Shown here piece by piece: positions 1 to 64,000 of a stretch of DNA of 64,000 nucleotides. The DNA is taken from NCBI GenBank assembly GCA_963719225.1, contig CAVRAY010000002.1:384001-448000 (forward strand), read 5' to 3'. Numbering within the stretch: position 1 is the first letter of the stretch; each line of letters begins with the position of its first letter. The DNA is from Thermoanaerobaculia bacterium (GTDB lineage Bacteria > Acidobacteriota > Thermoanaerobaculia > UBA5066). Position numbers and translations under genes: made by a program. The notes beneath the pieces were generated by a model. It saw nothing but the letters and a program-made list of their open reading frames with translations. It had not been told where the DNA came from and ran no database searches.

Positions 1-688
1 AGAGGCCGAGAAAGACGGCCCCGGCGGCCGTCCGCGCAGAACGCGTGTAGCGGGTGTAGTCGCCGAACATGAGGAGCCACGAGACCTGATATCCCACGAC
101 GACGTCGAACCCGCGCGTGGCCGTCATCGACCCGTCCCCCGCCCGGGACAGGACGCCGTGCGGCAGCTCGAGGCAGCGGAACGTGAGAATCGCGCCGACG
201 ACGAGGAGGAGGGGCACGGCGACGCGGTCCGCGTGGCCGACGGCGCGCGGACCTCCCGCGACGATCGCCGTCGCGAGAACGCCCAGACAGAAAGCCCACA
301 CCAGCTCCGAACGGGGTCCGCCGAGGACGTGCGAGATTGCAGACGCCGCGATCACGTTGTTGACGGCGATCCACGCGAAGTTCGTGACGTAGAGGATCGA
401 GGAAACGAGCGCGGCGCCGCGAAGGCCGAGCGCGGCCCGGCAGGCGATGACGGACGGAACCCCGAGCCGCGGGCCCAGAGGCGCGAGCGCCGCGACGAGA
501 GCGGAGCCGAGAAGGGTCCCAAACGCGACGAGCAGGAGCGCGTCCCGAAGCGAGAAGGCGGGCACGAGGCTCGCTCCCGTCTGAAGCGTCGTCGCGACGA
601 TGTTCGCGCCCGCGAAGATGAGGAAGAGATCCAGCCCGGACTGGGACTTCTCCGAGTCGGGGACGGGACCGAGGTCGGCGGCCTGCAC
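1..688 (-). CDS. NCS1-family nucleobase/cytosine permease (CytX-like), runs off the window start
   Basis: Not in the ORF track; read from the minus strand starting at GTG 688: MQAADLGPVPDSEKSQSGLDLFLIFAGANIVATT...LGVPSVIACRAALGLRG...NFAWIAVN...GFDVVVGYQVSWLLMFGDYTRY. Multi-TM protein with an NCS1-like pattern. Confidence 0.8.
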   Translation of the reverse strand, partial: MQAADLGPVPDSEKSQSGLDLFLIFAGANIVATTLQTGASLVPAFSLRDALLLVAFGTLLGSALVAALAPLGPRLGVPSVIACRAALGLRGAALVSSILYVTNFAWIAVNNVIAASAISHVLGGPRSELVWAFCLGVLATAIVAGGPRAVGHADRVAVPLLLVVGAILTFRCLELPHGVLSRAGDGSMTATRGFDVVVGYQVSWLLMFGDYTRYTRSARTAAGAVFLGL

Positions 689-689
689 G

Positions 690-1337
690 TCAGGCGGCCC
701 GGATCCCGGGCACCGTCACGACACGCACGCCGTCCGGTGGATTCTCGACCGCCTGAGCGAGAGCCGCCGTCATCTGCGCGCGCGTCACGAGGCCGAGCCT
801 GAGCGCGCCCTCCCGGGTCGCGGGGAGGAGCTCCGCGATCGCATAGAGGGGCAGGAGGAGGTACGGCCAGCGGTGTCCGGGGCCGAGGACGTACCACGGT
901 CGCAGGATCGTCGCGGGAAGGCCCGTCGCGAGGAGAAGCGACTCGCCCTCGGCGCGCGCCTCCCAGTACGCCTTCATCGCGGGAGCGGGGTGCGCGACGC
1001 TCAGGTAGACGAAGTGCGCGACGCCCGCGGGGACGGCAGCCGAGAGCGCCGCCTTCAGCGACGCGAGGTCCACGTCGCGGAACTCCTTCGCCTTTTTCGG
1101 CGAGGGATGCGCGACGCCGACGAGGTGGACGAACGTCGCTCCTTTCGGCACGCGCGCGCGATACGTCTCCGCGTCGAGGGCGTCGCCCGTCACGGCCTCG
1201 GACCCCGTCGGGACTCTCGCTTCCGAGCCGCGCCTGACGAGAGCGAGAACGCGGTGGCCGCGCGCGAGGAGCCGTGGAATCAGGGCCCCTCCCAGGTAGC
1301 CGGTCGCGCCGGTCACGAAAACGGTCTTCTCGGTCAC
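690..1337 (-). CDS. NAD(P)-binding epimerase/atypical SDR (NDUFA9-like)
   Basis: VFVTGATGYLGG Rossmann motif, HFVYLS, TILRPWYVLGPG. Start trimmed to GTG 1337. Confidence 0.85.
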   Translation of the reverse strand: MTEKTVFVTGATGYLGGALIPRLLARGHRVLALVRRGSEARVPTGSEAVTGDALDAETYRARVPKGATFVHLVGVAHPSPKKAKEFRDVDLASLKAALSAAVPAGVAHFVYLSVAHPAPAMKAYWEARAEGESLLLATGLPATILRPWYVLGPGHRWPYLLLPLYAIAELLPATREGALRLGLVTRAQMTAALAQAVENPPDGVRVVTVPGIRAA

Positions 1338-1394
1338 GAGACGGGAAATCGTATCGCGGCGGCGTGACGGGGGAGCCGCCCTCCGCACGGAGCC

Positions 1395-1431
1395 CTCCGT
1401 CCCCGCGGCGTCGCCTTCGTCCCGAATCGGT
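1395..1431 (+). promoter_or_regulatory. Putative LytTR-type direct-repeat boxes upstream of TonB receptor 1
   Basis: CTCCGTCCC (1395) and CTTCGTCCC (1415), 20 bp apart. The 18-mer at 1414-1431 matches 5982-5999 at 16/18. Confidence 0.4.
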
Positions 1432-1476
1432 TTCGTCGATCCGGGGCGCTCCCTACCGTGAGGCGGGGGTGTCCGC

Positions 1477-4413
1477 ATGATTCGCGAAAAGCTCGATTCT
1501 CTCGGTCGAACGGTGTTGGGTGCGGCGCTGGGTCTCCTCCTCGGCGCGGGGGTGGCCACCGGCCAGGGCCTCCCCTCGGCGACGCTCACGGGGCACGTCA
1601 CGACGGGCGACACGTCGCTCCCGGGGGTGGCCGTGACGGTGAAATCTCCAGCGCTCCAGGGCAGCCGCTCCACCGTGACGACGTCGAACGGGGACTACGC
1701 GTTCAACAGCCTTCCGCCCGGCGACTACACGGTCACGTTCGAGCAGTCGTCGTTCCAGCCCGTCTCGCGCACCGTCCGCCTCGCGGGCGCACAGAAGGAA
1801 AGACTGGATGCGTCGCTGAGCGTCAACGCCGTCGCGGCCCAGGCCGAGGTCGTCGCGAAGGCGGAGACGATCTCGACCTCTTCCCAGGCGGCGACGACGT
1901 TCACGGGCGCGCAGCTCGACACGCTCCCCACCGGGCGCACGATCCTGTCGGCGCTGGCTCTCTCTCCCGGGGTAAACCAGAACGGGCCGAACGCCGCGTT
2001 CACGATCTCCGGCGCCCAGTCGTTCGACAACCAGTTCTCCGTCAACGGCGCCGTCGTCAACGACAACATCCGCGGCACGCCATACAACCTCTTCATCGAG
2101 GACGCGATCCAGGAGACGACGATCTCGTCGGCCGGCATCTCCGCGGAGTTCGGCCGGTTCACGGGCGGCGTCGTGAACACGATCACGAAGTCGGGCGGCA
2201 ACGCCTTCAGCGGGTCCTTCCGGACGACGTTCAACGACGACGCCTGGTCCGCGATCACGCCGGCGAACGAGCAGCGCGTCCAGTCGGTCGTGCCGACGTA
2301 CGAGGCCACGATCGGCGGCCCGATCTGGAAGGACCGCGTCTGGTTCTTCGGAGCCGGCCGGCTGAACGACCAGAAAGGGAGCAACCAGACGGCGTTCACG
2401 AACATCTCGTATCCGACGGAGAACGACGAGAAAAGGTACGAAGGAAAGCTCACGCTGACACCGTTCTCGAGCCAGACGCTCACGGCGTCGTACCTTGCCA
2501 TTCAGCAGGACCTCAAGAACGACTACTTCACCTCCCACCCGATCCTCGACCTCGACAGCCTCAAGAACCGCAGCCTGCCGCAGGACTTCCTCGTCCTGAA
2601 TTACAGCGGCCTGGTCGGGAGCAGCCTCTCTCTCGAAGGGCAGTACTCGCAGCGGCACTTCACGTTCGAGAACGACGGTTCGCTCTTCACGGACCTCGCG
2701 AAAGGCACCGTCCTGATCGACGAGTCGACGGGCGGTTACTACAACTCGCCCTACTTCTGCGGAGTCTGCAGCAACGAGAAGCGCGACAACCAGGACTTCT
2801 TCGCGAAGGGCACGTGGTTCCTCTCGACGCCGGGGCTCGGGTCCCACAACATCGTCGTCGGCTACGACAACTTCACGGGCAAGGAGCTCCTGAACAACTA
2901 CCAGTCGGGCAGCAACTACGTCGTGGGCTCCACGGCGGCCATCGCGCGAAACGGCGATCTCTTTCCGGTCTTCGACTCCTCGAGCTACATCGTCTACTTC
3001 CCGATCACCCAGCAGAGCTCGGGGAGCGACATCCGGACGCACTCCGTCTTTCTCAACGACTCGTGGCGGATGGGCGACCGCCTCGCCTTCAATCTCGGCG
3101 TGCGCTGGGACAAGAACGCGGCCAAGGACGGCGCCGGCGTGACCCGCGCCTCGGACAGCGCCTTCAGCCCGCGACTCGGCGCGACGTGGGACACCCGGGG
3201 CGACGGAAAGCTGCGTGTGGCGGCGAGCTACGCGAAGTACGTCGGAGCGATCCAGGAGACGCAGGTCAGCTCCGCCACGCAGGCCGGAACGCCCCTCATC
3301 CTCTACTGGTACTACGACGGCCCGGGCGCCACGCCGATCAACGCGGATCCGAACGGCACGCTCCTGACCCGTGCGCAGGCGCTCACCCAGCTCTTCAACT
3401 GGTTCCAGGGCCAGGGCTGCCCGAACCTCACGACGTGCGAGGTGCCGCTCGGTGGCGCGCAGGTCCCCGGCGTGAACCAGCAGATCCGGGGGAGCCTCGA
3501 CTCGCCGCACGCGAACGAATACTCCGTCGGGATCCAGGGGGCCTTCGGCGCGCGCGCCTCGTACCGGATCGACGCCGTCCGCCGCGAGTTCCACGACTTC
3601 TACAGCCTCAGGCTGGACCAGGGGACGGGCCAGGTGACGGACCAGTTCGGCAACGTCTTCGACCTCCAGCTGACGCAGAACACGAACGACCTCGAGCGGA
3701 ACTACACGGCACTGCAGACGCAGGTCCAGGTCCAGCCCTTCCGTCAGTTGTCGCTCGGCGCGAGCTGGACGTGGTCCCACACGCTCGGGAACTTCAACGG
3801 CGAGACCGCGGGGTCGGGCGCGGTCCGGGGCCTTCCCGACTTCTATCCGGAATACTCGCAGGCGAGCTGGGGCCTCCCCCGGGGCGACCTCGCGACCGAT
3901 CAGCGCCACCGCGTCCGCGCGTTCGCGAGCTATGCCGTGCCGATTCCGTCGAAGTGGGGGACGCTCTCCGTGGGCGTCGTCCAGGCGTACGACACCGGGA
4001 CGCCCTACGGCGCGGCCGGGGCCGCTGTCGTCTCGCCCTACGTGACGAATCCCGGCTACGAGACGCCGCCGCGCACGTCGACGTATTACTTCACGGCGCG
4101 CGACGCCTTCCGGACGGACAACATCTCGCGCACCGACCTCTCCGTGAACTTCGGGTTCCGCATCGCGGACGCGGTGGAAGTCTTCGTGCACCCGCAGGTT
4201 TTCAATGTCTTCAACAACCAGGGAGCCGTCGCCGTCAACACGACCGTCCTCTCGGCCGCGAACGCCGCGGGCTTCACGCGTTTCGACCCGTTCACGACGC
4301 AGCCCGTCCGGGGCGTGAACTGGGACTACGGCTCGAGCTTCGGGAAGGCCCGGAACGCCGCGGATTACCAGACGCCGCGCTTTTTCCTGGTCTCGGTCGG
4401 CGCGCGGTTTTAG
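1477..4413 (+). CDS. TonB-dependent receptor, Oar-like, with N-terminal carboxypeptidase-regulatory-like domain
   Basis: Signal peptide, LPPGDYTVTF, SAEFGRFTGGVVNTITKSGGN plug motif, NLGVRWD, terminal aromatic residue (GARF). Confidence 0.93.
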   Translation: MIREKLDSLGRTVLGAALGLLLGAGVATGQGLPSATLTGHVTTGDTSLPGVAVTVKSPALQGSRSTVTTSNGDYAFNSLPPGDYTVTFEQSSFQPVSRTVRLAGAQKERLDASLSVNAVAAQAEVVAKAETISTSSQAATTFTGAQLDTLPTGRTILSALALSPGVNQNGPNAAFTISGAQSFDNQFSVNGAVVNDNIRGTPYNLFIEDAIQETTISSAGISAEFGRFTGGVVNTITKSGGNAFSGSFRTTFNDDAWSAITPANEQRVQSVVPTYEATIGGPIWKDRVWFFGAGRLNDQKGSNQTAFTNISYPTENDEKRYEGKLTLTPFSSQTLTASYLAIQQDLKNDYFTSHPILDLDSLKNRSLPQDFLVLNYSGLVGSSLSLEGQYSQRHFTFENDGSLFTDLAKGTVLIDESTGGYYNSPYFCGVCSNEKRDNQDFFAKGTWFLSTPGLGSHNIVVGYDNFTGKELLNNYQSGSNYVVGSTAAIARNGDLFPVFDSSSYIVYFPITQQSSGSDIRTHSVFLNDSWRMGDRLAFNLGVRWDKNAAKDGAGVTRASDSAFSPRLGATWDTRGDGKLRVAASYAKYVGAIQETQVSSATQAGTPLILYWYYDGPGATPINADPNGTLLTRAQALTQLFNWFQGQGCPNLTTCEVPLGGAQVPGVNQQIRGSLDSPHANEYSVGIQGAFGARASYRIDAVRREFHDFYSLRLDQGTGQVTDQFGNVFDLQLTQNTNDLERNYTALQTQVQVQPFRQLSLGASWTWSHTLGNFNGETAGSGAVRGLPDFYPEYSQASWGLPRGDLATDQRHRVRAFASYAVPIPSKWGTLSVGVVQAYDTGTPYGAAGAAVVSPYVTNPGYETPPRTSTYYFTARDAFRTDNISRTDLSVNFGFRIADAVEVFVHPQVFNVFNNQGAVAVNTTVLSAANAAGFTRFDPFTTQPVRGVNWDYGSSFGKARNAADYQTPRFFLVSVGARF

Positions 4414-5444
4414 GACGAGGGACGGGTTTCTCGCGCGCCGCCCGCGTGGCGCGCGAGAAACTCGACGGCGCGCTCCTCGCCCCAGGAAACGGGCCGCAGC
4501 CCGTTCGCGGCGATCCAGCCGGCGTGGCCGCCTTGGGCCGTGACGAGAAACGCGACGGCGGGCGACGCCGTGCTCCGCGCCCGCTCGACCGTTTCGGCGG
4601 GCACGAAGGGATCGTCGAGCGCCGAGAGGCAGAGCGTCGGCACCGTGATCCGCGAGAGAAGAGGGAGCGAGCTGGAACGCGCGTAGTAGTCGTCCGCCGA
4701 GGTGAAGCCGTGGAGAGGAGCCGTGGCGGCGTCGTCGAACTCGCGAAACGTGAACGCGCGCCGCGCGCGCGGAAGGTCGATCCGCAGGGCCGCCTCCGGA
4801 AACCGCCCGACGAGATTTTCGGCCTTCGCCGTCAGAGTCTTCACGAAGACGCGCACGTAGAGGTTCGACGGGAAAGGCGTCATGTACCGGTCGCCCGCCG
4901 CGAGGTCGAAGGGCACCGAGAGCGTCGCCGCGGCGGCCACGGTGGGATTGCCGGGGTTCTCGCCGAGCCATTTCAGGAGCACGTTTCCGCCGAGCGAGAC
5001 GCCCGCGCACAGGAGCGGCTGTCCGTGTCGCGCCGCCAGCGTCCGGGCTACGAAGTCGAAGTCGGACGTCTCGCCGGAATGGTAGAGGCGCGGTCGCTCG
5101 TTCGGAATGCAGCGGTCGAGGTCGAGAGGGTCGCGCGCGCAAAAGCGGAAGTTGAGGACGGCCGCACGCAGCCCGGCGCGCGCCGCGAGAGCGAGGAGCC
5201 CCTGCGCGTAGACGGAGTTCGAGCTGCCCTCGAGACCGTGTAGCACGAGGAGAAAGGGAGCGTCTTCGGAGGCGGGGGCGTCGAGGTGATCGAGGAAGAG
5301 CGTGTCGCCGTCCGGAGCGGTCAGCGCCTCGCGGCGCATCGCCACCTGTCTCTTCGAGCGCGCGAAGCGTCCCCAGACCGTCTGGGCATGGCGGCCGCGC
5401 AACCAGCCTGCGGGCGCGAAGCCCGTATGGATCTCGCCGTTCAT
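4410..5444 (-). CDS. YheT-family alpha/beta hydrolase
   Basis: HAQTVW, LHGLEGSS, YHSGET, GVSLGG nucleophile elbow, FDDAATAPLHGF, DDPF, GGHAG. Confidence 0.92.
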   Translation of the reverse strand: MNGEIHTGFAPAGWLRGRHAQTVWGRFARSKRQVAMRREALTAPDGDTLFLDHLDAPASEDAPFLLVLHGLEGSSNSVYAQGLLALAARAGLRAAVLNFRFCARDPLDLDRCIPNERPRLYHSGETSDFDFVARTLAARHGQPLLCAGVSLGGNVLLKWLGENPGNPTVAAAATLSVPFDLAAGDRYMTPFPSNLYVRVFVKTLTAKAENLVGRFPEAALRIDLPRARRAFTFREFDDAATAPLHGFTSADDYYARSSSLPLLSRITVPTLCLSALDDPFVPAETVERARSTASPAVAFLVTAQGGHAGWIAANGLRPVSWGEERAVEFLARHAGGARETRPSS

Positions 5445-5527
5445 TTTTTCGGCTTTGGTCCCTTCGAAAGCGGCGCTCGTCCCAGGAGACGTTCGACGCG
5501 CCTCTGGGCATTCTATTGTCCGGCGGG

Positions 5528-5905
5528 ATGGCGAGGGCCGAAATCGACTTCGATCGACGGCGCTTCCGGACGGTGAGGAACTCGGAGGCCGGCGAGTGCT
5601 CCTCCGAGACGGTCTTCCGCTACCGGCAGAAAGGCAACGTCGTCTGGGCTACGTACCGAGGCGGAGACGTGACCTACGGAACGCTCCTGGCCCGCGTGGA
5701 CGGCGACGGGCGGCTCGACGTGGTCTATCAGCACCTCAACAAGAACGGCGATTTCCGGTCGGGCCGCGCCCGCGCGCGGACGGAGGTTCTGCCGGACGGC
5801 CGGTACCGCCTTCACGAGCGCTGGGAGTGGACCGCGGGCGCGGCCGGCTCCGGCCGCTCGGTCACGGAAGAAGTGCCGCGCAGGCGCGGCGCGCCCGCCG
5901 GCTGA
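5528..5905 (+). CDS. Small conserved beta-rich protein (family often loosely labelled 'N-acetylglutamate synthase'; function unknown)
   Basis: NSEAGE..SETVFRYRQ.G..VWATY.GG.V..G.L...YQHLN..G...LPDGRYRLHERWEW pattern; codon bias typical of the window. Confidence 0.7.
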   Translation: MARAEIDFDRRRFRTVRNSEAGECSSETVFRYRQKGNVVWATYRGGDVTYGTLLARVDGDGRLDVVYQHLNKNGDFRSGRARARTEVLPDGRYRLHERWEWTAGAAGSGRSVTEEVPRRRGAPAG

Positions 5906-6093
5906 CGCTCCGGAAATCCGGAACGCCCTCGCGCCGAAGCCCTCGATCCCGGCTTCCCCGGCTCTTGGCACGCGCGAAAGACCTCCGTCCCGAACCGGTC
6001 GCGCTTTCCTTCGCTGGGCCGCAGCTTCTTCCGATCACACCGCGGCCGTTCCGCCATGCGGAGCGAGACGCGCGTGTCAAGGAGGAAGAATAG

Positions 6094-9057
6094 ATGCGCC
6101 GATTCCTGGTTCCTCTCTCTCTCTCTCTGCTCCTTCTCGGCGCGCTCGGGGCCTTCGCCCAGGGCGTCACGAACGCGACTCTGCGCGGTCGCGTGACGAA
6201 CGAAGGGCAGGGCCTTCCCGGTGTCGTCGTCTCGATCAAGTCCCCGGCCCTGCAAGGGACCCGCGCGGCCCCGACGTCGGCGAACGGCGACTTCGTCTTT
6301 CCGGGCCTGCCGCCGGGCGAGTACACGGTCACCTTCACGCTGCAGGGCTTCAAGACCGAGGCGCGGACGGTGCCCCTGACGGTCGGGCAGGAGGCGCGGC
6401 TCGACGCGGTCCTGAGCCTCGCGGGCGTCGAGGCCGCCGCCACGGTCGTCGCGAAGTCCGAGACCGTCTCGACGTCGACGCCGCAGGCGGCCCAGACGTT
6501 CACGAAAGAGCTCACGGACGCGCTGCCGGTCACGCGCTCGCTGCTTTCGTCCGTCGCGCTCTCGGCGGGCGTGAACACGAACGGCCCCGGCTCGAGCGAC
6601 CGCATCGGGAACGGCGTGGCGCCCGTCGTCACGATCTCGGGCGGACAGTCCTTCGACAACCTCTTCACGGTGGACGGCGCCGTCGTGACGGACAACGTCC
6701 GCGGCACGCCGAACAACCTCTTCATCGAAGACGCGATCGCCGAGACGACGACGTCGACGTCCACCGTCTCAGCCGAGTTCGGACGCTTCACGGGCGGCGT
6801 CGTGAACACCGTGACGAAGTCCGGAGGAAACAGCTTCAGCGGCTCGTTCCGGACGACCTTCACGAACGCGGCCTGGTCCGCGACGACGCCCGCGAACGAG
6901 GCGACCCCGCAAAAGCTGAATCCGCAATACGAAGCCACCCTCGGCGGGCCGATCTGGAAAGACCACGTCTGGTTCTTCGGCTCCGGCCGCTACTTCGACC
7001 AGACGGCTTCGGGCCAGACGACCTTCACGAACATCTCGTACCCGGTCGGCGACACGGAGAAGCGCTACCAGGGGAAGCTCACGCTGACGCCGGTTGCGAA
7101 CCACACGATCTCGGGGAACTACCTTCACGTCGACGAGGAGCAGACGAACTCGTCCTTCTGCCCCACGGGCTGTCTCGACCTCGACAGCCTCGTTCCGGCG
7201 CGCCAGCTTCCGCAGGAGATCCTGACCGTCAACTACAACGGCGTCCTCTCGAACTCGTTCTTCGTCGAAGGCCTCTATTCGCGCCGGAAGTTCACGTTCG
7301 AGAACGCGGGCTCCCCGTACACGGACCTCATCAAGGGAACGATCATCCGCGACCTCTCGCGCAGCCGGGCGCGATACAACTCGCCGACATTCTGCGGCGT
7401 CTGCGATCCCGAGTCCCGCGACAACCGGGACTACCTGGTCAAGGGCACGTGGTTCCTCTCCACGGGCTCCCTCGGCTCCCACAACATCGTCTCGGGCTAC
7501 GACAACTTCTCGGGCCAGAGGAAGGCGAACAACTACCAGTCCGGGAGCAACTACCGTCTCTTCGTGACGAACACGCTCATCACGAACAACGATCTCTTCC
7601 CGGTCGTCGACTCGCACTCCTACGTCTACTACACGCCGATCTTCAACCTGAGCAAGGGGACGGACGCGCTCACGCACTCCGTCTTCGTGAACGACTCCTG
7701 GCGACTGAACGACCGGCTTTCGGTGAACCTCGGCGTCCGCTGGGACAAGAACCACGCCAAGGACTCGAACGGGGTCGTTCGCGCGGACGACAGCGCGTTC
7801 AGCCCGCGGCTCGCGGCCGCGTGGGACGTCTCGGGCAAGGGGACGCTCCGCGTGGGGGCGAGCTATGCGAAGTACGTCGGCGCGATCCAGGACAGCCTCG
7901 TGGACTCCTCGTCCGACGGCGGCTCGCCCGCGCTCTTCATCTGGTACTACGACGGCCCGGGTGCGACCCCGATCAACGTGAACCCGGCTCCCGGCGCGCC
8001 CCTCGTGACGCGCGCGCAGGCCCTCCAGCAGGTATTCGACTGGTTTTTCTCCCAGGGCTGCCCGACCCTCTCGACCTGCAAGCTGCCGCTCGCGTACGCG
8101 AGCGTCCCCGGCCTCTCGACGAAGATCCTGAGCTCGCTGGACTCGCCCTCGACGATCGAATACGCGGCGACGGTGGCGGGGAACGTCGGTTCGTCCCTGG
8201 CCTATCGCGTCGACGTCGTGAGGCGCGAGGGCCGGGATTTCTACAACAACGTGATCAACGGCTCGACCGGGACCGGCGCCGACGAGTTCGGCAATCAGTT
8301 CGACATCGGCTTCATCAACAACTCCAACAGCGTGAAGCGGAACTACACAGGCCTTCACACGAGCCTCTCGTACCGCAGCGGATCCTTCAACGGCGGAATA
8401 AACTGGACGTGGTCCCACACGCTCGGAAACCTGAACGGCGAGACGGCGGCCTCCGGGCCCGTGCCGAACACGACCGAGGCGTACCCCGAGTTCAAGGATC
8501 CGGCCTGGAACAACCCCTACGGGTCCCTCGCGACGGACGAACGGCACCGCGTGAAGCTCTTCGCGTCGTACACCGTGCCGCTCCTGCCGGCGCGCCTCGG
8601 GTCGCTCAACGTCGCCCTCGTCCAATCGGTCGACAGCGGCATCCCGTACGGAGCCGTCGGGCTCGTGGATTCGCGGAGCTACGTGACGGGCGCTCCGAAC
8701 TACATCACCCCGCCGACCTCGGTGAACTACTACTTCACGGGCCGCGATGCGTTCCGGACGGACACGATCTACCGGACCGACCTCGCCCTGACCTTGACGA
8801 CCCGGATCGCCGGCTTGGTCGAGGTCTTCGTCCAGCCGCAGGTTCTGAACGCCCTGAACCGCCACGGTCTCGTCGGCGTTTCGACGGCGGTGCGGACGGC
8901 CGTGAATTCATCCGCCTACCAGAGGTTCAACCCGTTCACGACCGTGCCGGTCCAGGGAACGAACTGGGACTACAGCCCGACGTTCGGACACGCGCGCAAC
9001 AACCTCGACTACCAGCTCCCGCGGACGTTCACGATCGCCGCCGGCCTCCGCTTCTGA
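6094..9057 (+). CDS. TonB-dependent receptor, Oar-like; paralog of 1477-4413
   Basis: AAGGAGG RBS, signal peptide, SAEFGRFTGGVVNTVTKSGGN, FCGVC and WYYDGPGATPIN blocks shared with receptor 1, C-terminal GLRF. Confidence 0.93.
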   Translation: MRRFLVPLSLSLLLLGALGAFAQGVTNATLRGRVTNEGQGLPGVVVSIKSPALQGTRAAPTSANGDFVFPGLPPGEYTVTFTLQGFKTEARTVPLTVGQEARLDAVLSLAGVEAAATVVAKSETVSTSTPQAAQTFTKELTDALPVTRSLLSSVALSAGVNTNGPGSSDRIGNGVAPVVTISGGQSFDNLFTVDGAVVTDNVRGTPNNLFIEDAIAETTTSTSTVSAEFGRFTGGVVNTVTKSGGNSFSGSFRTTFTNAAWSATTPANEATPQKLNPQYEATLGGPIWKDHVWFFGSGRYFDQTASGQTTFTNISYPVGDTEKRYQGKLTLTPVANHTISGNYLHVDEEQTNSSFCPTGCLDLDSLVPARQLPQEILTVNYNGVLSNSFFVEGLYSRRKFTFENAGSPYTDLIKGTIIRDLSRSRARYNSPTFCGVCDPESRDNRDYLVKGTWFLSTGSLGSHNIVSGYDNFSGQRKANNYQSGSNYRLFVTNTLITNNDLFPVVDSHSYVYYTPIFNLSKGTDALTHSVFVNDSWRLNDRLSVNLGVRWDKNHAKDSNGVVRADDSAFSPRLAAAWDVSGKGTLRVGASYAKYVGAIQDSLVDSSSDGGSPALFIWYYDGPGATPINVNPAPGAPLVTRAQALQQVFDWFFSQGCPTLSTCKLPLAYASVPGLSTKILSSLDSPSTIEYAATVAGNVGSSLAYRVDVVRREGRDFYNNVINGSTGTGADEFGNQFDIGFINNSNSVKRNYTGLHTSLSYRSGSFNGGINWTWSHTLGNLNGETAASGPVPNTTEAYPEFKDPAWNNPYGSLATDERHRVKLFASYTVPLLPARLGSLNVALVQSVDSGIPYGAVGLVDSRSYVTGAPNYITPPTSVNYYFTGRDAFRTDTIYRTDLALTLTTRIAGLVEVFVQPQVLNALNRHGLVGVSTAVRTAVNSSAYQRFNPFTTVPVQGTNWDYSPTFGHARNNLDYQLPRTFTIAAGLRF

Positions 9058-9077
9058 CGGCCGCCGCTCCGAGGACC

Positions 9078-9110
9078 AGGCCCCGGCCCGTGCCGGGGCC
9101 TTTTCCTTTT
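9078..9110 (+). terminator. Rho-independent terminator
   Basis: AGGCCCCGGC-CCGT-GCCGGGGCCT followed by TTTCCTTTT, just after the receptor stop. Confidence 0.8.
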
Positions 9111-9148
9111 CCGGCAACCCCGTCCCCGCCCCGGCCGTATCCAGCCCG

Positions 9149-10339
9149 ATGGAACGTGTCTTCATCCCGTTCATGAGGGCCCTCATCCCGCGGTGGACGC
9201 AGCCCGGACTCCCAGAGCCGAAGATCGGCGATGAGCCCTTCGTGAAGACGTTCTGGACGAGGACCTCGGCGAACGTCGCGGCATGGACCGTGGCCGGCTT
9301 CTTCTTCGCGAGCCAGCTCTACTTCCTCTACCCCATCGCGTCCGGCCGCGAGATGTCGTTCTCGCGCGCGCTCCTCATCAACCTGCCGTTCTACTACCTC
9401 TGGGCGCTCGTGACGCCCGCGATTCTCGGCGTCGCGCGACGCTTCCCGATCGAGCGGACGGGCTGGAAGAAACCCCTCCTCATCCACCTCGCCGCGTCGA
9501 TGATCCTCTCGGCCGTGCAGCTCTTCCTCGCCGGCGCCGTTCTGCACGCCCTCGGCGGCGCGGCGCTGAGCCGCGCGGACTCCTTCTGGACGACGCTCGC
9601 GCAGTTCTTCCGGCTGAACTTCCACGCGAACGTCCTCACGTACTGGGCGCTCGTGGGTCTCGCCTGGGGGACCGACACCTACGCGAAGTACCGCGACCGC
9701 GAGCTCGCCGCGTCCCGGCTCCAGACGCAGCTCGCGCAGGCCGAGCTCTCCGCCCTCAAGATGCAGCTGCAGCCCCACTTCCTGTTCAACACGCTCAACG
9801 CCATCGCGGCGCTGTTGAAGACGAAGCCCGACGCGGCCGAGGGCATGATCCTGCAGCTCTCGGAGTTTCTGCGCGTGACGCTGAACAACACGGGCCGGCC
9901 CGACGTCACGCTGCGCGAGGAGCTCGAGTTCCTCGAGCGCTACCTCGCGATCGAGAAGACGCGCTTCCAGGACCGCCTCTCCACGCGTTTCAGGATCCGG
10001 ACCGAAGTCCTCGACGTGCGCGTCCCAAACCTCCTCCTGCAGCCTCTCGTCGAGAACGCCATCCGGCACGGGATCGCGAAGGACCGCCGCGCGGGACGCC
10101 TCGAGGTGAGCGCGACGCACGACCAGGGACGTCTGCTCCTGCGGGTGACGGACGATGGTCCGGGGGCGCCGCCCGGGCGCGTCATCGAGGGGATCGGCCT
10201 GACGAACACGCGCGAGCGCCTGCGACACCTTTACGGGGACGCGTACTCCCTCGAATACGGGAACGCTCCCGGCGGAGGGTTTCGCGTCTCTCTCTCCCTG
10301 CCGCTCGTGTCCCCCGAAAGCGATTCATCGTCCCCGTGA
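9149..10339 (+). CDS. LytS/YehU-family sensor histidine kinase (start may be ATG 9173)
   Basis: TM region, ELSALKMQLQPHFLFNTLN H-box, LQPLVENAIRHG, DDGPG, GIGLTNTRERL. Confidence 0.93.
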   Translation: MERVFIPFMRALIPRWTQPGLPEPKIGDEPFVKTFWTRTSANVAAWTVAGFFFASQLYFLYPIASGREMSFSRALLINLPFYYLWALVTPAILGVARRFPIERTGWKKPLLIHLAASMILSAVQLFLAGAVLHALGGAALSRADSFWTTLAQFFRLNFHANVLTYWALVGLAWGTDTYAKYRDRELAASRLQTQLAQAELSALKMQLQPHFLFNTLNAIAALLKTKPDAAEGMILQLSEFLRVTLNNTGRPDVTLREELEFLERYLAIEKTRFQDRLSTRFRIRTEVLDVRVPNLLLQPLVENAIRHGIAKDRRAGRLEVSATHDQGRLLLRVTDDGPGAPPGRVIEGIGLTNTRERLRHLYGDAYSLEYGNAPGGGFRVSLSLPLVSPESDSSSP

Positions 10340-10356
10340 ATCGGCGGACCGTCCCG
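10326..10356 (+). promoter_or_regulatory. Putative LytTR boxes upstream of the JAB-like gene
   Basis: CATCGTCCCC (10326) and GACCGTCCCG (10347), exactly 21 bp apart. Confidence 0.4.
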
Positions 10357-10399
10357 CGAGACGCGACGCGCGCGCGTTCCGGGCCGAGATTGAGTCGCG

Positions 10400-11020
10400 A
10401 TGGCAACGCGACGAACGCTTCGGCGACTTCTTCTGGCCGCGCTCCCCTCCGTCCTTTCCTTCGCGCTTTCCGCCCCGGCCGTGAACCAGCCGCACGAGGA
10501 GTTCGCGACGGGAGACGTTCGCGCCGCGTCTGACGCGTCCCCGGAGCATCTCCTCGAGACCACGCTTCGGATGCCCGCGTACCGCCTCTGGGCGAAGGCG
10601 GGCTTCGGCGGCCCGCCGCTCGAGCTCGCGGCGTGGGTTCTCTCCGTGGACGCAAGTCACGTGCGCTGGCAGGCCTGGCCGGACGGGCGCCAGCACCTTC
10701 AGGCGCACTGGAGGGGACCGGTCCCGGCCGAGGCGGTCGCGATCGTGCATACACATCCGGCCGTGGTGGACCCGAAACCCTCGCCGCAGGACATCGTGAC
10801 CGCACGCCGCCTTGGCATCCCCGTCTACACCGTATCCCGCACGGGAATCTGGAAAGCCGGCCCGGACGGGCTGGTCGTGGCGGTCGAGGACGCGCATTGG
10901 TGGGCCGGCTGCCGCTCGGGTGCGTGCGACGAGCCGGAGCGCGATCCGGAATTCCGGAGCGCGCGCGCCGGTGGCGACTTCGAAACCTCGAGCCGGAATC
11001 CGCGTATCGCTGAGAGATGA
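10400..11020 (+). CDS. Exported JAB/MPN-like (JAMM) metalloprotein
   Basis: Signal-like N-terminus (MATRRTLRRLLLAALPSVLSFALSA), upstream Glu (ELAAWV), AIVHTHP-x-PSPQD motif; ATGA overlap with the regulator gene. Confidence 0.65.
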   Translation: MATRRTLRRLLLAALPSVLSFALSAPAVNQPHEEFATGDVRAASDASPEHLLETTLRMPAYRLWAKAGFGGPPLELAAWVLSVDASHVRWQAWPDGRQHLQAHWRGPVPAEAVAIVHTHPAVVDPKPSPQDIVTARRLGIPVYTVSRTGIWKAGPDGLVVAVEDAHWWAGCRSGACDEPERDPEFRSARAGGDFETSSRNPRIAER

Positions 11021-11799
11021 AAGGCACGATTCGGACCCTCGTCGTGGACGACGAGCCTCTGGCGCGGGAAAGACTGCGCAGCCTCCTGGCCGAGGAGCCG
11101 GAGATCGAGATCGTGGGCGAGTGCGGCGACGGCTGTCAGGCCGTTCTCGCGATCGAGGAGCTCAAGCCCGATCTCGTCTTCCTCGACGTCCAGGTGCCGA
11201 ACCTCGACGGGTTTCACATCCTCGAAAGCGTCGGCGCCGATCGCATCCCGGCGGTCATCTTCGTCACGGCGTACGACCAGTACGCGCTGCGCGCGTTCGA
11301 GGTGCGAGCCGTGGACTACGTCCTGAAGCCGTTCGGCCGCGAACGGCTCCACCAGGCGCTCGAGAAGGCCCGCGCGCAGATCACGCGCGAGAAATCGAGC
11401 GACCTCTCGGGGCAGCTCGTTGCGCTCCTCGAGGAGATGCGCCCGCCGCAGCAGCGGTACCTGAAGCGCATCATGATCAAGGAGAGCGGACGGCTCTTCT
11501 TCCTGAGGACCGCGGACATCGACTGGGTCGAGGCTTCCGGAAACTACGTCAGGCTCCACGTTGGCGCCGAGTCCCATCTCCTGCGAGAAACGATGAACGG
11601 GCTCGAAGGCCGCCTCGACCCGGAGCGGTTCCTGAGAATCCACCGCTCCACGATCGTGAACATCGAGCGCATCAAGGAGCTGCAGCCGTGGTTCCACGGG
11701 GACTACATCGTGATCCTCCGCGACGACCGCCAGCTCACGATGAGCGCGAGCTACCGCGAGAAGCTCGACGAGCTGCGCGGCCGGACGCTCGCCTCCTGA
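11017..11799 (+). CDS. LytTR-family response regulator
   Basis: VVDDEPLAR, FLDVQVP, FVTAYDQYA, DYVLKP, RIHRSTIVN. Confidence 0.95.
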   Translation: MKGTIRTLVVDDEPLARERLRSLLAEEPEIEIVGECGDGCQAVLAIEELKPDLVFLDVQVPNLDGFHILESVGADRIPAVIFVTAYDQYALRAFEVRAVDYVLKPFGRERLHQALEKARAQITREKSSDLSGQLVALLEEMRPPQQRYLKRIMIKESGRLFFLRTADIDWVEASGNYVRLHVGAESHLLRETMNGLEGRLDPERFLRIHRSTIVNIERIKELQPWFHGDYIVILRDDRQLTMSASYREKLDELRGRTLAS

Positions 11800-11830
11800 C
11801 GCCTCTCGTTCCGACACAAGGAGGTCCGAC

Positions 11831-12499
11831 ATGAACGATCGCCGGAGGTTGGCCGGCTTTTTCCTGGCCGCGTTTCTCGTCGCCGGGGCTTCGGACGCCG
11901 CCGGCGCCCCTGCCGGCTACACCCGCAACGTGGCGATCGTCCTCTACGAGGGCGTCGAGATCCTGGACTTCGCGGGCCCCACGGAGGTCTTCCAGTCTGC
12001 GTCGGGATTCGGCGAGGCTGAGGTGACGCTGACCGTCTGCACGGGCGTGTTCGCCCTGGCGAAGACTCCCCTCGTGGAGGGAAAGGCGATCACGACGTGG
12101 TACGGCGCCCTCGAGAACCTGAAGAAGGCGGCGCCGCTCTCGACCGTCCAGGCCGGGCGCCGCTTCATCGACAACGACCGGTTCGTCACGACGGCGGGAG
12201 TCTCCGCGGGGATCGACGGGTCCCTCCACCTCGTCGCGCGCCTTCTCGGTCGGGCGATCGCCGACCGTACGGCACGCTACATGGAGTACCACTGGACCCC
12301 CGAGGCCTACCTCTCCGAGCGCTACCAGCTCCTCAATCCGAGCACGGACGCGCGCGGGCGCTCCCTCCAGCTCGCGCAGATTCACGTGGACGAAGGACGC
12401 GCCGAAGAAGCCGCGCGGATCTGCCGCGATCTGCTCGCGAAGAATCCGAAAGACGCCTCGGCTGCGGCGATCCTCGCCTCCATCGATCGAAAGAGCTGA
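11831..12499 (+). CDS. DJ-1/PfpI-family protein with signal peptide and C-terminal TPR; apparent in-frame internal deletion
   Basis: AAGGAGG RBS, EILDFAGPTEVF, VCTG, TTAGVSAGIDG, ARYMEY. The central D-x-x-VPGG segment is missing. Confidence 0.75.
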   Translation: MNDRRRLAGFFLAAFLVAGASDAAGAPAGYTRNVAIVLYEGVEILDFAGPTEVFQSASGFGEAEVTLTVCTGVFALAKTPLVEGKAITTWYGALENLKKAAPLSTVQAGRRFIDNDRFVTTAGVSAGIDGSLHLVARLLGRAIADRTARYMEYHWTPEAYLSERYQLLNPSTDARGRSLQLAQIHVDEGRAEEAARICRDLLAKNPKDASAAAILASIDRKS

Positions 12500-12533
12500 C
12501 GAAAACGCGTCCGGATTTCCGGAGGAGAAGGGT

Positions 12534-12582
12534 CTCCGTCAGCGGCCCGGTGCCCTCCGTCCCCGGCCGGGGAGCGCCCGTC
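12534..12582 (+). promoter_or_regulatory. Triple direct repeat with 21-bp period (LytTR-type operator) upstream of TonB receptor 3
   Basis: CTCCGTC 12534, CTCCGTC 12555, GCCCGTC 12576. Confidence 0.55.
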
Positions 12583-12675
12583 ACAACACCCGTGTTCGTA
12601 GGGTTCCGCGAACGCACTCTCCACCACACGACCCGAATCCTGCAGAGGTTCGGTCGCCTTGGGAGGAGGGGTGCG

Positions 12676-15600
12676 ATGCGCCATTCACGATGTCCTTTCC
12701 TGATCCTCGTCATCGCGTTCTGCGCGGCGTTCTCGGCCGTCGCGCAGACCACCGGCGACCTCGAGGGCACCGTCGCCGACCAGAACGGGGCGCCGCTCCC
12801 CGGCGTCTCGGTGGAGCTCAAGTCGCCGCAGCTCCAGGGCACGAGAACCGCCGTGACCGACACCGCTGGCCGGTACCGCTTTCCGGTCCTCTCCCCGGGC
12901 GTCTATTCCGTCACCGCGCAGCTGTCGGGCTTCGCGAAGGTGGAGCGCGCGGGGCTGAAGGTCTCGCTCGGCGCGACGACCACGATTCCGATCACGATGA
13001 GCATCTCCGTCAAGGAAGAGATCGTCGTGACCTCGGAGGCGCCGGCGGTCGACACCTCGAAGACGACGATCGGGACGACGGCGTCCCTCGACTCCATCCA
13101 GAGGCTGCCGCTCGGGCGGAACTTCGCGTCCATCGCGAGCACGGTCGCCGGGACCGGGACGGACATCTCCGGGAACGTCACCGTGTACGGGGCCACGGGC
13201 CTCGAGAACGCCTACATCATCGACGGCGTCAACACGACGGGCGTGAAGACGGGAACCCAGGCCAAGCAGCTCAACAACGAGTTCATCCAGGAAGTCGAGG
13301 TCAAGACCGGAGGCTACGAAGCCGAGTACGGCCGCGTTCTCGGAGGCACGATCAACGTCGTGACGAAGTCCGGCGGAAACGAGTTCCGGGGCGACGCTTT
13401 CGGCTACTACGATTCCGGATCTCTCGCGTCGAGCGACAGGCGCACGGCCGACCGGAGCGCCGCGAACCAGGGTGAGTTCTTCTCGCCGAAACGCCTCGAC
13501 ATCGGCGCGGATCTCGGCGGCTACTTCGTGAAGGACCGGCTCTGGTTCTTCGGAGCCTACGACCGCGTGAACCAGGACCAGGACTACACGCGCACGCTCG
13601 CGGTGCTTCGCGACGCGGCCCAGACGAAGGTCCAGACCTCGAACACCGACACGTACCGAAACAACCTCTACTCGGGAAAGCTCACGTTCCGCCTCGGGGA
13701 GTCGAACACCATCGCGGCTTCCATCTTCGGCGATCCCGGGACGTTCAGCGGGCGCTACGACCTGACGCAGATCTCCGTCATGATCGGCTCGGACGGCGCC
13801 TGGCTCGTCGACCGGAACGTCGGCGGCTCCGACTTCTCAGGTCGCTGGGACGGCCTCTTCGGCACGAAGTTCCTCGGGCAGGCGCAGGTCGGCTACCACA
13901 CGGAGAAAAGGCAGGACTCCAGTCCGCTCTCCGGCGTGCCGTACCTCGAGAAACAGCAGGCGGGCTTCCCCACGGAGTCGCTCCCCGGCTCCGGCCCCGT
14001 CTTTCTCGAAGACTCGAAATTCCAGCGCTACGTGTACCGGGCCTCCGGGACCCTGTTCGTGGGACCGCACGAGCTCAAGGCCGGCCTCGACTGGGAGCAC
14101 CTGAACTCGGACTTTTCGGAATCGTACGGCGGGACTGACCGGATCCGGACGCGGCTGACGGCGGCTGGAGCGCTGAACAACTACCAGCACCGCTATTTCG
14201 CCAAGACGCCCCTCTCCGGCGCGAACTGCCTCGGTCTCCTCGACCCGAGCGGTCCGGCGGCCTTCCCGAACTGCACCGGATACGCGATCGCGCCGACCGT
14301 CGACAACAACCCGATCACCGACAACGTCGGCCTCTTCGCGCAGGACTCCTTCAAGGTCCTCAAGAACCTCACGATCAACGCCGGGGTCCGCTACGAGCAG
14401 CAGCGCCTCAAGGACTTCACGGGCACGACGCTCGTGAAGATCGACGACGAGTGGTCGCCGCGCCTCGGTATCGTGTGGGACTTCGCCGGGAACGGCAGGA
14501 CGAAGCTCTACGCGAACTACGGCCGCTTCTACGAGGTCATTCCGCAGGACATCCAGACCCGCGCGCTCGGCAACGAGTTCATCATCTTCGCGCGCAACTC
14601 GAGCCCGACGGCGGACCCGGTCGACCTCTTCCTCGGCGCTCCCATCGTGCAGGGGGGCGAGCTCGTCCAGAACAACCTCAAGGGCATGTACCAGGACGAG
14701 ATCATCGGCGGCGTGGAAGTCGAGATCGCCAAGAACTGGGCGATCGGCATCAAGGGCATCTACCGCGGTCTCGGCCGCGTCGTCGAGGACCGCTGCGATC
14801 TCGCGATCAACCCCGACATCGCGCAGTACTTCAACCCCTCGAGTCCCGCGACCTGCGCTCTCATCAATCCCGGGCAGGGAGACGCGCTCGGGACGATCAA
14901 GGATCCTTTCGACACGACGTGCTACCCGAACGGCGAGACGGACGCGGCGGGCAACCTCGTCGCCGGGGCGCCGTGCGACTCCACGCAGCCGCGCCGTTAT
15001 TTCCGCGGCCTCGAGGTGACCGCGACGCACCGCTTCTCGAACAGCTTCTACCTCCTCGCGTCGTACCTCTACTCGAAGCTCGAGGGGAATTACTCGGGCA
15101 ACCTCTCGCAGACACGTGAGGGCGGCCAGGCGGATCCGAACATCAACGCCGACTTCGACTACCCCGGCCTCGTCACGAACGCCTCCGGCCGGCTGCGCAA
15201 CGACCGCACGCATCAATTCAAGGTTTCCGGCTACTACGCGTTCCCCTTCGGCCTGACGGTGGGCGCGAACGCCTTCTACAACACGGGCCGCCCGTACTCG
15301 ATCCGCGGCTGTGCGTCGGACGCGGTCGCGTGCAACGCCGGGTACAGCCAGGAGGGCTACCTCGTGCCGCGCGGCTCGGCGGGCGATCTTCCCGCGGCTT
15401 ACGAGGCCGACCTGCACCTCGAATACGCCTTGCGCTTCGGCAACGTCTCCGTCACGCCCATCGTCGACATCTTCAACCTCCTCGACCGGCAGGGCGTCCT
15501 GAGCCGTGAGGAGCTCTTCAACAACACCGGCGCGACCGCCGCGAACGACCCGCGGAGCGGCATCGGCCAGCCCGGGTGCACGGCGCAGAACGCGAGCCTG

Positions 15601-15696
15601 ACGAACGCCGCGTGCGCCTCGAATCCCACGTACACGAAGGACATCGGGTGGCAGAACCCGCGGGTGCTCCGTCTCGGCGCCCGCGTGTCTTTCTGA
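12676..15696 (+). CDS. TonB-dependent receptor, Oar-like
   Basis: GGAGGAGG RBS before ATG 12676; signal peptide MRHSRCPFLILVIAFCAAFSAVAQ; EVKTGGYEAEYG..GG.INVVTKSGGN; terminal ARVSF. Confidence 0.93.
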   Translation: MRHSRCPFLILVIAFCAAFSAVAQTTGDLEGTVADQNGAPLPGVSVELKSPQLQGTRTAVTDTAGRYRFPVLSPGVYSVTAQLSGFAKVERAGLKVSLGATTTIPITMSISVKEEIVVTSEAPAVDTSKTTIGTTASLDSIQRLPLGRNFASIASTVAGTGTDISGNVTVYGATGLENAYIIDGVNTTGVKTGTQAKQLNNEFIQEVEVKTGGYEAEYGRVLGGTINVVTKSGGNEFRGDAFGYYDSGSLASSDRRTADRSAANQGEFFSPKRLDIGADLGGYFVKDRLWFFGAYDRVNQDQDYTRTLAVLRDAAQTKVQTSNTDTYRNNLYSGKLTFRLGESNTIAASIFGDPGTFSGRYDLTQISVMIGSDGAWLVDRNVGGSDFSGRWDGLFGTKFLGQAQVGYHTEKRQDSSPLSGVPYLEKQQAGFPTESLPGSGPVFLEDSKFQRYVYRASGTLFVGPHELKAGLDWEHLNSDFSESYGGTDRIRTRLTAAGALNNYQHRYFAKTPLSGANCLGLLDPSGPAAFPNCTGYAIAPTVDNNPITDNVGLFAQDSFKVLKNLTINAGVRYEQQRLKDFTGTTLVKIDDEWSPRLGIVWDFAGNGRTKLYANYGRFYEVIPQDIQTRALGNEFIIFARNSSPTADPVDLFLGAPIVQGGELVQNNLKGMYQDEIIGGVEVEIAKNWAIGIKGIYRGLGRVVEDRCDLAINPDIAQYFNPSSPATCALINPGQGDALGTIKDPFDTTCYPNGETDAAGNLVAGAPCDSTQPRRYFRGLEVTATHRFSNSFYLLASYLYSKLEGNYSGNLSQTREGGQADPNINADFDYPGLVTNASGRLRNDRTHQFKVSGYYAFPFGLTVGANAFYNTGRPYSIRGCASDAVACNAGYSQEGYLVPRGSAGDLPAAYEADLHLEYALRFGNVSVTPIVDIFNLLDRQGVLSREELFNNTGATAANDPRSGIGQPGCTAQNASLTNAACASNPTYTKDIGWQNPRVLRLGARVSF

Positions 15697-15719
15697 GATC
15701 GAAGAGACCTCCTGAACAC

Positions 15720-15750
15720 GGGGCCGGCCCGGCGGCCGGCCCCCCCTTTT
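15720..15750 (+). terminator. Rho-independent terminator between convergent genes
   Basis: GGGGCCGGCC-CGGC-GGCCGGCCCC followed by CCCTTTT. Confidence 0.7.
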
Positions 15751-15756
15751 CGGGCT

Positions 15757-18700
15757 TCACTTCGGCAGGTCGACGATCGCGAACCGCCCCTCGAGGTCCG
15801 CGACGAAGAGGCGGCTCTTGGGAAGGAGCGCGAGGCCCGAGGGCTTCTCGAACTTCTGGCCCTCCGGCTGGTCCTTTCCCTTGAGCGTCGTGACGAGCCG
15901 GCCTTCGTTCGTGTAGGCGCGAATTTCGCCGGCGAGAGGCACCGAGACCCACAGGAGTCCCTTCGAATCGACCGCGAGGTACGGCTCGGACATGACCTCG
16001 CGCCGCCAGCCGGGGACGTCGAAGGCGCGCAGGAACCCCCCGTTGCGGTCGAAGACCACGATGCGGCCGTTTCCGTTGTCGGCGACGTAGACGTTACCGT
16101 CCTTTCCGGCGGCGATTCCCTGCGGGTCGGCGAGCTTGCCGGGCTCCGTCGTTCCCCACTCGGCCTCTTTGTGTCCGAAGCCGTCGAAGCGGACGACGCG
16201 CCCGTTCCCCGTGTCCGCGACGAAGACCGAGCCGGCCGCGTCCACGGCGATCCCGCGCGGTCCGAAGAAGCCGCCGGCCCATTCGCGCAGCCAGGTGCCC
16301 TTCTCGTCGAAGACCTGTACGCGGCCGTTCCACGTGTCGGCCACGAAGACGAGACCCGACGGGCTCACCGCCACGCCGCACGGATCGTTGAATTGTCCGG
16401 GCCCGCTGCCACGCGTTCCGAGCGCCAGGAGGAAGACCCCGTCCGGTCCGAAGAGCTGCACTCTCTGGTTTCCGAAGTCCGCGACCCAGACGCGCCCGCG
16501 AGCGTCCGATGCCGCCCCGCGCGGCTGGCGCACGCGGCCCGCGGCGTCGGCCGGCGGCGAGGGAGTCGCCTGCTCTTTTCGCGGCGCGGAGGGAAGCTCC
16601 TCCACGCGCACCGGCGCCGCCGCGACGCCCGGCGCGAAGACGCCCTTCACCGCGAAGAGGACCATCTCCGGATTCCGGTAGACGGGCGTGAGGAGATCCG
16701 TCCACGACTCGAACCGCGCCAGATTTCCGCCGGCGTAGATCCGGCGTTCGAGGTTCCCGACGGCCACGAGGGCCACGTGGTACCTCAGGAGGATCCGCCT
16801 CACGGCTTCCTCCTCGGCGAGGGTGTACGCCGCCGTGACGTCCGCCTTGCGGCGGTCGATCTCGGGCTGCGCGTGGCCGCGCTGGAACACGTGGTAGTCC
16901 CATCCCAGGACGGTGGGAAGCCCCGTATTCATCGAGAGGCGGGTGAAGTCCTGGTACGACGGGCCCTGCGCCTCGAGGAGCACGGGCAGACCCTTTACGT
17001 TCTCGTTGATCCACTCGATCGCCCCGCGGTCGGAGGGGTTCTGCTTCTCGAGATAGGCCGTCCCGTCCAGGGTGAAGCGCGGCCAGCCGCCACGGTCGAG
17101 CCGTAGGAACCCCGCGAACGCCGTGACGGTCGTGTACAGGGCAGCGAAGCCCGCGAGGACGATCGCAGCGCGCCAGGCGATCGATTTCGAAGCCCGGAAC
17201 GTCTCCCAGGCGAGAGCTCCCGCGAGGGAGAAGAGAAGCCACGTCTCGAAGTGGAACTTGAAGATCGTGTTCATCCGGTCCCACACGTAGATGACCTCGC
17301 AGCCCGTCAGGATCGCGAAGCCGAACGCGGTGAGCGCGAGAGCGGGACGCAGGCGGTCATCGGTCGGCCGGCGGAGCGCCGCGAGGAGGGTGACGAGGAA
17401 GGCGACCGCCGTGAAGAAACCCGAGGACGGCGTCTCGGCGAGCCGTGGCGGATGGAGAGACAAGGACACGAGGGAGAGCGGGAGGGCGACCGCCGCGAGG
17501 ACGAGGAACGCCTTCGCCGCTCTCCCGACGGGGGCGGCGCTTTGCTTCCAAGCGACGAAGGCGAACGGGACGAGGAGCGCCACGAAGAACGCCCAGACGT
17601 TGAAGAAATCCCAGGGTTGCGCCCAGGGGCCGACCTCGCGCCCCCAGTTCCGCGGCGGGGGCGAGAACCGCGCCCAGAACGGACGCGCGAGGAGCGCCCC
17701 CAGGAGGACGACTCCCGCCGCCGGCAGGAAGACGCGGGCCACGAGTGCCTGGGCCGAGCCGGCGAACCCGGCGGGACGCGTCCCGAGCCAGAGAACTCCG
17801 GGCAGGAAGAGGAGAAGGCACGTGTAGACGGGAATCGACCAGCCGTTCGTGATCTGGAGCGCGGCGAAGAGGAGACCGGAAAGACCGACGAGCGCGATCG
17901 CATGACGGGAAGCGAAAGGAGCCTGCCGGTCGCGTGTGACGAAGAGAAGAAGGGCCGCGACGAAGGCCGCGGTGAAGGGCAGCGCGAAGACGTGCGCGTG
18001 CAGGTCCGCGAAGAGGAAGCTCCAGAACGGGTACTCGTTGATGGCGTTCGGCGCGATGACGCGCGACGTGGCCCAGAAGTAGTGCCAGTCGAGGGCGCGG
18101 CCGGCCTGGCGGAAATGGAAGTCGAACGCCGTCCGCGGTCCGGACGGAGGCGCGAGAAAGAGCGCAAGGAGAACGGCGACCGCGCCGGTGCGAAGGCGGC
18201 CCCCGAGTGCGGCGCCGGCGGCGAGGATCGCGGACGCCGAGAGCGCCGCCGTCATCGCGATCGCGAGGTTGAAGAGGATGCCCGGATGAATGCCGAGGAG
18301 CTTTCCCGCCGCCGCAGCCAGGAAATGGCCGAAATACGTGTACGAGAGCGGCGTGCCGGCGAGCCAGGGCTCGGGCGGAGGAAGCTCCGTGGACCTCAGG
18401 AGCGTGTTCAGGAACGAGAAGTCCATCGGCTTCTCGCCCGAAAAGATCTCCGGGTTCAGGGCGCGCACGGCGAGGAAGAACAGGAACGTGCCCCAGAAGA
18501 CGAGCGCCGTCTTCCGGCGCTCGGGCGTCGGCGTGGCCTCGCGCGCCCGGCGGCGACCGGAGAAGCCGGCGAAAAGGAGCGCGAGAGTCGTGACGGCGAG
18601 AAGTCCGCGCGTGAACGGGGCGACGCGCCACGCGACGAGGAGCCAGGGCACGAACGCGAAGAGGAGGACGCCAGTGACGCGACCGAGAGCCTCCCGCCCC

Positions 18701-20568
18701 GGACGCGCCGGAAGAAGAGCCGACAGGATCCCCGCGCCGGCCAGGCCCGTGAGCTCGAGCCACGCCGCGAAAAGGAGTAACGCGAGGAGGGAAGACCGCA
18801 GGCCCGGAAGGCCCCGTCCCGTTTCGGCGCTTTCCGCGATCGCCGGCGCCGAGACCGCGGGACGCGCGAGGAGAAGGTCGTTCCTCGTGAGGGTCTTCGA
18901 AGGTGTGGCGGAAAGGAAGGCTTTCTCGATCGCTTCGGCGGGCATGCGCTTCGTGTTCTCGAAGAACACGACTTTCGGGTGGTCGTAGACGGTGAACGAC
19001 TCGTCCGCGAGCTCGTCGGGGATCCGGATCCCCAGGAGCGACGGGCGCGAGGCGACCTCCCGTTGGAGCGTGTAGCCCAGGTCGCCGGAAAAAAGGAGGC
19101 GGAAGGCGCGGTTCGTGAGAGGGAACTTCTCGGGTGCGCGCGTGACGGCGCCGTAGAGTCGCTTCGTCTGGAGGACCAGCCAGTCCGCTTCGCCAAGCTC
19201 CCGCGCGAGCTTGGACATCTTCTCGGGCGAGTCGGGCTCGTAGAAGCCGAACGTGACGATCCTGTAGCGCTCGGCGAGGCGGCCCGGAAGGCTGAACGGG
19301 AACCCTTCGTCCCAGTCCTGCTCGAGAACCCGCGCGCCGTCCCGGACGTGGTCGTGAAACCACAGTGACGCCGTGACGGAGCTGTGCGGACGCGTGTAGA
19401 TCGAAAGGAACGCGAGGGCCCACGCGGCGGTCCCGCCCACGACGAGGACTCGCAGCGCGCGTCCCGCGCGTCCCTGCCCGGCCTTCTCGGTGAGCCAGGC
19501 CGCCGCCCAGAGAGCGAGGAGTGGATAAACGGGGAGGAGGTACCGCAGGAACTTGACCTCGAAGGTGCACGTCAGGAAGACGTAAGGCACGAAGAACGAG
19601 GCGAGGATCCACTCGGCCGGCGAAAGGGCGCGGAAGCGTCCGAGGCGCCGTCCGGCCGCCCAGAGGGCGGTGAGGCCGAGGAACGGCCCGAGGCCCCAGA
19701 GCACGATCTCCCGGGCCTCGTACAGGAAGTTCGGGACGCCGATGTACTGGTTCGTGTACGGCACGATTCCGGCGTGGCGGACCATCGCGCCCTGCTCGGA
19801 CACCGAGCGCCAGAACTCGCGGAAGTCGAGAAACGCGTAAGGCTCGCCGAGAAAGAACGCGGCGAAGGCCGCGACGCCGCCGATCGCGAGCAGAAACGCC
19901 CCCCGGCCCCAGGCGCGCGCCGGCCGGCACGCGAGAAAGACGGCGACGGCGAGCGGAAGGAAAAGCGGCGCCGCGCTCGCCTTCGTCGCGAGCGCGAAAC
20001 CGGTGAGCGCGCCGGCGAGAAGGGCGTCGCGCGAGCGCCCCCTGAGCCCGAGGCGGACCGAAGCGGCGAGCGCGAGGAGGACGAAGAGCGTCAGCGTCAC
20101 GTCCGTGGCGGCGAAGTGCGACGTCTGGAGGTGGAGGACGGAAAGCGCGAGAAGGAGGCCCGCGAGGAGGCCCGCCTTTTCGCCGTAGACGCGTCGGCCG
20201 ATGGCCGCGACGAGAAGGACGGTCAGGGCCCCGGCGAGGGCCGACAGGAAGCGGCCGACGTGGATGACCCCGTCGTAGGAGGCGAACCACCCCCGGCCGG
20301 TCACCTCGACGAGGAGCGCGGACGCCGCCTTCGTGAGATAGAAGGGCAGCGAGCCGTACGCGAAAAAGTGCGGGTTGAGCTGGAGCGGGTGGAACGAGAG
20401 CTTGAGGATCGCGTCGCCGATGGCGCGCTCGTCCGGGTGGAAGAAGTGGTTCTGGTCGAAGTCCAGCCCGACGAGGCGGATGACGAAGGCGAACAGGGCC
20501 AGAAGAAGCAGGGGTGTGCGGAACGCTCGCGGCGACGGGGCGGGTCCCGCGGGCTCTGACGGGATCAT
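15757..20568 (-). CDS. Large membrane protein: GT-C (GT39/ArnT-like) + DUF2298 (Chlor_Arch_YYY-like) + C-terminal NHL repeats
   Basis: FHPDER, NPHFFAYGSLP; NPEIFSGEKPMDFSFLN, YTYFGH, INEYPFWSFLFADLHAH, RMNTIFKF, TGLPTVLGW; NHL repeats PRGAA..VADFGNQRVQ, VADTWNGRVQ, VADTGNGRV. Confidence 0.85.
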   Translation of the reverse strand: MIPSEPAGPAPSPRAFRTPLLLLALFAFVIRLVGLDFDQNHFFHPDERAIGDAILKLSFHPLQLNPHFFAYGSLPFYLTKAASALLVEVTGRGWFASYDGVIHVGRFLSALAGALTVLLVAAIGRRVYGEKAGLLAGLLLALSVLHLQTSHFAATDVTLTLFVLLALAASVRLGLRGRSRDALLAGALTGFALATKASAAPLFLPLAVAVFLACRPARAWGRGAFLLAIGGVAAFAAFFLGEPYAFLDFREFWRSVSEQGAMVRHAGIVPYTNQYIGVPNFLYEAREIVLWGLGPFLGLTALWAAGRRLGRFRALSPAEWILASFFVPYVFLTCTFEVKFLRYLLPVYPLLALWAAAWLTEKAGQGRAGRALRVLVVGGTAAWALAFLSIYTRPHSSVTASLWFHDHVRDGARVLEQDWDEGFPFSLPGRLAERYRIVTFGFYEPDSPEKMSKLARELGEADWLVLQTKRLYGAVTRAPEKFPLTNRAFRLLFSGDLGYTLQREVASRPSLLGIRIPDELADESFTVYDHPKVVFFENTKRMPAEAIEKAFLSATPSKTLTRNDLLLARPAVSAPAIAESAETGRGLPGLRSSLLALLLFAAWLELTGLAGAGILSALLPARPGREALGRVTGVLLFAFVPWLLVAWRVAPFTRGLLAVTTLALLFAGFSGRRRAREATPTPERRKTALVFWGTFLFFLAVRALNPEIFSGEKPMDFSFLNTLLRSTELPPPEPWLAGTPLSYTYFGHFLAAAAGKLLGIHPGILFNLAIAMTAALSASAILAAGAALGGRLRTGAVAVLLALFLAPPSGPRTAFDFHFRQAGRALDWHYFWATSRVIAPNAINEYPFWSFLFADLHAHVFALPFTAAFVAALLLFVTRDRQAPFASRHAIALVGLSGLLFAALQITNGWSIPVYTCLLLFLPGVLWLGTRPAGFAGSAQALVARVFLPAAGVVLLGALLARPFWARFSPPPRNWGREVGPWAQPWDFFNVWAFFVALLVPFAFVAWKQSAAPVGRAAKAFLVLAAVALPLSLVSLSLHPPRLAETPSSGFFTAVAFLVTLLAALRRPTDDRLRPALALTAFGFAILTGCEVIYVWDRMNTIFKFHFETWLLFSLAGALAWETFRASKSIAWRAAIVLAGFAALYTTVTAFAGFLRLDRGGWPRFTLDGTAYLEKQNPSDRGAIEWINENVKGLPVLLEAQGPSYQDFTRLSMNTGLPTVLGWDYHVFQRGHAQPEIDRRKADVTAAYTLAEEEAVRRILLRYHVALVAVGNLERRIYAGGNLARFESWTDLLTPVYRNPEMVLFAVKGVFAPGVAAAPVRVEELPSAPRKEQATPSPPADAAGRVRQPRGAASDARGRVWVADFGNQRVQLFGPDGVFLLALGTRGSGPGQFNDPCGVAVSPSGLVFVADTWNGRVQVFDEKGTWLREWAGGFFGPRGIAVDAAGSVFVADTGNGRVVRFDGFGHKEAEWGTTEPGKLADPQGIAAGKDGNVYVADNGNGRIVVFDRNGGFLRAFDVPGWRREVMSEPYLAVDSKGLLWVSVPLAGEIRAYTNEGRLVTTLKGKDQPEGQKFEKPSGLALLPKSRLFVADLEGRFAIVDLPK

Positions 20569-20591
20569 TTCGCTTAAGATAGCGGGAAGAA

Positions 20592-21791
20592 GTGTACGAC
20601 ACGGATTTCGGGCCGAGCAGGCGCCCGCTCGCCGCCAACCTCGCCCTCCTGCTCGGCTCGACACTCGTGGCCCTCGCCCTCTGCGAGGTCGGCGCGCGCC
20701 TCCTTCTTCCCCCGCCCCAGACGGTCGAGGTCGAACAGAAGAAGGAGGCCTACGAAGCCCCGAAGGGCTTCGAGCGGCTCGAAACGCAGGCGGACAAGTC
20801 GATCGACTCCGTCGTCCTCTTCGGCGGTCCCCACGGCGTGAGGCTGCGACCGAACACGCACGGTGAGATTCATCAACACGTCCTGAGCCGCCGCGACGTC
20901 GTCATCGACGTCAACTCGCTCGGCCTGAGATACCCCGAGCTCCCGCCCAAGGCCTCCGACGAGTTTCGCGTCCTCGTCCTCGGGGACTCGATCACGTTCG
21001 GCGACTTCGTCCTCGAGGAAGAGACGTGGACGCGCCGGATGGAGGCGCTGACCAAGGGCAGGAAGAAGATCGTTCGTTTCATCAACGCGGGCCTGCCGGG
21101 AGCCGGCACGGCCGAGGAGCTCTCTCTCTTCCGCGAGATCGGACCGAGCGTGAAGCCCGATCTCGTCCTCGTCGGGATGTATCTCAACGACGCGCAGTCG
21201 GGAAGCCTCTTCTTCGCGAAGAAGCTCCCGGGGGTGTGGGGAAAGAGTCGATTCCTGTCCTTCCTGTCGGACCGCTTCCAGCTCCTCGACACCCGCTTTT
21301 TCAAGAGCGCTCTCCCCGGGGCGATCGATCCCGGCTGGAAGGAGACGTTCCGTGCGGGGCGGGATCTGAAGTCCGGCGACATGTTCGGGACGCGCGTCGG
21401 GTTCGACTTCGAGATCTACAACGCCTACATGGACTTCGGCCTCGGCTGGAACCCGAAGGCCTGGAAGGTCCTCGAGCCGATCACGGCTGCGCTTCGCGAC
21501 GACGTGAACAGGGAGTCCGCCCGCCTTGCCGTCCTGCTGTTTCCCGTGCACATCCAGGTGTTGGGGACCGTCGAGAGGTTCGAGCCCCAGGAGAGCTGCC
21601 GGGAGATGTGCGCGCGCCTCCACGTCCCGTTCGACGACCCCGTTCCCGAGCTGCGCAGGACCTGGCAGTCCAGGCACGAGAGGCTCTTCTACGACCACTG
21701 CCACTACACGCCGGCGGGCTACGAGGTCCTCGCGAGGCAGACGGTGGACTTTCTGGACGCTGAAAAACTGATTCCCCCGCCGGTCCGCTAG
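20592..21791 (+). CDS. Membrane-anchored SGNH/GDSL hydrolase-family protein
   Basis: N-terminal TM anchor, INSLGLR-like VNSLGLR, LGDSITFG, INAGLPG, YLND, D-H-C-H (DxxH) near the C-terminus. Confidence 0.85.
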   Translation: MYDTDFGPSRRPLAANLALLLGSTLVALALCEVGARLLLPPPQTVEVEQKKEAYEAPKGFERLETQADKSIDSVVLFGGPHGVRLRPNTHGEIHQHVLSRRDVVIDVNSLGLRYPELPPKASDEFRVLVLGDSITFGDFVLEEETWTRRMEALTKGRKKIVRFINAGLPGAGTAEELSLFREIGPSVKPDLVLVGMYLNDAQSGSLFFAKKLPGVWGKSRFLSFLSDRFQLLDTRFFKSALPGAIDPGWKETFRAGRDLKSGDMFGTRVGFDFEIYNAYMDFGLGWNPKAWKVLEPITAALRDDVNRESARLAVLLFPVHIQVLGTVERFEPQESCREMCARLHVPFDDPVPELRRTWQSRHERLFYDHCHYTPAGYEVLARQTVDFLDAEKLIPPPVR

Positions 21792-21794
21792 CTC

Positions 21795-24700
21795 ATGAAG
21801 AAGGCGAGGCTCCGCGATTCGTTGCCGCTCGCCACCGCCTTCGCCGCCTCTTTCGCGCTGCTTTGCGCCGTGGCGTTCCAGGGCCGCGGCGAAGCGGCCC
21901 GGGGCGACCGCGTCCTCGGCGCGCTCGACGGCCTCGCGTTTCGCTTTCGCGCCTCGGCGACCGTTCTTCTTCCCTGGGCGTATGCGCACCGTTCCGGGTG
22001 CGCGCTTTTCGCGACGCTCCTTCTCGTGACGATCGCGGCGGCCGCGTGCGCGCGCGGAGGCCGGCGCGGAATCCCGGCAGCGCTCCTGTCCGGAGCCCTG
22101 GCCGCCGCCGCCTGGGGCGAGATCCTCCTTCTCGAAGGCGCGCGCATCGCGGGCTGGACGTTTTTCGCCGCCGCCGTCCTGGCGGCGGGTATCGCCGCGC
22201 ACGTTCGACCACTCGCTTCGGTGCCGGGCTTTCCCGCCCTGAGCGCGGAATCCCGCCCCCGGACTTCCGGGGAATGGGCTCTTCCGGGCTGGACCGAGTC
22301 CCTCGGCCTCCTCGCGCTCGTGGTCCTCGCCCTCTTCGCGCGCGCCTGGGCCGTCAACCAGCTTCCCTCCATCTTCGACGAGGAGATGATCTCCGTCCAG
22401 ACGCAGAGCCGGACGGCCCACGGCCTGAAGCAGTTCGTGGCGACCGAGTTCGTCGGAACGAGCAACGGCCTCGCGACGCCGGCCACGAACCGGGTCGTGT
22501 TCGGGGCGCTCGGCGTCTCCCTCTACGCGACGCGCGTCACGGCCCTCGTCTGGGGCCTCGCGGCCGTGCCGCTCTTCTGGGGTCTCGTCCGACGCCTTTG
22601 CGGAGGCCCTCTCGCGACCTTCGGCGCGACGCTCCTCTTCGTCTGCGCCCCCGAGCAGCTCTTCTGGTCGAGGAGCGAGGTCTCCGTGTTCGCGCCCGTC
22701 GCGCCGCTCGGCCTCCTCTTCGCCCACGTGGGCCTGTCGATGGTGGAGCGGTTCGGAGTGGCGCCGGTCGTCCTGGCGGCGTGCCTGACTCCGGTCTGCC
22801 GCTTCTTCTACACGGCGGGCCACGTCTTCTTCGTCTACCCGGCTCTTCTCGCGGGCCACGCCGCGCTCTTCGTGAAGGGCTTCGCGCGCCGCGCGCTGCG
22901 CGCCGTGCCCGTTCTCCTCCTCGGCGTCCTCGTCTGGGGCTTCAGCGTCTCGATCGCCGTCGCCGCGGCCGGCGGCCCGAGACGGTTCGTCGATCCGGCG
23001 CAGGTGCGCGGCGAGCCGGCCTGGCGGGCCGGGTTCCCCGCAAACGCTTCGGCGGCGGAGGTCCTGCGCGGGCAGGCATCGCGCGTCGCGGGGAATCTCG
23101 TGAGCGTGGGCGCGAGCCTGACGGCGCACCAGGCATACGCGACCCACTGGTACGAGCGCTACACCGTCGTGCCCGCAAAAGATCCGATGGTCCCGGTGGG
23201 GCTCACGATCCTCGCGACCGTCGGCTTCGGCACTCTCCTCGGCCAGATCGCGGAGCGACGCGCCGCCCTCGTTCTCTTCTGGCTCGGTCTCGGCCTCCTG
23301 CCCGGCGTCCTTTCGGACGAGCCGGACGCCCGGCGGCTCTCGGTCATCTTCGTCCCGATCCTCCTGCTCGCCGCGATCGCCGTGACGACCTGGGTCCGCC
23401 TCGCGCGCGACGCCGGCGGCCGCGCCGCCGGCCACTTCGCGTGCGTGGGTGCGGGTCTCGCGATCGCGTGCGTCGCGGCGTCGGGCCTCGCGTCGAATCT
23501 GCTCCTCCCGGTCGCGCCGCTCGTGCGGGACGAGCAGATCCGCTTCGCACGCCCGCTCGTCGAAAAGAGCGACGTCGTCCTCCACAACCTCTTCTACCGG
23601 TTTGGCAAGACTCTCGAGTTCGGCTTCCTCGACCGGCTGCTCGCGCCCTCCGGGCCGTGTCTGCAGTTCGTCGACCGCGGCGACGAGCTCCTTTCGCTCC
23701 TGACGCCGAGGTGCGACTTCACCGAGGAGGTCTACGATCTGACGCTCGCGCCCGCCGAGATCGAGAAGAGGCGGCGCGCTCACCGCGCTTTGCGAGTGTC
23801 GTATCTCTTTCGCGACACGCCGTCCGCCCGAAAGGCCGTGGCCCTTCTCCCCGCGGTGGACAGCGGAGCGCGCGTCCTGGAACGCGACTGGCCCTCCATG
23901 GGAGAGCGGCTCATGGCCTTCGAGGTGAATCCCGGAGCCCTCCGCGCCGCAACGGCGCCCCAGGAGTCTCCGACCGGGGTCTCCGGCGGCTTCCTGGTGC
24001 CCAAGCCGGGATGGTACCGGCTCGTTCTGTCTCCGCCCTGCCCGGCCGCGCGGGTCGCGGCGCTCGGTTCGCGTTGGAACGGAGAAGAGGAGCGACCCCT
24101 GCTTCCGGGCATCTTTCCCTTCGAGATCTCGGGCCCGACGGCCTGCGCGTCGAGTGCGCGGCCGTATCTCGTGACCTCGGGCACCGACACACCCTTCGCG
24201 CCCGCCCTGACGACACCCGCCCTCGCCCTTTTTCCCGAGACGCGGGGCACCGAGCCGGTCCCGTTCGCGGGCTGGTCCCGCGCGCGTATCGTCCTGCGCA
24301 CGGCGGATCGGATCTCGGACTTCGGCGTCGACCGCGAAGGGCGGCTGTACGCGCTCTTCCTGCGCGACCAGGCGTGGGAAATCCGCCGATATTCGCGCGG
24401 CGGTGCCGAGACGAAGCGCGTGCGCGCGGACCTGCCGCTCGACGCGAGCACGGGGACGCTTCTCGTCGAGCCGGACGGTGGTTGCATCGCTTTTTCGCTC
24501 CGGACTTTCGAGCGCTTCGACGAGGACCTCGTGCGCCGGGAGCACTGGGAGCTTCCGGGCGGGCGCAGCGGCTCTCACGCGGCGCGCCTCCCGGGCGGAC
24601 GGCTTGCCGTTCTGACCGGAACCTTTCTCGAGATCCTGAACCCGGCGGGGCGCGTCGAAAGTACGTGGGGGTCCGAGGGAGAGTCGACCGGCCAGTTCGA

Positions 24701-25088
24701 GCTGCCGATCGCCGTGACGTTCGCGGACGAAAGGCTCGCGGTCGTCGAGGAGGCGGGGAACGTGCACGTGTTCCGCCTGACCGAAAACCCGATCACGTTG
24801 AAGAGAGAGAGCCGGTTCCAGCTCGCCTTCGCGCGCGAGCCGCATTCCGAGTATCTCCGCGGCGCCGCGCTCGACGGGTCGAGGCTCCTCGTTCCGTACA
24901 ACCCCGCCGAATTGCCGCTCATCGTGGATCTCCAGGGCACCCGCCTGATGCCGGCGCGATCCACGAGCGACCTCCATCGCCAGGACCTCGCCTGGCCCTA
25001 CCGCTTTTCGCACCTGCCGCGCGAGCTTTACGTTCTCGACGCGGTCGACTCCGCGATCCACGTCCTGACGCCGGGCGAGGCGCCGTGA
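21795..25088 (+). CDS. GT-C (GT39-like) membrane glycosyltransferase with C-terminal beta-propeller (NHL-like)
   Basis: Multiple TMs, LPSIFDEE acidic loop, GVSLYATR, GQFELPIAV propeller-like repeats. Confidence 0.7.
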   Translation: MKKARLRDSLPLATAFAASFALLCAVAFQGRGEAARGDRVLGALDGLAFRFRASATVLLPWAYAHRSGCALFATLLLVTIAAAACARGGRRGIPAALLSGALAAAAWGEILLLEGARIAGWTFFAAAVLAAGIAAHVRPLASVPGFPALSAESRPRTSGEWALPGWTESLGLLALVVLALFARAWAVNQLPSIFDEEMISVQTQSRTAHGLKQFVATEFVGTSNGLATPATNRVVFGALGVSLYATRVTALVWGLAAVPLFWGLVRRLCGGPLATFGATLLFVCAPEQLFWSRSEVSVFAPVAPLGLLFAHVGLSMVERFGVAPVVLAACLTPVCRFFYTAGHVFFVYPALLAGHAALFVKGFARRALRAVPVLLLGVLVWGFSVSIAVAAAGGPRRFVDPAQVRGEPAWRAGFPANASAAEVLRGQASRVAGNLVSVGASLTAHQAYATHWYERYTVVPAKDPMVPVGLTILATVGFGTLLGQIAERRAALVLFWLGLGLLPGVLSDEPDARRLSVIFVPILLLAAIAVTTWVRLARDAGGRAAGHFACVGAGLAIACVAASGLASNLLLPVAPLVRDEQIRFARPLVEKSDVVLHNLFYRFGKTLEFGFLDRLLAPSGPCLQFVDRGDELLSLLTPRCDFTEEVYDLTLAPAEIEKRRRAHRALRVSYLFRDTPSARKAVALLPAVDSGARVLERDWPSMGERLMAFEVNPGALRAATAPQESPTGVSGGFLVPKPGWYRLVLSPPCPAARVAALGSRWNGEEERPLLPGIFPFEISGPTACASSARPYLVTSGTDTPFAPALTTPALALFPETRGTEPVPFAGWSRARIVLRTADRISDFGVDREGRLYALFLRDQAWEIRRYSRGGAETKRVRADLPLDASTGTLLVEPDGGCIAFSLRTFERFDEDLVRREHWELPGGRSGSHAARLPGGRLAVLTGTFLEILNPAGRVESTWGSEGESTGQFELPIAVTFADERLAVVEEAGNVHVFRLTENPITLKRESRFQLAFAREPHSEYLRGAALDGSRLLVPYNPAELPLIVDLQGTRLMPARSTSDLHRQDLAWPYRFSHLPRELYVLDAVDSAIHVLTPGEAP

Positions 25089-27931
25089 GCACGTCCTCGG
25101 CGGCGCCGCTCCGGACGCTCGCCCTCCTCGCGCTCGGTTTCGCGTTCGCAGGCGAGGAGCTGATCCGGACGGGCCGGGCTCCGTGGGCCGGCATCGGCGC
25201 GCAGCTCCTCGCGTCGGGTCTCTTCGCGTGGGGCGCCTGGCCGCGGCCGGCGCCACTCGGGAATGCTCCCACGGCGCGCCGGAGAGGCACGGGCGCTCTT
25301 CTCGCATTCGCCGCCGTCTCTCTGGGCGCGATCGCGTCGATCGTGTGGTGCCTCAGGCTCTACGCCCACGGCCGCGACGTGGCCGCCGAGGGCCCGTGGA
25401 TCGCCGCGATCCTCCTGATGGCGGCGGCCGGCTTTCTCGGAGGCGAGCTCACGGCCATCGCCCCGCGCTGGGACGCCGCGCCTCCTCTCGAGAGCCGGAC
25501 CCGCCGAGGCCTCTTCGCGCTCGCGGTCGTCCTGATCCTCTGCCTCGCGGCTGCGACGCGCCTTCCCGCGCTCGACAGGATTCCCTTTGGGATTAACGCG
25601 GACGAGGGCGATCGGGCCGCGGTGTCGCTCTCGATCCTCCGGAGCCACGACGTGACGCCGCTCTTCGGCGTCGGCTGGTACCACATCAGCATCGTCTACT
25701 TCCGGCTCCTCGCGGCGGTCATGCGCGTGGCCGGAGCGACCGTTGCCGGGGCGCGGACGTTCGGCGCCCTCTGTGGAATCGCCACCGTGGGTCTCGTCCT
25801 CGCGCTCGGGGTCAAGCACTTCGGGCGTCGGGCCGGCCTTCTCGCCGGACTCCTCGTCGCTTCTTTCGGACCGGCTCTGCAGTTCTCGCGGGAGACGACG
25901 GAGGCGAGCCCCACCGCCACGCTCTGGACCGCGAGTGCGCTGCTGTTCCTCGAAGCGGCGCGCGGAGGACGTGCGTGGGCCTGGATCCTCTCGGGGCTCG
26001 CGGGAGGCTTTTCGCTCTACTTCTATCCGACGGGACGCCTGTGGAGCGTCCTCGCGATCCTTTTCGTGATCGCGCTCCTCGTGACCTCTCCGCGCGGCAC
26101 GCGCGCGAAGATCCTCTCGGGAGCGCTCCTCGCGGCGGTCGCGGCGCTCGTCATCGGCGCGCCGTTTCTCTACCGGGCGTACGTCAACCCGGACTGGTTC
26201 GTCGTGAGGGCCCGGGAGACGAGCATCTTCGTCAGCTCGAACCTGACGCGGCTGGCGTACGTCCATCGCGACTGGTCGACGCCCCGTCTCCTCCTCGCGC
26301 AGCTCGAGCGGTCGATCGGGATCTTCAACCGCTTTCCGGACGGCAACTATTTCTGGCCGACGGGAAAGCCGATCCTCCCTCCCGCGCTCGCGGCCCTGAC
26401 GATCACCGGCCTCTTCGCGAGCCTCTGGCGCGTCCGGGATCCACGGCACGCCCTCCTTTCGGCATGGTTCTGGGCCGGATTCGTGGGGGTCATCGTCACC
26501 GTAGAGACGCCAAACCTCCAACGCATGGCGACAGCGGTACCGGTGCTCGCGATCTTCGCGGCGCTCGTGCTGGACGAGGTGGTGCGCCGCTTCGCGGCGC
26601 CTCTCCAGGACCGCCGGGGCCGTGCCGCCGTGATCGCCCTCGTTTCGGCGGCCGCGCTCGCGCTGGCGGCCCGAGAGCTCGTCTTCTACTTCGGAGACTA
26701 CGCGAAGCGTGACGCGTGGCCATACCCGCGGATCGAGGGAGGCACGGTCGCGCAGGAAGGCCGCGACGCCTGGGTCGTGAGCCTCGGCAACCAGTTCCAC
26801 ATGGTCAACTCGGGCTGGGTGTATCACCTCGCGCCCGACTCCCATCGCGCGGGAATCCTCTCTCCCGGGTTCCACCTCCCCCTGACGATCCCCGCGAACC
26901 GCGATCTCGCCTTCCTTTTCTATCCCGGGCAGGACGTGTACCGGCACTTCGTCGAGGGCATCTATCCGGGTGGGAGCACGCGCCGTGTTTCGACTCCGCC
27001 CGACCAGTGGATCTTCGACGTGTATCGCGTGCCCCTCTCCACGTGGCGGGCCACGCAGGGAGCGCTCGTGCACCTCCCCGAAGGCCCCGTCCACGTGCTC
27101 TCACTCGGAGATCCCGCGCCCGCGCCGCGCTCAAGCTCGGGAGGGAGATGGACCGCGGCGATGCGCGTGCCTCGCTTCGCCAACACTGCCTTCCGCCTCG
27201 GCCCGGGACCGGCCCGCCTCACGATCGACGGCCGGGAGGTCCTGTCGGTGGCGGCGGGCGAGCCGGTGAAGGAAGTCTCCCTGTGCCTCGCGCGCGGCGA
27301 TCACTTCGTCGAGCTGGACACCGCGGGCGAGGGCCGTCCTCCCGCGCGCCTTCTCTGGGCTCCGTACCTGGCCCCGGGAGCCGAGCCCGCCTTCCAGACG
27401 ATTCCGCCCGCGATCCTGAGACCTCTCGCCGAACCTCCGGGCGGGCTCTTCGGCGTCGTGACCTTCCCCGGTGGAAGGAGGCTCGAGCGGCTCGACGGAA
27501 CGCTCGCGACGTGGAACCTTTGCGAGGAGTTTCAGTTCGGCGGCGAGCCCTTCGAGGCCGTGTGGAGGGGATCGCTCGTCCCTGCCGTTCCGGGGACCTA
27601 CAAGTTGGGACTTCTGGCCTACGGAACGGCCGAGCTCAAGATCGACGGGCGGACCATTCTCAAGAGCGAGGGGGCGCACGACGAGCCGATTGTCGCGGAC
27701 CTCGAGCTCTCGAGAGGAGAGCACGCCGTCGAGCTCACCTTCAGGCAGACCGTCGAGCCCGCGAGACTCGAATGGTCCTGGACGGAGCCCGGCGGGCAGA
27801 CCACCATCGTGCCGCCGTCCGCACTCCGTCCTCCTCGGGGCGCGGGCGTTTCGCCGCCCAGGAAGCCTGAAGACTTCGGACCGCCCGGGCGCCCCCCGCT
27901 CGTCGACCACGCCGTTTTCCTGAGGTGGTAA
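25085..27931 (+). CDS. GT-C (GT39-like) glycosyltransferase with C-terminal PA14 domain(s)
   Basis: GTGA overlap at 25085; IPFGINADEG acidic loop, FSLYFYP; PA14 pattern FEAVWRG.L....GTYKL...LKIDG...L..GEHAVEL.F......LEWSW..PGG...IVP. Confidence 0.8.
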   Translation: MSTSSAAPLRTLALLALGFAFAGEELIRTGRAPWAGIGAQLLASGLFAWGAWPRPAPLGNAPTARRRGTGALLAFAAVSLGAIASIVWCLRLYAHGRDVAAEGPWIAAILLMAAAGFLGGELTAIAPRWDAAPPLESRTRRGLFALAVVLILCLAAATRLPALDRIPFGINADEGDRAAVSLSILRSHDVTPLFGVGWYHISIVYFRLLAAVMRVAGATVAGARTFGALCGIATVGLVLALGVKHFGRRAGLLAGLLVASFGPALQFSRETTEASPTATLWTASALLFLEAARGGRAWAWILSGLAGGFSLYFYPTGRLWSVLAILFVIALLVTSPRGTRAKILSGALLAAVAALVIGAPFLYRAYVNPDWFVVRARETSIFVSSNLTRLAYVHRDWSTPRLLLAQLERSIGIFNRFPDGNYFWPTGKPILPPALAALTITGLFASLWRVRDPRHALLSAWFWAGFVGVIVTVETPNLQRMATAVPVLAIFAALVLDEVVRRFAAPLQDRRGRAAVIALVSAAALALAARELVFYFGDYAKRDAWPYPRIEGGTVAQEGRDAWVVSLGNQFHMVNSGWVYHLAPDSHRAGILSPGFHLPLTIPANRDLAFLFYPGQDVYRHFVEGIYPGGSTRRVSTPPDQWIFDVYRVPLSTWRATQGALVHLPEGPVHVLSLGDPAPAPRSSSGGRWTAAMRVPRFANTAFRLGPGPARLTIDGREVLSVAAGEPVKEVSLCLARGDHFVELDTAGEGRPPARLLWAPYLAPGAEPAFQTIPPAILRPLAEPPGGLFGVVTFPGGRRLERLDGTLATWNLCEEFQFGGEPFEAVWRGSLVPAVPGTYKLGLLAYGTAELKIDGRTILKSEGAHDEPIVADLELSRGEHAVELTFRQTVEPARLEWSWTEPGGQTTIVPPSALRPPRGAGVSPPRKPEDFGPPGRPPLVDHAVFLRW

Positions 27932-27938
27932 GCGGTGC

Positions 27939-28736
27939 TCAGGGCGCGGGTGCTTCGGCCCCGCACCAATACGCCTGTTCCGCGATCGTCTCGAGCGCGG
28001 AGGAGCGATAGCGCCCCGACTCCCACGAGCGCCGAAGCGACGCGATGCGCAGGAGCATGCCCAGGGAATGGAGACCGAGGTGCACGGTGCTTTGCCCGGA
28101 GCGGCGCAGGCGGACCGGGACGCGCTTGATCTCGAGGTTGTACTTCAGCGCGACGTAGAGGAGTTCCACGTCGCCCGCGAAGCCGTTCTCCCTGAGGAGA
28201 GGGAAGAGCGCCTCCGCGACGTCGCCGCGGAAAGCCTTCAGACCGCACTGGGTGTCGAAGAGCCCGCCGGTCACGAGCATCCGCACGAAAAAGGAGAACG
28301 CGAGAGAGGCCGTGTCGCGGTGCCACGGCACGTGGGGCCTGTAGTCGGACGCATGGAGCGTGCGGTCTCCGGTGACGACGTGGAAGCCGCGGTCGTTCAC
28401 GAGGCGGGCCATGTAGGGAACCGCGTCGAGATCGAAGGGAAGGTCGGCGTCCGTGAAGACACGGCACCGGCCTCGGCTCGCGAGCATGCCCGCCTTCAGC
28501 GCGCCGAACTTCCCGAGGTTCCTCGGGAGAGAGACGACCCTGAGGCTCCGCGCCCGGGACGTGGCGAGGCGTTCCGCGGTGCCGTCCGCGCTGCCGTCGT
28601 CGACCGCGACGATCTCCCAGGAGAGGGAGCCCCGGCCCAGGAACTCGTCCGCATCGGCGAGGCTCCGCTCGACGAAATCCGCCGCGTTGAAGACGGGCAG
28701 GACCAGGGAGAGATCGGGAGGAGCTTCGACGCTCAC
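27939..28736 (-). CDS. GT2 polyprenol-phosphate glycosyltransferase (ALG5/Dpm1-like)
   Basis: LSLVLPVFN, VDDGSADGT, NLGKFGA, FTDADL, DTQCGLKAF, DVELL; GTGA-coupled start. Confidence 0.9.
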   Translation of the reverse strand: MSVEAPPDLSLVLPVFNAADFVERSLADADEFLGRGSLSWEIVAVDDGSADGTAERLATSRARSLRVVSLPRNLGKFGALKAGMLASRGRCRVFTDADLPFDLDAVPYMARLVNDRGFHVVTGDRTLHASDYRPHVPWHRDTASLAFSFFVRMLVTGGLFDTQCGLKAFRGDVAEALFPLLRENGFAGDVELLYVALKYNLEIKRVPVRLRRSGQSTVHLGLHSLGMLLRIASLRRSWESGRYRSSALETIAEQAYWCGAEAPAP

Positions 28737-29632
28737 GGAGCGGAGCTCCGGCGCGCCGTCACGAGCATCGAGCCCGAATTCGCGTAAAGGGCCGCGCGGC
28801 CCGGGGGGAGAAGGCGCGCAAACGCGCGCACGAGGCCTCCGCCGAACGGAAGGGCGTCGCCGATGCGCGAGAGAAGGAAACCTCCGGACACGTACTGGCC
28901 GCACGCGGAGAGGTGCTCGATCTCGAACTCCGGGGCGAGGGCCTCCGCGAGCGTCGACGGCGAGAAGTACGCGACGTGCTCGGGGATCTTGTAGGACACC
29001 CAGCGGCGCCCCGTCACGCGCGCGAGAAGGCTCTTCACGTTCGGCGTGGCGACGACAACCCGCCCTTCCGGCGCGAGGTGCCACGCGAGGTCCACCGCGA
29101 GCGCGCGGGGGTCGTAGACGTGCTCGATGACGTCGAAGAGCGTGATGACGTCGAAGGTCCCTCGGGGAAAGAGGCGGTCGGACAGCTTTCCGAGGCGGAC
29201 GCGGTCCGGATGGCGAGAAGACGCGATCGCGACCGCGGGCCCGGAGACGTCCAGCCCCGACGCGTCGTAGCCGAGCGCGCGCGCCGCCTCGAGGCCGGCT
29301 CCGGGACCGCACCCCACGTCGAGGAGGCGAGCGCCGGGCGCGGGAGGAGGGAGCCGCGAGAGGCGTCGGACGAACGTGCGGACGAGGAGCGGCTCCATGG
29401 AGGCATAAGAGGAGTATCCGCCCTCGGAGCCGCCCTTTTCCCAGTAGTCGTCGGATTCGTACAGGAGAGGGACGTCGCTCTCGGCGACGCGCGGGGTGAG
29501 ATAGCGCATCGAGCACGAGCGGCAGTCCACGACACGGTACGGCCCGAACGCGGCGCGCGTTCTGGCGGGAGGCGCCTCGCCGCAGAGCGGACACGTGCAG
29601 GTTTCGAGGCGGTACGGAGCGGCCGCAGGCAT
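28733..29632 (-). CDS. Class I SAM-dependent methyltransferase with N-terminal CxxC/CxxC
   Basis: CPLC, CRSC, LLDVGCGPG, FDVITLFDVIEHV, PEHVAYFS. Confidence 0.9.
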   Translation of the reverse strand: MPAAAPYRLETCTCPLCGEAPPARTRAAFGPYRVVDCRSCSMRYLTPRVAESDVPLLYESDDYWEKGGSEGGYSSYASMEPLLVRTFVRRLSRLPPPAPGARLLDVGCGPGAGLEAARALGYDASGLDVSGPAVAIASSRHPDRVRLGKLSDRLFPRGTFDVITLFDVIEHVYDPRALAVDLAWHLAPEGRVVVATPNVKSLLARVTGRRWVSYKIPEHVAYFSPSTLAEALAPEFEIEHLSACGQYVSGGFLLSRIGDALPFGGGLVRAFARLLPPGRAALYANSGSMLVTARRSSAP

Positions 29633-29796
29633 CGGGTGCTCTCCGATCGATAGGATACCGGTGACGATGCACGCGGGCGGCCCGGCGGCGTCTTGGCGGT
29701 GCCCTTGGTATCATGCGTCTGCATTCGGAAACGAGGCCGGAAACGCGGAAAGGCCCGCTCGGGACGCGTTTCGGGAGTTCGCGAGGAGTTACGAAG

Positions 29797-30309
29797 ATGA
29801 CGAAGAGATGGCGCTTTTTTCCGGTCGCTCTGTGTGTTCTTTTCGTGGCCTGCGGGAAATCCCCCGAGGCGCCCGGTAAGGGCGGTCCCGCGACCGCCGG
29901 GAAGCCGGCGGCGACCCTTGAAACCTCGACGCCGGCCCCGGAAGCGCCGAAAGGCATCTATATGACGAAGTTCCGCTTCGGCTTGTCGGCCGGTCCGGAT
30001 GGCATCGTCATCTCGGAGACTCGTACCATCCAGCCGGGAGAGGCGATCTTCGCCTCGTTCGAGATCCCGAACGCTCCCCCGGGCTCGAAGGTCTTGGCCG
30101 CGTGGGTCCTCCTTCCGGACAGGAAGCCGCTCTCGCGCCAGGAAGCGCCGATCACGCCGGACAAGCCGGCCGTCGCCTTCAAGGCCGACTCGAAGGGCTG
30201 GCCGATTGGCGACTACGAACTGGAGATGTCTCTGGCCGAAGCGGGAAAAGATAAGCCGACGCTGGTGGGAACCGCGCAGTTCAAGATCGTCAAGGACAAG
30301 CTGAGGTAG
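29797..30309 (+). CDS. Lipoprotein, hypothetical (Ig-like beta domain)
   Basis: GAGGAG RBS, lipobox LFVA-C, Pro/Ala linker, GWPIGDYELEM. Confidence 0.8.
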   Translation: MTKRWRFFPVALCVLFVACGKSPEAPGKGGPATAGKPAATLETSTPAPEAPKGIYMTKFRFGLSAGPDGIVISETRTIQPGEAIFASFEIPNAPPGSKVLAAWVLLPDRKPLSRQEAPITPDKPAVAFKADSKGWPIGDYELEMSLAEAGKDKPTLVGTAQFKIVKDKLR

Positions 30310-30392
30310 CGTGACCTAGGCCACAGGTTTGCGTCGTCACGGCGGCCGGGCGGAATATCCTTGCCGAGACGAAGTCTTCTTTTCTGGATGAG

Positions 30393-30893
30393 ATGATGGT
30401 GACGCGCCGGACCTTCACGCTCGCCGCGATCGGGACGGCCCTCGCCGCCGCGTCCTCGGTCGCGGGCGCCGCGCTCGCGTTCGCCCTGGGCCCGCTACGC
30501 GGCCGAGGACGGCAGGAGCAGGAGTTTCTGGACCTGGGCCCGGTGACGGCATTCGAGGCGCTCCGCGCCGGGACCTCGGGGCCCGAAGAAGTCGTCGCCG
30601 AAAGGACCGTCCAGGACGGCTACATGACGCGCCGCGTGAAGGAGCGCTTCGCGATCGTGAGGGACCCGAAAGAGGCGTCGGGCCTCGCCGCACTCGGCAC
30701 GACGTGCAGTCATCTCGGGTGCGGCGTGTCGTGGAACCGGGTGCGCAAGGCCTTCCTCTGCCCCTGCCACGGCGGCGTGTACGGGCCGGGCGGCGAGGTG
30801 CTGGCCGGGCCTCCGCCGAAACCGCTCACGCGCCTGCCTCTCGTCGTGTCGGGCGGACGCCTGCAGCTCGACGCGGCGGCTCTCGACGCGTGA
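30393..30893 (+). CDS. Rieske 2Fe-2S subunit of a Rieske/cytochrome b complex
   Basis: Tat motif TRRTF, CSHLGC and CPCHGG, GPPPKPL. Confidence 0.93.
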   Translation: MMVTRRTFTLAAIGTALAAASSVAGAALAFALGPLRGRGRQEQEFLDLGPVTAFEALRAGTSGPEEVVAERTVQDGYMTRRVKERFAIVRDPKEASGLAALGTTCSHLGCGVSWNRVRKAFLCPCHGGVYGPGGEVLAGPPPKPLTRLPLVVSGGRLQLDAAALDA

Positions 30894-32506
30894 AAAAGCT
30901 CCTGGAGTTTCTCGAGTCGCGAGGTGGCCTCACCTCGCTCTGGCGAAAGTTCGCCGACGAGCCCGTGAGCGTGCGGCGCGCGTGGCTCTTCACGCTGGGC
31001 TCCGCGGCGCTCGCCGTGTTCCTCGTCCAGTTCGTGACCGGCTTCGCGCTCGCACTCGCGTACGCGCCCACGCCGGACCACGCCTGGGAAAGCGTGAAGG
31101 CGATCCAGACGCGCCTCTTCGCGGGAGGGCTCGTGCGCGGCCTTCACCACTGGGGCGCCTCGGCGATGGTCGTCTTCGCCGTCCTTCACATGGCGCGGAC
31201 GTTCGTCTACGGAGCGTATCGGAAGCCGCGCGAGCTGAACTGGCTCGTGGGCCTCGCGCTCCTGGTCCTCGTTCTCGGATTCGGCTTCACGGGCTATCTC
31301 CTCCCGTGGGACCAGAAGGCGTACTGGGCGACGGTCGTCGGGACGAAGGTGCCGGAGGCCCTTCCGGTCCTCGGGCCGGCAGCCTCGCGCCTCATGGCCG
31401 GCGGACCCGCGGTGGGCGCGGCGACGCTGACGCGCTTCTACGCGCTCCACGTCGTCCTGCTTCCGGTTCTCGCGTTCGCTTTCATCGCCGTCCACCTCCT
31501 CCTGCTGCGCAAGCACTCTCACGCGGGACCGGCCGCGGAGCCCGATCCGAGAGAGCCGTTTTTCCCGTACCAGGCGGCCCGCGACGGCGTCGTGATCCTC
31601 GCGGTCGTCCTCGCGCTCTTCTGGCTCGCGGCGCGGCATCCCGCCCCGCTCGAAAGGCTGGCCGATCCCACCGACACGACGACCGTGCCCCGCCCCGAGT
31701 GGTACTTCCTGCCGCTCTTCCAGCTGCTGAAGATCTTCAAAGGCCCGCTGGAGCCGATCGGCACCGCGGTTCTGCCCGGCCTTTCGATCCTCCTCCTCGC
31801 GCTCGTGCCGTGGCTCGACCGGGGCGCCTCACGTCGCTTCCCGGACCGAAAGCCCGTCCTCGTCTTCGGGGGCCTCGTCGCGGCCTGCCTTCTCTCGCTC
31901 CTCGTCTTCGGAGCCCTCGACGCGCCGAAGGCGCCGCGCTCGGGTCTCGAGGCCGGCTCCGAGGGGCCGCCCGACCCGCGCCTCCTCGGCGGCCTCGCCT
32001 CCTACGAGAGGCGCGGCTGCGCCTCGTGTCATGGAGTGGACGGCCGGCCCGCGGCGAACGCGCCTCCGAACGCACTCGGCCTCGCCGCGCGCGCACACGT
32101 CCTGGGCGGCGACGCGCTCGTCGCGCACGTGAAGGCGAAGAGTCCGAAGCCGGCCGCCGGCGACGAGGACGGAGAAAACCCCGACAAGGACGTGCCGTCT
32201 CTCCTCACGTACCTCGAGGCGGTCTCGCGGGACGGCGTCAAGCTCTCCGCGCTGCCCGGGCCGATCCGCGTCGGCGGCGCCGCGATCGACCGCGAGGACT
32301 GCCGGCAATGTCACCAGCTCTACGGGGAAGGCGGCCGGCGGGGGCCCGTGCTCCAGCATCTCCTCGGCAAGCGCGACAAGGACTGGCTCGTCGAGCACTT
32401 CAAGGAGCCGAAGAAGGTCGTGCCGGGCTCGAAGATGCCGCCGTTCAGGTTCCTGCCCGACGCCGAGCTCCAGGCGATGTCCGACTATCTCCTCGCACTG
32501 CCGTGA
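30890..32506 (+). CDS. Cytochrome b (b6 + subunit IV fused) with two C-terminal c-type heme domains
   Basis: RGLHHWGAS, GFTGYLLPWDQKAYWAT, TRFYALH, PRPEWYF; CASCH and CRQCH, PGSKMP; GTGA overlap. Confidence 0.93.
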   Translation: MKKLLEFLESRGGLTSLWRKFADEPVSVRRAWLFTLGSAALAVFLVQFVTGFALALAYAPTPDHAWESVKAIQTRLFAGGLVRGLHHWGASAMVVFAVLHMARTFVYGAYRKPRELNWLVGLALLVLVLGFGFTGYLLPWDQKAYWATVVGTKVPEALPVLGPAASRLMAGGPAVGAATLTRFYALHVVLLPVLAFAFIAVHLLLLRKHSHAGPAAEPDPREPFFPYQAARDGVVILAVVLALFWLAARHPAPLERLADPTDTTTVPRPEWYFLPLFQLLKIFKGPLEPIGTAVLPGLSILLLALVPWLDRGASRRFPDRKPVLVFGGLVAACLLSLLVFGALDAPKAPRSGLEAGSEGPPDPRLLGGLASYERRGCASCHGVDGRPAANAPPNALGLAARAHVLGGDALVAHVKAKSPKPAAGDEDGENPDKDVPSLLTYLEAVSRDGVKLSALPGPIRVGGAAIDREDCRQCHQLYGEGGRRGPVLQHLLGKRDKDWLVEHFKEPKKVVPGSKMPPFRFLPDAELQAMSDYLLALP

Positions 32507-33291
32507 CGAACGTCCGGATCGCGCTCGCGAACCTGAGGTACCCGGCGACGCCGGAGCAGTCGGTGGAGCTCGCCGAAGAGGCCATCGCACGCGCGTCGGA
32601 GCGCGGCGCGGCGGTCGTCTGCTTCCCCGAGTGCTATGTCCCGGGCTATCGCGGGCTCGGCAAGTCCCCGCCTCCACCCGACGCCGCCTTCCTCGGGCGG
32701 GCGGCGACGCGTGTGGCCGCCGCGGCCGCGAAGGCGCGCGTGGCCGTCGTTCTCGGAACGGAGCGGCTGGACGGAGACGCGCTCCTCGCGACGGCGCTCG
32801 TCGTCGGGAAGGACGGGACGCGTCTGGGCTATCAGGACAAGGTGCAGGTCGACCCCTCCGAGGACGGCATCTACACGCCCGGCACCTCGCGCCGCGTCTT
32901 CACCGCGGGAGAGCTCACGTTCGGCGTCGTGATCTGTCACGAGGGTTGGCGATACCCCGAGACCGTGCGCTTCGCGGCGCGGAAAGGTGCGCAGGTCGTC
33001 TTCCACCCGCATCTCGAGCTGGGCGGACCGGGCGGCGTCGCGCCGAGGACCTTCGCGGACAGTGCGAACACGTTCCACGAGAAGGCGCTCCTCTGCCGCG
33101 CGGCAGAGAACACGTGCTTCATCGCGTCCGTGAACTACGCGGCGGCCGGCTCGGCGACGACGTCGGCCGTCGTGAATCCGGACGGCACCCTCCTCGCGCA
33201 CTTCCCGTATGGCGAAGAGGGGTTGCTCATCGCCGACCTCGACCTCTCCCTCGCGACCGGCTTGCTCGCGTCGCGCTACAGAGCCGTCTAG
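32503..33291 (+). CDS. Carbon-nitrogen hydrolase (nitrilase superfamily)
   Basis: CFPEC (Glu), QDK (Lys), ICHEG (Cys), RAAEN; GTGA overlap with cytochrome b. Confidence 0.9.
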   Translation: MTNVRIALANLRYPATPEQSVELAEEAIARASERGAAVVCFPECYVPGYRGLGKSPPPPDAAFLGRAATRVAAAAAKARVAVVLGTERLDGDALLATALVVGKDGTRLGYQDKVQVDPSEDGIYTPGTSRRVFTAGELTFGVVICHEGWRYPETVRFAARKGAQVVFHPHLELGGPGGVAPRTFADSANTFHEKALLCRAAENTCFIASVNYAAAGSATTSAVVNPDGTLLAHFPYGEEGLLIADLDLSLATGLLASRYRAV

Positions 33292-33547
33292 AGATTTCTC
33301 TCGAAAATCGTGCTCCGTTCGTCGTTTAGCTGATCTCGTCGTTTGGTATCCTGAAAAAGAGTTCCCCGTGAACGCCGCGATGATCCACCGGCACGAGGTG
33401 ACGCCGTTCGCGACGGGGTCCTCCTCTGCCGGGGGAAAGCTCGGATTGAAGCTGGCTTTCTTGAATGCCAGCGCGCCACGGGCGACATCATCGGGCCGGA
33501 GAGCGAGAGCTGAAAGCCCATTCAAGAGGTTGGAACGCTGAGCAGCG

Positions 33548-35455
33548 CTACTTCTCCGTGAAGCTCTTGAGGTCGAGCCGCTGCACGAGGTGGCGGCGGA
33601 ACTCCTCGGGCGGAAGCGACGCGACCTGGCGGCCCTCGTGGTGCTCGATCGCGGCGAGCACCTTCTCCCAAAGGAACTCGCGGCGGGCGATCTCGTCGAG
33701 GTCGCGCACCTTGCCGAACTCCTGGACGTACTTGTTGTGGCGGCAGAGCATGCGGAAAGCGTGCTCCGTGTTCGGCCTACGGACGGGAAGGCCGAGGATC
33801 CTCACGTCGTTGCCGACGTCGTGGATCGGCTGGCCCCACTCGCCGTATCCGCCGAAGATCGTGCCGAGCTTCTCGAGCGCGTTCGCGAGCTTCGGCTCGC
33901 CGCCCCTCTCGAGCGCCGTTTTCACGATCGGCAGCGTGATGTTGCGGAAGAGCGTGGGATCGGCGAGCCGCACGTTGATCCCGATCTCCTCGCGCGTGAT
34001 GCGGGCGATGTCCTCGGACCGGATGCGGTTGTCCGTCGCGAGGTGGATCCGCTCGCCGATCGACGCCGGCACCGTGAGGGCCGCGAGGATGCCCTGGACG
34101 ACCCTGTCCACGGGGACGAGGTTCAGCTCGGCCGACGCGTCGCCGGGAAAGCTCGACGCGATCGCGCCGATGAGCCAGGCCTTGCCGCGGCCCACCGCGT
34201 CCGCCTGCAGCGCGTCCATCGCCTCCTTGGAGCGTCCGAACGCGTTGATGGGCGCGTTCACGACTTTCGTGTCACCGCGGTTGTTTCCGGTCTTCGAGTG
34301 GCCGATGACGATCGAGGGCAGGAGCTGCGACACGCGGAGGCCCTTGTCGACGAGCGTGTAGTCGGTCTCCAGGGACGCCATTGCCTTCGTGAGCTCGTAG
34401 AAGTTGTTGTAGAAGTTCCGCGGAAAAACCAGCGCCGACTCCTGGGCGGTCGTCTTCTTCTTCCGCCCGTGAATGTAGGACGTCTCGATCGCGATGTGCT
34501 GGATGAACTTCGAGCCCTTCGCCTGCTGGAGAGAGAGCGCGAACTGGAGCGCGTTGCGCGCGCCCTGCACGTTCGCGCGGAAGGAGTTCTCGTAAGAGTC
34601 GTCGAAGGAGACGCTCGCGGCGCAGTGCACGACGTGCGTGAGCGTCTTTCTCAGACGGGCGAGCTCCTTCGGCGCGATGCCGAGTTCGGCCTTCTCGATG
34701 TCGCCGTCGACGAAGACGAACTTCCTGGCCTTGGCGCCGGAGATATGGAGGCGCCGGAGGAGAACGGCTCCACGCTGCGCCGGCGAGAGGATTCTCACGA
34801 CCGCCTTCGTCTTCGGATCGCGAACCTTCTCGGGCCGCACGACGGACACGACGCGCTCGATGCGGCGGTCTCCCGCGGCCTGGGCGAGGAACTCCTTGCC
34901 GAGAAATCCGGTCGCGCCCGTCAGCAACACCTGCAGCCGCGGGCTTCGTCCGCGCGCGCGCAGGAGGACGCGGGCCTCCTTCTGGAGCTTCTCGATGCGT
35001 GCCTTGACCTCTTTCTCGGAAAGATGCGACGCCTCACGGAACTTGAAGAAGACGTCCCGGTCCGTGACCCCGATGAGGTTCTTCGCGCTCTTTTCCACGG
35101 CCTTGCTGCCCGTGGCCGATCCGATGGCCTCGGCGAGCTTGATCCCGAGAAGGTTCACTTTTCTCAGGCCGTCCTTCACGGCGTTCTCGTTGCCGGTCCA
35201 CTGGATCAGGCGGCTCGCGAGATATTGGGCCGTGACGTCGATCGGATTCTTGTCGCGGTGCGCGTGGACGAGGAGGTCGTCCGGGTCGATCGGCCGGAGG
35301 ACCTCCTTGCCGGTCGAAAAGCTCACTTTCGCGATGTAGCGCGACGGTGAACTCTCCCACAGCATTTCCCCCTTGGGGTTGATCGTCGGCGAGATCTCGC
35401 GGGGAGGCGTTCCGTCGGACCCGGGGCCCGGCGGGGCAGACTTTGTCTCGGGCAT
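33548..35455 (-). CDS. Extended SDR / fatty acyl-CoA reductase-like (NAD_binding_4) protein with long N-terminal extension
   Basis: GGAGGAG RBS before ATG 35455; VLLTGATGFLG, HCAASVSF, NFYELTK (YxxxK), PSIVIG, NLVPVD. Confidence 0.85.
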   Translation of the reverse strand: MPETKSAPPGPGSDGTPPREISPTINPKGEMLWESSPSRYIAKVSFSTGKEVLRPIDPDDLLVHAHRDKNPIDVTAQYLASRLIQWTGNENAVKDGLRKVNLLGIKLAEAIGSATGSKAVEKSAKNLIGVTDRDVFFKFREASHLSEKEVKARIEKLQKEARVLLRARGRSPRLQVLLTGATGFLGKEFLAQAAGDRRIERVVSVVRPEKVRDPKTKAVVRILSPAQRGAVLLRRLHISGAKARKFVFVDGDIEKAELGIAPKELARLRKTLTHVVHCAASVSFDDSYENSFRANVQGARNALQFALSLQQAKGSKFIQHIAIETSYIHGRKKKTTAQESALVFPRNFYNNFYELTKAMASLETDYTLVDKGLRVSQLLPSIVIGHSKTGNNRGDTKVVNAPINAFGRSKEAMDALQADAVGRGKAWLIGAIASSFPGDASAELNLVPVDRVVQGILAALTVPASIGERIHLATDNRIRSEDIARITREEIGINVRLADPTLFRNITLPIVKTALERGGEPKLANALEKLGTIFGGYGEWGQPIHDVGNDVRILGLPVRRPNTEHAFRMLCRHNKYVQEFGKVRDLDEIARREFLWEKVLAAIEHHEGRQVASLPPEEFRRHLVQRLDLKSFTEK

Positions 35456-35500
35456 CGGCTCCTCCGAAAAGAGGACGGTCATTGTAGTCCCCGAGGCGCG

Positions 35501-36226
35501 TCAACTCAGGGCTGCGACGAAGGCGGAAGCGGCGAGCGCGACCGCGAGGGCCGCGTCGTTTCCGGCCTCGAGGTAAAGCGTGGCCGAGGGATCGGTCACG
35601 ACGGCGAGAGAGCCCGCGCGAACGAGCTTCGCCTCTTCGCCGTCCACGAGAGTGATCTTGCCGGAGAAGACGGCGATCGCGCGAACGCCGCGGAACGCCC
35701 ATCGCGCCGTGGGCGGGGGACCGAGGCGCAGAACGGCCAGGCCCGCCTCGGGCAACTGCGCGAGCGTTCGCATGCCCGTGATACCCGGAACCGCCCGTCC
35801 GCCGAGGTCGTCCCTCCTGATGTGGCGTCCGCCTTTGGGAGACGTTCTGCAAATTTCTTCGAGTGGAAGAGAGGGGGATGGGGCGCCGGGGGACGCCAAG
35901 GCCGCGAGAGCGGCAGCCGTCCAGACGAGGACGTCGCCGGCGGCGAACACGCCGCCACCCGTGAGCACGAGCAGCGCCCCTGAACGACGTTCTCCTTCCC
36001 CCTCTTCCCCTTCCAAGAAAAATCCACCGTATCCCTCGTCGAGACGCAGCAGGTTTTGAGCTGGCAAGTCTTCGAACCTGTATACCGAAATGCCCGGCGC
36101 GTGCGCGGTCGGCGCCGGAGGCGGCACGGGGCCACGGCGCTCGTCGTCGGAAGGAATGTCCTTCGCGCGAGGGGGCGGCTCCTTCTCCTTCCTCGCGCTC
36201 CGCGCTTTGCCGAATGGCCAGTTCAC
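35501..36226 (-). CDS. Hypothetical protein, possible C-terminal cupin-like fold
   Basis: Fills the gap co-directionally; AVFSGKITL...LVRAGS.A resembles a cupin; -10-like TAGAGT 6 nt upstream. Confidence 0.6.
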   Translation of the reverse strand: MNWPFGKARSARKEKEPPPRAKDIPSDDERRGPVPPPAPTAHAPGISVYRFEDLPAQNLLRLDEGYGGFFLEGEEGEGERRSGALLVLTGGGVFAAGDVLVWTAAALAALASPGAPSPSLPLEEICRTSPKGGRHIRRDDLGGRAVPGITGMRTLAQLPEAGLAVLRLGPPPTARWAFRGVRAIAVFSGKITLVDGEEAKLVRAGSLAVVTDPSATLYLEAGNDAALAVALAASAFVAALS

Positions 36227-36265
36227 TCGGGAACTCTAGCGCGGCGCCGCCGGAACGGTCGAGAG

Positions 36266-37018
36266 TCAGGAGCCGAGGCGGTCGTGGAGACGCTGCGCTC
36301 CGGTCCGGCTCACGGGAAGCCGCGTGCCGTCCAGGAGCACGGCCGTCGGCGCGCCCGTCCGGGACGGCTCGAGCCGGGCGAGGCGATCGAGATTCAGGAG
36401 GTACGACCGGTGGATCCTCACGAATCGCTCGTTGGGGAGTGCGTCCTCGAGGCTCGCGAGCGTCTGGTTCTTGAGATGGTTTCGTCCCTCGGCGCGGAGG
36501 AGGACGTAGTCGTCCTCGGCTTTCACGTAATCGATCTTCGAAACGGGAAGGACCGTGACCGTGACACCGTCCTTCACGACGACACGGGAAAGAGGGGCGC
36601 CCCGGGGAACGGAACGGTCGCCACCCGGGGCGCCGCCGGAGGCGAGCCGCGCGCGGGCGCGCGCGAGCGCCGTCTCGAATCGCGCACGGTCGAAAGGCTT
36701 GAGAAGGTAGTCCACGGCGTTCTCGTCGAACGCCTTCAGCGCGTACTGGTCGTACGCCGTGATGAAGATGACGGCGGGCCGGCCCGCGTCGTCGCGCTCG
36801 ATGAGCTCGAGGACCTCGAAACCGTCGAGCTCGGGCATCTGGACGTCGAGAAAGAGGAGATCGGGCTTCTTCTCGGCGACGGCTTTCACGGCTTCGAAGC
36901 CATTCGCGCACTCGGCGAGGATCGTCACGTCCGCGTGCGCGGCGAGGAGCTGGCGCACGAGCGAGCGGGCGAGCTCCTCGTCATCCACGATCACGGCGCC
37001 GAGCGGGCGGGAGGCCAC
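36266..37018 (-). CDS. LytTR-family response regulator
   Basis: IVDDEELAR, FLDVQMP, FITAYDQYA, DYLLKP, RIHRSYLLN. Confidence 0.95.
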   Translation of the reverse strand: MASRPLGAVIVDDEELARSLVRQLLAAHADVTILAECANGFEAVKAVAEKKPDLLFLDVQMPELDGFEVLELIERDDAGRPAVIFITAYDQYALKAFDENAVDYLLKPFDRARFETALARARARLASGGAPGGDRSVPRGAPLSRVVVKDGVTVTVLPVSKIDYVKAEDDYVLLRAEGRNHLKNQTLASLEDALPNERFVRIHRSYLLNLDRLARLEPSRTGAPTAVLLDGTRLPVSRTGAQRLHDRLGS

Positions 37019-37052
37019 GGAACGAATATATCCGGGACCTCCCGCCCGAGGA

Positions 37053-39101
37053 TCAGGCCGTCTTGCCGAATATGGCCGAGCGAACCTTCCTCTTCATGGC
37101 CTCGACCTCCGGGCCCGCGGGAGCGCCGGCTCCCTCGCCGTCGGCCTGGTTCGCGACGAACAGCGTGAGGAGCGCGTCGAGGACGTTGCCCGTCCGCGAG
37201 CCGTCCGCGCCGCCGCCGCTCACGACGACGCGCGGCACGATGTCGACCTTCGACTTCTCGATCGCCTCCGCGAAGCGCGACAGCACAGCCTGCGCGACCT
37301 GGTAGCGCGGTCCGCCGTAAGCGCGGACCTGCTCCTCGGCGGCGATCGCCTGCGCGACGCCCACACGAGCCGCCCGGTCCGCTTCGGCCTGACCGACGGC
37401 CTGGATGCGCGCGGCCTCGGCGTCCGCGAGGAGCCGGACCTTCTTCCCTTCGGCGTCCGCGAGCGCCTGGATCTGCGCGGCCTGCTGGAGCGAGCGCTGG
37501 TACTCCGCACGGCCCTGGTTGCCCTGTACGGTGATCGAGACCTCGGATTCCGTGAGGAGCGACTGTTGCTTCGCGCGCGCCTCCGCCTCTCTCAGCTCCC
37601 TCTCCTTCACGGCGGCCGTCTGCTGGCGCGTGTACGTCTCGACCTGCTCCTCTGCGACCTGCCGCGCGCGCAGCTGGTTCAGGATCTGCTCGATCGAGCT
37701 GCCCGGCGCTGCGCCCGGCGTTCCGATGAGCACTTCCTCGAGCTCGAGGTTGTAGCGCAGGAATTTCTCCTTCATCTCGAACGACGCCGCGTCCTGGATC
37801 GCGCTGCGGTCCTGGATGAGCTGGAGGAGCGTGCGCGTCTGGCCCACGTTCTTGAAGTACGCCGAGACCATCGGGTCGAGCGTCTGCTCGACGAGCCGTT
37901 TGATGTCGCCGAAGCGCTGGATGACGAGCGGCGCCTTGCGGTAGTCGATGTGGATGACGACGGAGAGCGGCAGCGTCGGCTCGAAGGCGTCCTTCGTGAT
38001 GAGCCCGATCTCCGAGAGGTTCTCGTCGAGGCGGTGCGAGCCCGTCTCGGTCTTGATCCACTTCAGGATGATGTTCGTCGTCGGGACGGTGACGACGCGC
38101 CCGGCATACGTGTTGAACGCGTACTTGCCCGGGCCCAGGGGGATGCTCCACACGCCGCGGCAGCCGGCCGACACGGTCTCGCCGTGCGCGTACTCCGGTC
38201 CCGAGAGGTCCTCGCCCGCGCGGCCGGTGTACGACACGACGACGCCGACGGATCCGACCTCGACGACGGTCTTCGGGATCATCTCCACCGTCGCGAAGAG
38301 GCGGTTCAGGATGTACGTGCCCTCCACGAGCACCTGGAGCTGGCGGCCGCGCAGGCCGCCGGCGGCGAGGAAGCGCTCCGGGTCCTGGAACTTGTTGTGG
38401 TACGTGGCGCCCTCTCCGGGGTCGTCGCCGAGGACGGGCGCGATGATCTCCCCCTCCGGCAGCGACGGGCCGTCGTGCACCGTGACGATGCCGACGAGGT
38501 CGTCCGTGCCCTTGATGACGACGGGCGTGAAGCCCTGGCGCTCGGCGATGAGCTGCGCCATGCGGCGGAGGAGCTCCTCGTCCTGCCGGTCGAGGGGCAG
38601 ATGGAGAACTCCCGACTCCGTGATGACCGCGAAAAGCGCGAGGTTGATCGCCCACGTGCCCTCGCGGAGGACCATCCGCTGCGGGCCGCGTTGCCCGCCG
38701 CCCAGAAGGAACGCCGACGCATCCTGGAAGTCCGGAGCCTTTCCCAGGGCGGCGAGCGTCTGCGTCGGAAGAAGCGGCGCCCCGTCGCGCGCGAAGACGT
38801 AGCCGAGCTTCCCCTGCGGGATGGTCACGAGCGGGACGCGGTGGACGCGGTGCGAGAGGCGTGACAGCACGTGCCAGCCGCCGCGCAGGAGGTGCGGCTG
38901 GTATCCGGCCTCGCCTCTCAGCGCGATGAGGCCGGTCTTGACGGAGCCCTTGCCGCTCACGAGCTTCTCCACGATTCCGACCCGGTTATTCGGGATGTAT
39001 CGCAGGAAGAGCGTGAACGCGAGCGCGCCGAGAGCGCCTGCGAGAACGAGCAGACTGAGGACGAGATGAGCCGACACGAAGAGCCACAGAAGCTTCAACA
39101 C
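37053..39101 (-). CDS. SPFH/flotillin-like membrane protein (YqiK-like)
   Basis: N-terminal TM, RGPQR.VLREG, GRQLQVLVEGTY, LITKDAFEP, Ala/Glu-rich coiled coil, IVPRVVV. Confidence 0.88.
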   Translation of the reverse strand: MLKLLWLFVSAHLVLSLLVLAGALGALAFTLFLRYIPNNRVGIVEKLVSGKGSVKTGLIALRGEAGYQPHLLRGGWHVLSRLSHRVHRVPLVTIPQGKLGYVFARDGAPLLPTQTLAALGKAPDFQDASAFLLGGGQRGPQRMVLREGTWAINLALFAVITESGVLHLPLDRQDEELLRRMAQLIAERQGFTPVVIKGTDDLVGIVTVHDGPSLPEGEIIAPVLGDDPGEGATYHNKFQDPERFLAAGGLRGRQLQVLVEGTYILNRLFATVEMIPKTVVEVGSVGVVVSYTGRAGEDLSGPEYAHGETVSAGCRGVWSIPLGPGKYAFNTYAGRVVTVPTTNIILKWIKTETGSHRLDENLSEIGLITKDAFEPTLPLSVVIHIDYRKAPLVIQRFGDIKRLVEQTLDPMVSAYFKNVGQTRTLLQLIQDRSAIQDAASFEMKEKFLRYNLELEEVLIGTPGAAPGSSIEQILNQLRARQVAEEQVETYTRQQTAAVKERELREAEARAKQQSLLTESEVSITVQGNQGRAEYQRSLQQAAQIQALADAEGKKVRLLADAEAARIQAVGQAEADRAARVGVAQAIAAEEQVRAYGGPRYQVAQAVLSRFAEAIEKSKVDIVPRVVVSGGGADGSRTGNVLDALLTLFVANQADGEGAGAPAGPEVEAMKRKVRSAIFGKTA

Positions 39102-39214
39102 GGGGCTTCCTCCGGGACCGTGCGGGTGACGGGCCGCTCAGAGGGCGGAGCCGCGCCGCGCGTTCCCTTTTCGACGGATGGAAAACGCCCTTGCGGGAAG
39201 CCGTCAGGCCCTAG

Positions 39215-40543
39215 CAGGCTGCTGAAGAAAGGGCTCTTTTTCAAAGGAGCTTGAGCGGGAGAAGACACGTCAAGCTGAAAGAGGGGATTGCTTCGAGAGA
39301 GTGAGTCCGTGCTGCTCGCCTTTTTCGGCCCGCTTCGGTCGCACCGAGGGGCGCTTCAGGGGGAATCAGGCGGTCGAGGACTCCATTCGCGCCATTCGGA
39401 CGAGGTTGTAGGCCGTCATCACGCTGAGGACGTGAGCCGCCACGCGGGCGAGTCCTCGGAAGCGCGTCTTGGCCAGGCCTCCGATGGTCTTACTCCAGCC
39501 GAAGATTTCTTCGACGCGCTTCCTGATTCGCTGGCTCACGGCGTAGCCCGCGTGTCTCGTCGTCCTTCGGTCGATGGCGCTGCGCCTGTTGGTGGTGTTC
39601 TGGGCCACGTGGGGCGTGACGCCTCTCTCTCGGAGCCTTTCGATGAAATCCCTCGTGTCGTAGCCCTTGTCGCCGGCCAGCGTGATGCGCTTGTCCGAGC
39701 CCAGCTCGTCGACCATGCCCAGTGCGGCCGACCTCTCCCCGTAGCCGTCGGCCGTCGTTACGCGCGCCTTCACGCACAGTCCGTTTCTGTTCTCCATCAA
39801 GACGTGGCCGAGGTAGCACAGCTGCGAAGGCTGGCCGTCTCCCTTCTTGTAGAGCTTGGCGTCGGGATCGGTCGTCGAGGCGTGCGTGTCGTTGCGCCTC
39901 TTCTGGCCGCGAAAGTCGACATCGGCGTTGCGGCCGCCAGGAGCTGGCGGCTCATCGCCGCCCTTACCGTCCTTGTCCTTCCGGGGCTGGAAGCTCTTCA
40001 AGGAGGCGTTCGCTTCGATCAGCGTGCCGTCCACGGTGAAGTGCTCGTCCGAGAGAAGAAACTTCTTGCGGGCCTGTGCGACGACTTCCGAGAAGAACTC
40101 CTCGAAGACCTCGGCCTCCAACAGTCTCTGGCGGTTCTTCGAGAAGGTCGTCGGATCGAAGGCCGGTGCAAGCCCCGGCATGTCCAGGAACCAGCGGAAG
40201 AGAAAGTCGTACCCGAGCCGCTCGCAGAAGAGCCGCTCGCTTCTCACGCTGTACAGCGCGATGAGGATCTGCGCCTTGAGAAGCATCTCGGGCGGAATCG
40301 ATGGACGCCCTCGCTCCGAGTACAGCCTGGCGAGCTTGGGCTCGAGACGCCTGAGCGCTTCGTCTGCAAGCGCCTTCACCTTGCGGATCGGGTGGTCCCG
40401 CGGCACGAGCTCCTCGGGCGTCATCGTCACGACAAGATCGACCTGCTTTTCGTTGTCTCCACGCATGCACATCAAGGTGCAGCCGCATCGCGCAGCAGTC
40501 AATGCCTCGCCGCGATTTTCAGGAGCCCTTTTTCAGCAGCCTG
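39215..40543. mobile_element. IS5-family insertion sequence (about 1329 bp) with CTAG target duplication
   Basis: TIRs CAGGCTGCTGAAGAAAGGGCTC / GAGCCCTTTTTCAGCAGCCTG, flanked by CTAG at 39211-39214 and 40544-40547. Confidence 0.93.
39366..40466 (-). CDS. IS5-family DDE transposase
   Basis: GRPSIPPE, SVRSER, HFTVDGTLIEA, TDPDA, GDKGYD, RKRVEEIFGWSK. Confidence 0.95.
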   Translation of the reverse strand: MRGDNEKQVDLVVTMTPEELVPRDHPIRKVKALADEALRRLEPKLARLYSERGRPSIPPEMLLKAQILIALYSVRSERLFCERLGYDFLFRWFLDMPGLAPAFDPTTFSKNRQRLLEAEVFEEFFSEVVAQARKKFLLSDEHFTVDGTLIEANASLKSFQPRKDKDGKGGDEPPAPGGRNADVDFRGQKRRNDTHASTTDPDAKLYKKGDGQPSQLCYLGHVLMENRNGLCVKARVTTADGYGERSAALGMVDELGSDKRITLAGDKGYDTRDFIERLRERGVTPHVAQNTTNRRSAIDRRTTRHAGYAVSQRIRKRVEEIFGWSKTIGGLAKTRFRGLARVAAHVLSVMTAYNLVRMARMESSTA

Positions 40544-40686
40544 CTAGGGCGTTTCGTTGCGTGACATGTGAGCCACCGATCCCAATGTGCTTCCGGAGGT
40601 GCCGTTCGTCAAGCCGTCTCTCGGCACGACTGATGCACATCGAGCCTGTACCGGGAATCACAAGTGCCAGCGACTGGCACGAGATT

Positions 40687-41742
40687 TCAAGCTTCGGCAG
40701 GAACCTCGATCTCGACCCGGAAGAGCCCGTCGTGAAGGCGGGAGCCGACGTATCCAGCGTCGCCCCAGCACGCGGCGACGCGCCGCTTCACGTTCGCGAG
40801 GCCGAGCCCCGTGCCCGCGGGCCTTTCCGCTCCGGCGTCCGCGGGGTTCTCGACCACGATGGAGATGCGGCCGCCCGAGCGCTTCGTCACGAGCGACAGG
40901 ACGCCGCCCTCGAGGCGCGCCGCGATGCCGTGCTTGACCGCGTTCTCGAAGAGAGGCTGCAGGAGAAGAGGGGGGACCTCCACGTCGAGCGTGGACGCGT
41001 CGACGTTCTCGGCCACCGTGAGCCGGTCGCCGAAGCGCACGCGTTCGACGGCAAGATAGCGGTGCGCGAGCGCGAGCTCTTCGCGAAGGGAAATCGAGGT
41101 GCGTTCCGACATGCCGAGCGTCGTCCTCAGGAAGTCCGAGAGGAGCGCGCACATCGAGCGCGCCTCCTCCGGGCGCTCGGCGACGAGCGCGGCGATCGAG
41201 TTCAGGCTGTTGAAGAGGAAATGCGGGTTCAGGCGCTCGCGGAGCGCCTGAAGCTCGGCCTCGCGGGCCAGGGTCTTCAGGTCCGCGGCGCGCCGCTCCT
41301 CGACGTGCACTTTCTCCGCCGCGTCGAGCACGTAGTGCATCGCGAGGACGAGGAGGTAGAGAAGGACACCGAGGAGGAAGACGACCGGGCCTGCCCGCGC
41401 GAGGCGGTCGGGGAGCGTCTCGAAGGCGGGCAGGAGCGCGAGCGCCCAGGCGAGCGTCGTGCCGCAGAGAAGCCACAAGGAGGCCGCGACGAGGGAGGCG
41501 ACCGCGAGCGCCGACGCAGTCGCGAGGAGCCGGGCCGAGTCGACCGGAAAAGCGCGGCAGAGGTACCAGGAAGACAGGCACAGGAACGCGTAGAGGAGCG
41601 CGAGGGGGAGGGAAAGAGCCGCCGCCTCCAGGAGCGAAAGACCGCCGGCCAGAACGAGAAGGCCACCAAGGATCGCGGCCAGGGGAATCCACGCGAGGAG
41701 GTAGACGCCGAGTCGCCCGGACTGCGTGAAGAAGGGGTGCAC
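40687..41742 (-). CDS. LytS-family sensor histidine kinase
   Basis: TMs, ELQALRERLNPHFLFNSLN, LQPLFENAVKHG, GTGLGLANV. Confidence 0.93.
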   Translation of the reverse strand: MHPFFTQSGRLGVYLLAWIPLAAILGGLLVLAGGLSLLEAAALSLPLALLYAFLCLSSWYLCRAFPVDSARLLATASALAVASLVAASLWLLCGTTLAWALALLPAFETLPDRLARAGPVVFLLGVLLYLLVLAMHYVLDAAEKVHVEERRAADLKTLAREAELQALRERLNPHFLFNSLNSIAALVAERPEEARSMCALLSDFLRTTLGMSERTSISLREELALAHRYLAVERVRFGDRLTVAENVDASTLDVEVPPLLLQPLFENAVKHGIAARLEGGVLSLVTKRSGGRISIVVENPADAGAERPAGTGLGLANVKRRVAACWGDAGYVGSRLHDGLFRVEIEVPAEA

Positions 41743-41754
41743 GACGCGCGCCCC

Positions 41755-42465
41755 TTAGTTCTTGATGCCGAGGCCGCCGAAGAGGATGAAGCCGGTGACG
41801 AGGAGCTCTTTTTGGGGAGTGCCGGGCGCGGCCGCGAAGTGGCGGCTCTTGTCGTCGGTGCCCCCGAAGATCGGGACGACCTTCAGGATCACGTTCCAGT
41901 CCCCGGGGACGCGCAGCTCGCCGCCTCCGCAGAAGCAGAAGACGTCGATCGTCGCGCGGTCTCCCGCCATCTTCGATTCTCGGAGGTCGATGTTGAAGCC
42001 GCCGAAAACCGCGTTCGCCTGACCTCCCTGGAAGTTGGACGCCACGAACCGGCGCTCGCCGCCGCCGAAGACGGCCCACTCGTTCAGGGTGCCGCCGGGA
42101 TTCGTCGACGCGTCCCAGGTCCGCGCTCCCGGACGATGTGCGAACAGGATCCTCAGGCCGATGAGCACGAAGATGAGCGGAAAGAGATAGCGCAGGTGAA
42201 AATGAAGGAGGCCGAAGGTGCGCAGCAGGAAGAGCGTGCCCAGGCCGACGAGAATCGTCCCGGCGAAGAAAGAGCGGTTCGCGAACTTCGCCAGGCCCAG
42301 GGCGACGAGGACGAGCGGCCAGAACCTCCAGAGCTCTGAAACGTCCACGAGGCCGAAGTTGTCGAGGGTGAAGAGGATTCCGCCCGCGATGAGCGCGAGG
42401 CCGATGACGAGCCGGGACATGGTGTCGTGGCGAGGGCTGGTGTCTTTGACGATTCTTGCTTCCAT
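41755..42465 (-). CDS. LiaF/LiaI-like membrane protein (DUF5668 + cell-wall-antibiotic response C-terminal domain)
   Basis: LWRFWPLVLVALG TMs; AVFGG..IDLR, CFCGGGELRVPGDWNV, PIFGG; GGGAG RBS. Confidence 0.85.
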   Translation of the reverse strand: MEARIVKDTSPRHDTMSRLVIGLALIAGGILFTLDNFGLVDVSELWRFWPLVLVALGLAKFANRSFFAGTILVGLGTLFLLRTFGLLHFHLRYLFPLIFVLIGLRILFAHRPGARTWDASTNPGGTLNEWAVFGGGERRFVASNFQGGQANAVFGGFNIDLRESKMAGDRATIDVFCFCGGGELRVPGDWNVILKVVPIFGGTDDKSRHFAAAPGTPQKELLVTGFILFGGLGIKN

Positions 42466-42483
42466 GACGAGTCTCCCGATTGG

Positions 42484-42551
42484 AAGATACGGCCTCGAAG
42501 CCGGTTCTTCCCTCCCGATTCGGCGAACCGACTTCCGGCACCGGCGAACGG
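42484..42551 (-). promoter_or_regulatory. LytTR-type operator and -10 box of the LiaF-like operon
   Basis: Minus-strand CCGTTCGCCG (42551-42542) and CGGTTCGCCG (42530-42521), 21 bp apart; TATCTT at 42489-42484. Confidence 0.65.
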
Positions 42552-42576
42552 CGGGATCGGGACAGCCGAGAGTAGG

Positions 42577-43368
42577 ATGCGGGCCGTGAGGGCCCGGCGG
42601 CGAAGCGCGAGAGCGCCGGCTTTGGCGGTCGTCTTTCTTCTCGGGTGTGCCCAAAGCGCGGCCGCCCAGGGATTCTTCGCCGGCCTGTCCGCGAAAGGCT
42701 ACGTGAGGGGCGACGTCTCCCTCGACGTGCTGAACGCCGGCGACCAGAAGAGACCCGTCGCGCGCATCCGCTGGGTGAGGCTCGTTCTCGATCCCGGGAC
42801 GCGCGACGTCGCGTTCGAGTACTGGCCGGAGCGCGAGATGCTCCTCGTGGAGCACGCGTCCGGCGAGCGTCTCGTGTTCGAGAGGATCCTGAAGCTGCCT
42901 GCGGCCGCCGATCCGGCGGCGCTCCGGCCGCGCGGCCGCATTGGTGTCTCCGGCGGATTCGTCGAGACGTTCGCGCGGGCAGGCCCTCGCGCGGGAGCAG
43001 CGGCGGCGTGCGCCGGTCTGGACGGCCTCCTCCGGACGGGAAACACGGATCTGTCGTTCGCGATCGCCGACCTCGCCGCGCCGACCGTGAGGCTGGGCAT
43101 CGCGCAGGCGGTCGATGCCGCTCTCTCGCCGCGCGCGCGGGAGCTCGTCGCGAACACGATTCCGATCCTCTATGCCGCCCGGACGCAGGGCCTTCCGGTG
43201 GAAACGCTCGAGCTCCTCGACGTCTTCTTCCCGGGACGCGAATTCGCGCACGAAGCGCGCGGCCTTACGTTCCGCCCCTCCGGGGCGTCGCCCCTGAACC
43301 CGTCAGAGGGGGCGTGGCGCGTCGTGACCGAGCCGCCCGAGATGCTCCCCGGAGTCCCGCTTTCCTGA
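42577..43368 (+). CDS. Hypothetical exported protein (start may be GTG 42586)
   Basis: Signal-like N-terminus ending AAA-Q; typical codon usage. Confidence 0.6.
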   Translation: MRAVRARRRSARAPALAVVFLLGCAQSAAAQGFFAGLSAKGYVRGDVSLDVLNAGDQKRPVARIRWVRLVLDPGTRDVAFEYWPEREMLLVEHASGERLVFERILKLPAAADPAALRPRGRIGVSGGFVETFARAGPRAGAAAACAGLDGLLRTGNTDLSFAIADLAAPTVRLGIAQAVDAALSPRARELVANTIPILYAARTQGLPVETLELLDVFFPGREFAHEARGLTFRPSGASPLNPSEGAWRVVTEPPEMLPGVPLS

Positions 43369-43375
43369 GGCGCGC

Positions 43376-43984
43376 ATGAAACTCCGTGTCCTCGACCTCG
43401 CCGCTCTTCTCGCCGCCCTCCTGCCGGCCCTGGGCGCGCGCGCGCAGGTCGAGGTCGACATGCTCCGCGTGACGGACGGCGGCGCGCCTGTCGTCTCGGC
43501 CGTGCGGGCCGCGCGCGGGGGGACGGTCGTCGTCGCGCTCGAGATGCCTCGTGGCGACCGCCTCCTCTTGAGACGAGCCGCTCCCGAAGCGGGCGTCGTC
43601 TCCTATCAGGCCTGGATCGGCGGGCCTCCCGGCCTGGCCGTCACGCGCCGCGGAAGCGAGCCGCTCCTCGTGGAAGTGAGCGGGCGTTCGCTCCGCCTTT
43701 ACGAGACCGACCTCTCGCGTCCCACGGTGAAGTGCTGGCTCACGTCCCTCGTCGCGTCCTCCGAGAACCGGCTCCTCGAGACGGCGGCCGGAATCCGCGC
43801 GCTGCGCGACCCGATCGCGCCTTCGGGCAGCGACGACGTCTACATGCCGATGGCTCTTCTCTGGCAGGCCGCCGAGGCCGGCGAGGCTCCGCGCGGACCC
43901 GTGAAGATCCAGCGCGGGCCGTTCAAGGGCGATCCCTGGAGCCGCCTCCAGCGCGCTGCGGCGGACGAGCTCGGAAGGCGCTGA
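43376..43984 (+). CDS. Hypothetical exported protein
   Basis: GAGG RBS, signal peptide ending ARA-Q. Confidence 0.7.
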   Translation: MKLRVLDLAALLAALLPALGARAQVEVDMLRVTDGGAPVVSAVRAARGGTVVVALEMPRGDRLLLRRAAPEAGVVSYQAWIGGPPGLAVTRRGSEPLLVEVSGRSLRLYETDLSRPTVKCWLTSLVASSENRLLETAAGIRALRDPIAPSGSDDVYMPMALLWQAAEAGEAPRGPVKIQRGPFKGDPWSRLQRAAADELGRR

Positions 43985-44027
43985 CGACCCTCGTCGTGGG
44001 GCTCCTCACCGGCTACGCGACGCAGCG

Positions 44028-47734
<3,707 letters not shown>

Positions 47735-47738
<4 letters not shown>

Positions 47739-49606
47739 GCTCGTCTCGCCTCTGCGCCGAGCGCCTCGACGATCCGCTTCACCGCTTCGTAGCGCGCCAT
47801 CGGCATGATGTGGAGGCCGCGCGAGCGCTCCGCGATCGCGCGCGCGAGCTCGACGGCGATCGCGAGGCCTTCCTCCTCCTCGAACTCGGGTCCCTTCTCG
47901 GCCGCGCGGCGCATCCGCGTGAGGATCTCCTCGGGCACGACCATGCCGGGGACCTCGTTCGCGAGGTAGAGGGCCTGCTTCAGGCTCTTCGGCGGGATGA
48001 GGCCGACGAGTACGGGAATCGCGTGCGCCTCGGCGCGCGCGTAGAAGCGGTCGAGGGCCGCCACGTCGTAGACGGGCTGTGTCTGCGCGAACGTGGCGCC
48101 CGCCTCGATCTTCGCCGAGAGTTTCGAGATCTCGACGTCGAGATCTTTCGCCGCGGGATTCGCCGCGCACGCGATTGCGAACGACGTGGCCGAGCCGATC
48201 GCACCGCCCGCGAGGTCCGTGCCGGTGTTCAGGCCCTTCACGATGCGCAGGAGACCGAGAGTGTCGACCTCGCCCACGGGCTTGCCCTGCGGATAGTCGC
48301 CGATCTTCAGGGGATCGCCGCCCACGACGAGGAGAGCCTTGATGCCGAGGCCCGCCGCGCCGAGGAGGTCCGACTGGATGCCGAGCACGTTCCGGTCGCG
48401 CGGTGAGAAATGGAAGATCGTCTCGGCACCCGTCTCGGTGCGGATGAGATGCGCGACGGCGATGGACGACATTCTCAGCCGCGCCATCGGGTTGTCCGTT
48501 ATGTTGATCGCGTCCACGCCGATCGCCTTCAACGTGCGCGCCCCGTCCACGGCCGCCGAGGCGTCGATGCCTTTCGGCGGCTCGACCTCGGCGGTCACGA
48601 CGAGCGCGTGCGCGTCCGCGAGCTTGCGTTTCAGGGCGGACGTCTCGAGCGCCGCCTCCTTCGGGCGTGTCGCGCGGCTCTCTGTCACGGTGACGGCAGC
48701 CGCCGGGCTGCGAACCGGGGCCGCGCGCGCCTTCCCCGCGATCTCGCGCGCCATCGCGGCGACGTGCTCGGGCGCGGTTCCGCAGCAGCCCCCGACGAGC
48801 GCCGCACCGGCACGCAGGAGGTCGCGCGCGCTCTGGCGGAAGTAATCGGGCGTGGCCGGATACACGGTTCGTCCCGAGACGACCCAGGGATATCCGGCGT
48901 TCGGGCGCACGGAAAGGGGCACGTCCACGGAACCGGCGACGCGCGTGAAGATCTCCAGGGCCTCCTGCGGGCCGACCGTGCAGTTCATCCCGACGACGTC
49001 GGCGCCCGCGGCCACGAGCGCCTGGAGCGCTTCCGCCGCGTCCTCGCCGAAGCTCGTCTTGCCGTCCGCGAGAAACGTCATCGAGGCGGCGATCGGAACG
49101 TCGTTCGACAGCGCGCGCGCGGCGCGCAGCGCCTCGGTGACCTCGAGCGTCGAGGAGAAGGTCTCGAAGGAGAGGAGGTCCACACCCTCCTCGAGGAGGA
49201 TCCGGATCTGTTCCGTGAAGAGCTCGCGCACGTGGGGACGCGTGAGCGGCCCGTAGGGCTTCACGAGCTGCCCGAGAGGTCCGACGGATCCCGCCACGTA
49301 CACGTATTCCCCCTCGGCAGCGGCGCGGGCGAGGCGTACGGCCGCACGGTTGATCTTCTCGAGCGAGTCAGCCCAGTCGAACCGGGAGAGCTTCGCGCGG
49401 TTCGCGTCCCAGGTGTTCGTGGAGACGACCTGCGCGCCGGCCGCCACGTAGTCGTCGTGGATCTCGCGCACGAGGTCGGGCGCGGCGACCGAGTTCGGCG
49501 AGCGCGGCCCCTCCGCGGGCGCGCCGCGCGACACGAGCAACGTCCCCATCGCCCCGTCGGTGAGGAGGACTTCGGCCTTGAGCCGCTCCCGGATGTCTCG
49601 CTTCAT
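47735..49606 (-). CDS. yitJ: Bifunctional homocysteine S-methyltransferase / methylenetetrahydrofolate reductase
   Basis: DGAMGT, GMNC, GGCCGT, then [31 protein letters not shown]. Confidence 0.9.
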
Positions 49607-49636
49607 GAAAACGCCCCTTCGAGGACGAAGGGGCGT
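49607..49636 (-). terminator. Riboswitch expression platform: terminator / SD-sequestering hairpin
   Basis: Minus strand ACGCCCCTTCG-TCCT-CGAAGGGGCGT-TTTC-ATG; the 3' arm contains the GAAGGGG SD. Confidence 0.75.
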
Positions 49637-49664
49637 CGGGACTCCGCGCCGTTTTCGGCCTCGA

Positions 49665-49795
49665 TCTCATCTTCCTCCGGCCGCGTCATGCGGCCTGGAG
49701 CGGGATTTGGCACCTGGCGTCCGGCGCCCCTCGGGGCGCACCGAACCGGTTGCCGCGGCATCGCAGGGCCCGTCCCTCCGCCGCTCTGGATGAAA
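49665..49795 (-). ncRNA. SAM-I (S-box) riboswitch
   Basis: Minus strand TTCATCCAGAG..GGAGGGACGGGCCC..GATGCC.CGGCAACC...GGTGCCAAATCC...GAAGATGAG, upstream of methionine genes. Confidence 0.95.
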
Positions 49796-49816
49796 CCCGG
49801 TCAAAGAGCCGCGGTC

Positions 49817-49846
49817 AGAGTACGGCGCGCCGGGCGCGGCCGTCAA
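49817..49846 (-). promoter_or_regulatory. Sigma70-type promoter of the riboswitch-met operon
   Basis: TTGACG (49846-49841) - 18 nt - TACTCT (49822-49817), just 5' of the aptamer. Confidence 0.7.
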
Positions 49847-49862
49847 GGCCCGCCCGGCGGGG

Positions 49863-51343
49863 TGTCGTAGCTCCATGAAAGTGTCCCCTCGATAACTCGA
49901 TAGAAGTGTCCCCTCGTAAAGAAGGGGGCGCGATGGAGGAGATCGTGGGGCTGAGCACGAAGGAGAGAGCGCGGCTGGTGGAGCTCGAGCAGGTGAAGGC
50001 CGGGCGTCAGACGGTCGTGGCGGCTGCCGAGCGGCTTCAGATGAGCGGGCGGCAGGGCAAGAGGATCTGGAAGAGATACCGCGCCGAGGGCGCCAAGGGA
50101 CTGGTGCATCGCTCGCGAGGACGGCCGTCGAATCGGAAGTTGGACCCTGAGAGCAAGCAGCAGAGTCTCGAGCTCTGCCGGACGCGGCTGGAAGGTTTTG
50201 GGCCGACACTGGCGGCCGAGAAGCTTCTCGAGGTGGGGCTGAGGGTTTCTCACGAGACGTTGCGGCGGTGGCTGATGGTAGAGGGGCTGTGGAAGAAGAA
50301 AAGGAAACGAGGGCCGCACCGCAGGTGGAGGCCGCCGAAGGAGCACTTCGGCGAGCTCGTTCAGATGGACGGAAGCTTCCACGACTGGCTCGAGACGGGC
50401 CACAAGCCATGCCTGATCGACCTCGTCGACGACGCCACGGCGAAGATGGGAGGCGAATTCTTCGAGCAGGAGACCACCGAAGGAGCGATGAGGGTGCTGT
50501 GGCGGTGGATCGAGCTTTACGGGATCCCCAAGGCGCTTTACACCGACCACAAGAATCTCTACGTGGCTGATCGCGAGCCGACGAAAGACGAGCAGCTCTT
50601 AGGCCGGCCTGCACTGACGGCCTTCGGCAAGGCCTGCCACAAGCTCTCGATTCAGATCATTCCCGCAGCCAGCCCTCAGGCCAAGGGCAGGATCGAGCGG
50701 CGGCACGGCGTGCTTCAGGACCGGCTCGTCAAGGAGTTCAGGCTGCATGGCATCAAGGACCTCCAGGCGGCCAACGCCCTTCTGAGAGGAGGATTCCTCG
50801 AGACGATCAATCAGAGATTCGCGCACAGCTCGGCTAGCCGAGTCGACTACCACCGACCCGTGCCCAAGCGCCTACGGCTCGAGGATGTTTTCGTCTTCGA
50901 AGAGCAGCGCACCGTGCAGAACGACTGGACGGTCGCCTGGGACGGCCGCTGGTTCCAGATTACCGGGCCCAAGTCTCAGATGCCGCGCCGCCGCGAGAAG
51001 ATCGTGGTTCGCCACAGGCTTGATGGCAGTCGGGTGCTGCTTCACTACCATCGAGCCCTCGAGTTTCACGAAATCAAAAACCGGCCGCCTCGGCCGGCGC
51101 CACTGATCAAGCCGGCCTCCGTGGCAACACGCCGCCCTTTCAAAGCGCCCTCTGATGTTCACCCCTGGAGAACACCATTAACCGCCGCAAGCGTCCAGGC
51201 TTCATGGGAGCGCAAGGAGCGCGCCGGCCTCCGATGAGGCCGGCCTCCCGTTTTCCACATTTCCACCGCGCGACGACTACGACGACCAAAAGGGGACATT
51301 TCTAACGAGCTCTACGAGGGGACACTTCTAAGGAGCTTTGACA
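49863..51343. mobile_element. IS1202-like (ISNCY) insertion sequence, about 1481 bp, with 16-bp target duplication
   Basis: TGT...ACA ends; about 55-bp imperfect TIRs with repeated AAGTGTCCCCTCG units; GGCCCGCCCGGCGGGG at 49847-49862 and 51344-51359. Confidence 0.9.
49933..51237 (+). CDS. ISNCY/IS1202-family DDE transposase
   Basis: HTH, FGPTLAAEKL, GELVQMDGSFHDW, VDDAT, YTD, SPQAKGRIER..GVLQDRL. Confidence 0.95.
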   Translation: MEEIVGLSTKERARLVELEQVKAGRQTVVAAAERLQMSGRQGKRIWKRYRAEGAKGLVHRSRGRPSNRKLDPESKQQSLELCRTRLEGFGPTLAAEKLLEVGLRVSHETLRRWLMVEGLWKKKRKRGPHRRWRPPKEHFGELVQMDGSFHDWLETGHKPCLIDLVDDATAKMGGEFFEQETTEGAMRVLWRWIELYGIPKALYTDHKNLYVADREPTKDEQLLGRPALTAFGKACHKLSIQIIPAASPQAKGRIERRHGVLQDRLVKEFRLHGIKDLQAANALLRGGFLETINQRFAHSSASRVDYHRPVPKRLRLEDVFVFEEQRTVQNDWTVAWDGRWFQITGPKSQMPRRREKIVVRHRLDGSRVLLHYHRALEFHEIKNRPPRPAPLIKPASVATRRPFKAPSDVHPWRTPLTAASVQASWERKERAGLR

Positions 51344-51371
51344 GGCCCGCCCGGCGGGGGCGTGTGGTCGC

Positions 51372-51412
51372 AAGAAATCCGGAGGAGCCGGACGCGCGGC
51401 GACTCCTCCGGA
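51372..51412 (-). terminator. Rho-independent terminator of the Cys-rich protein gene
   Basis: TCCGGAGGAG...CTCCTCCGGA stem followed by TTTCTT on the minus strand. Confidence 0.65.
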
Positions 51413-51418
51413 CGGGCC

Positions 51419-51970
51419 TCACTTCGGCAGGGGGTCGAACTCGATGTGGCACACCGAGCCGCAGCAGACCCGGTACGCGCAGAAGTAATGTCCGGGTGAG
51501 TGCTGGTAGCAGGTCGCCGTGACCTTGAGAAGGCAATGGGAGAGCTTGGCCTCGGCCGAGTGCTCGACGAGGCTCGAAGCGAATTGGGCCGCCGAAGCGA
51601 TCCAGCCCTCGGACGAGGAGAGAGACGCCTTTTGCGCTTTCAGGCACTTGAGGAGCTCCGGCTTGAGGTCGGACTCTCTCCCCTCCTTCAGGCGCTTGCC
51701 GTTGGCCCAGAACCCGTCGTCGGAGACGACACCCCCCTTCACGCGGACCCGCGCCTCGAACTTCCCCTGGTCGGTGTTCACCGACGCGATCGTGTGCTCT
51801 CCGTCTTTCAGGTGCAGGGTGGCGGGATCCGGCACGTTGAGCTCGTACGTCTTGCTGCTGCACGGGTCCGCCGCCACGGCGGAGCCCGCGAGAGCCAGGG
51901 AAAGGGACAGCGGCACGAGCCACCGCAGGCCCCCGAGCGAGATCCGAGTCTGGTTCGAGCGAGTCGTCAT
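51419..51970 (-). CDS. Exported protein with C-terminal six-Cys peptide domain
   Basis: AAAGGAGG RBS, signal peptide ending AVA-A, C-terminal C-x7-C-x9-C-x4-CC-x3-C. Confidence 0.8.
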   Translation of the reverse strand: MTTRSNQTRISLGGLRWLVPLSLSLALAGSAVAADPCSSKTYELNVPDPATLHLKDGEHTIASVNTDQGKFEARVRVKGGVVSDDGFWANGKRLKEGRESDLKPELLKCLKAQKASLSSSEGWIASAAQFASSLVEHSAEAKLSHCLLKVTATCYQHSPGHYFCAYRVCCGSVCHIEFDPLPK

Positions 51971-52140
51971 CGTCGTCCTCCTTTTCGTTCGCCCGGCAGC
52001 TTTCTTCCGCGGCCGTCCGGGGCTTCCGTCAAGAGCTAAGCGGCATTTCCGGCCCGAATGGCTCACGCGCGCGGGCCTGGAGGCGAACGCCTGCCGTGCG
52101 GGCCTCCCCGGAATGTCGGGTAAACTCGATTCCTGACCAG

Positions 52141-53451
52141 ATGAGGATTCTCGTCGTCGGCTCCGGGGGTCGCGAGCACGCGCTCGTGTGGAAGCTCGCG
52201 CAGGCGCCGGGCGTCACGGACGTCTTCGCGGCGCCGGGCAACCCGGGCATGGCGAACAAGGCGACGTGCATTCCGATCGGGGTCGAGAACGTCGTCGAGC
52301 TGGCGGACTTCGCCGAGTCGATGAAGATCGACCTGACCGTCGTCGGACCCGAGCTTCCGCTCACGCTCGGCCTCGTGGACGAGCTCACCAACCGCGGCCT
52401 CACCGCGTTCGGCCCGAACCGCCTCGCGGCGGAGCTCGAAGGCTCGAAGGTCTTCTCGAAGCTCTTCATGAAGAAATACGGCATCCCGACGCCGGACGCC
52501 GAGGTGTGCCAGACGCGGGGCGAGGCGGAGCGCGCCCTCAAGTCGTACGGCCTCCCGTGCGTCTTCAAGGCGGACGGCCTCGCGGCCGGAAAGGGCGTCG
52601 TTGTGGCGCAGGAGGCCGAGGAGGCTGAGCGCGCGCTGAAGCTCTTCTTCGAGGATCGCGTCTTCGGCTCGGCTGGCGACCGCGTTCTCGTGGAACGGTT
52701 CATCGCGGGAGACGAGGTGAGCTTCATGGTCCTTTGCGACGGGGAGCACGCGCTGCCGCTCGCGACCGCGATGGACTACAAGAAGATCTTCGACGGCGAG
52801 CGCGGTCCGAACACGGGCGGAATGGGCGCGCACAGTCCTTCGGTGCTCCTCGACGCGTCCACGGCGTCCGACGTGCTCGCGTTCATCGTGCAGCCGACGC
52901 TCAAGGGAATGGCCGACGAGGGCCGCCCGTTCCGCGGCGTCCTCTTCGTCGGTCTCATCCTCGAGGCCGGACTGAACCCGTACGTGCTCGAATACAACGT
53001 GAGGTTCGGAGATCCCGAGACGCAGGCGGTGCTCCTGCGCATGGACGACAACCTGCTGCCGCTTCTCCTGGGATCGGCACGCGGAAAATTCGACGAAGGG
53101 GCGCAGCTCGGATGGCGGCGCGAGGCGACCGCCGCCCTCGTCATGACGGCCGAGGGCTATCCCGGGCCCTTCGAGCGCGGTCGCGCCATTTCCGGAATCG
53201 AGGACGCCGAGGCGATGGACGGCGTCTTCGTCTTCCATGCGGGGACGGCCCGGGGTCCCGACGACGGCCTGGTGACGTCGGGCGGCCGCGTTCTCGACGT
53301 CTGCGCCCGCGGGCGCGGCCTCTCGCAGGCGCTCGCGAGGGCGAAGGAAGCGGCGGGCAAGATCCGTTTCGAAGGCGCCCATTTCCGGCGCGACATCGGG
53401 AAGAAGGCCCTCGAGATCCTCGTGGAGCGCTCCGGCTCCATGCTCAGATGA
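52141..53451 (+). CDS. purD: Phosphoribosylamine--glycine ligase
   Basis: MRILVVGSGGREHAL, APGNPG, LEGSK, KADGLAAGKGV, GPNTGGMGA, EYNVRFGDPE, TSGGRVL. Confidence 0.97.
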   Translation: MRILVVGSGGREHALVWKLAQAPGVTDVFAAPGNPGMANKATCIPIGVENVVELADFAESMKIDLTVVGPELPLTLGLVDELTNRGLTAFGPNRLAAELEGSKVFSKLFMKKYGIPTPDAEVCQTRGEAERALKSYGLPCVFKADGLAAGKGVVVAQEAEEAERALKLFFEDRVFGSAGDRVLVERFIAGDEVSFMVLCDGEHALPLATAMDYKKIFDGERGPNTGGMGAHSPSVLLDASTASDVLAFIVQPTLKGMADEGRPFRGVLFVGLILEAGLNPYVLEYNVRFGDPETQAVLLRMDDNLLPLLLGSARGKFDEGAQLGWRREATAALVMTAEGYPGPFERGRAISGIEDAEAMDGVFVFHAGTARGPDDGLVTSGGRVLDVCARGRGLSQALARAKEAAGKIRFEGAHFRRDIGKKALEILVERSGSMLR

Positions 53452-54181
53452 AATCGACGAGAACCGGCGGTGGACCCGGGGCGTCGAGGAGCGCGAAGGC
53501 AGCCTCGAGGATCCGGGTCTGCAGCGCGGCATCGCCCGGCTTCCCGAGCGGATACCCGAGCGCGTAAGGCACCGCGAGAGCGCGAGGCGTTCGCACCTTC
53601 TCGGTGACCTCCTTGAGCATCGTGACGGACGTCGTCGCGATGCCGCGCCTCTCGAGCTCGCCCGCGATCAGACCGACGGTCTGGTGGCACATGGGTCAAA
53701 GCGGGACGAGGAACGCCGCGTCGACGCCGTCCGCCGCGAGGAGCGCGGCGGCCGCTGGCGCCGTTTCCTTCACGAGCCGCCCGGGCGCCGTGATCGAGCC
53801 CATGAAGGAGAGGGCGCGGCCGTTCAGCGAGCCGATCTCTCCCTTCGCCACCATCTCGCGCAGCCTCTCGAGCGGAAAGCCGAGATTGCGGTCCGCCCGA
53901 AACCCGCTCTGGTCGAACGCGTCGGATTTGTGCGCGATTCCGAGCGTCGCAACCTCCGCGTCCGCCGGGATCTCGCGGAACGACACGTCGCAGCCCTTCA
54001 ACTCTTCGGTGTCGAACGGAACCTGCGACGGCAGGTGAACGCCCCCCGTCGTCACGAGCGCGACGCGCGCCTCGTGAAGCGGTTTCGCAAGCCTCGTGAA
54101 CGGCACGGGATCGAGCGCACGGTACCGGTACATCGCCATGAAGAGCCGGTTCTTGCGCGACAGGTCCGAAAGGCTCGCCAT
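53444..54181 (-). CDS. PrdB/GrdB-like selenoprotein B with in-frame UGA (Sec) at 53698-53696; 245 aa
   Basis: ORFs 53696-54214 and 53444-53692 are in the same frame; ALVTTGGVHL, DRN.GFPLERL, SFMG, DAAFLVPL-U-PMCHQTVGLIA..LE..GI.T, PYALGYPLG (UxxC). Confidence 0.88.
53669..53698 (-). promoter_or_regulatory. Bacterial SECIS element
   Basis: UGA-CCCATGTGCCAC-CAGACC-GTC-GGTCTG: a hairpin whose loop starts with G, 18 nt after the UGA. Confidence 0.7.
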
Positions 54182-54212
54182 GCCCTCAGTATGACGAAAT
54201 ATGATCGCGCCC

Positions 54213-54770
54213 ATGCACGTTCCCGCCGTCCTCGCGCTTCTCGCCCAGCTCGTCTCGTCGCACGCCGCGCCTTCCGCCGCGGCCTCGACTCCGGCGCCCG
54301 TCTATCCCGTGACATCGGGCGGCGGCCTGACATGGGCCGTGCCGAAGACCTGGGTGCCGGGACCCTCCTCCGCGATGAGGCTCGCGACGTACTTTCTCCC
54401 CGCGTCTGCGGGCGACGCCGAGAGGCCGGAGATGGCCGTCTTCTGGTTCGGGCCGGGAAAGGGCGGGACCGTCGACGCGAACGTGGAGCGCTGGTTCTCG
54501 CAGTTCGCCGCATCTCCCGGCGACCCGAGGCCGACGCGCAGCCTCACGCGGATCGGCTCGCTGCCCGTCACGCTCGTGAAAGCGGCGGGAACGTTTTCCG
54601 CAGGCGCCGGGATGGGCGCCTCGTCCGCGGCGAAGAGCGGCTTTGCGCTCCGCGGCGCGATCGCCGAGGGCCCGAACGGAGCCGTGTTCTTCAAGCTCAC
54701 CGGCCCGCGGCGAAGCGTGGCGGCCGCCGGAAAGGACTTCGACGCCCTCGTCGCGAGCCTCAAGCCCTGA
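54213..54770 (+). CDS. Hypothetical exported protein
   Basis: Signal-like N-terminus; W.VP..W...SSAMRLATY, GG.VDANVERW..QF, FFKLTGP pattern; TATGAT 7 nt upstream of the ATG. Confidence 0.75.
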   Translation: MHVPAVLALLAQLVSSHAAPSAAASTPAPVYPVTSGGGLTWAVPKTWVPGPSSAMRLATYFLPASAGDAERPEMAVFWFGPGKGGTVDANVERWFSQFAASPGDPRPTRSLTRIGSLPVTLVKAAGTFSAGAGMGASSAAKSGFALRGAIAEGPNGAVFFKLTGPRRSVAAAGKDFDALVASLKP

Positions 54771-54782
54771 CAACCGGCCGGA

Positions 54783-56392
54783 TCATCTGATTCCGTACGT
54801 CGCGAGGAAGTGCGTGGGGCCCGGCTTTCGCGCGACGGCGTGGTCGGGATTCGCGGCGAGGTGCTCGAGCACCTTGAAAACCGTCTCGGTCTCCTCCGGC
54901 GCTTCGAGAGAGGCCGCGATGCGCTCGGCCGTCCGGAAGATTCCCTTCTCCCGCTGCAGGTCCGCGAGAAGCCTCGCCTGCAGGGCGAGCACCTGTGCCG
55001 CGGCTTTCTTTCCGGCCTCGACGCCGGGCTGGTGATACGCATTGATGCCGATGAGCTGCGCGTAGAGGCCGACCGTCCGTTCGTAGAGCGCGATGAGAGT
55101 TCCCACGGAGCGCGCGGAAGCGTCCGGAAGGGTGAGCGTGATCGAGCCCCGTCCGTTCTCGTAAAGCGCCTTCCGCGTTCCGAGGAGAAAACCGTGGAGG
55201 TAATCGCCCGAGGTCACGTCGGGCTCGACGGCGAGAGACACGGCGGCGTTCTCGCGGTCGCAGGCGACCTCGACGAACGTCACGAAGAAATTCGGGACTC
55301 CCTCGCGGAGCTGCTGGACGTAAGCATGCTGGTCCGTCGAGCCCTTGTTGCCGTAGACGGCGATGCCCTGCCGGACGACGTTTCCGGCGAGGTCTTTCTC
55401 CTTCCCGAGCGATTCCATGACGAGCTGCTGGAGGTAGCGCGAGAATAGGAGGAGCCGGTCCTTGTAGGGGAGGACGACCATGTCCTTCAGCCCTTTTCCC
55501 CCGTCTCCCGGTACCACGCGAGCGCGAGCATCGCCGCGGGGTTCTTCGAGACCTCTCCGACGCGCGTCGCCTCGTCGCACGCGGCGGCGCCGGCGAGAAG
55601 TCCCTCCACGTCGAGCCCCTGGAGCGCCGCGGGCAGGAGGCCGACGGCGGAAAGCTCCGACGTGCGTCCGCCCACCCAGTCCCACATCGGGAAGCGGTTC
55701 AGCCAGCCGCCGCGCGCGGCCACCTCGTCGAGCTCGCTCGCCTTGCCCGTGACGGCGGCCGCGTGCCTCGGAAAGTCGAGGCCCGCGCGGCGGTAGGCGT
55801 CCGCCGCCTCCAGCATCCCGTTCCGCGTCTCTTTCGTTCCGCCCGACTTCGAGATCACGACCGTGAGCGTCGCGGGCAGGCCCCCTTCGGTCGACGCGAT
55901 GCGCGACAGCTCGCGGGCCATGCCGTCGGGATCGGTGTTGTCGAAGAAGAACGGCCGCATCGGGTCGCGCGGCGAGCCGAGCGCGTCCGCGACGAATTGC
56001 GGCCCGAGAGCCGAGCCGCCGATGCCGACGACGAGGAGATTCGTGAACCGCGGCGCCTTCTGGGGCTTCGGGGAGCCGCCGTGAACGGCGTCCGCGAAGG
56101 CCTCGATTCGCGCGAGCGTCTCTTTGATCGCCTCTTTCGTCTCCGCGTCGGGGGCGCGCTCCGGCGCGCGCAGCCAGTAGTGGCCGACGCGCCTTCCCTC
56201 GTCGGGGTTCGCGATCGCGCCGGCCTCGAGGGCCTCCATCGCGGCGAACGCCGCGGGAAACGCGGAATCCACGAGCGGGTCGCGATGGAGAGCGTCGTCC
56301 TGGAGCGACGTCTTCGAGAGGTCGACGAGGAGCGAGAGGGACGGCACGTGGAGAGAGAGGGCCTGGTAGCGCTGCCACGGATGGAGGCTCAT
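54783..56392 (-). pseudogene. pgi: Glucose-6-phosphate isomerase (cyanobacterial/plastid-like type), split by a 1-nt frameshift near 55494-55502 (possibly a sequencing error)
   Basis: [37 protein letters not shown] in one frame; [33 protein letters not shown] in the next frame. Confidence 0.9.
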
Positions 56393-56432
56393 GCGCGAAG
56401 ACTATCCTTCCCGGTGCAAAACGGAGGTGGAG

Positions 56433-57404
56433 ATGGCCGCTCGAACGCACGGCGAGATCACGCTCGGGATCGATCTCGGGGGGACGAAGATCCTCGCGGG
56501 CGCGGTGGACGGCGCGGGGAAGATCGTCGGGCGCGGCAAGCTCAAGACCCCCTTCGCGGACGGCGTCGGGGCGATCGGCGAAGGGCTCGTCGCGGCCGCG
56601 GACCTCGCGCTCCAGGAGGCCGGCATGCCGCGCGAGAGCGTCTCGGCGCTCGCGGTCGCCTCGCCGGGCGCCGTGGATGCCGAGAAGGGGCTCGTCCTCC
56701 ATGCCGGCAACCTGTCCGCGACGAACTGGCCGATTCTCGAGGCCATGCGCGGGGCGTTCCCGAAGGCGCGCCGCCGCCTCGAGAACGACGTGCGGCTCGC
56801 CGCGCTCGGCGAGGCGCGCCTCGGTGCGGGCCGGGGCGCCGAGACGATGGTCGCCGTCTGGGTCGGCACGGGCATCGGCGGAGCGGTCATCCGCGGCGGG
56901 AAGATTCACAAGGGGCAAAACCGCAACGCGGGCGAGATCGGGATGACGCGCATCGACTTCCGCCGCGTGAAGCCGGGTTCCTTCGAAGGGACCCTGGAGA
57001 GCATCGCCGCGAAGGTCGGAATCACCGCGTGGCTGCGGAGAAAGATCGGCCAGGGCGAGAAGACCTGCCTCGAGAAGGCCGTTTCCAAGGAGGGGGCGCG
57101 GCTCAAGGGCTCCCAGCTCCGCGAGGCCGTCGAGGCGAGGGACGCGCTCGCGCTCCGCGCGCTCGCCCGCTCCGCGAAAGCCGTCGGTGTCGTGGTTGCG
57201 AACGTCTTCAACGTCTTCGCACCCGACCTCTTCGTCCTCGGAGGCGGCGTCGCGGTGGACGTCGGAGACTCGTATCTCGCCGACGTGAGGAAGTGGGCCG
57301 ACACGTTCGCCTACACCCAGGCACTCGGAAAGCTCCGGATCGAGCCGGCCGCGCTGGGCGACGATGCAGGCCTTCTCGGAGCCGCGCTGTACGCGCGCGA
57401 ATAG
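56433..57404 (+). CDS. ROK-family sugar kinase (glucokinase-like)
   Basis: [41 protein letters not shown]; GGAGG RBS. Confidence 0.92.
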
Positions 57405-57427
57405 CCTTCTGGCACAATCGGCCGGTT

Positions 57428-58177
57428 ATGGGCTGTACCGGCTGCTCCCTCGGAACTTCCACGAACCCCGGCGGAAACTACGTGGGCGTGCGCCTCGCCG
57501 ACGCGATGGACGGGAAGACGGCGCTCGTCTTCACGGGCGAGATCGCGGTCAAGCCGGGGGAACGCATCATCGTGGAAGCCGAGAACGGCCCCGAGTTCGC
57601 GGAGGTCACGACGACGACTCCGGTCCTCGCGAAGGCGTGCTCGTCCAAGAAAGCGAAGCGCTTCCTGAGGCTCGCCTCCGACTCGGAGTACGCCGATTAC
57701 GTCGAGAGGGTCGAGCTCCAGGATGCAGCCCGCCTCTTCACCGATGCGGCCGTCGCCGAGCTGAAGCTGGACGTCCACGTCGTCAAGTGCGCGGTCGGCT
57801 TCGACCGGCGGCGGATGACGGTGCTCTACACGTCCGAGAAGAAGCCCGAGACCCGGGAGCTCGCCCGAAGGATCTCGGACCGCTTCGAGATCCGCGTCGA
57901 GATGAAGTCGATCGGGGTCAGGGACGAAACGAAGCTGATCGGCGGGATCGGCTCGTGCGGCCTGACGCTCTGCTGCTCCACATGGCTCAAGAGCTTCCAT
58001 CCCGTGGCCATCAAGATGGCGAAGATGCAGGGCCTGACCCCGAACCCCTCGAAGCTCACCGGCCAGTGCGGGCGCCTGAAATGCTGCGTCGCGTACGAGC
58101 TGGAAGGCGGGATCGAGGCCGCCCGCCGGATGAGCCACGGCGGCGACCGGGCACGTTCGGCTCCGCCCGCCGCCTGA
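57428..58177 (+). CDS. ricT: PSP1/RicT (YaaT)-family Fe-S regulatory protein
   Basis: MGCTGC, RVEMKSIGVRDE, GGIGSCG..LCC, KMAK.QGL..NP.KL.GQCGRLKCC..YE. Confidence 0.9.
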   Translation: MGCTGCSLGTSTNPGGNYVGVRLADAMDGKTALVFTGEIAVKPGERIIVEAENGPEFAEVTTTTPVLAKACSSKKAKRFLRLASDSEYADYVERVELQDAARLFTDAAVAELKLDVHVVKCAVGFDRRRMTVLYTSEKKPETRELARRISDRFEIRVEMKSIGVRDETKLIGGIGSCGLTLCCSTWLKSFHPVAIKMAKMQGLTPNPSKLTGQCGRLKCCVAYELEGGIEAARRMSHGGDRARSAPPAA

Positions 58178-58273
58178 GGATTTTTCGGGCCTCGCTTTTC
58201 CGGCGGCGCGCGGAATAGACTCCCTGTCAAGTTCGTTCCCCTTCCCATGGGTCCCCCCAGAGGAGTCCTCGAC

Positions 58274-58708
58274 ATGGCTTCGGTGAAAAAGCCGCCGACC
58301 CCGGAAGAGCCTTCCGCCCCCGCGGAGGGGGCGGCGGAGCTGGGCCCGCGGAAGCTCATCCGGCCCTCTTTGGCCCGGGTCCTGCGCGACCAGGGCGTCC
58401 CGTCGCGCGGCCCCTCGTCGCGAAAAATCGTCCCCCCGGAGCAGACGAACGCCGAGGCGTACTACTACCTCAAGCAGATGCAGAGCAAGACGCCCATCGT
58501 CGTCCGCCTCGTGGACGGCGAGGAGCTGCGCGGATGGATCGAGTGGTACGACAAGGACGTCATCAAGCTGAACCGCGAGTACGGGCCGAACCTGCTCATC
58601 CCCAAGCGTTCCATCAAGTACCTCTTCAAGGAAGAAGAGGAGCGCCAGCACAAGAGAAGGCTCAGGCCGCCCGGCACGCCCTCCGAGGGGCCCTCGGGAG
58701 CCGGCTGA
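58274..58708 (+). CDS. hfq: Hfq/Sm-like RNA chaperone (acidobacterial type)
   Basis: [31 protein letters not shown] (Sm1), [11 protein letters not shown] (Sm2). Confidence 0.75.
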
Positions 58709-58732
58709 CCCCTGTCCTTCCCGGAGGTCGAC

Positions 58733-59233
58733 ATGAGATTCGAGCTCCTTCAGTCGCTCAGGGAGTACATGATCGCCTCGTACACGGGACACCATGCCGA
58801 CGGCCTGTGCGTGTGCGCGGTGATCGGTTTCGCGAACAACAGCTTCTCCCTCAACTCGCGCCAGATGACCCTCCTCTCCATGAGCGTTCCGGCGGTGCAG
58901 AAGCCGAACAGCGTTCTCGAGCTGTATGGCCGGACGGATCGAGCCGGCTCGGACGAGTACAACATGGGCCTGGCGCAACGGAGGCTCGGGGCGGTCCAGA
59001 ACGCTCTCGTCACCGTCGGGGCGCCTCACGACAAGGTCTTCACCGGCCTCTCGAAGGCCCTCGGCGAGAACTTCGAAGCGTTTTTCGGAGTGGCGGACGG
59101 GCAACGCGAGGCCGGCGGACGAGCGGTCTGGTCGTTCCTGTGGCCCTCCAAGGCCGCGTTCGAGGAAGGGCCGGACGACGAGTCGTCCTTCCGGGACCTC
59201 GTGATGTTCGGCCGGAACTTCACGCCGCGCTGA
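58733..59233 (+). CDS. Stand-alone OmpA-C-like domain protein, no signal peptide
   Basis: GGAGG RBS; LYGRTDRAGSDEYNMGLAQRRLGAVQNAL matches the OmpA-C G.TD..G...YN..L..RR motif. Confidence 0.65.
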   Translation: MRFELLQSLREYMIASYTGHHADGLCVCAVIGFANNSFSLNSRQMTLLSMSVPAVQKPNSVLELYGRTDRAGSDEYNMGLAQRRLGAVQNALVTVGAPHDKVFTGLSKALGENFEAFFGVADGQREAGGRAVWSFLWPSKAAFEEGPDDESSFRDLVMFGRNFTPR

Positions 59234-59308
59234 GAGTCGCGGGCAGGCCGGGAGGCCGGTAGACTCCGAGGCTTGCGGCCCGCCGCGAAAGGACTGACGA
59301 GACGACAC

Positions 59309-60718
<1,410 letters not shown>

Positions 60719-60725
60719 TCCGGTT

Positions 60726-60908
60726 CAGGGTCCGGCTTCGCGCGGACGAAAGGCCCAGAACTCCCCCCGCGATCCCGGGCACGAGCAGGCGTCCGTCCGG
60801 GAATTCGCGTCTTTTCCTCCGGCGAAGCACCCCTGGACGCCGTCGAGGACGAGGCAGAGGGTCCAGGATCTCGAACGGACCGAGCCGCGTTCCGGGAGCG
60901 AGGGGCAC
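60726..60908 (-). pseudogene. Collapsed remnant of a Ser/Thr protein kinase gene
   Basis: Starts MPLAPGTRLGPFEILDPL, the canonical start of these kinases, but the following GxGGMG loop and all catalytic motifs are absent. Confidence 0.6.
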
Positions 60909-60923
60909 TGAAGAAAGGATACG

Positions 60924-61502
60924 TCAGCGTGCGAGCCACGAAACGCCGACGACGCCGGAGTAGAAGCTCAGTCCGGGGTTGTCCGATCCCGCGAGGCCGA
61001 GATTCGAGACGTGGACGCGCCGGATGCCGAGAGAGACGACGCGATCGGGTCCGGCCCGGACGAGGACGAGGCCGGCGAACTCGTCGAGGAAGTTGAACCG
61101 CGAGCCCTCGGCGGGAATCCGCGAGAACCCCCAGAAGATCCCGACGGCTCCTTCGAGCCTCAGACCGAAACGCGCATCCTTCGACATCCACGTCCAGGAG
61201 AGAACGGGCGCGGCGGCCACGGCGTACGCGACCTCGCGCGGGCGGCCCGGCAGATCCACGCGCGTCTGGTTCACGACGAAGAGCGGCGTGAATTCGATGC
61301 CCAGCGAGAAGCGGGAGCCGAGCGGAGAATCGCGCGTCACGGAAAGCGTCGCCGCCTCCGCGAAGCCCTGCGACCGAGGCGCGGACGCCTGGCCGTAGGA
61401 CGCGAAGACGTGCCACTCCTGGGCGAGGGCACATTCACCTTCTAAGAAAAACAACGGTGCGGCAAGCAAGAACGCAGCACGACGCGAGAGGGTCCGAGTC
61501 AA
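60924..61502 (-). CDS. PagL-like lipid A 3-O-deacylase / acyloxyacyl hydrolase outer-membrane barrel
   Basis: TTGA-coupled start, signal peptide ALA-Q, FNF, HVSNLG..DNPG catalytic motif, terminal GVSW. Confidence 0.8.
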   Translation of the reverse strand: MTRTLSRRAAFLLAAPLFFLEGECALAQEWHVFASYGQASAPRSQGFAEAATLSVTRDSPLGSRFSLGIEFTPLFVVNQTRVDLPGRPREVAYAVAAAPVLSWTWMSKDARFGLRLEGAVGIFWGFSRIPAEGSRFNFLDEFAGLVLVRAGPDRVVSLGIRRVHVSNLGLAGSDNPGLSFYSGVVGVSWLAR

Positions 61503-62860
61503 TCCGGCCTCTTGACGACCTTTCCGCGCGAAACCACCGCGACTACTTTTTCCGTCGCCTTGATGTCCTTCAGCGGATCGCCCGCCACGGCCACGAGGTC
61601 GGCTGCACAGCCGGGCGCGAGACAGCCCAGGTTGCCCGCTTGCCCGAGAAGATCGGCCGCGACGACGGTCGCCGTGCGGAGAGCGTCCCACGGCGTCATG
61701 CCCCACGCGACCATGAAGGAGAACTCCTCGGCCTGGTTCCGCTTGTCCCAGTCGAAGCCGCCCGCGTCCGTCCCGAAAGCGATCGGTGCGCCCGCTTTGT
61801 AGGCGCGCTTGAAGGAATCCTGCGAGGCGGCCCAGAGCTGGTCCCAGATGGGGTTCGTCTTCGACCGCGGGCCCTTCACGAAGTCCGCGACCGTGATCGT
61901 CGGGCAGTACGCGACTTTCCGGGCGACCATGGCCTTCACGGTCTCGTCATCCAGCACGTCGCCGTGCTCGAGGGAATCCACGCCCGCCGCGAGCGCGACA
62001 CGGTGGCCGGACGGCGTCATGGAGTGAGCGGCGACCTTCTTCCTCAGTTTGTGGGCCTCCTCCACGATGGCCTTCATCTCGTCGGACGTGAAGTTCGGGA
62101 TCGCGGCCCAGGCACCGTCCGGCGTCCGGTAATAGCTGCGGTCCGCGTAGACCTTGATCCAGTCGACGCCGTTCTGGACCTGGAAGCGCACGGCCCTGCG
62201 GCAGTCGTCCGGCCCGTCGCACTTCAGGACGCCGTCGGGCATCTTTCGCTCCCAGGAGTAGCCGAGGAGGGGATAGCCGCCCGTGACGCTCATCGCGGGA
62301 CCCGACGTGAAGACGCGTGGTCCCGGGAGGATGCCTCGGTCGAACGCGTGCTTGAGGTCCACGTCCGCGAAGCCCGCGCCTTCGGTCCCGAGGTCGCGGA
62401 CCGTCGTGAAGCCGTGGTCGAGGGCGATGCCCGCGGCCCGGGCGGCGCGCAGGGCCCGATACGGGCCCGATTCGAGGAGCACCTGCTCGTCGTACTCGGT
62501 CGACGTCGCGTCGCCCTGGAGGAGGAGATGCGTGTGCGCGTCGATGAAGCCGGGGAGACAGGTATAGGAAGAGAGATCGAGGGCGGCGGCCGTCTTCGCG
62601 GCAGCCTCCGCTCCCGCCGGGACGCCGTCGGGGGATTTCTTCGAAGGTGAAGAGGGCGTGGGTGCGGGCGAAGCTCCCGATGGAGCGAGGCGCGCGACCT
62701 TTCCTCCTTCCAAGAAAATCTCCACGTTCGCCTTCGACGATCGCGTCCCCGGATCCAGAAGGGTCCCGCACCGAACGACCAGGGGCGCCTCGGCGGCGAC
62801 GAGACTCGTGGCGGCGAACACCGGCGCGGCGAGAACCAGCAGAAGATCCCTCGTTCGCAT
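61499..62860 (-). CDS. Exported amidohydrolase-family protein (Xaa-Pro dipeptidase-like)
   Basis: LPGFIDAHTH, GFTTVRDLG, WIK, AAHS, SLEHG, FGTDAG, ADLVAV.GDPL. Confidence 0.92.
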   Translation of the reverse strand: MRTRDLLLVLAAPVFAATSLVAAEAPLVVRCGTLLDPGTRSSKANVEIFLEGGKVARLAPSGASPAPTPSSPSKKSPDGVPAGAEAAAKTAAALDLSSYTCLPGFIDAHTHLLLQGDATSTEYDEQVLLESGPYRALRAARAAGIALDHGFTTVRDLGTEGAGFADVDLKHAFDRGILPGPRVFTSGPAMSVTGGYPLLGYSWERKMPDGVLKCDGPDDCRRAVRFQVQNGVDWIKVYADRSYYRTPDGAWAAIPNFTSDEMKAIVEEAHKLRKKVAAHSMTPSGHRVALAAGVDSLEHGDVLDDETVKAMVARKVAYCPTITVADFVKGPRSKTNPIWDQLWAASQDSFKRAYKAGAPIAFGTDAGGFDWDKRNQAEEFSFMVAWGMTPWDALRTATVVAADLLGQAGNLGCLAPGCAADLVAVAGDPLKDIKATEKVVAVVSRGKVVKRPD

Positions 62861-62899
62861 TTGACGGAGCCTCCATTCCAAAGCAGGATGCCGGGGATT

Positions 62900-63469
62900 A
62901 TGAGCCGCGTCGACGACCTGAGGCGGGCCCGGGATCGCATGGAGGCGGTGAGGGCCGAGATCTACGCGACCGTGTCCGGAAAGTCGGACGCCGAGCTCCT
63001 CTGCCCGCCACGCGGCGGCGGATGGTCGGCCGCGGAGGTTCTCGATCACCTCCGGGCGGCGGAGGGATCGCTCGTGAGGGCCCTGAGGAAGTTCGAAAAG
63101 GGAGAGCCGACGCGCGTGCCCAGGGTCGCGTGGTGGTACCGCCTGCCGATCTCGCCGTTCTTCTGGCAGATCCGGTTCACGGCGCCGAAGCTCGTCCGCC
63201 CGCGGCCCCGCGCGGAAGTGAGTCCGGCCGAAGTCCTCGAGGCTCTCCGGACCTCGCGCTGCGACCTCTTCGCGCTCGCGGAGCGCATGGGCGAAGAACG
63301 CTTCGCCGCGATGGTCTTTCCGCACTTCCTCCTCGGACGCTTCAGCGGCGTGACGTGGTTCCGATTCATCGGAAAGCACGAGGCGAGGCACCTCGCGCAG
63401 ATCCGCCGCGTCCTCGCGGGCCCGAAGGTGCTCCGGTGCGCGCCCGCCTCCGAGCGTCGGCTCGCTTAG
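62900..63469 (+). CDS. DinB/YfiT-family protein
   Basis: GWSAAEVLDHL, HFLLG, HEARHLAQI. Confidence 0.88.
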   Translation: MSRVDDLRRARDRMEAVRAEIYATVSGKSDAELLCPPRGGGWSAAEVLDHLRAAEGSLVRALRKFEKGEPTRVPRVAWWYRLPISPFFWQIRFTAPKLVRPRPRAEVSPAEVLEALRTSRCDLFALAERMGEERFAAMVFPHFLLGRFSGVTWFRFIGKHEARHLAQIRRVLAGPKVLRCAPASERRLA

Positions 63470-64000
63470 CGCGCGCCGCGGCCCGTCAGGACGGTTGGAA
63501 TCGTGCGCAGGAGGATCTTCGCGTCGAGGCCGAGGCTCCAGTTGTCGATGTAGGCGAGATCGAGGTTCATCCACTCGTTGAACTCGGCGATCTCGTTCCG
63601 TCCCGACACCTGCCAGAGTCCCGTGACGCCCGGCTTCATCGAGAGCCGGCGGCGCTGCCACCTCTCGTAGCGCGCGACTTCCTCGGGGAGCGGCGGGCGC
63701 GGCCCTACGAGCGACATTTCGCCGCGCAGGACGTTCCAGAGCTGCGGGACCTCGTCGAACGAGAAGCGGCGGATGAGGCGGCCGAACGCCGTGAGGCGCG
63801 GATCGTTCGCCGCCTTGAAGACGGGGCCCTCGTGCTCGTTGAGGTGCGCGACGCCGGGCATCAGCTCCTCCGCCCCTTCGACCATCGTCCGGAGCTTGAC
63901 GAGCGTGAAGGGCCGGCCGTTCAGCCCGCAGCGCGTCTGGCGGAAGAGCACCGGCCCTTTCGACGTGAGCTTGATGGCGAGCGCCGCGAGCGTGACGGGT
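63466..64000 (-). CDS. Priming sugar transferase (WcaJ/WbaP family), 5' part outside the window
   Basis: KLRTM, DPRLT, DEVPQLWNVLRGEMSLVGPRP, KPGVTGLWQVSGR, DLAYIDNWS. Confidence 0.93.
   Translation of the reverse strand, partial: PVTLAALAIKLTSKGPVLFRQTRCGLNGRPFTLVKLRTMVEGAEELMPGVAHLNEHEGPVFKAANDPRLTAFGRLIRRFSFDEVPQLWNVLRGEMSLVGPRPPLPEEVARYERWQRRRLSMKPGVTGLWQVSGRNEIAEFNEWMNLDLAYIDNWSLGLDAKILLRTIPTVLTGRGAR

Follow-up and report, generated by a model that had tools for sequence, protein, structure and literature searches.

A DUF2298 protein with a predicted GT-C fold and its variable glycosylation-type cassette in a Thermoanaerobaculia bacterium

The DUF2298 domain encoded by gene A, the largest of six open reading frames (A to F) examined in a 64,000-nucleotide stretch of Thermoanaerobaculia DNA (the window), is predicted from its structural model to be a GT-C glycosyltransferase. 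Gene A belongs, as part of a conserved core, with an operon outside the window encoding a second DUF2298 protein, an Agl23-family protein and a GT2, so that the description of the cluster as self-contained in an earlier, sequence-only reading does not hold. That reading's proposal of a lipid-linked-sugar pathway outside the cytoplasm is supported, and we regard such extracytoplasmic transfer as very probable. If it takes place, we lean slightly towards protein as the acceptor, and we give roughly even chances to the more specific idea that the locus is one half of a periplasmic line that builds an O-glycan stepwise, with the Thr-Pro-rich linkers of exported proteins as its probable site.

ORF calls recovered all six genes, and scans against Pfam and NCBIfam assigned domains to all of them but gene C. 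They form three transcription blocks, not a single operon: gene A (15757-20568, minus strand; 1603 aa) runs leftward, genes B (20592-21791; 399 aa), C (21795-25088; 1097 aa) and D (25085-27931; 948 aa) run rightward on the plus strand, and genes F (28733-29632; 299 aa) and E (27939-28736; 265 aa) run leftward on the minus strand. Gene G (29713-30309, plus strand; at most 198 aa) marks the right edge of the slot beside gene A. A search for sigma-70-type promoters gave no match, and terminators showed no clear excess (15 versus 9.4 +/- 3.3). Since the GC content of the six genes (0.67-0.72) matches that of the window (0.64-0.72), there is no compositional island. The notion of a horizontally acquired genomic island was likewise abandoned: GC is as in the flanks, gene A is found in 22/24 genus relatives (64-84% identity in these 22), and only B to G vary. 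Gene A is thus conserved in the genus, while B to F are found whole in only 5/15 relatives with a closed slot.

The protein encoded by gene A contains, in this order, an N-terminal GT-C domain (PMT_2, 54.3 bits; cut-off 26.1), a DUF2298/TIGR03662 GT-C domain at residues ~590-1310 (PF10060, 282.5 versus 27.8; TIGR03662, 415.4 versus 300.25) and an NHL propeller (116.3). The label GT39-like is borne out as far as the PMT_2 match goes, but kinship to GT39 consists of that match, and the nearest solved relative of the N-terminal domain by sequence is ArnT (E 3e-8). Some homologues carry PF02366; A itself matches PMT_2 only. Membership of the N-terminal domain in the Agl23 family (TIGR03663) was considered and rejected (22.5 versus a cut-off of 126.25).

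The DUF2298 domain was modelled with high confidence (pLDDT 93.2, pTM 0.94). Foldseek returned 26 matches at E<=0.001; the best 24 of these 26 were all GT-C proteins, led by the protein glycosyltransferases DPY19, STT3 and AglB, and the suggestion of a second GT-C fold in gene A is thus upheld at the level of the model. Re-scoring of the Foldseek matches with VIA, the use made of it both here and for gene C, gave Z 18.6 for STT3 (469 aligned residues, rmsd 7.3), with ArnT level at Z 17.9. Since ArnT ties with STT3, and ALG12, AftA and ALG9 align across the same range of the model, the fold cannot tell a protein from a glycan or lipid acceptor. Polar residues are strikingly conserved in the DUF2298 alignment: D855, H857 and H859, which form a D-x-H-x-H motif within gene A's domain, as well as N1100 and K1104 are present in 144/144 rows, and E712 and D/E716 in 143/144 each. 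Such invariance is as in an enzyme, and these are candidate catalytic residues on the evidence of the alignment; E712 and D/E716 follow model helix 92-115 and would belong to the loop that comes next to the first core helix, a candidate catalytic position.

The nature of the best structural matches speaks for an alternative that we consider improbable, namely that DUF2298 is a non-canonical oligosaccharyltransferase that hands a lipid-linked oligosaccharide en bloc to protein (N-linked or other), the remaining GT-Cs maturing the precursor. Residues 585-719 of the model superimpose on the C-terminal domain of AglB (3vu0; Z 12.2, rmsd 2.6, 117 residues aligned), which is in its favor, although the predicted GT-C fold and the C-terminal globular domain that DUF2298 shares with STT3/AglB/PglB (GT66) and DPY19 are also shared by other GT-Cs. 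WWDYG is the motif of the STT3/AglB/PglB oligosaccharyltransferases. It is seen in a WWdYG-like form in the AglB alignment, is absent from the DUF2298 alignments A1 and A2, and its relaxed pattern W[WL]DxG occurs anywhere in 2/150 DUF2298 representatives; the segment EAxGxxYxxxxR falls at its place in a weak profile alignment (probability 5%). DUF2298 further differs from GT66 and DPY19 in its low identity (9-13%), in giving no sequence-level match and in having some three additional N-terminal helices that the aligned core does not include. PF02516 did not match gene A at E<=0.01, and A is not among the genome's PF02516 matches. The DUF2298 profile found nothing under E 1.9 among the sequences of solved structures, and neither its comparison with an 8-row AglB-like profile (probability 5.2%) nor that with the Agl23 profile (1.3%) was significant; an ESM Atlas search with the domain returned solely DUF2298 clusters. 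Archaeal Agl23, according to the available part of PMC11182771, flips an oligosaccharide-PP-lipid, which also favors this alternative. The missing WWDYG motif weighs on the other side, as do three further observations: exported proteins, as sorted by a crude classifier, hold no excess of N-x-S/T sequons (773 observed, 768 expected), which counts against broad N-glycosylation; the genome has separate AglB-like genes; and the two to three tandem copies suit stepwise transfer better.

Among the neighbors of gene A, gene C has no Pfam or NCBIfam match and belongs to a small family (34 proteins found), but its model aligns over residues ~160-712 with PglB (Z 21.0, 435 aligned, rmsd 6.8) and ArnT (Z 20.6, 432 aligned, rmsd 5.2) and over ~825-1095 with NHL propellers (Z 22.1). 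Gene C is thus predicted to encode a GT-C domain followed by a periplasmic alpha/beta domain, a small beta domain and an NHL propeller. Gene D probably combines a GT-C domain (PMT_2, 42.6) with a PA14 domain (27.2; cut-off 24). The earlier view of three large proteins with a GT-C fold, DUF2298 included, is supported by prediction, and the acidic catalytic loop expected of them has its counterpart in a conserved DE motif. The N-terminal domain of A (HPDE, 44-47), C (FDEE, 194-197), D (ADEG, 172-175) and Agl23 all carry it in their first external loop; the DE of gene C aligns with that of Agl23 (hhalign probability 87.9). Gene B, whose start codon is uncertain since only 23 bp separate it from that of the divergently transcribed A, encodes an SGNH/GDSL protein (39.2 bits; cut-off 32.9) anchored by one N-terminal TM helix, a candidate acyltransferase or esterase. 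Gene E, a GT2 (PF00535, 69.2) without TM helix, is judged by its sequence to be a likely polyprenyl-phosphate sugar synthase, with PpgS and dolichyl-phosphate hexose transferase as best NCBIfam matches, both far below cut-off. Gene F overlaps E by 4 bp; its product is a class I SAM methyltransferase (85.5) that carries two CxxC motifs near its N-terminus. Gene G is small and lipoprotein-like, fits no known family (unnamed clusters only in the ESM Atlas), travels with the cassette and precedes Rieske-cytochrome bc genes; its true start is probably later, since relatives measure 138-175 aa.

The slot beside gene A is hypervariable, with eight arrangements in the 15 relatives whose slot is closed. 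A cassette that differs in this way between related species would vary the sugar chain, and its position suggests that it may act on the product of the core. It is unlikely, in our estimation, that B to G are instead an independent modification module that merely adjoins A, core and cassette having different substrates. The divergent transcription, the freely changing content and the spread of GT-C genes over the genome would fit such a module, as would one relative (G017) in which B and G are the sole genes of the slot and a cassette of similar kind is found on the far side of the cytochrome bc genes. Against it, all eight arrangements consist of glycosylation-type genes or their usual companions, a large GT-C-like gene occupies 14/15 closed slots, and in the sister family the core is bordered by similar GT-C, GT2 and methyltransferase genes.

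The second operon, 21 kb away and outside the window, encodes a stand-alone DUF2298 protein (TIGR03662, 365 versus 300.25; PF10060, 230.9 versus 27.8), an Agl23-family protein (TIGR03663, 228.1 versus 126.25), an ArnC/GtrB-like GT2 (PF00535) and a PRK07233 flavoprotein. As had been stated earlier for the cluster, no GtrA, Wzx or Wzy family matched any of the six genes in a profile search, and the genome (97% complete) contains no PF04138 (GtrA) match; the Agl23-family gene is a candidate for the missing flippase. TIGR03662 and TIGR03663 occur in the same 33/41 relatives and the same 2/14 controls. Across the phylum, DUF2298 was found in 6/121 genomes, all six with Agl23 and three distant ones with the two genes adjacent, and in the genus DUF2298 is followed directly by Agl23 in 21/21 loci, with a 4-bp overlap in 20. 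Haloferax volcanii and Methanosarcina acetivorans also have the pair, and the DE motif is invariant in Agl23-family members (38/38). Our system agrees with the pairing of TIGR03662 (Chlor_Arch_YYY, PF10060) and TIGR03663 in that A, the stand-alone copy and its partner pass the cut-offs and the families co-occur side by side; it differs in its layout, with the pair spread across two separate loci and a variable GT-C cassette alongside.

DUF2298 is a large family, with 5,050 clusters matching at E<=1e-30, and an A-type N-terminal domain is fused to it in 75/150 representatives, some with two DUF2298 copies. A quick, midpoint-rooted tree of 188 domains over 477 columns, computed with fast settings, splits A-type from stand-alone-type copies; P0126 joins one of each on this rough tree. 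The second copies of triple fusions did not group with the stand-alone type, and we do not treat them as its orthologues. A complex model of the membrane domains of the stand-alone DUF2298 protein and Agl23, folded with alignments that we built ourselves, scored 0.79, whereas the best of three controls, none of them another GT-C, scored 0.00; contact agreement was 100% and the partner pLDDT at least 82, and the interface is predicted to involve residues 403-428 of DUF2298 and 244-272 of Agl23. The mark for this score is reached by 116/157 solved pairs and 2/215 mismatched pairs. The model supports binding of the stand-alone protein to Agl23 in a membrane complex, although the score may reflect likeness, since GT-C heterodimers have been solved (Pmt1-Pmt2).

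In the literature searched, with most subscription journals outside the search, no function is assigned to DUF2298, which appears, in a source available in part, as an entry in a gene-neighborhood table. Haloarcula hispanica likewise has an Agl23-family protein beside a polyprenyl-phosphate GT2 (Agl22), the donors of which serve extracellular N- and O-glycans; the accessible portion of PMC11182771 does not discuss DUF2298 partners such as those found here. Flipping of lipid-linked sugars in vitro is shown there for the H. hispanica protein alone, described as a flippase, whereas the members here keep the DE motif typical of active GT-Cs. In the streptococcal Pgf system, as far as the text available of PMC12041528 relates, PgfS and two GT-Cs (PgfM1/PgfM2) glycosylate Ser/Thr-rich regions, and this system and GtrB/PgtC2 resemble ours in employing an ArnC/GtrB-like GT2 and more than one GT-C outside the cytoplasm. 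The Pgf GT-Cs are of the YfhO type and two in number, in contrast to six GT-C modules of DUF2298, Agl23 and PMT_2 types here, and the core GT2, with PgfS as its best NCBIfam match, misses that cut-off (276.5 versus 500). GtrABC, ArnCEFT and GT136 systems similarly unite a polyprenyl-phosphate sugar synthase, a GT-C, a C-terminal carbohydrate-binding module and strain variation, and the carbohydrate module of one GT-C binds its acceptor (PMC11127046, as partly accessible). Here, GtrA is lacking from the genome and several GT-Cs are in tandem and fused; as for a Gtr-type synthase role, E and the core GT2 both have enzymes of this kind as their best matches, none of which reaches its cut-off.

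The main clue to the acceptor is the distribution of (TPTx)4 repeats, present in 24/24 of group f1, 7/9 of f2 and 0/7 of f3. Thr-Pro repeats occur in 9/16 Agl23-positive versus 1/105 Agl23-negative genomes (5/10 versus 1/45 when counted by family), counts in which kin are not independent and which amount to four to five lineages; a control repeat, (APAx)4, follows no such link (1/16 versus 10/105). The strict repeat is missing in 7/16 Agl23 genomes and found in one genome without Agl23, and the link follows Agl23 more than DUF2298, 2/6 DUF2298 genomes (G134, G139) having no strict repeat. This genome encodes seven proteins with Thr-Pro repeats, all with a hydrophobic N-terminus; IPTL-CTERM on one repeat protein scores below cut-off (16.9 versus 20.5), and we make no case for a sortase link. 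Elsewhere, one GT39 is needed to glycosylate enzymes with Thr-Pro linkers (PMC6151902). Since the genome has 24 PMT_2 matches, with GT-C genes scattered, another GT-C could serve these linkers.

A possible but less favored explanation keeps the same chemistry with a non-protein acceptor, an envelope glycolipid, LPS/O-antigen or polysaccharide, the cassette being a serotype switch as in Gtr, ArnT and GT136 systems. The standing of ArnT in both comparisons of gene A suits it, as does a Pseudobutyrivibrio plasmid on which one DUF2298 gene is part of a polysaccharide cluster. LPS acceptors exist, given LpxC and five WaaL-type genes in the genome. Cassettes of relatives contain a UbiA that resembles decaprenyl-phosphate phosphoribosyltransferase and scores close to cut-off. 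In the sister family they also include DprE1/DprE2-like genes, a feature in common with pentofuranose systems (PMC11127046, available part). LPS cannot, however, be the general acceptor, since the DUF2298-Agl23 pair is present in H. volcanii and M. acetivorans, where LpxC found no match, and a non-protein acceptor leaves the Thr-Pro link unexplained.

In the stepwise O-glycan line that we propose, the core GT2 would load a sugar onto polyprenyl phosphate, and Agl23 would flip this donor and/or put the first sugar on threonine. The two DUF2298 domains and the N-terminal GT-C of A would lengthen the chain, C and D might cap it with terminal sugars particular to the species, using a donor that E makes, F may methylate and B acylate, and the PA14 and NHL domains could hold the growing glycan. 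More speculatively, the Agl23-DUF2298 complex might be the core of an unrecognized O-glycosylation machine common to bacteria and archaea, which starts the glycan on Thr-Pro-rich linkers, extends it stepwise outside the cytoplasm by tandem GT-Cs, in a manner likened to the ALG/GPI steps in the ER lumen, and leaves its species-specific tips to a swappable cassette.

The variable slot constitutes a natural library of divergent GT-Cs with PA14 or NHL modules, including gene C, which falls outside all Pfam families. The function of DUF2298, a large orphan family, becomes testable through the GT-C assignment, the residues named as possibly catalytic, the partner predicted for it and the candidate acceptor, and H. 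volcanii offers both families (TIGR03662, TIGR03663) together with genetics. Archaeal O-glycosylation enzymes were unidentified according to reviews of 2018 (PMC6098224) and 2021 (PMC8305020); if the proposed machine is real, the H. volcanii pair would be the long-missing haloarchaeal O-glycosylation pathway.

All six genes under study (A-F) were confirmed as ORFs at 15757..29632 of the window (G000:C2:384001-448000), and for five of them, all but C, profile searches gave domain matches. Gene A (window 15757-20568, minus strand) encodes a 1603-aa protein with PMT_2, DUF2298/TIGR03662, and NHL matches above cut-off; B encodes an anchored SGNH protein and D a protein with PMT_2 and PA14 matches; the products of E and F are a GT2 and a SAM methyltransferase. 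For C, Pfam and NCBIfam profile searches returned no match. The genes are arranged as three blocks with the GC content of their flanks, and close homologues of A carry Thermoanaerobaculia/Acidobacteriota source labels. A and B are divergent, with start codons 23 bp apart (window 20568-20592), a gap in which ordinary promoters would not fit; either of the two starts may have been called wrongly.

The literature searched yielded no functional assignment for DUF2298, a family of 5,050 clusters at E<=1e-30. Residues 590-1320 of A, folded from a 95-row alignment, gave a model with pLDDT 93.2 and pTM 0.94. Foldseek returned 26 matches to it at E<=0.001; all 24 listed are GT-C enzymes, headed by DPY19, STT3, and AglB, although TM-scores among these 24 do not exceed the range 0.33-0.43. 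By VIA, yeast STT3 (Z 18.6; 469 aligned residues, rmsd 7.3) and ArnT (Z 17.9) were tied and AglB reached Z 17.5, while the C-terminal part of the model matched an isolated AglB domain with Z 12.2 and rmsd 2.6 over 117 residues. E712 (numbering of A) is conserved in 143 of 144 aligned DUF2298 sequences, and D855, H857, H859, N1100, and K1104 in all 144. The model, both structure comparisons, and E712 thus argue for the GT-C fold and acidic loop that the earlier proposal demanded of this domain, for which we predict GT-C-like action. Because the DUF2298 alignment contains no WWDYG motif and AglB-like genes are present separately in the genome, we do not count DUF2298 as a GT66 member. Two AglB-like genes lie elsewhere, on contig C1 of the source genome (G000): L081:2491-4524 contains a WDYG motif, and the profile of its family matches Archaeoglobus AglB at 3e-27; the match of L082:6154-7662 ends after about 400 residues, and this gene may be frameshifted. 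With the AglB-like query used, such genes were detected in 9 of 41 relatives.

The model of C (pLDDT 85.6) likewise points to a GT-C fold: VIA matched residues ~160-712 to PglB (Z 21.0) and ArnT (Z 20.6) and the C-terminus to NHL propellers (Z 22.1), and in a profile comparison the DE motif of C, its putative acidic loop, aligned with the DE of Agl23 (probability 87.9). For D and the N-domain of A, also described as GT-C proteins in the sequence-only reading, PMT_2 matches and a DE motif suggest the same assignment at the level of sequence.

Contrary to what had been supposed, the cluster is not self-contained. A partner operon forming a core with A lies outside the window, 3.6-9.7 kb to its left (G000:C2:374282-380446; L080:9283-15447). 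Its stand-alone DUF2298 gene (C2:376971-379073, 700 aa), 21 kb beyond the end of A, is directly followed by those for an Agl23-family protein (571 aa; TIGR03663 228.1, cut-off 126.25) and an ArnC/GtrB-like GT2 (326 aa), with 4-bp overlaps throughout; a divergent gene encodes a PRK07233 flavoprotein (438 aa; 459.5 bits, cut-off 252) with a possible role in making the donor sugar or changing it. In the sister family, a PRK07208-like flavoprotein is encoded near the locus. Between A and the operon (window 1453-15696) lie three carboxypeptidase-domain TonB-dependent-receptor-like genes and a LytTR two-component pair; this stretch spans a few kb to >20 kb in relatives.

Of 24 genus relatives, 22 carry A (64-84% identity); the other two are G011, with a fragment (locus not fetched), and G007 (53% complete), with no match. 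Agl23 follows DUF2298 in all 21 genus relatives with a fetched locus (one cut at a contig end). The GT2 comes after them in 19 and the flavoprotein ahead of them in 20; contig ends account for two of the exceptions, and in G017 a different gene comes next. TIGR03662 and TIGR03663 share one distribution: both were found in the identical 33 of 41 relatives and, of the 14 controls, in H. volcanii and M. acetivorans only. Among 121 genomes sampled across the phylum, DUF2298 occurs in 6, each with Agl23, and Agl23 in 16. These tallies count one unpublished genome (G025), on which no claim depends alone. DUF2298 adjoins Agl23 in all three distant phylum carriers, and in G134 two DUF2298 genes flank Agl23, with an unfused A-type N-domain and a GT2 alongside. 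Fusion of this N-domain to DUF2298 was seen in 75 of 150 representatives, and the giant proteins P0121-P0133 (mostly 2,000-2,750 aa) combine an A-type GT-C domain with two DUF2298 domains, a predicted three GT-C modules per chain. In two genomes with Agl23 and without DUF2298, a ~725-aa protein with 12-13 TM and no Pfam match overlaps or abuts agl23 (L101:5761-7935, L102:9836-12025); this protein may stand in for DUF2298 as a GT-C partner.

A complex predicted from the membrane domains of stand-alone DUF2298 (residues 1-556) and Agl23 (14-412) scored 0.79, compared to 0.00 for the best of three controls, which included no other GT-C; contact agreement between runs was 100%, and partner pLDDT was at least 82. 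Of 157 solved pairs, 116 attain the score mark, as do 2 of 215 mismatched ones; these rates are only rough since self-made alignments were used. GT-C heterodimers exist among solved structures, and conservation of the interface residues is no more than moderate. This prediction supports binding of stand-alone DUF2298 to Agl23.

H. hispanica Agl23, once purified, flips lipid-linked Man5GlcNAc2; it has been termed a putative flippase for N-/O-glycan donors (PMC11182771); S-layer proteins of this archaeon bear an O-linked Glc-Gal disaccharide (PMC9943897), and the enzymes of archaeal O-glycosylation were described as unidentified in PMC6098224 and PMC8305020. For the locus studied here, our preferred reading, at even odds, is O-glycosylation in the periplasm that proceeds stepwise and draws on polyprenyl-phosphate sugars. 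The core GT2 would make the donor, Agl23 would flip it and/or prime threonine, the DUF2298 domains and the N-domain of A would extend the chain, and the cassette (B-F and the small gene G beside F) would cap and tailor it. That DUF2298 is never found without Agl23, but Agl23 also alone, fits Agl23 acting first; transfer of the chain en bloc appears improbable to us.

As to the acceptor, N-x-S/T shows no excess in exported proteins (ratio 1.01). Four tandem Thr-Pro-Thr-x units occur in 24/24, 7/9, and 0/7 genomes of the order's three families, a distribution that tracks DUF2298 and Agl23. Across the phylum, 10 of 121 genomes have such repeats (9 of 16 with Agl23 vs 1 of 105 without; counted by family, 5 of 10 vs 1 of 45); a matched Ala-Pro control pattern occurs in 11 of 121 genomes, only one of them Agl23-positive. 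Ser/Thr-rich regions are glycosylation targets of the Pgf and GtrB/PgtC2 systems (PMC12041528), and glycosylation of enzymes with Thr-Pro linkers needs a GT39 (PMC6151902). Seven proteins of the source genome carry Thr-Pro repeats, all with hydrophobic N-termini, and are candidate acceptors: G000:C1:562424-567826, C1:3491019-3494525, C1:816772-818460, C1:3087365-3088762, C1:1687947-1689410, C1:1826843-1827523, and C2:23422-25728. Two of them have a hydrophobic tail like a sorting signal, one with an IPTL-CTERM match below cut-off. Against the Thr-Pro link, the association comes from 4-5 lineages, the strict pattern is missing from two of the six genomes with DUF2298, and the source genome has 24 PMT_2 matches as well as LPS genes; a lipid or polysaccharide acceptor in place of these proteins is a possible but less likely alternative. 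LpxC is encoded twice, with near-equal scores (G000:C2:30237-31034, C2:772988-773788), in this genome listed at 6% contamination.

Upstream of A, the region fetched in 21 genus relatives reaches the Rieske-cytochrome bc genes in 15 and is open in six. The 15 closed slots show eight arrangements, with B-C-D-E-F-G in five; in the others, a UbiA-type phosphoribosyltransferase, methyltransferases, GT2s, and different proteins with PMT_2, PA14, and NHL domains are encoded (content profiled on 53 representatives in one scan and 12 in another). One open slot contains a transposase. The fixed right border (window 30393-32506) encodes a Rieske protein, next to a cytochrome b that carries c-type cytochrome domains as a fusion. 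In 7 of 15 relatives the slot ends with a decaprenyl-phosphate phosphoribosyltransferase-like UbiA-type gene (L023:13048-13932 and relatives), and in G033 DprE1- and DprE2-like genes immediately follow stand-alone DUF2298 (L067:7630-9713), hinting at pentofuranose donors in some species. In GT136, a carbohydrate module binds the acceptor, yet is dispensable (PMC11127046). The varied gene content of the slot beside A might also be read as a cassette independent of the core, which we think improbable; the slot looks like a glycan-variation locus joined to a fixed core. The locus is real and its core conserved; made up of named, uncharacterised families, it represents a variant on the multi-component systems already known for membrane glycosylation.

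Follow-up and report, generated by a model that had tools for sequence, protein, structure and literature searches.

A stand-alone PrdB-like gene in Thermoanaerobaculia, divided by ORF calling at an in-frame TGA that almost certainly encodes selenocysteine

Two apparent gene halves on the minus strand of a 64,000-nucleotide stretch of a Thermoanaerobaculia genome (the window, whose coordinates are used throughout) are confirmed to be one gene, at 53444..54181, encoding a PrdB-like (PF07355) protein of 245 amino acids, and its single internal TGA almost certainly encodes selenocysteine, as judged by sequence comparison. With TGA read as selenocysteine (U), positions 54181 to 53447 of the minus strand translate into 245 residues with a sole internal TGA at codon 162 (U162; 53696..53698), which bears out the first-pass annotation of this DNA, where an in-frame TGA within LVPL-U-PMCHQ and a length of 245 residues had been claimed. 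Translation table 11 splits the gene into two ORFs, one ending at 53696 and the other starting at 53692. Family-like sequence had also been noted on both sides of the TGA, and each half indeed matches the PrdB model TIGR04483 separately (E values of 7e-25 and 3e-5), while the joined protein, run in a version that also reads through its terminal stop, matches it over residues 27 to 230 with an E value of 2e-36, stronger than either half. The U-P-M-C redox motif (53687..53698, minus strand) lies at the start of a predicted helix spanning residues 163 to 178.

In each of the 30 best loci of the class, one of which is the host's own, TGA and never TAA or TAG stands at the aligned position (29/29 relatives), and the frame past it is free of stops for the next 65 codons in all 29 relatives. 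Synonymous changes outnumber non-synonymous ones on both sides of the TGA in the closest relatives. Cys-form loci carry TGC or TGT at the U162 site, so that homologs show either TGA or a Cys codon at the position where the first-pass annotation had proposed comparing them. An in-frame UGA aligned with Cys in homologs and followed by a conserved downstream frame, as expected of a bacterial selenoprotein gene, was therefore found, as was, directly downstream of the UGA, the expected SECIS hairpin with a G at the start of its loop. Across 210 rows of stand-alone proteins, position 162 is U or C in 94% and position 165 is C in 97%.

The hairpin in question, CAGACC-GTC-GGTCTG (53683-53669, minus strand), carries its loop G at 53677, 18 nt after the TGA, exactly where a G-first-loop hairpin had been claimed. 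Its local folding energy is no better than that of shuffled sequences (z of 0.24 to 0.87; -1.08 for the longest stretch) in this GC-rich DNA, and the SECIS assignment therefore rests on conservation. Over 48 distinct Sec-form sequences, pairing in the 7-pair stem reaches 95% and 38 changes are double-sided, a level that none of 500 shuffles attained, and slid control partners of the stem are only 17 to 37% paired. Of 146 Sec-form loci, 131 have the 5-pair core together with the loop G, against none of the 19 Cys-form loci examined in that register; the G was scored at +19, and duplicates and loci lacking a U/CxxC match were excluded. Comparison at the sequence level thus confirms the hairpin as a Sec-specific SECIS-like element.

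The host genome is 97.19% complete with 6.21% contamination and consists of 2 contigs. The first-pass annotation had predicted selA, selB, selC and selD elsewhere in it, and all four are present: selA (443 bits), selB (296 bits) and selD (335 bits) each score over the curated cut-off, selD itself carries a TGA, and the tRNA-Sec gene (selC) was found. Within the class, selA occurs in 149 of 151 genomes. The host has two genes for heme-copper oxidase subunit I, supporting the earlier description of a respiring organism, and a thioredoxin reductase gene. Further probable selenoprotein genes of the host include a Trx-like UxxC gene (C1:208487), a Prx-like WUxxC gene (C1:2923112), a Bcp-like TxxU gene (C1:116334-116738), a HesB-like gene (C2:260826) and selD (C1:3641398-3642363); for the TGA-containing Trx-like, Prx-like and HesB-like genes, the names are in part our own assumption. 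The genome-wide scan for selenocysteine genes was crude, returning 124 mostly false candidates and missing selD, and only hits with family context were used. The closest named database records of the protein are from Thermoanaerobaculia metagenome-assembled genomes, with 87 to 89% identity. Six sequencing runs, five of them probably of DNA, share 5 to 8% of the query's words, all as contigs of related strains; the four of them that were mapped show nothing about transcription.

How close is this protein to the known Stickland subunits? It scores 36.9 bits against PF07355 (GRDB), over the Pfam gathering cut-off of 22, and 126 bits against the PrdB equivalog model TIGR04483, below the cut-off of 300 and far from the 453 bits of a true PrdB control. 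The GrdB model TIGR01918 gives 42 bits versus a cut-off of 65. By size and residues the protein is thus PrdB-like, as it had been labelled, and not GrdB-like. Query and true PrdB are 34% identical over 213 amino acids, and the core residues of true PrdB (D65, R69, H84, D90, D97, N99, E177 and R200) are nearly all kept in the stand-alone proteins. Clostridial PrdB (TIGR04483; PMC11229817) resembles the query in length (241 versus 245 amino acids), in its UxxC at the same place and in these shared core residues; it differs in its motif, TGG-C/U-GTC instead of VPL-U-PMC, and in its operon with prdA, prdC, prdH and a racemase gene, whereas the query lacks such an operon, belongs to a respiring host and has an extra N-terminal helix. 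This helix (residues 9 to 17) is conserved in the query clade and missing from true PrdB. The selenoprotein B of glycine, sarcosine and betaine reductases (GrdB/GrdF/GrdH; PF07355, TIGR01918) has a C-terminal Sec domain homologous to the query (37 bits), but it is a protein of ~430 amino acids with a further N-terminal half and needs GrdE, GrdA and GrdC/D, which were not found for the query.

An AlphaFold model predicts one compact alpha-beta domain (pLDDT of 96, pTM of 0.94) with a fold that appears Rossmann/flavodoxin-like. The best VIA-align matches to it are of the LacI/MlrC/SDR type, Rossmann-like (best Z of 9.4, rmsd of 3.3, 135 aligned residues), and the best 50 matches listed include no thioredoxin-fold chain. 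The Rossmann/LacI-like arrangement is common, and no function can be read from it. A PDB sequence search returned 0 matches for the query protein, with a best E value of 0.15 for the profile, and Foldseek with the predicted structure gave nothing at an E value of ≤0.001. The UGSC family had no match in the host, in a search where no positive control matched either. Among 44 longer or odd relatives, a Pfam scan found single, nonrecurring fusions (AMP-binding, HTH and VTT), and a weak search for longer fusions (502 to 2000 amino acids) scored none.

Reduction of D-proline by PrdB requires the processed, pyruvoyl-bearing form of PrdA, according to the available text of PMC11229817. The PrdA/GrdE family PF09338 was not found in the host genome (97% complete), in any of the 151 class genomes, or in 18 genomes of unstated completeness reached through carrier loci. 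In the phylum, PF09338 matched 2 of 301 genomes, which serve as a positive control and contain only long GrdB-type matches, and it matched none of the other 81 phylum genomes with a hit to the family profile. These surveys are samples with non-independent kin, and the pattern is uniform across them. Thus, the absence of PrdA/GrdE from the host, the class and the phylum genomes with the short form indicates that the query is not a D-proline reductase subunit. GrdA (PF04723) was likewise not found in the host, in a search where no positive control matched. When the proteins of four true prd loci and three grd loci were compared with the host by tblastn (E value of ≤1e-4), the proprotein, the small accessory protein and the racemase, presumably so identified by their position in those loci, had no match, and the sole host match of the PrdC-containing ORF of the true prd loci was a gene that we take to be nuoF. 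The first-pass annotation saw no prd or grd partner in the window; this now extends to the genome, where no match to the PrdA/GrdE or GrdA families was found. In 80 gut-type true prdB loci (L118-L197), the active-site residue is Cys rather than Sec in all 80, with a prdA-like gene adjacent in those inspected.

The gene is not rare, nor new in kind, and belongs to a common family. The query protein was matched in 83 of 151 class genomes. For the family profile, two phyla were sampled at 151 genomes each: 48 gave a match in that of a Syntrophobacteraceae carrier and 30 in that of an Anaerolineae carrier, including a few of GrdB type. Further carriers include marine Halieaceae, Parvibaculales and two alphaproteobacterial plasmids. 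Phylogenetic analyses (a 220-row FastTree and a 45-row IQ-TREE subset) set true PrdB and GrdB apart from the stand-alone group, across a branch with support of only 82/94, and resolve several clades; the query clade comprises 80 rows with support of 98/95 in the subset tree. Its sister clade (support of 95/97) has a conserved, all-helical C-terminal domain of ~170 amino acids fused to the PrdB-like domain, in which a Cys close to the start is conserved and E, D, Y and T residues are invariant; the fusion loci are L061, L062, L071, L099-L107, L110-L114, L214, L217, L218, L221, L223, L224, L226, L231, L238 and L314. For this domain, Pfam, PDB-sequence, Foldseek and Atlas searches gave no match of weight (best Z of 5.7), and a search of the host found no separate gene for it (best E value of 0.54). 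Some acidobacterial clades keep the domain without the first redox residue, with Ser for U/C, or without the second (L292, L294-L302 and L319; L304-L307), and the Chloroflexota members L108 and L109 have a C-U-x-x-C motif with an extra Cys beside the Sec.

The gene neighborhood had been described as purD on one side and an exported protein on the other. The former holds: purD (52096..53451, plus strand; TIGR00877, 464 bits) is convergent and overlaps the 3' end of the gene by 8 nt. The divergent gene at 54213..54770 (plus strand) has no Pfam or NCBIfam match and is only probably exported, as judged solely from its hydrophobic N-terminus. Both lie outside the transcription unit. purD adjoins the gene in 6 of 7 loci of the host's own family and not in more distant carriers, and the divergent gene lies close to it in 5 of these 7, again within that family only; since the adjacency is confined to the host's family, both were rejected as functional partners. 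Otherwise the query clade swaps neighbors from genus to genus, with no conserved neighbor, and the query locus holds no functional clue beyond its family. A -10-like hexamer, CATACT (54188..54193, minus strand), lies 6 nt before the start codon, and a by-eye count of 29 printed loci finds a similar hexamer 6 to 9 nt ahead of the start codon in 25, suggesting that the gene likely has its own leaderless single-gene transcript; a consensus promoter scan at the query locus gave no site. The positions 54188-54213 contain back-to-back -10-like boxes, CATACT on the minus strand and TATGAT on the plus strand, each 6 to 7 nt before a start codon, and would probably give rise to two divergent leaderless transcripts within 31 nt.

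A different part of the family does have fixed neighbors. One clade of 21 rows from Acidobacteriota and Chloroflexota (support of 99/99) holds all 19 peroxiredoxin cases among 209 loci: an AhpC/TSA peroxiredoxin gene is directly upstream in 17 (L067-L070, L072, L076, L243, L244, L251-L253, L290, L291, L293, L308, L309 and L321) and nearby on the opposite strand in 2. A thioredoxin gene is upstream in 4 of the 209 loci, from the phylum of Chloroflexota, and AhpD-like and MsrB genes are further neighbors of stand-alone PrdB-like genes. Neither of the two tested redox neighbors, peroxiredoxin and thioredoxin, occurs in 186 of the 209 loci, including all 80 of the query clade. The pair of peroxiredoxin and PrdB-like protein is kept in Sec/Sec, Sec/Cys, Cys/Sec and Cys/Cys forms, and many of the paired peroxiredoxins, which we presume to be AhpE-like, have no second Cys (1-Cys/1-Sec). 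The proteins of this clade share with the query the domain, the U/CxxC(-like) motif and the lack of PrdA. They differ in forming a separate clade and in their fixed position behind an AhpC/TSA peroxiredoxin gene, while the query falls outside the clade and has no peroxiredoxin gene directly upstream. The linked peroxiredoxin subtype (E value of <1e-53) is present in 24 class genomes, all of one family other than the host's, and in 22 of them it is encoded just upstream of a Cys-form PrdB-like gene; none of 10 congeners of the host reaches 1e-27, and the best match in the host (7e-29) is ~375 kb away. Both clades often co-occur in genomes of the peroxiredoxin-linked family, suggesting that the targets of the paralogs probably differ.

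What, then, might a PrdB-like protein do without PrdA? Lacking a pyruvoyl group, it could not activate the C-N bond of an amino acid, and hence its Sec nucleophile must meet another electrophile. By analogy with the paralogs, the explanation that we favor, giving it about an even chance, is a stand-alone selenol/thiol oxidoreductase recycled by thioredoxin. The U162 selenolate would attack an oxidized sulfur or selenium center of a target protein or small thiol, C165 would then free the reduced target by forming an Se-S bond, and the thioredoxin/thioredoxin reductase system of the host would reset that bond. Oxidized 1-Cys/1-Sec peroxiredoxins are the best lead to a target, as suggested by the paralogous clade. 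We rate an oxidized S/Se target this highly because the recurring neighbors of the family are solely thiol-redox genes and because the peroxiredoxin pair survives every combination of Sec and Cys; the Sec-containing Trx-like and Prx-like genes, the thioredoxin reductase and the respiratory oxidases of the host also count in its favor. This support comes from paralogs, the query clade having no such link. The thiol-redox reading is weakened by the lack of the linked peroxiredoxin subtype in the host genus and by a predicted fold that does not look thioredoxin-like, and the conserved PrdB residues fit small-molecule chemistry of the PrdB kind equally well.

Such chemistry, on a substrate that needs no pyruvoyl group, is a possible but rather unlikely alternative: the Sec would attack a carbon beside a quaternary nitrogen, a sulfonium sulfur or a halide, and C165 would release the product. 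We give it this weight because the core residues of PrdB are kept in the query group and because the B complexes of betaine reductase and of a proposed fluoroacetate reductase use partners that form no pyruvoyl group, as described in the available part of PMC10838667; the helical domain of the sister clade could also shape a substrate site. However, these precedents still need a PF09338-type partner and GrdA/GrdC, none of which was found in the host, and the query clade has no conserved transporter or catabolic gene next to it. It is less probable still, and we consider it quite unlikely, that the protein is a subunit of a reductase whose activating partner, unrelated to PrdA/GrdE, is encoded elsewhere in the genome. 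In its favor, true PrdB works only as a subunit with its partner, and the helix of residues 9 to 17 could be a docking site; obligate subunits, however, are usually cotranscribed, whereas this gene changes neighbors between genera and likely has its own leaderless start, and the domain fused in the sister clade has no separate counterpart in the host.

The two remaining explanations hardly compete with the oxidoreductase. That an incomplete assembly hides the prdA of a genuine D-proline reductase PrdB would agree with TIGR04483 being the protein's best family match and with the many database relatives named "D-proline reductase (dithiol) PrdB," but we regard it as very improbable and largely refuted by the low TIGR04483 score, by the absence of PF09338 from a nearly complete two-contig genome and from its whole class sample, and by the tree position of true PrdB; nor did the proteins flanking true prdB have a tblastn match apart from the presumed nuoF. 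Least probable of all, to the point of being negligible, is a TGA that acts as a real stop, whether through a nonsense mutation or a split into two genes. An ATG 3 nt after the TGA and a hairpin that is not unusually stable by itself would fit a stop, but not the TGA of all 30 top loci with Cys codons elsewhere, the synonymous excess on both sides, the Sec-specific hairpin or the single compact model. Whatever likelihood these readings leave over falls to something else.

Marine selenoproteome surveys have listed the family under the name "PrdB" since 2005. In the available text of the Sargasso Sea survey, a UxxC "proline reductase PrdB" is the third most abundant selenoprotein family, with 42 genes versus 1 GrdA and 1 GrdB (PMC1088965), and that of the GOS survey gives 235 "PrdB" members (PMC2398784); neither text, as far as available, remarks on a missing PrdA, and both file these proteins as proline reductase. 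"PrdB" is also listed for Anaeromyxobacter and Geobacter in the accessible part of PMC1794560 and placed among the five most widespread bacterial selenoproteins in that of PMC9312934. A 2026 review, in its accessible portion, treats PrdB only as D-proline reductase, with an operon named prdB-prdC (PMC13188914), and the accessible portion of a preprint (bioRxiv 10.1101/2022.07.06.499078) adds nothing on orphan PrdB. These environmental UxxC selenoproteins share with the query the UxxC motif, pfam07355 and non-clostridial hosts, and we infer that the marine sequences belong to the same clades as found here. The literature searched, which lacked most subscription papers, yielded no account of PrdB-like proteins that lack PrdA, none of the pairing with a peroxiredoxin and no assayed function for the stand-alone family.

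Most close database relatives of the query are cut at ~160 amino acids, and many are named D-proline reductase. Such truncated or misnamed calls would wrongly assign Stickland fermentation to respiring soil bacteria, a common error that the present gene call corrects. The stand-alone family, which ranks with the most common selenoproteins of the environment, has no solved relative by sequence and, thanks to its natural Cys forms, is easy to assay. A broader proposal, which we advance tentatively and hold to be somewhat doubtful, is that most natural "PrdB" genes are not proline reductase subunits and that the PrdB domain offers respiring soil and marine bacteria a second scaffold, other than thioredoxin, for Sec/Cys redox relays. 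Its clades would be target-specialized, one recharging 1-Cys/Sec peroxiredoxins, one with its own helical domain and the query clade alone, and the Stickland enzyme would be a special case, having acquired a pyruvoyl partner.

The window contains several other features. A SAM-I riboswitch (49664-49796, minus strand; RF00162, 69.7 bits) lies upstream of what we take to be a homocysteine methyltransferase/MTHFR-like gene and a methionine synthase gene. Between the riboswitch region and a secreted-looking 215-amino-acid gene of no known family sits a transposase-like ORF (49906-51237, plus strand) with HTH and integrase-like motifs recognized by eye, which is absent from the same place in the loci of relatives. 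A glucose-6-phosphate isomerase-like gene (54783-56392, minus strand) is split into two frames of 301 and 232 amino acids; relatives have one ORF of 521 to 539 amino acids, and by this sequence comparison the split appears to be a frameshift or an assembly error.
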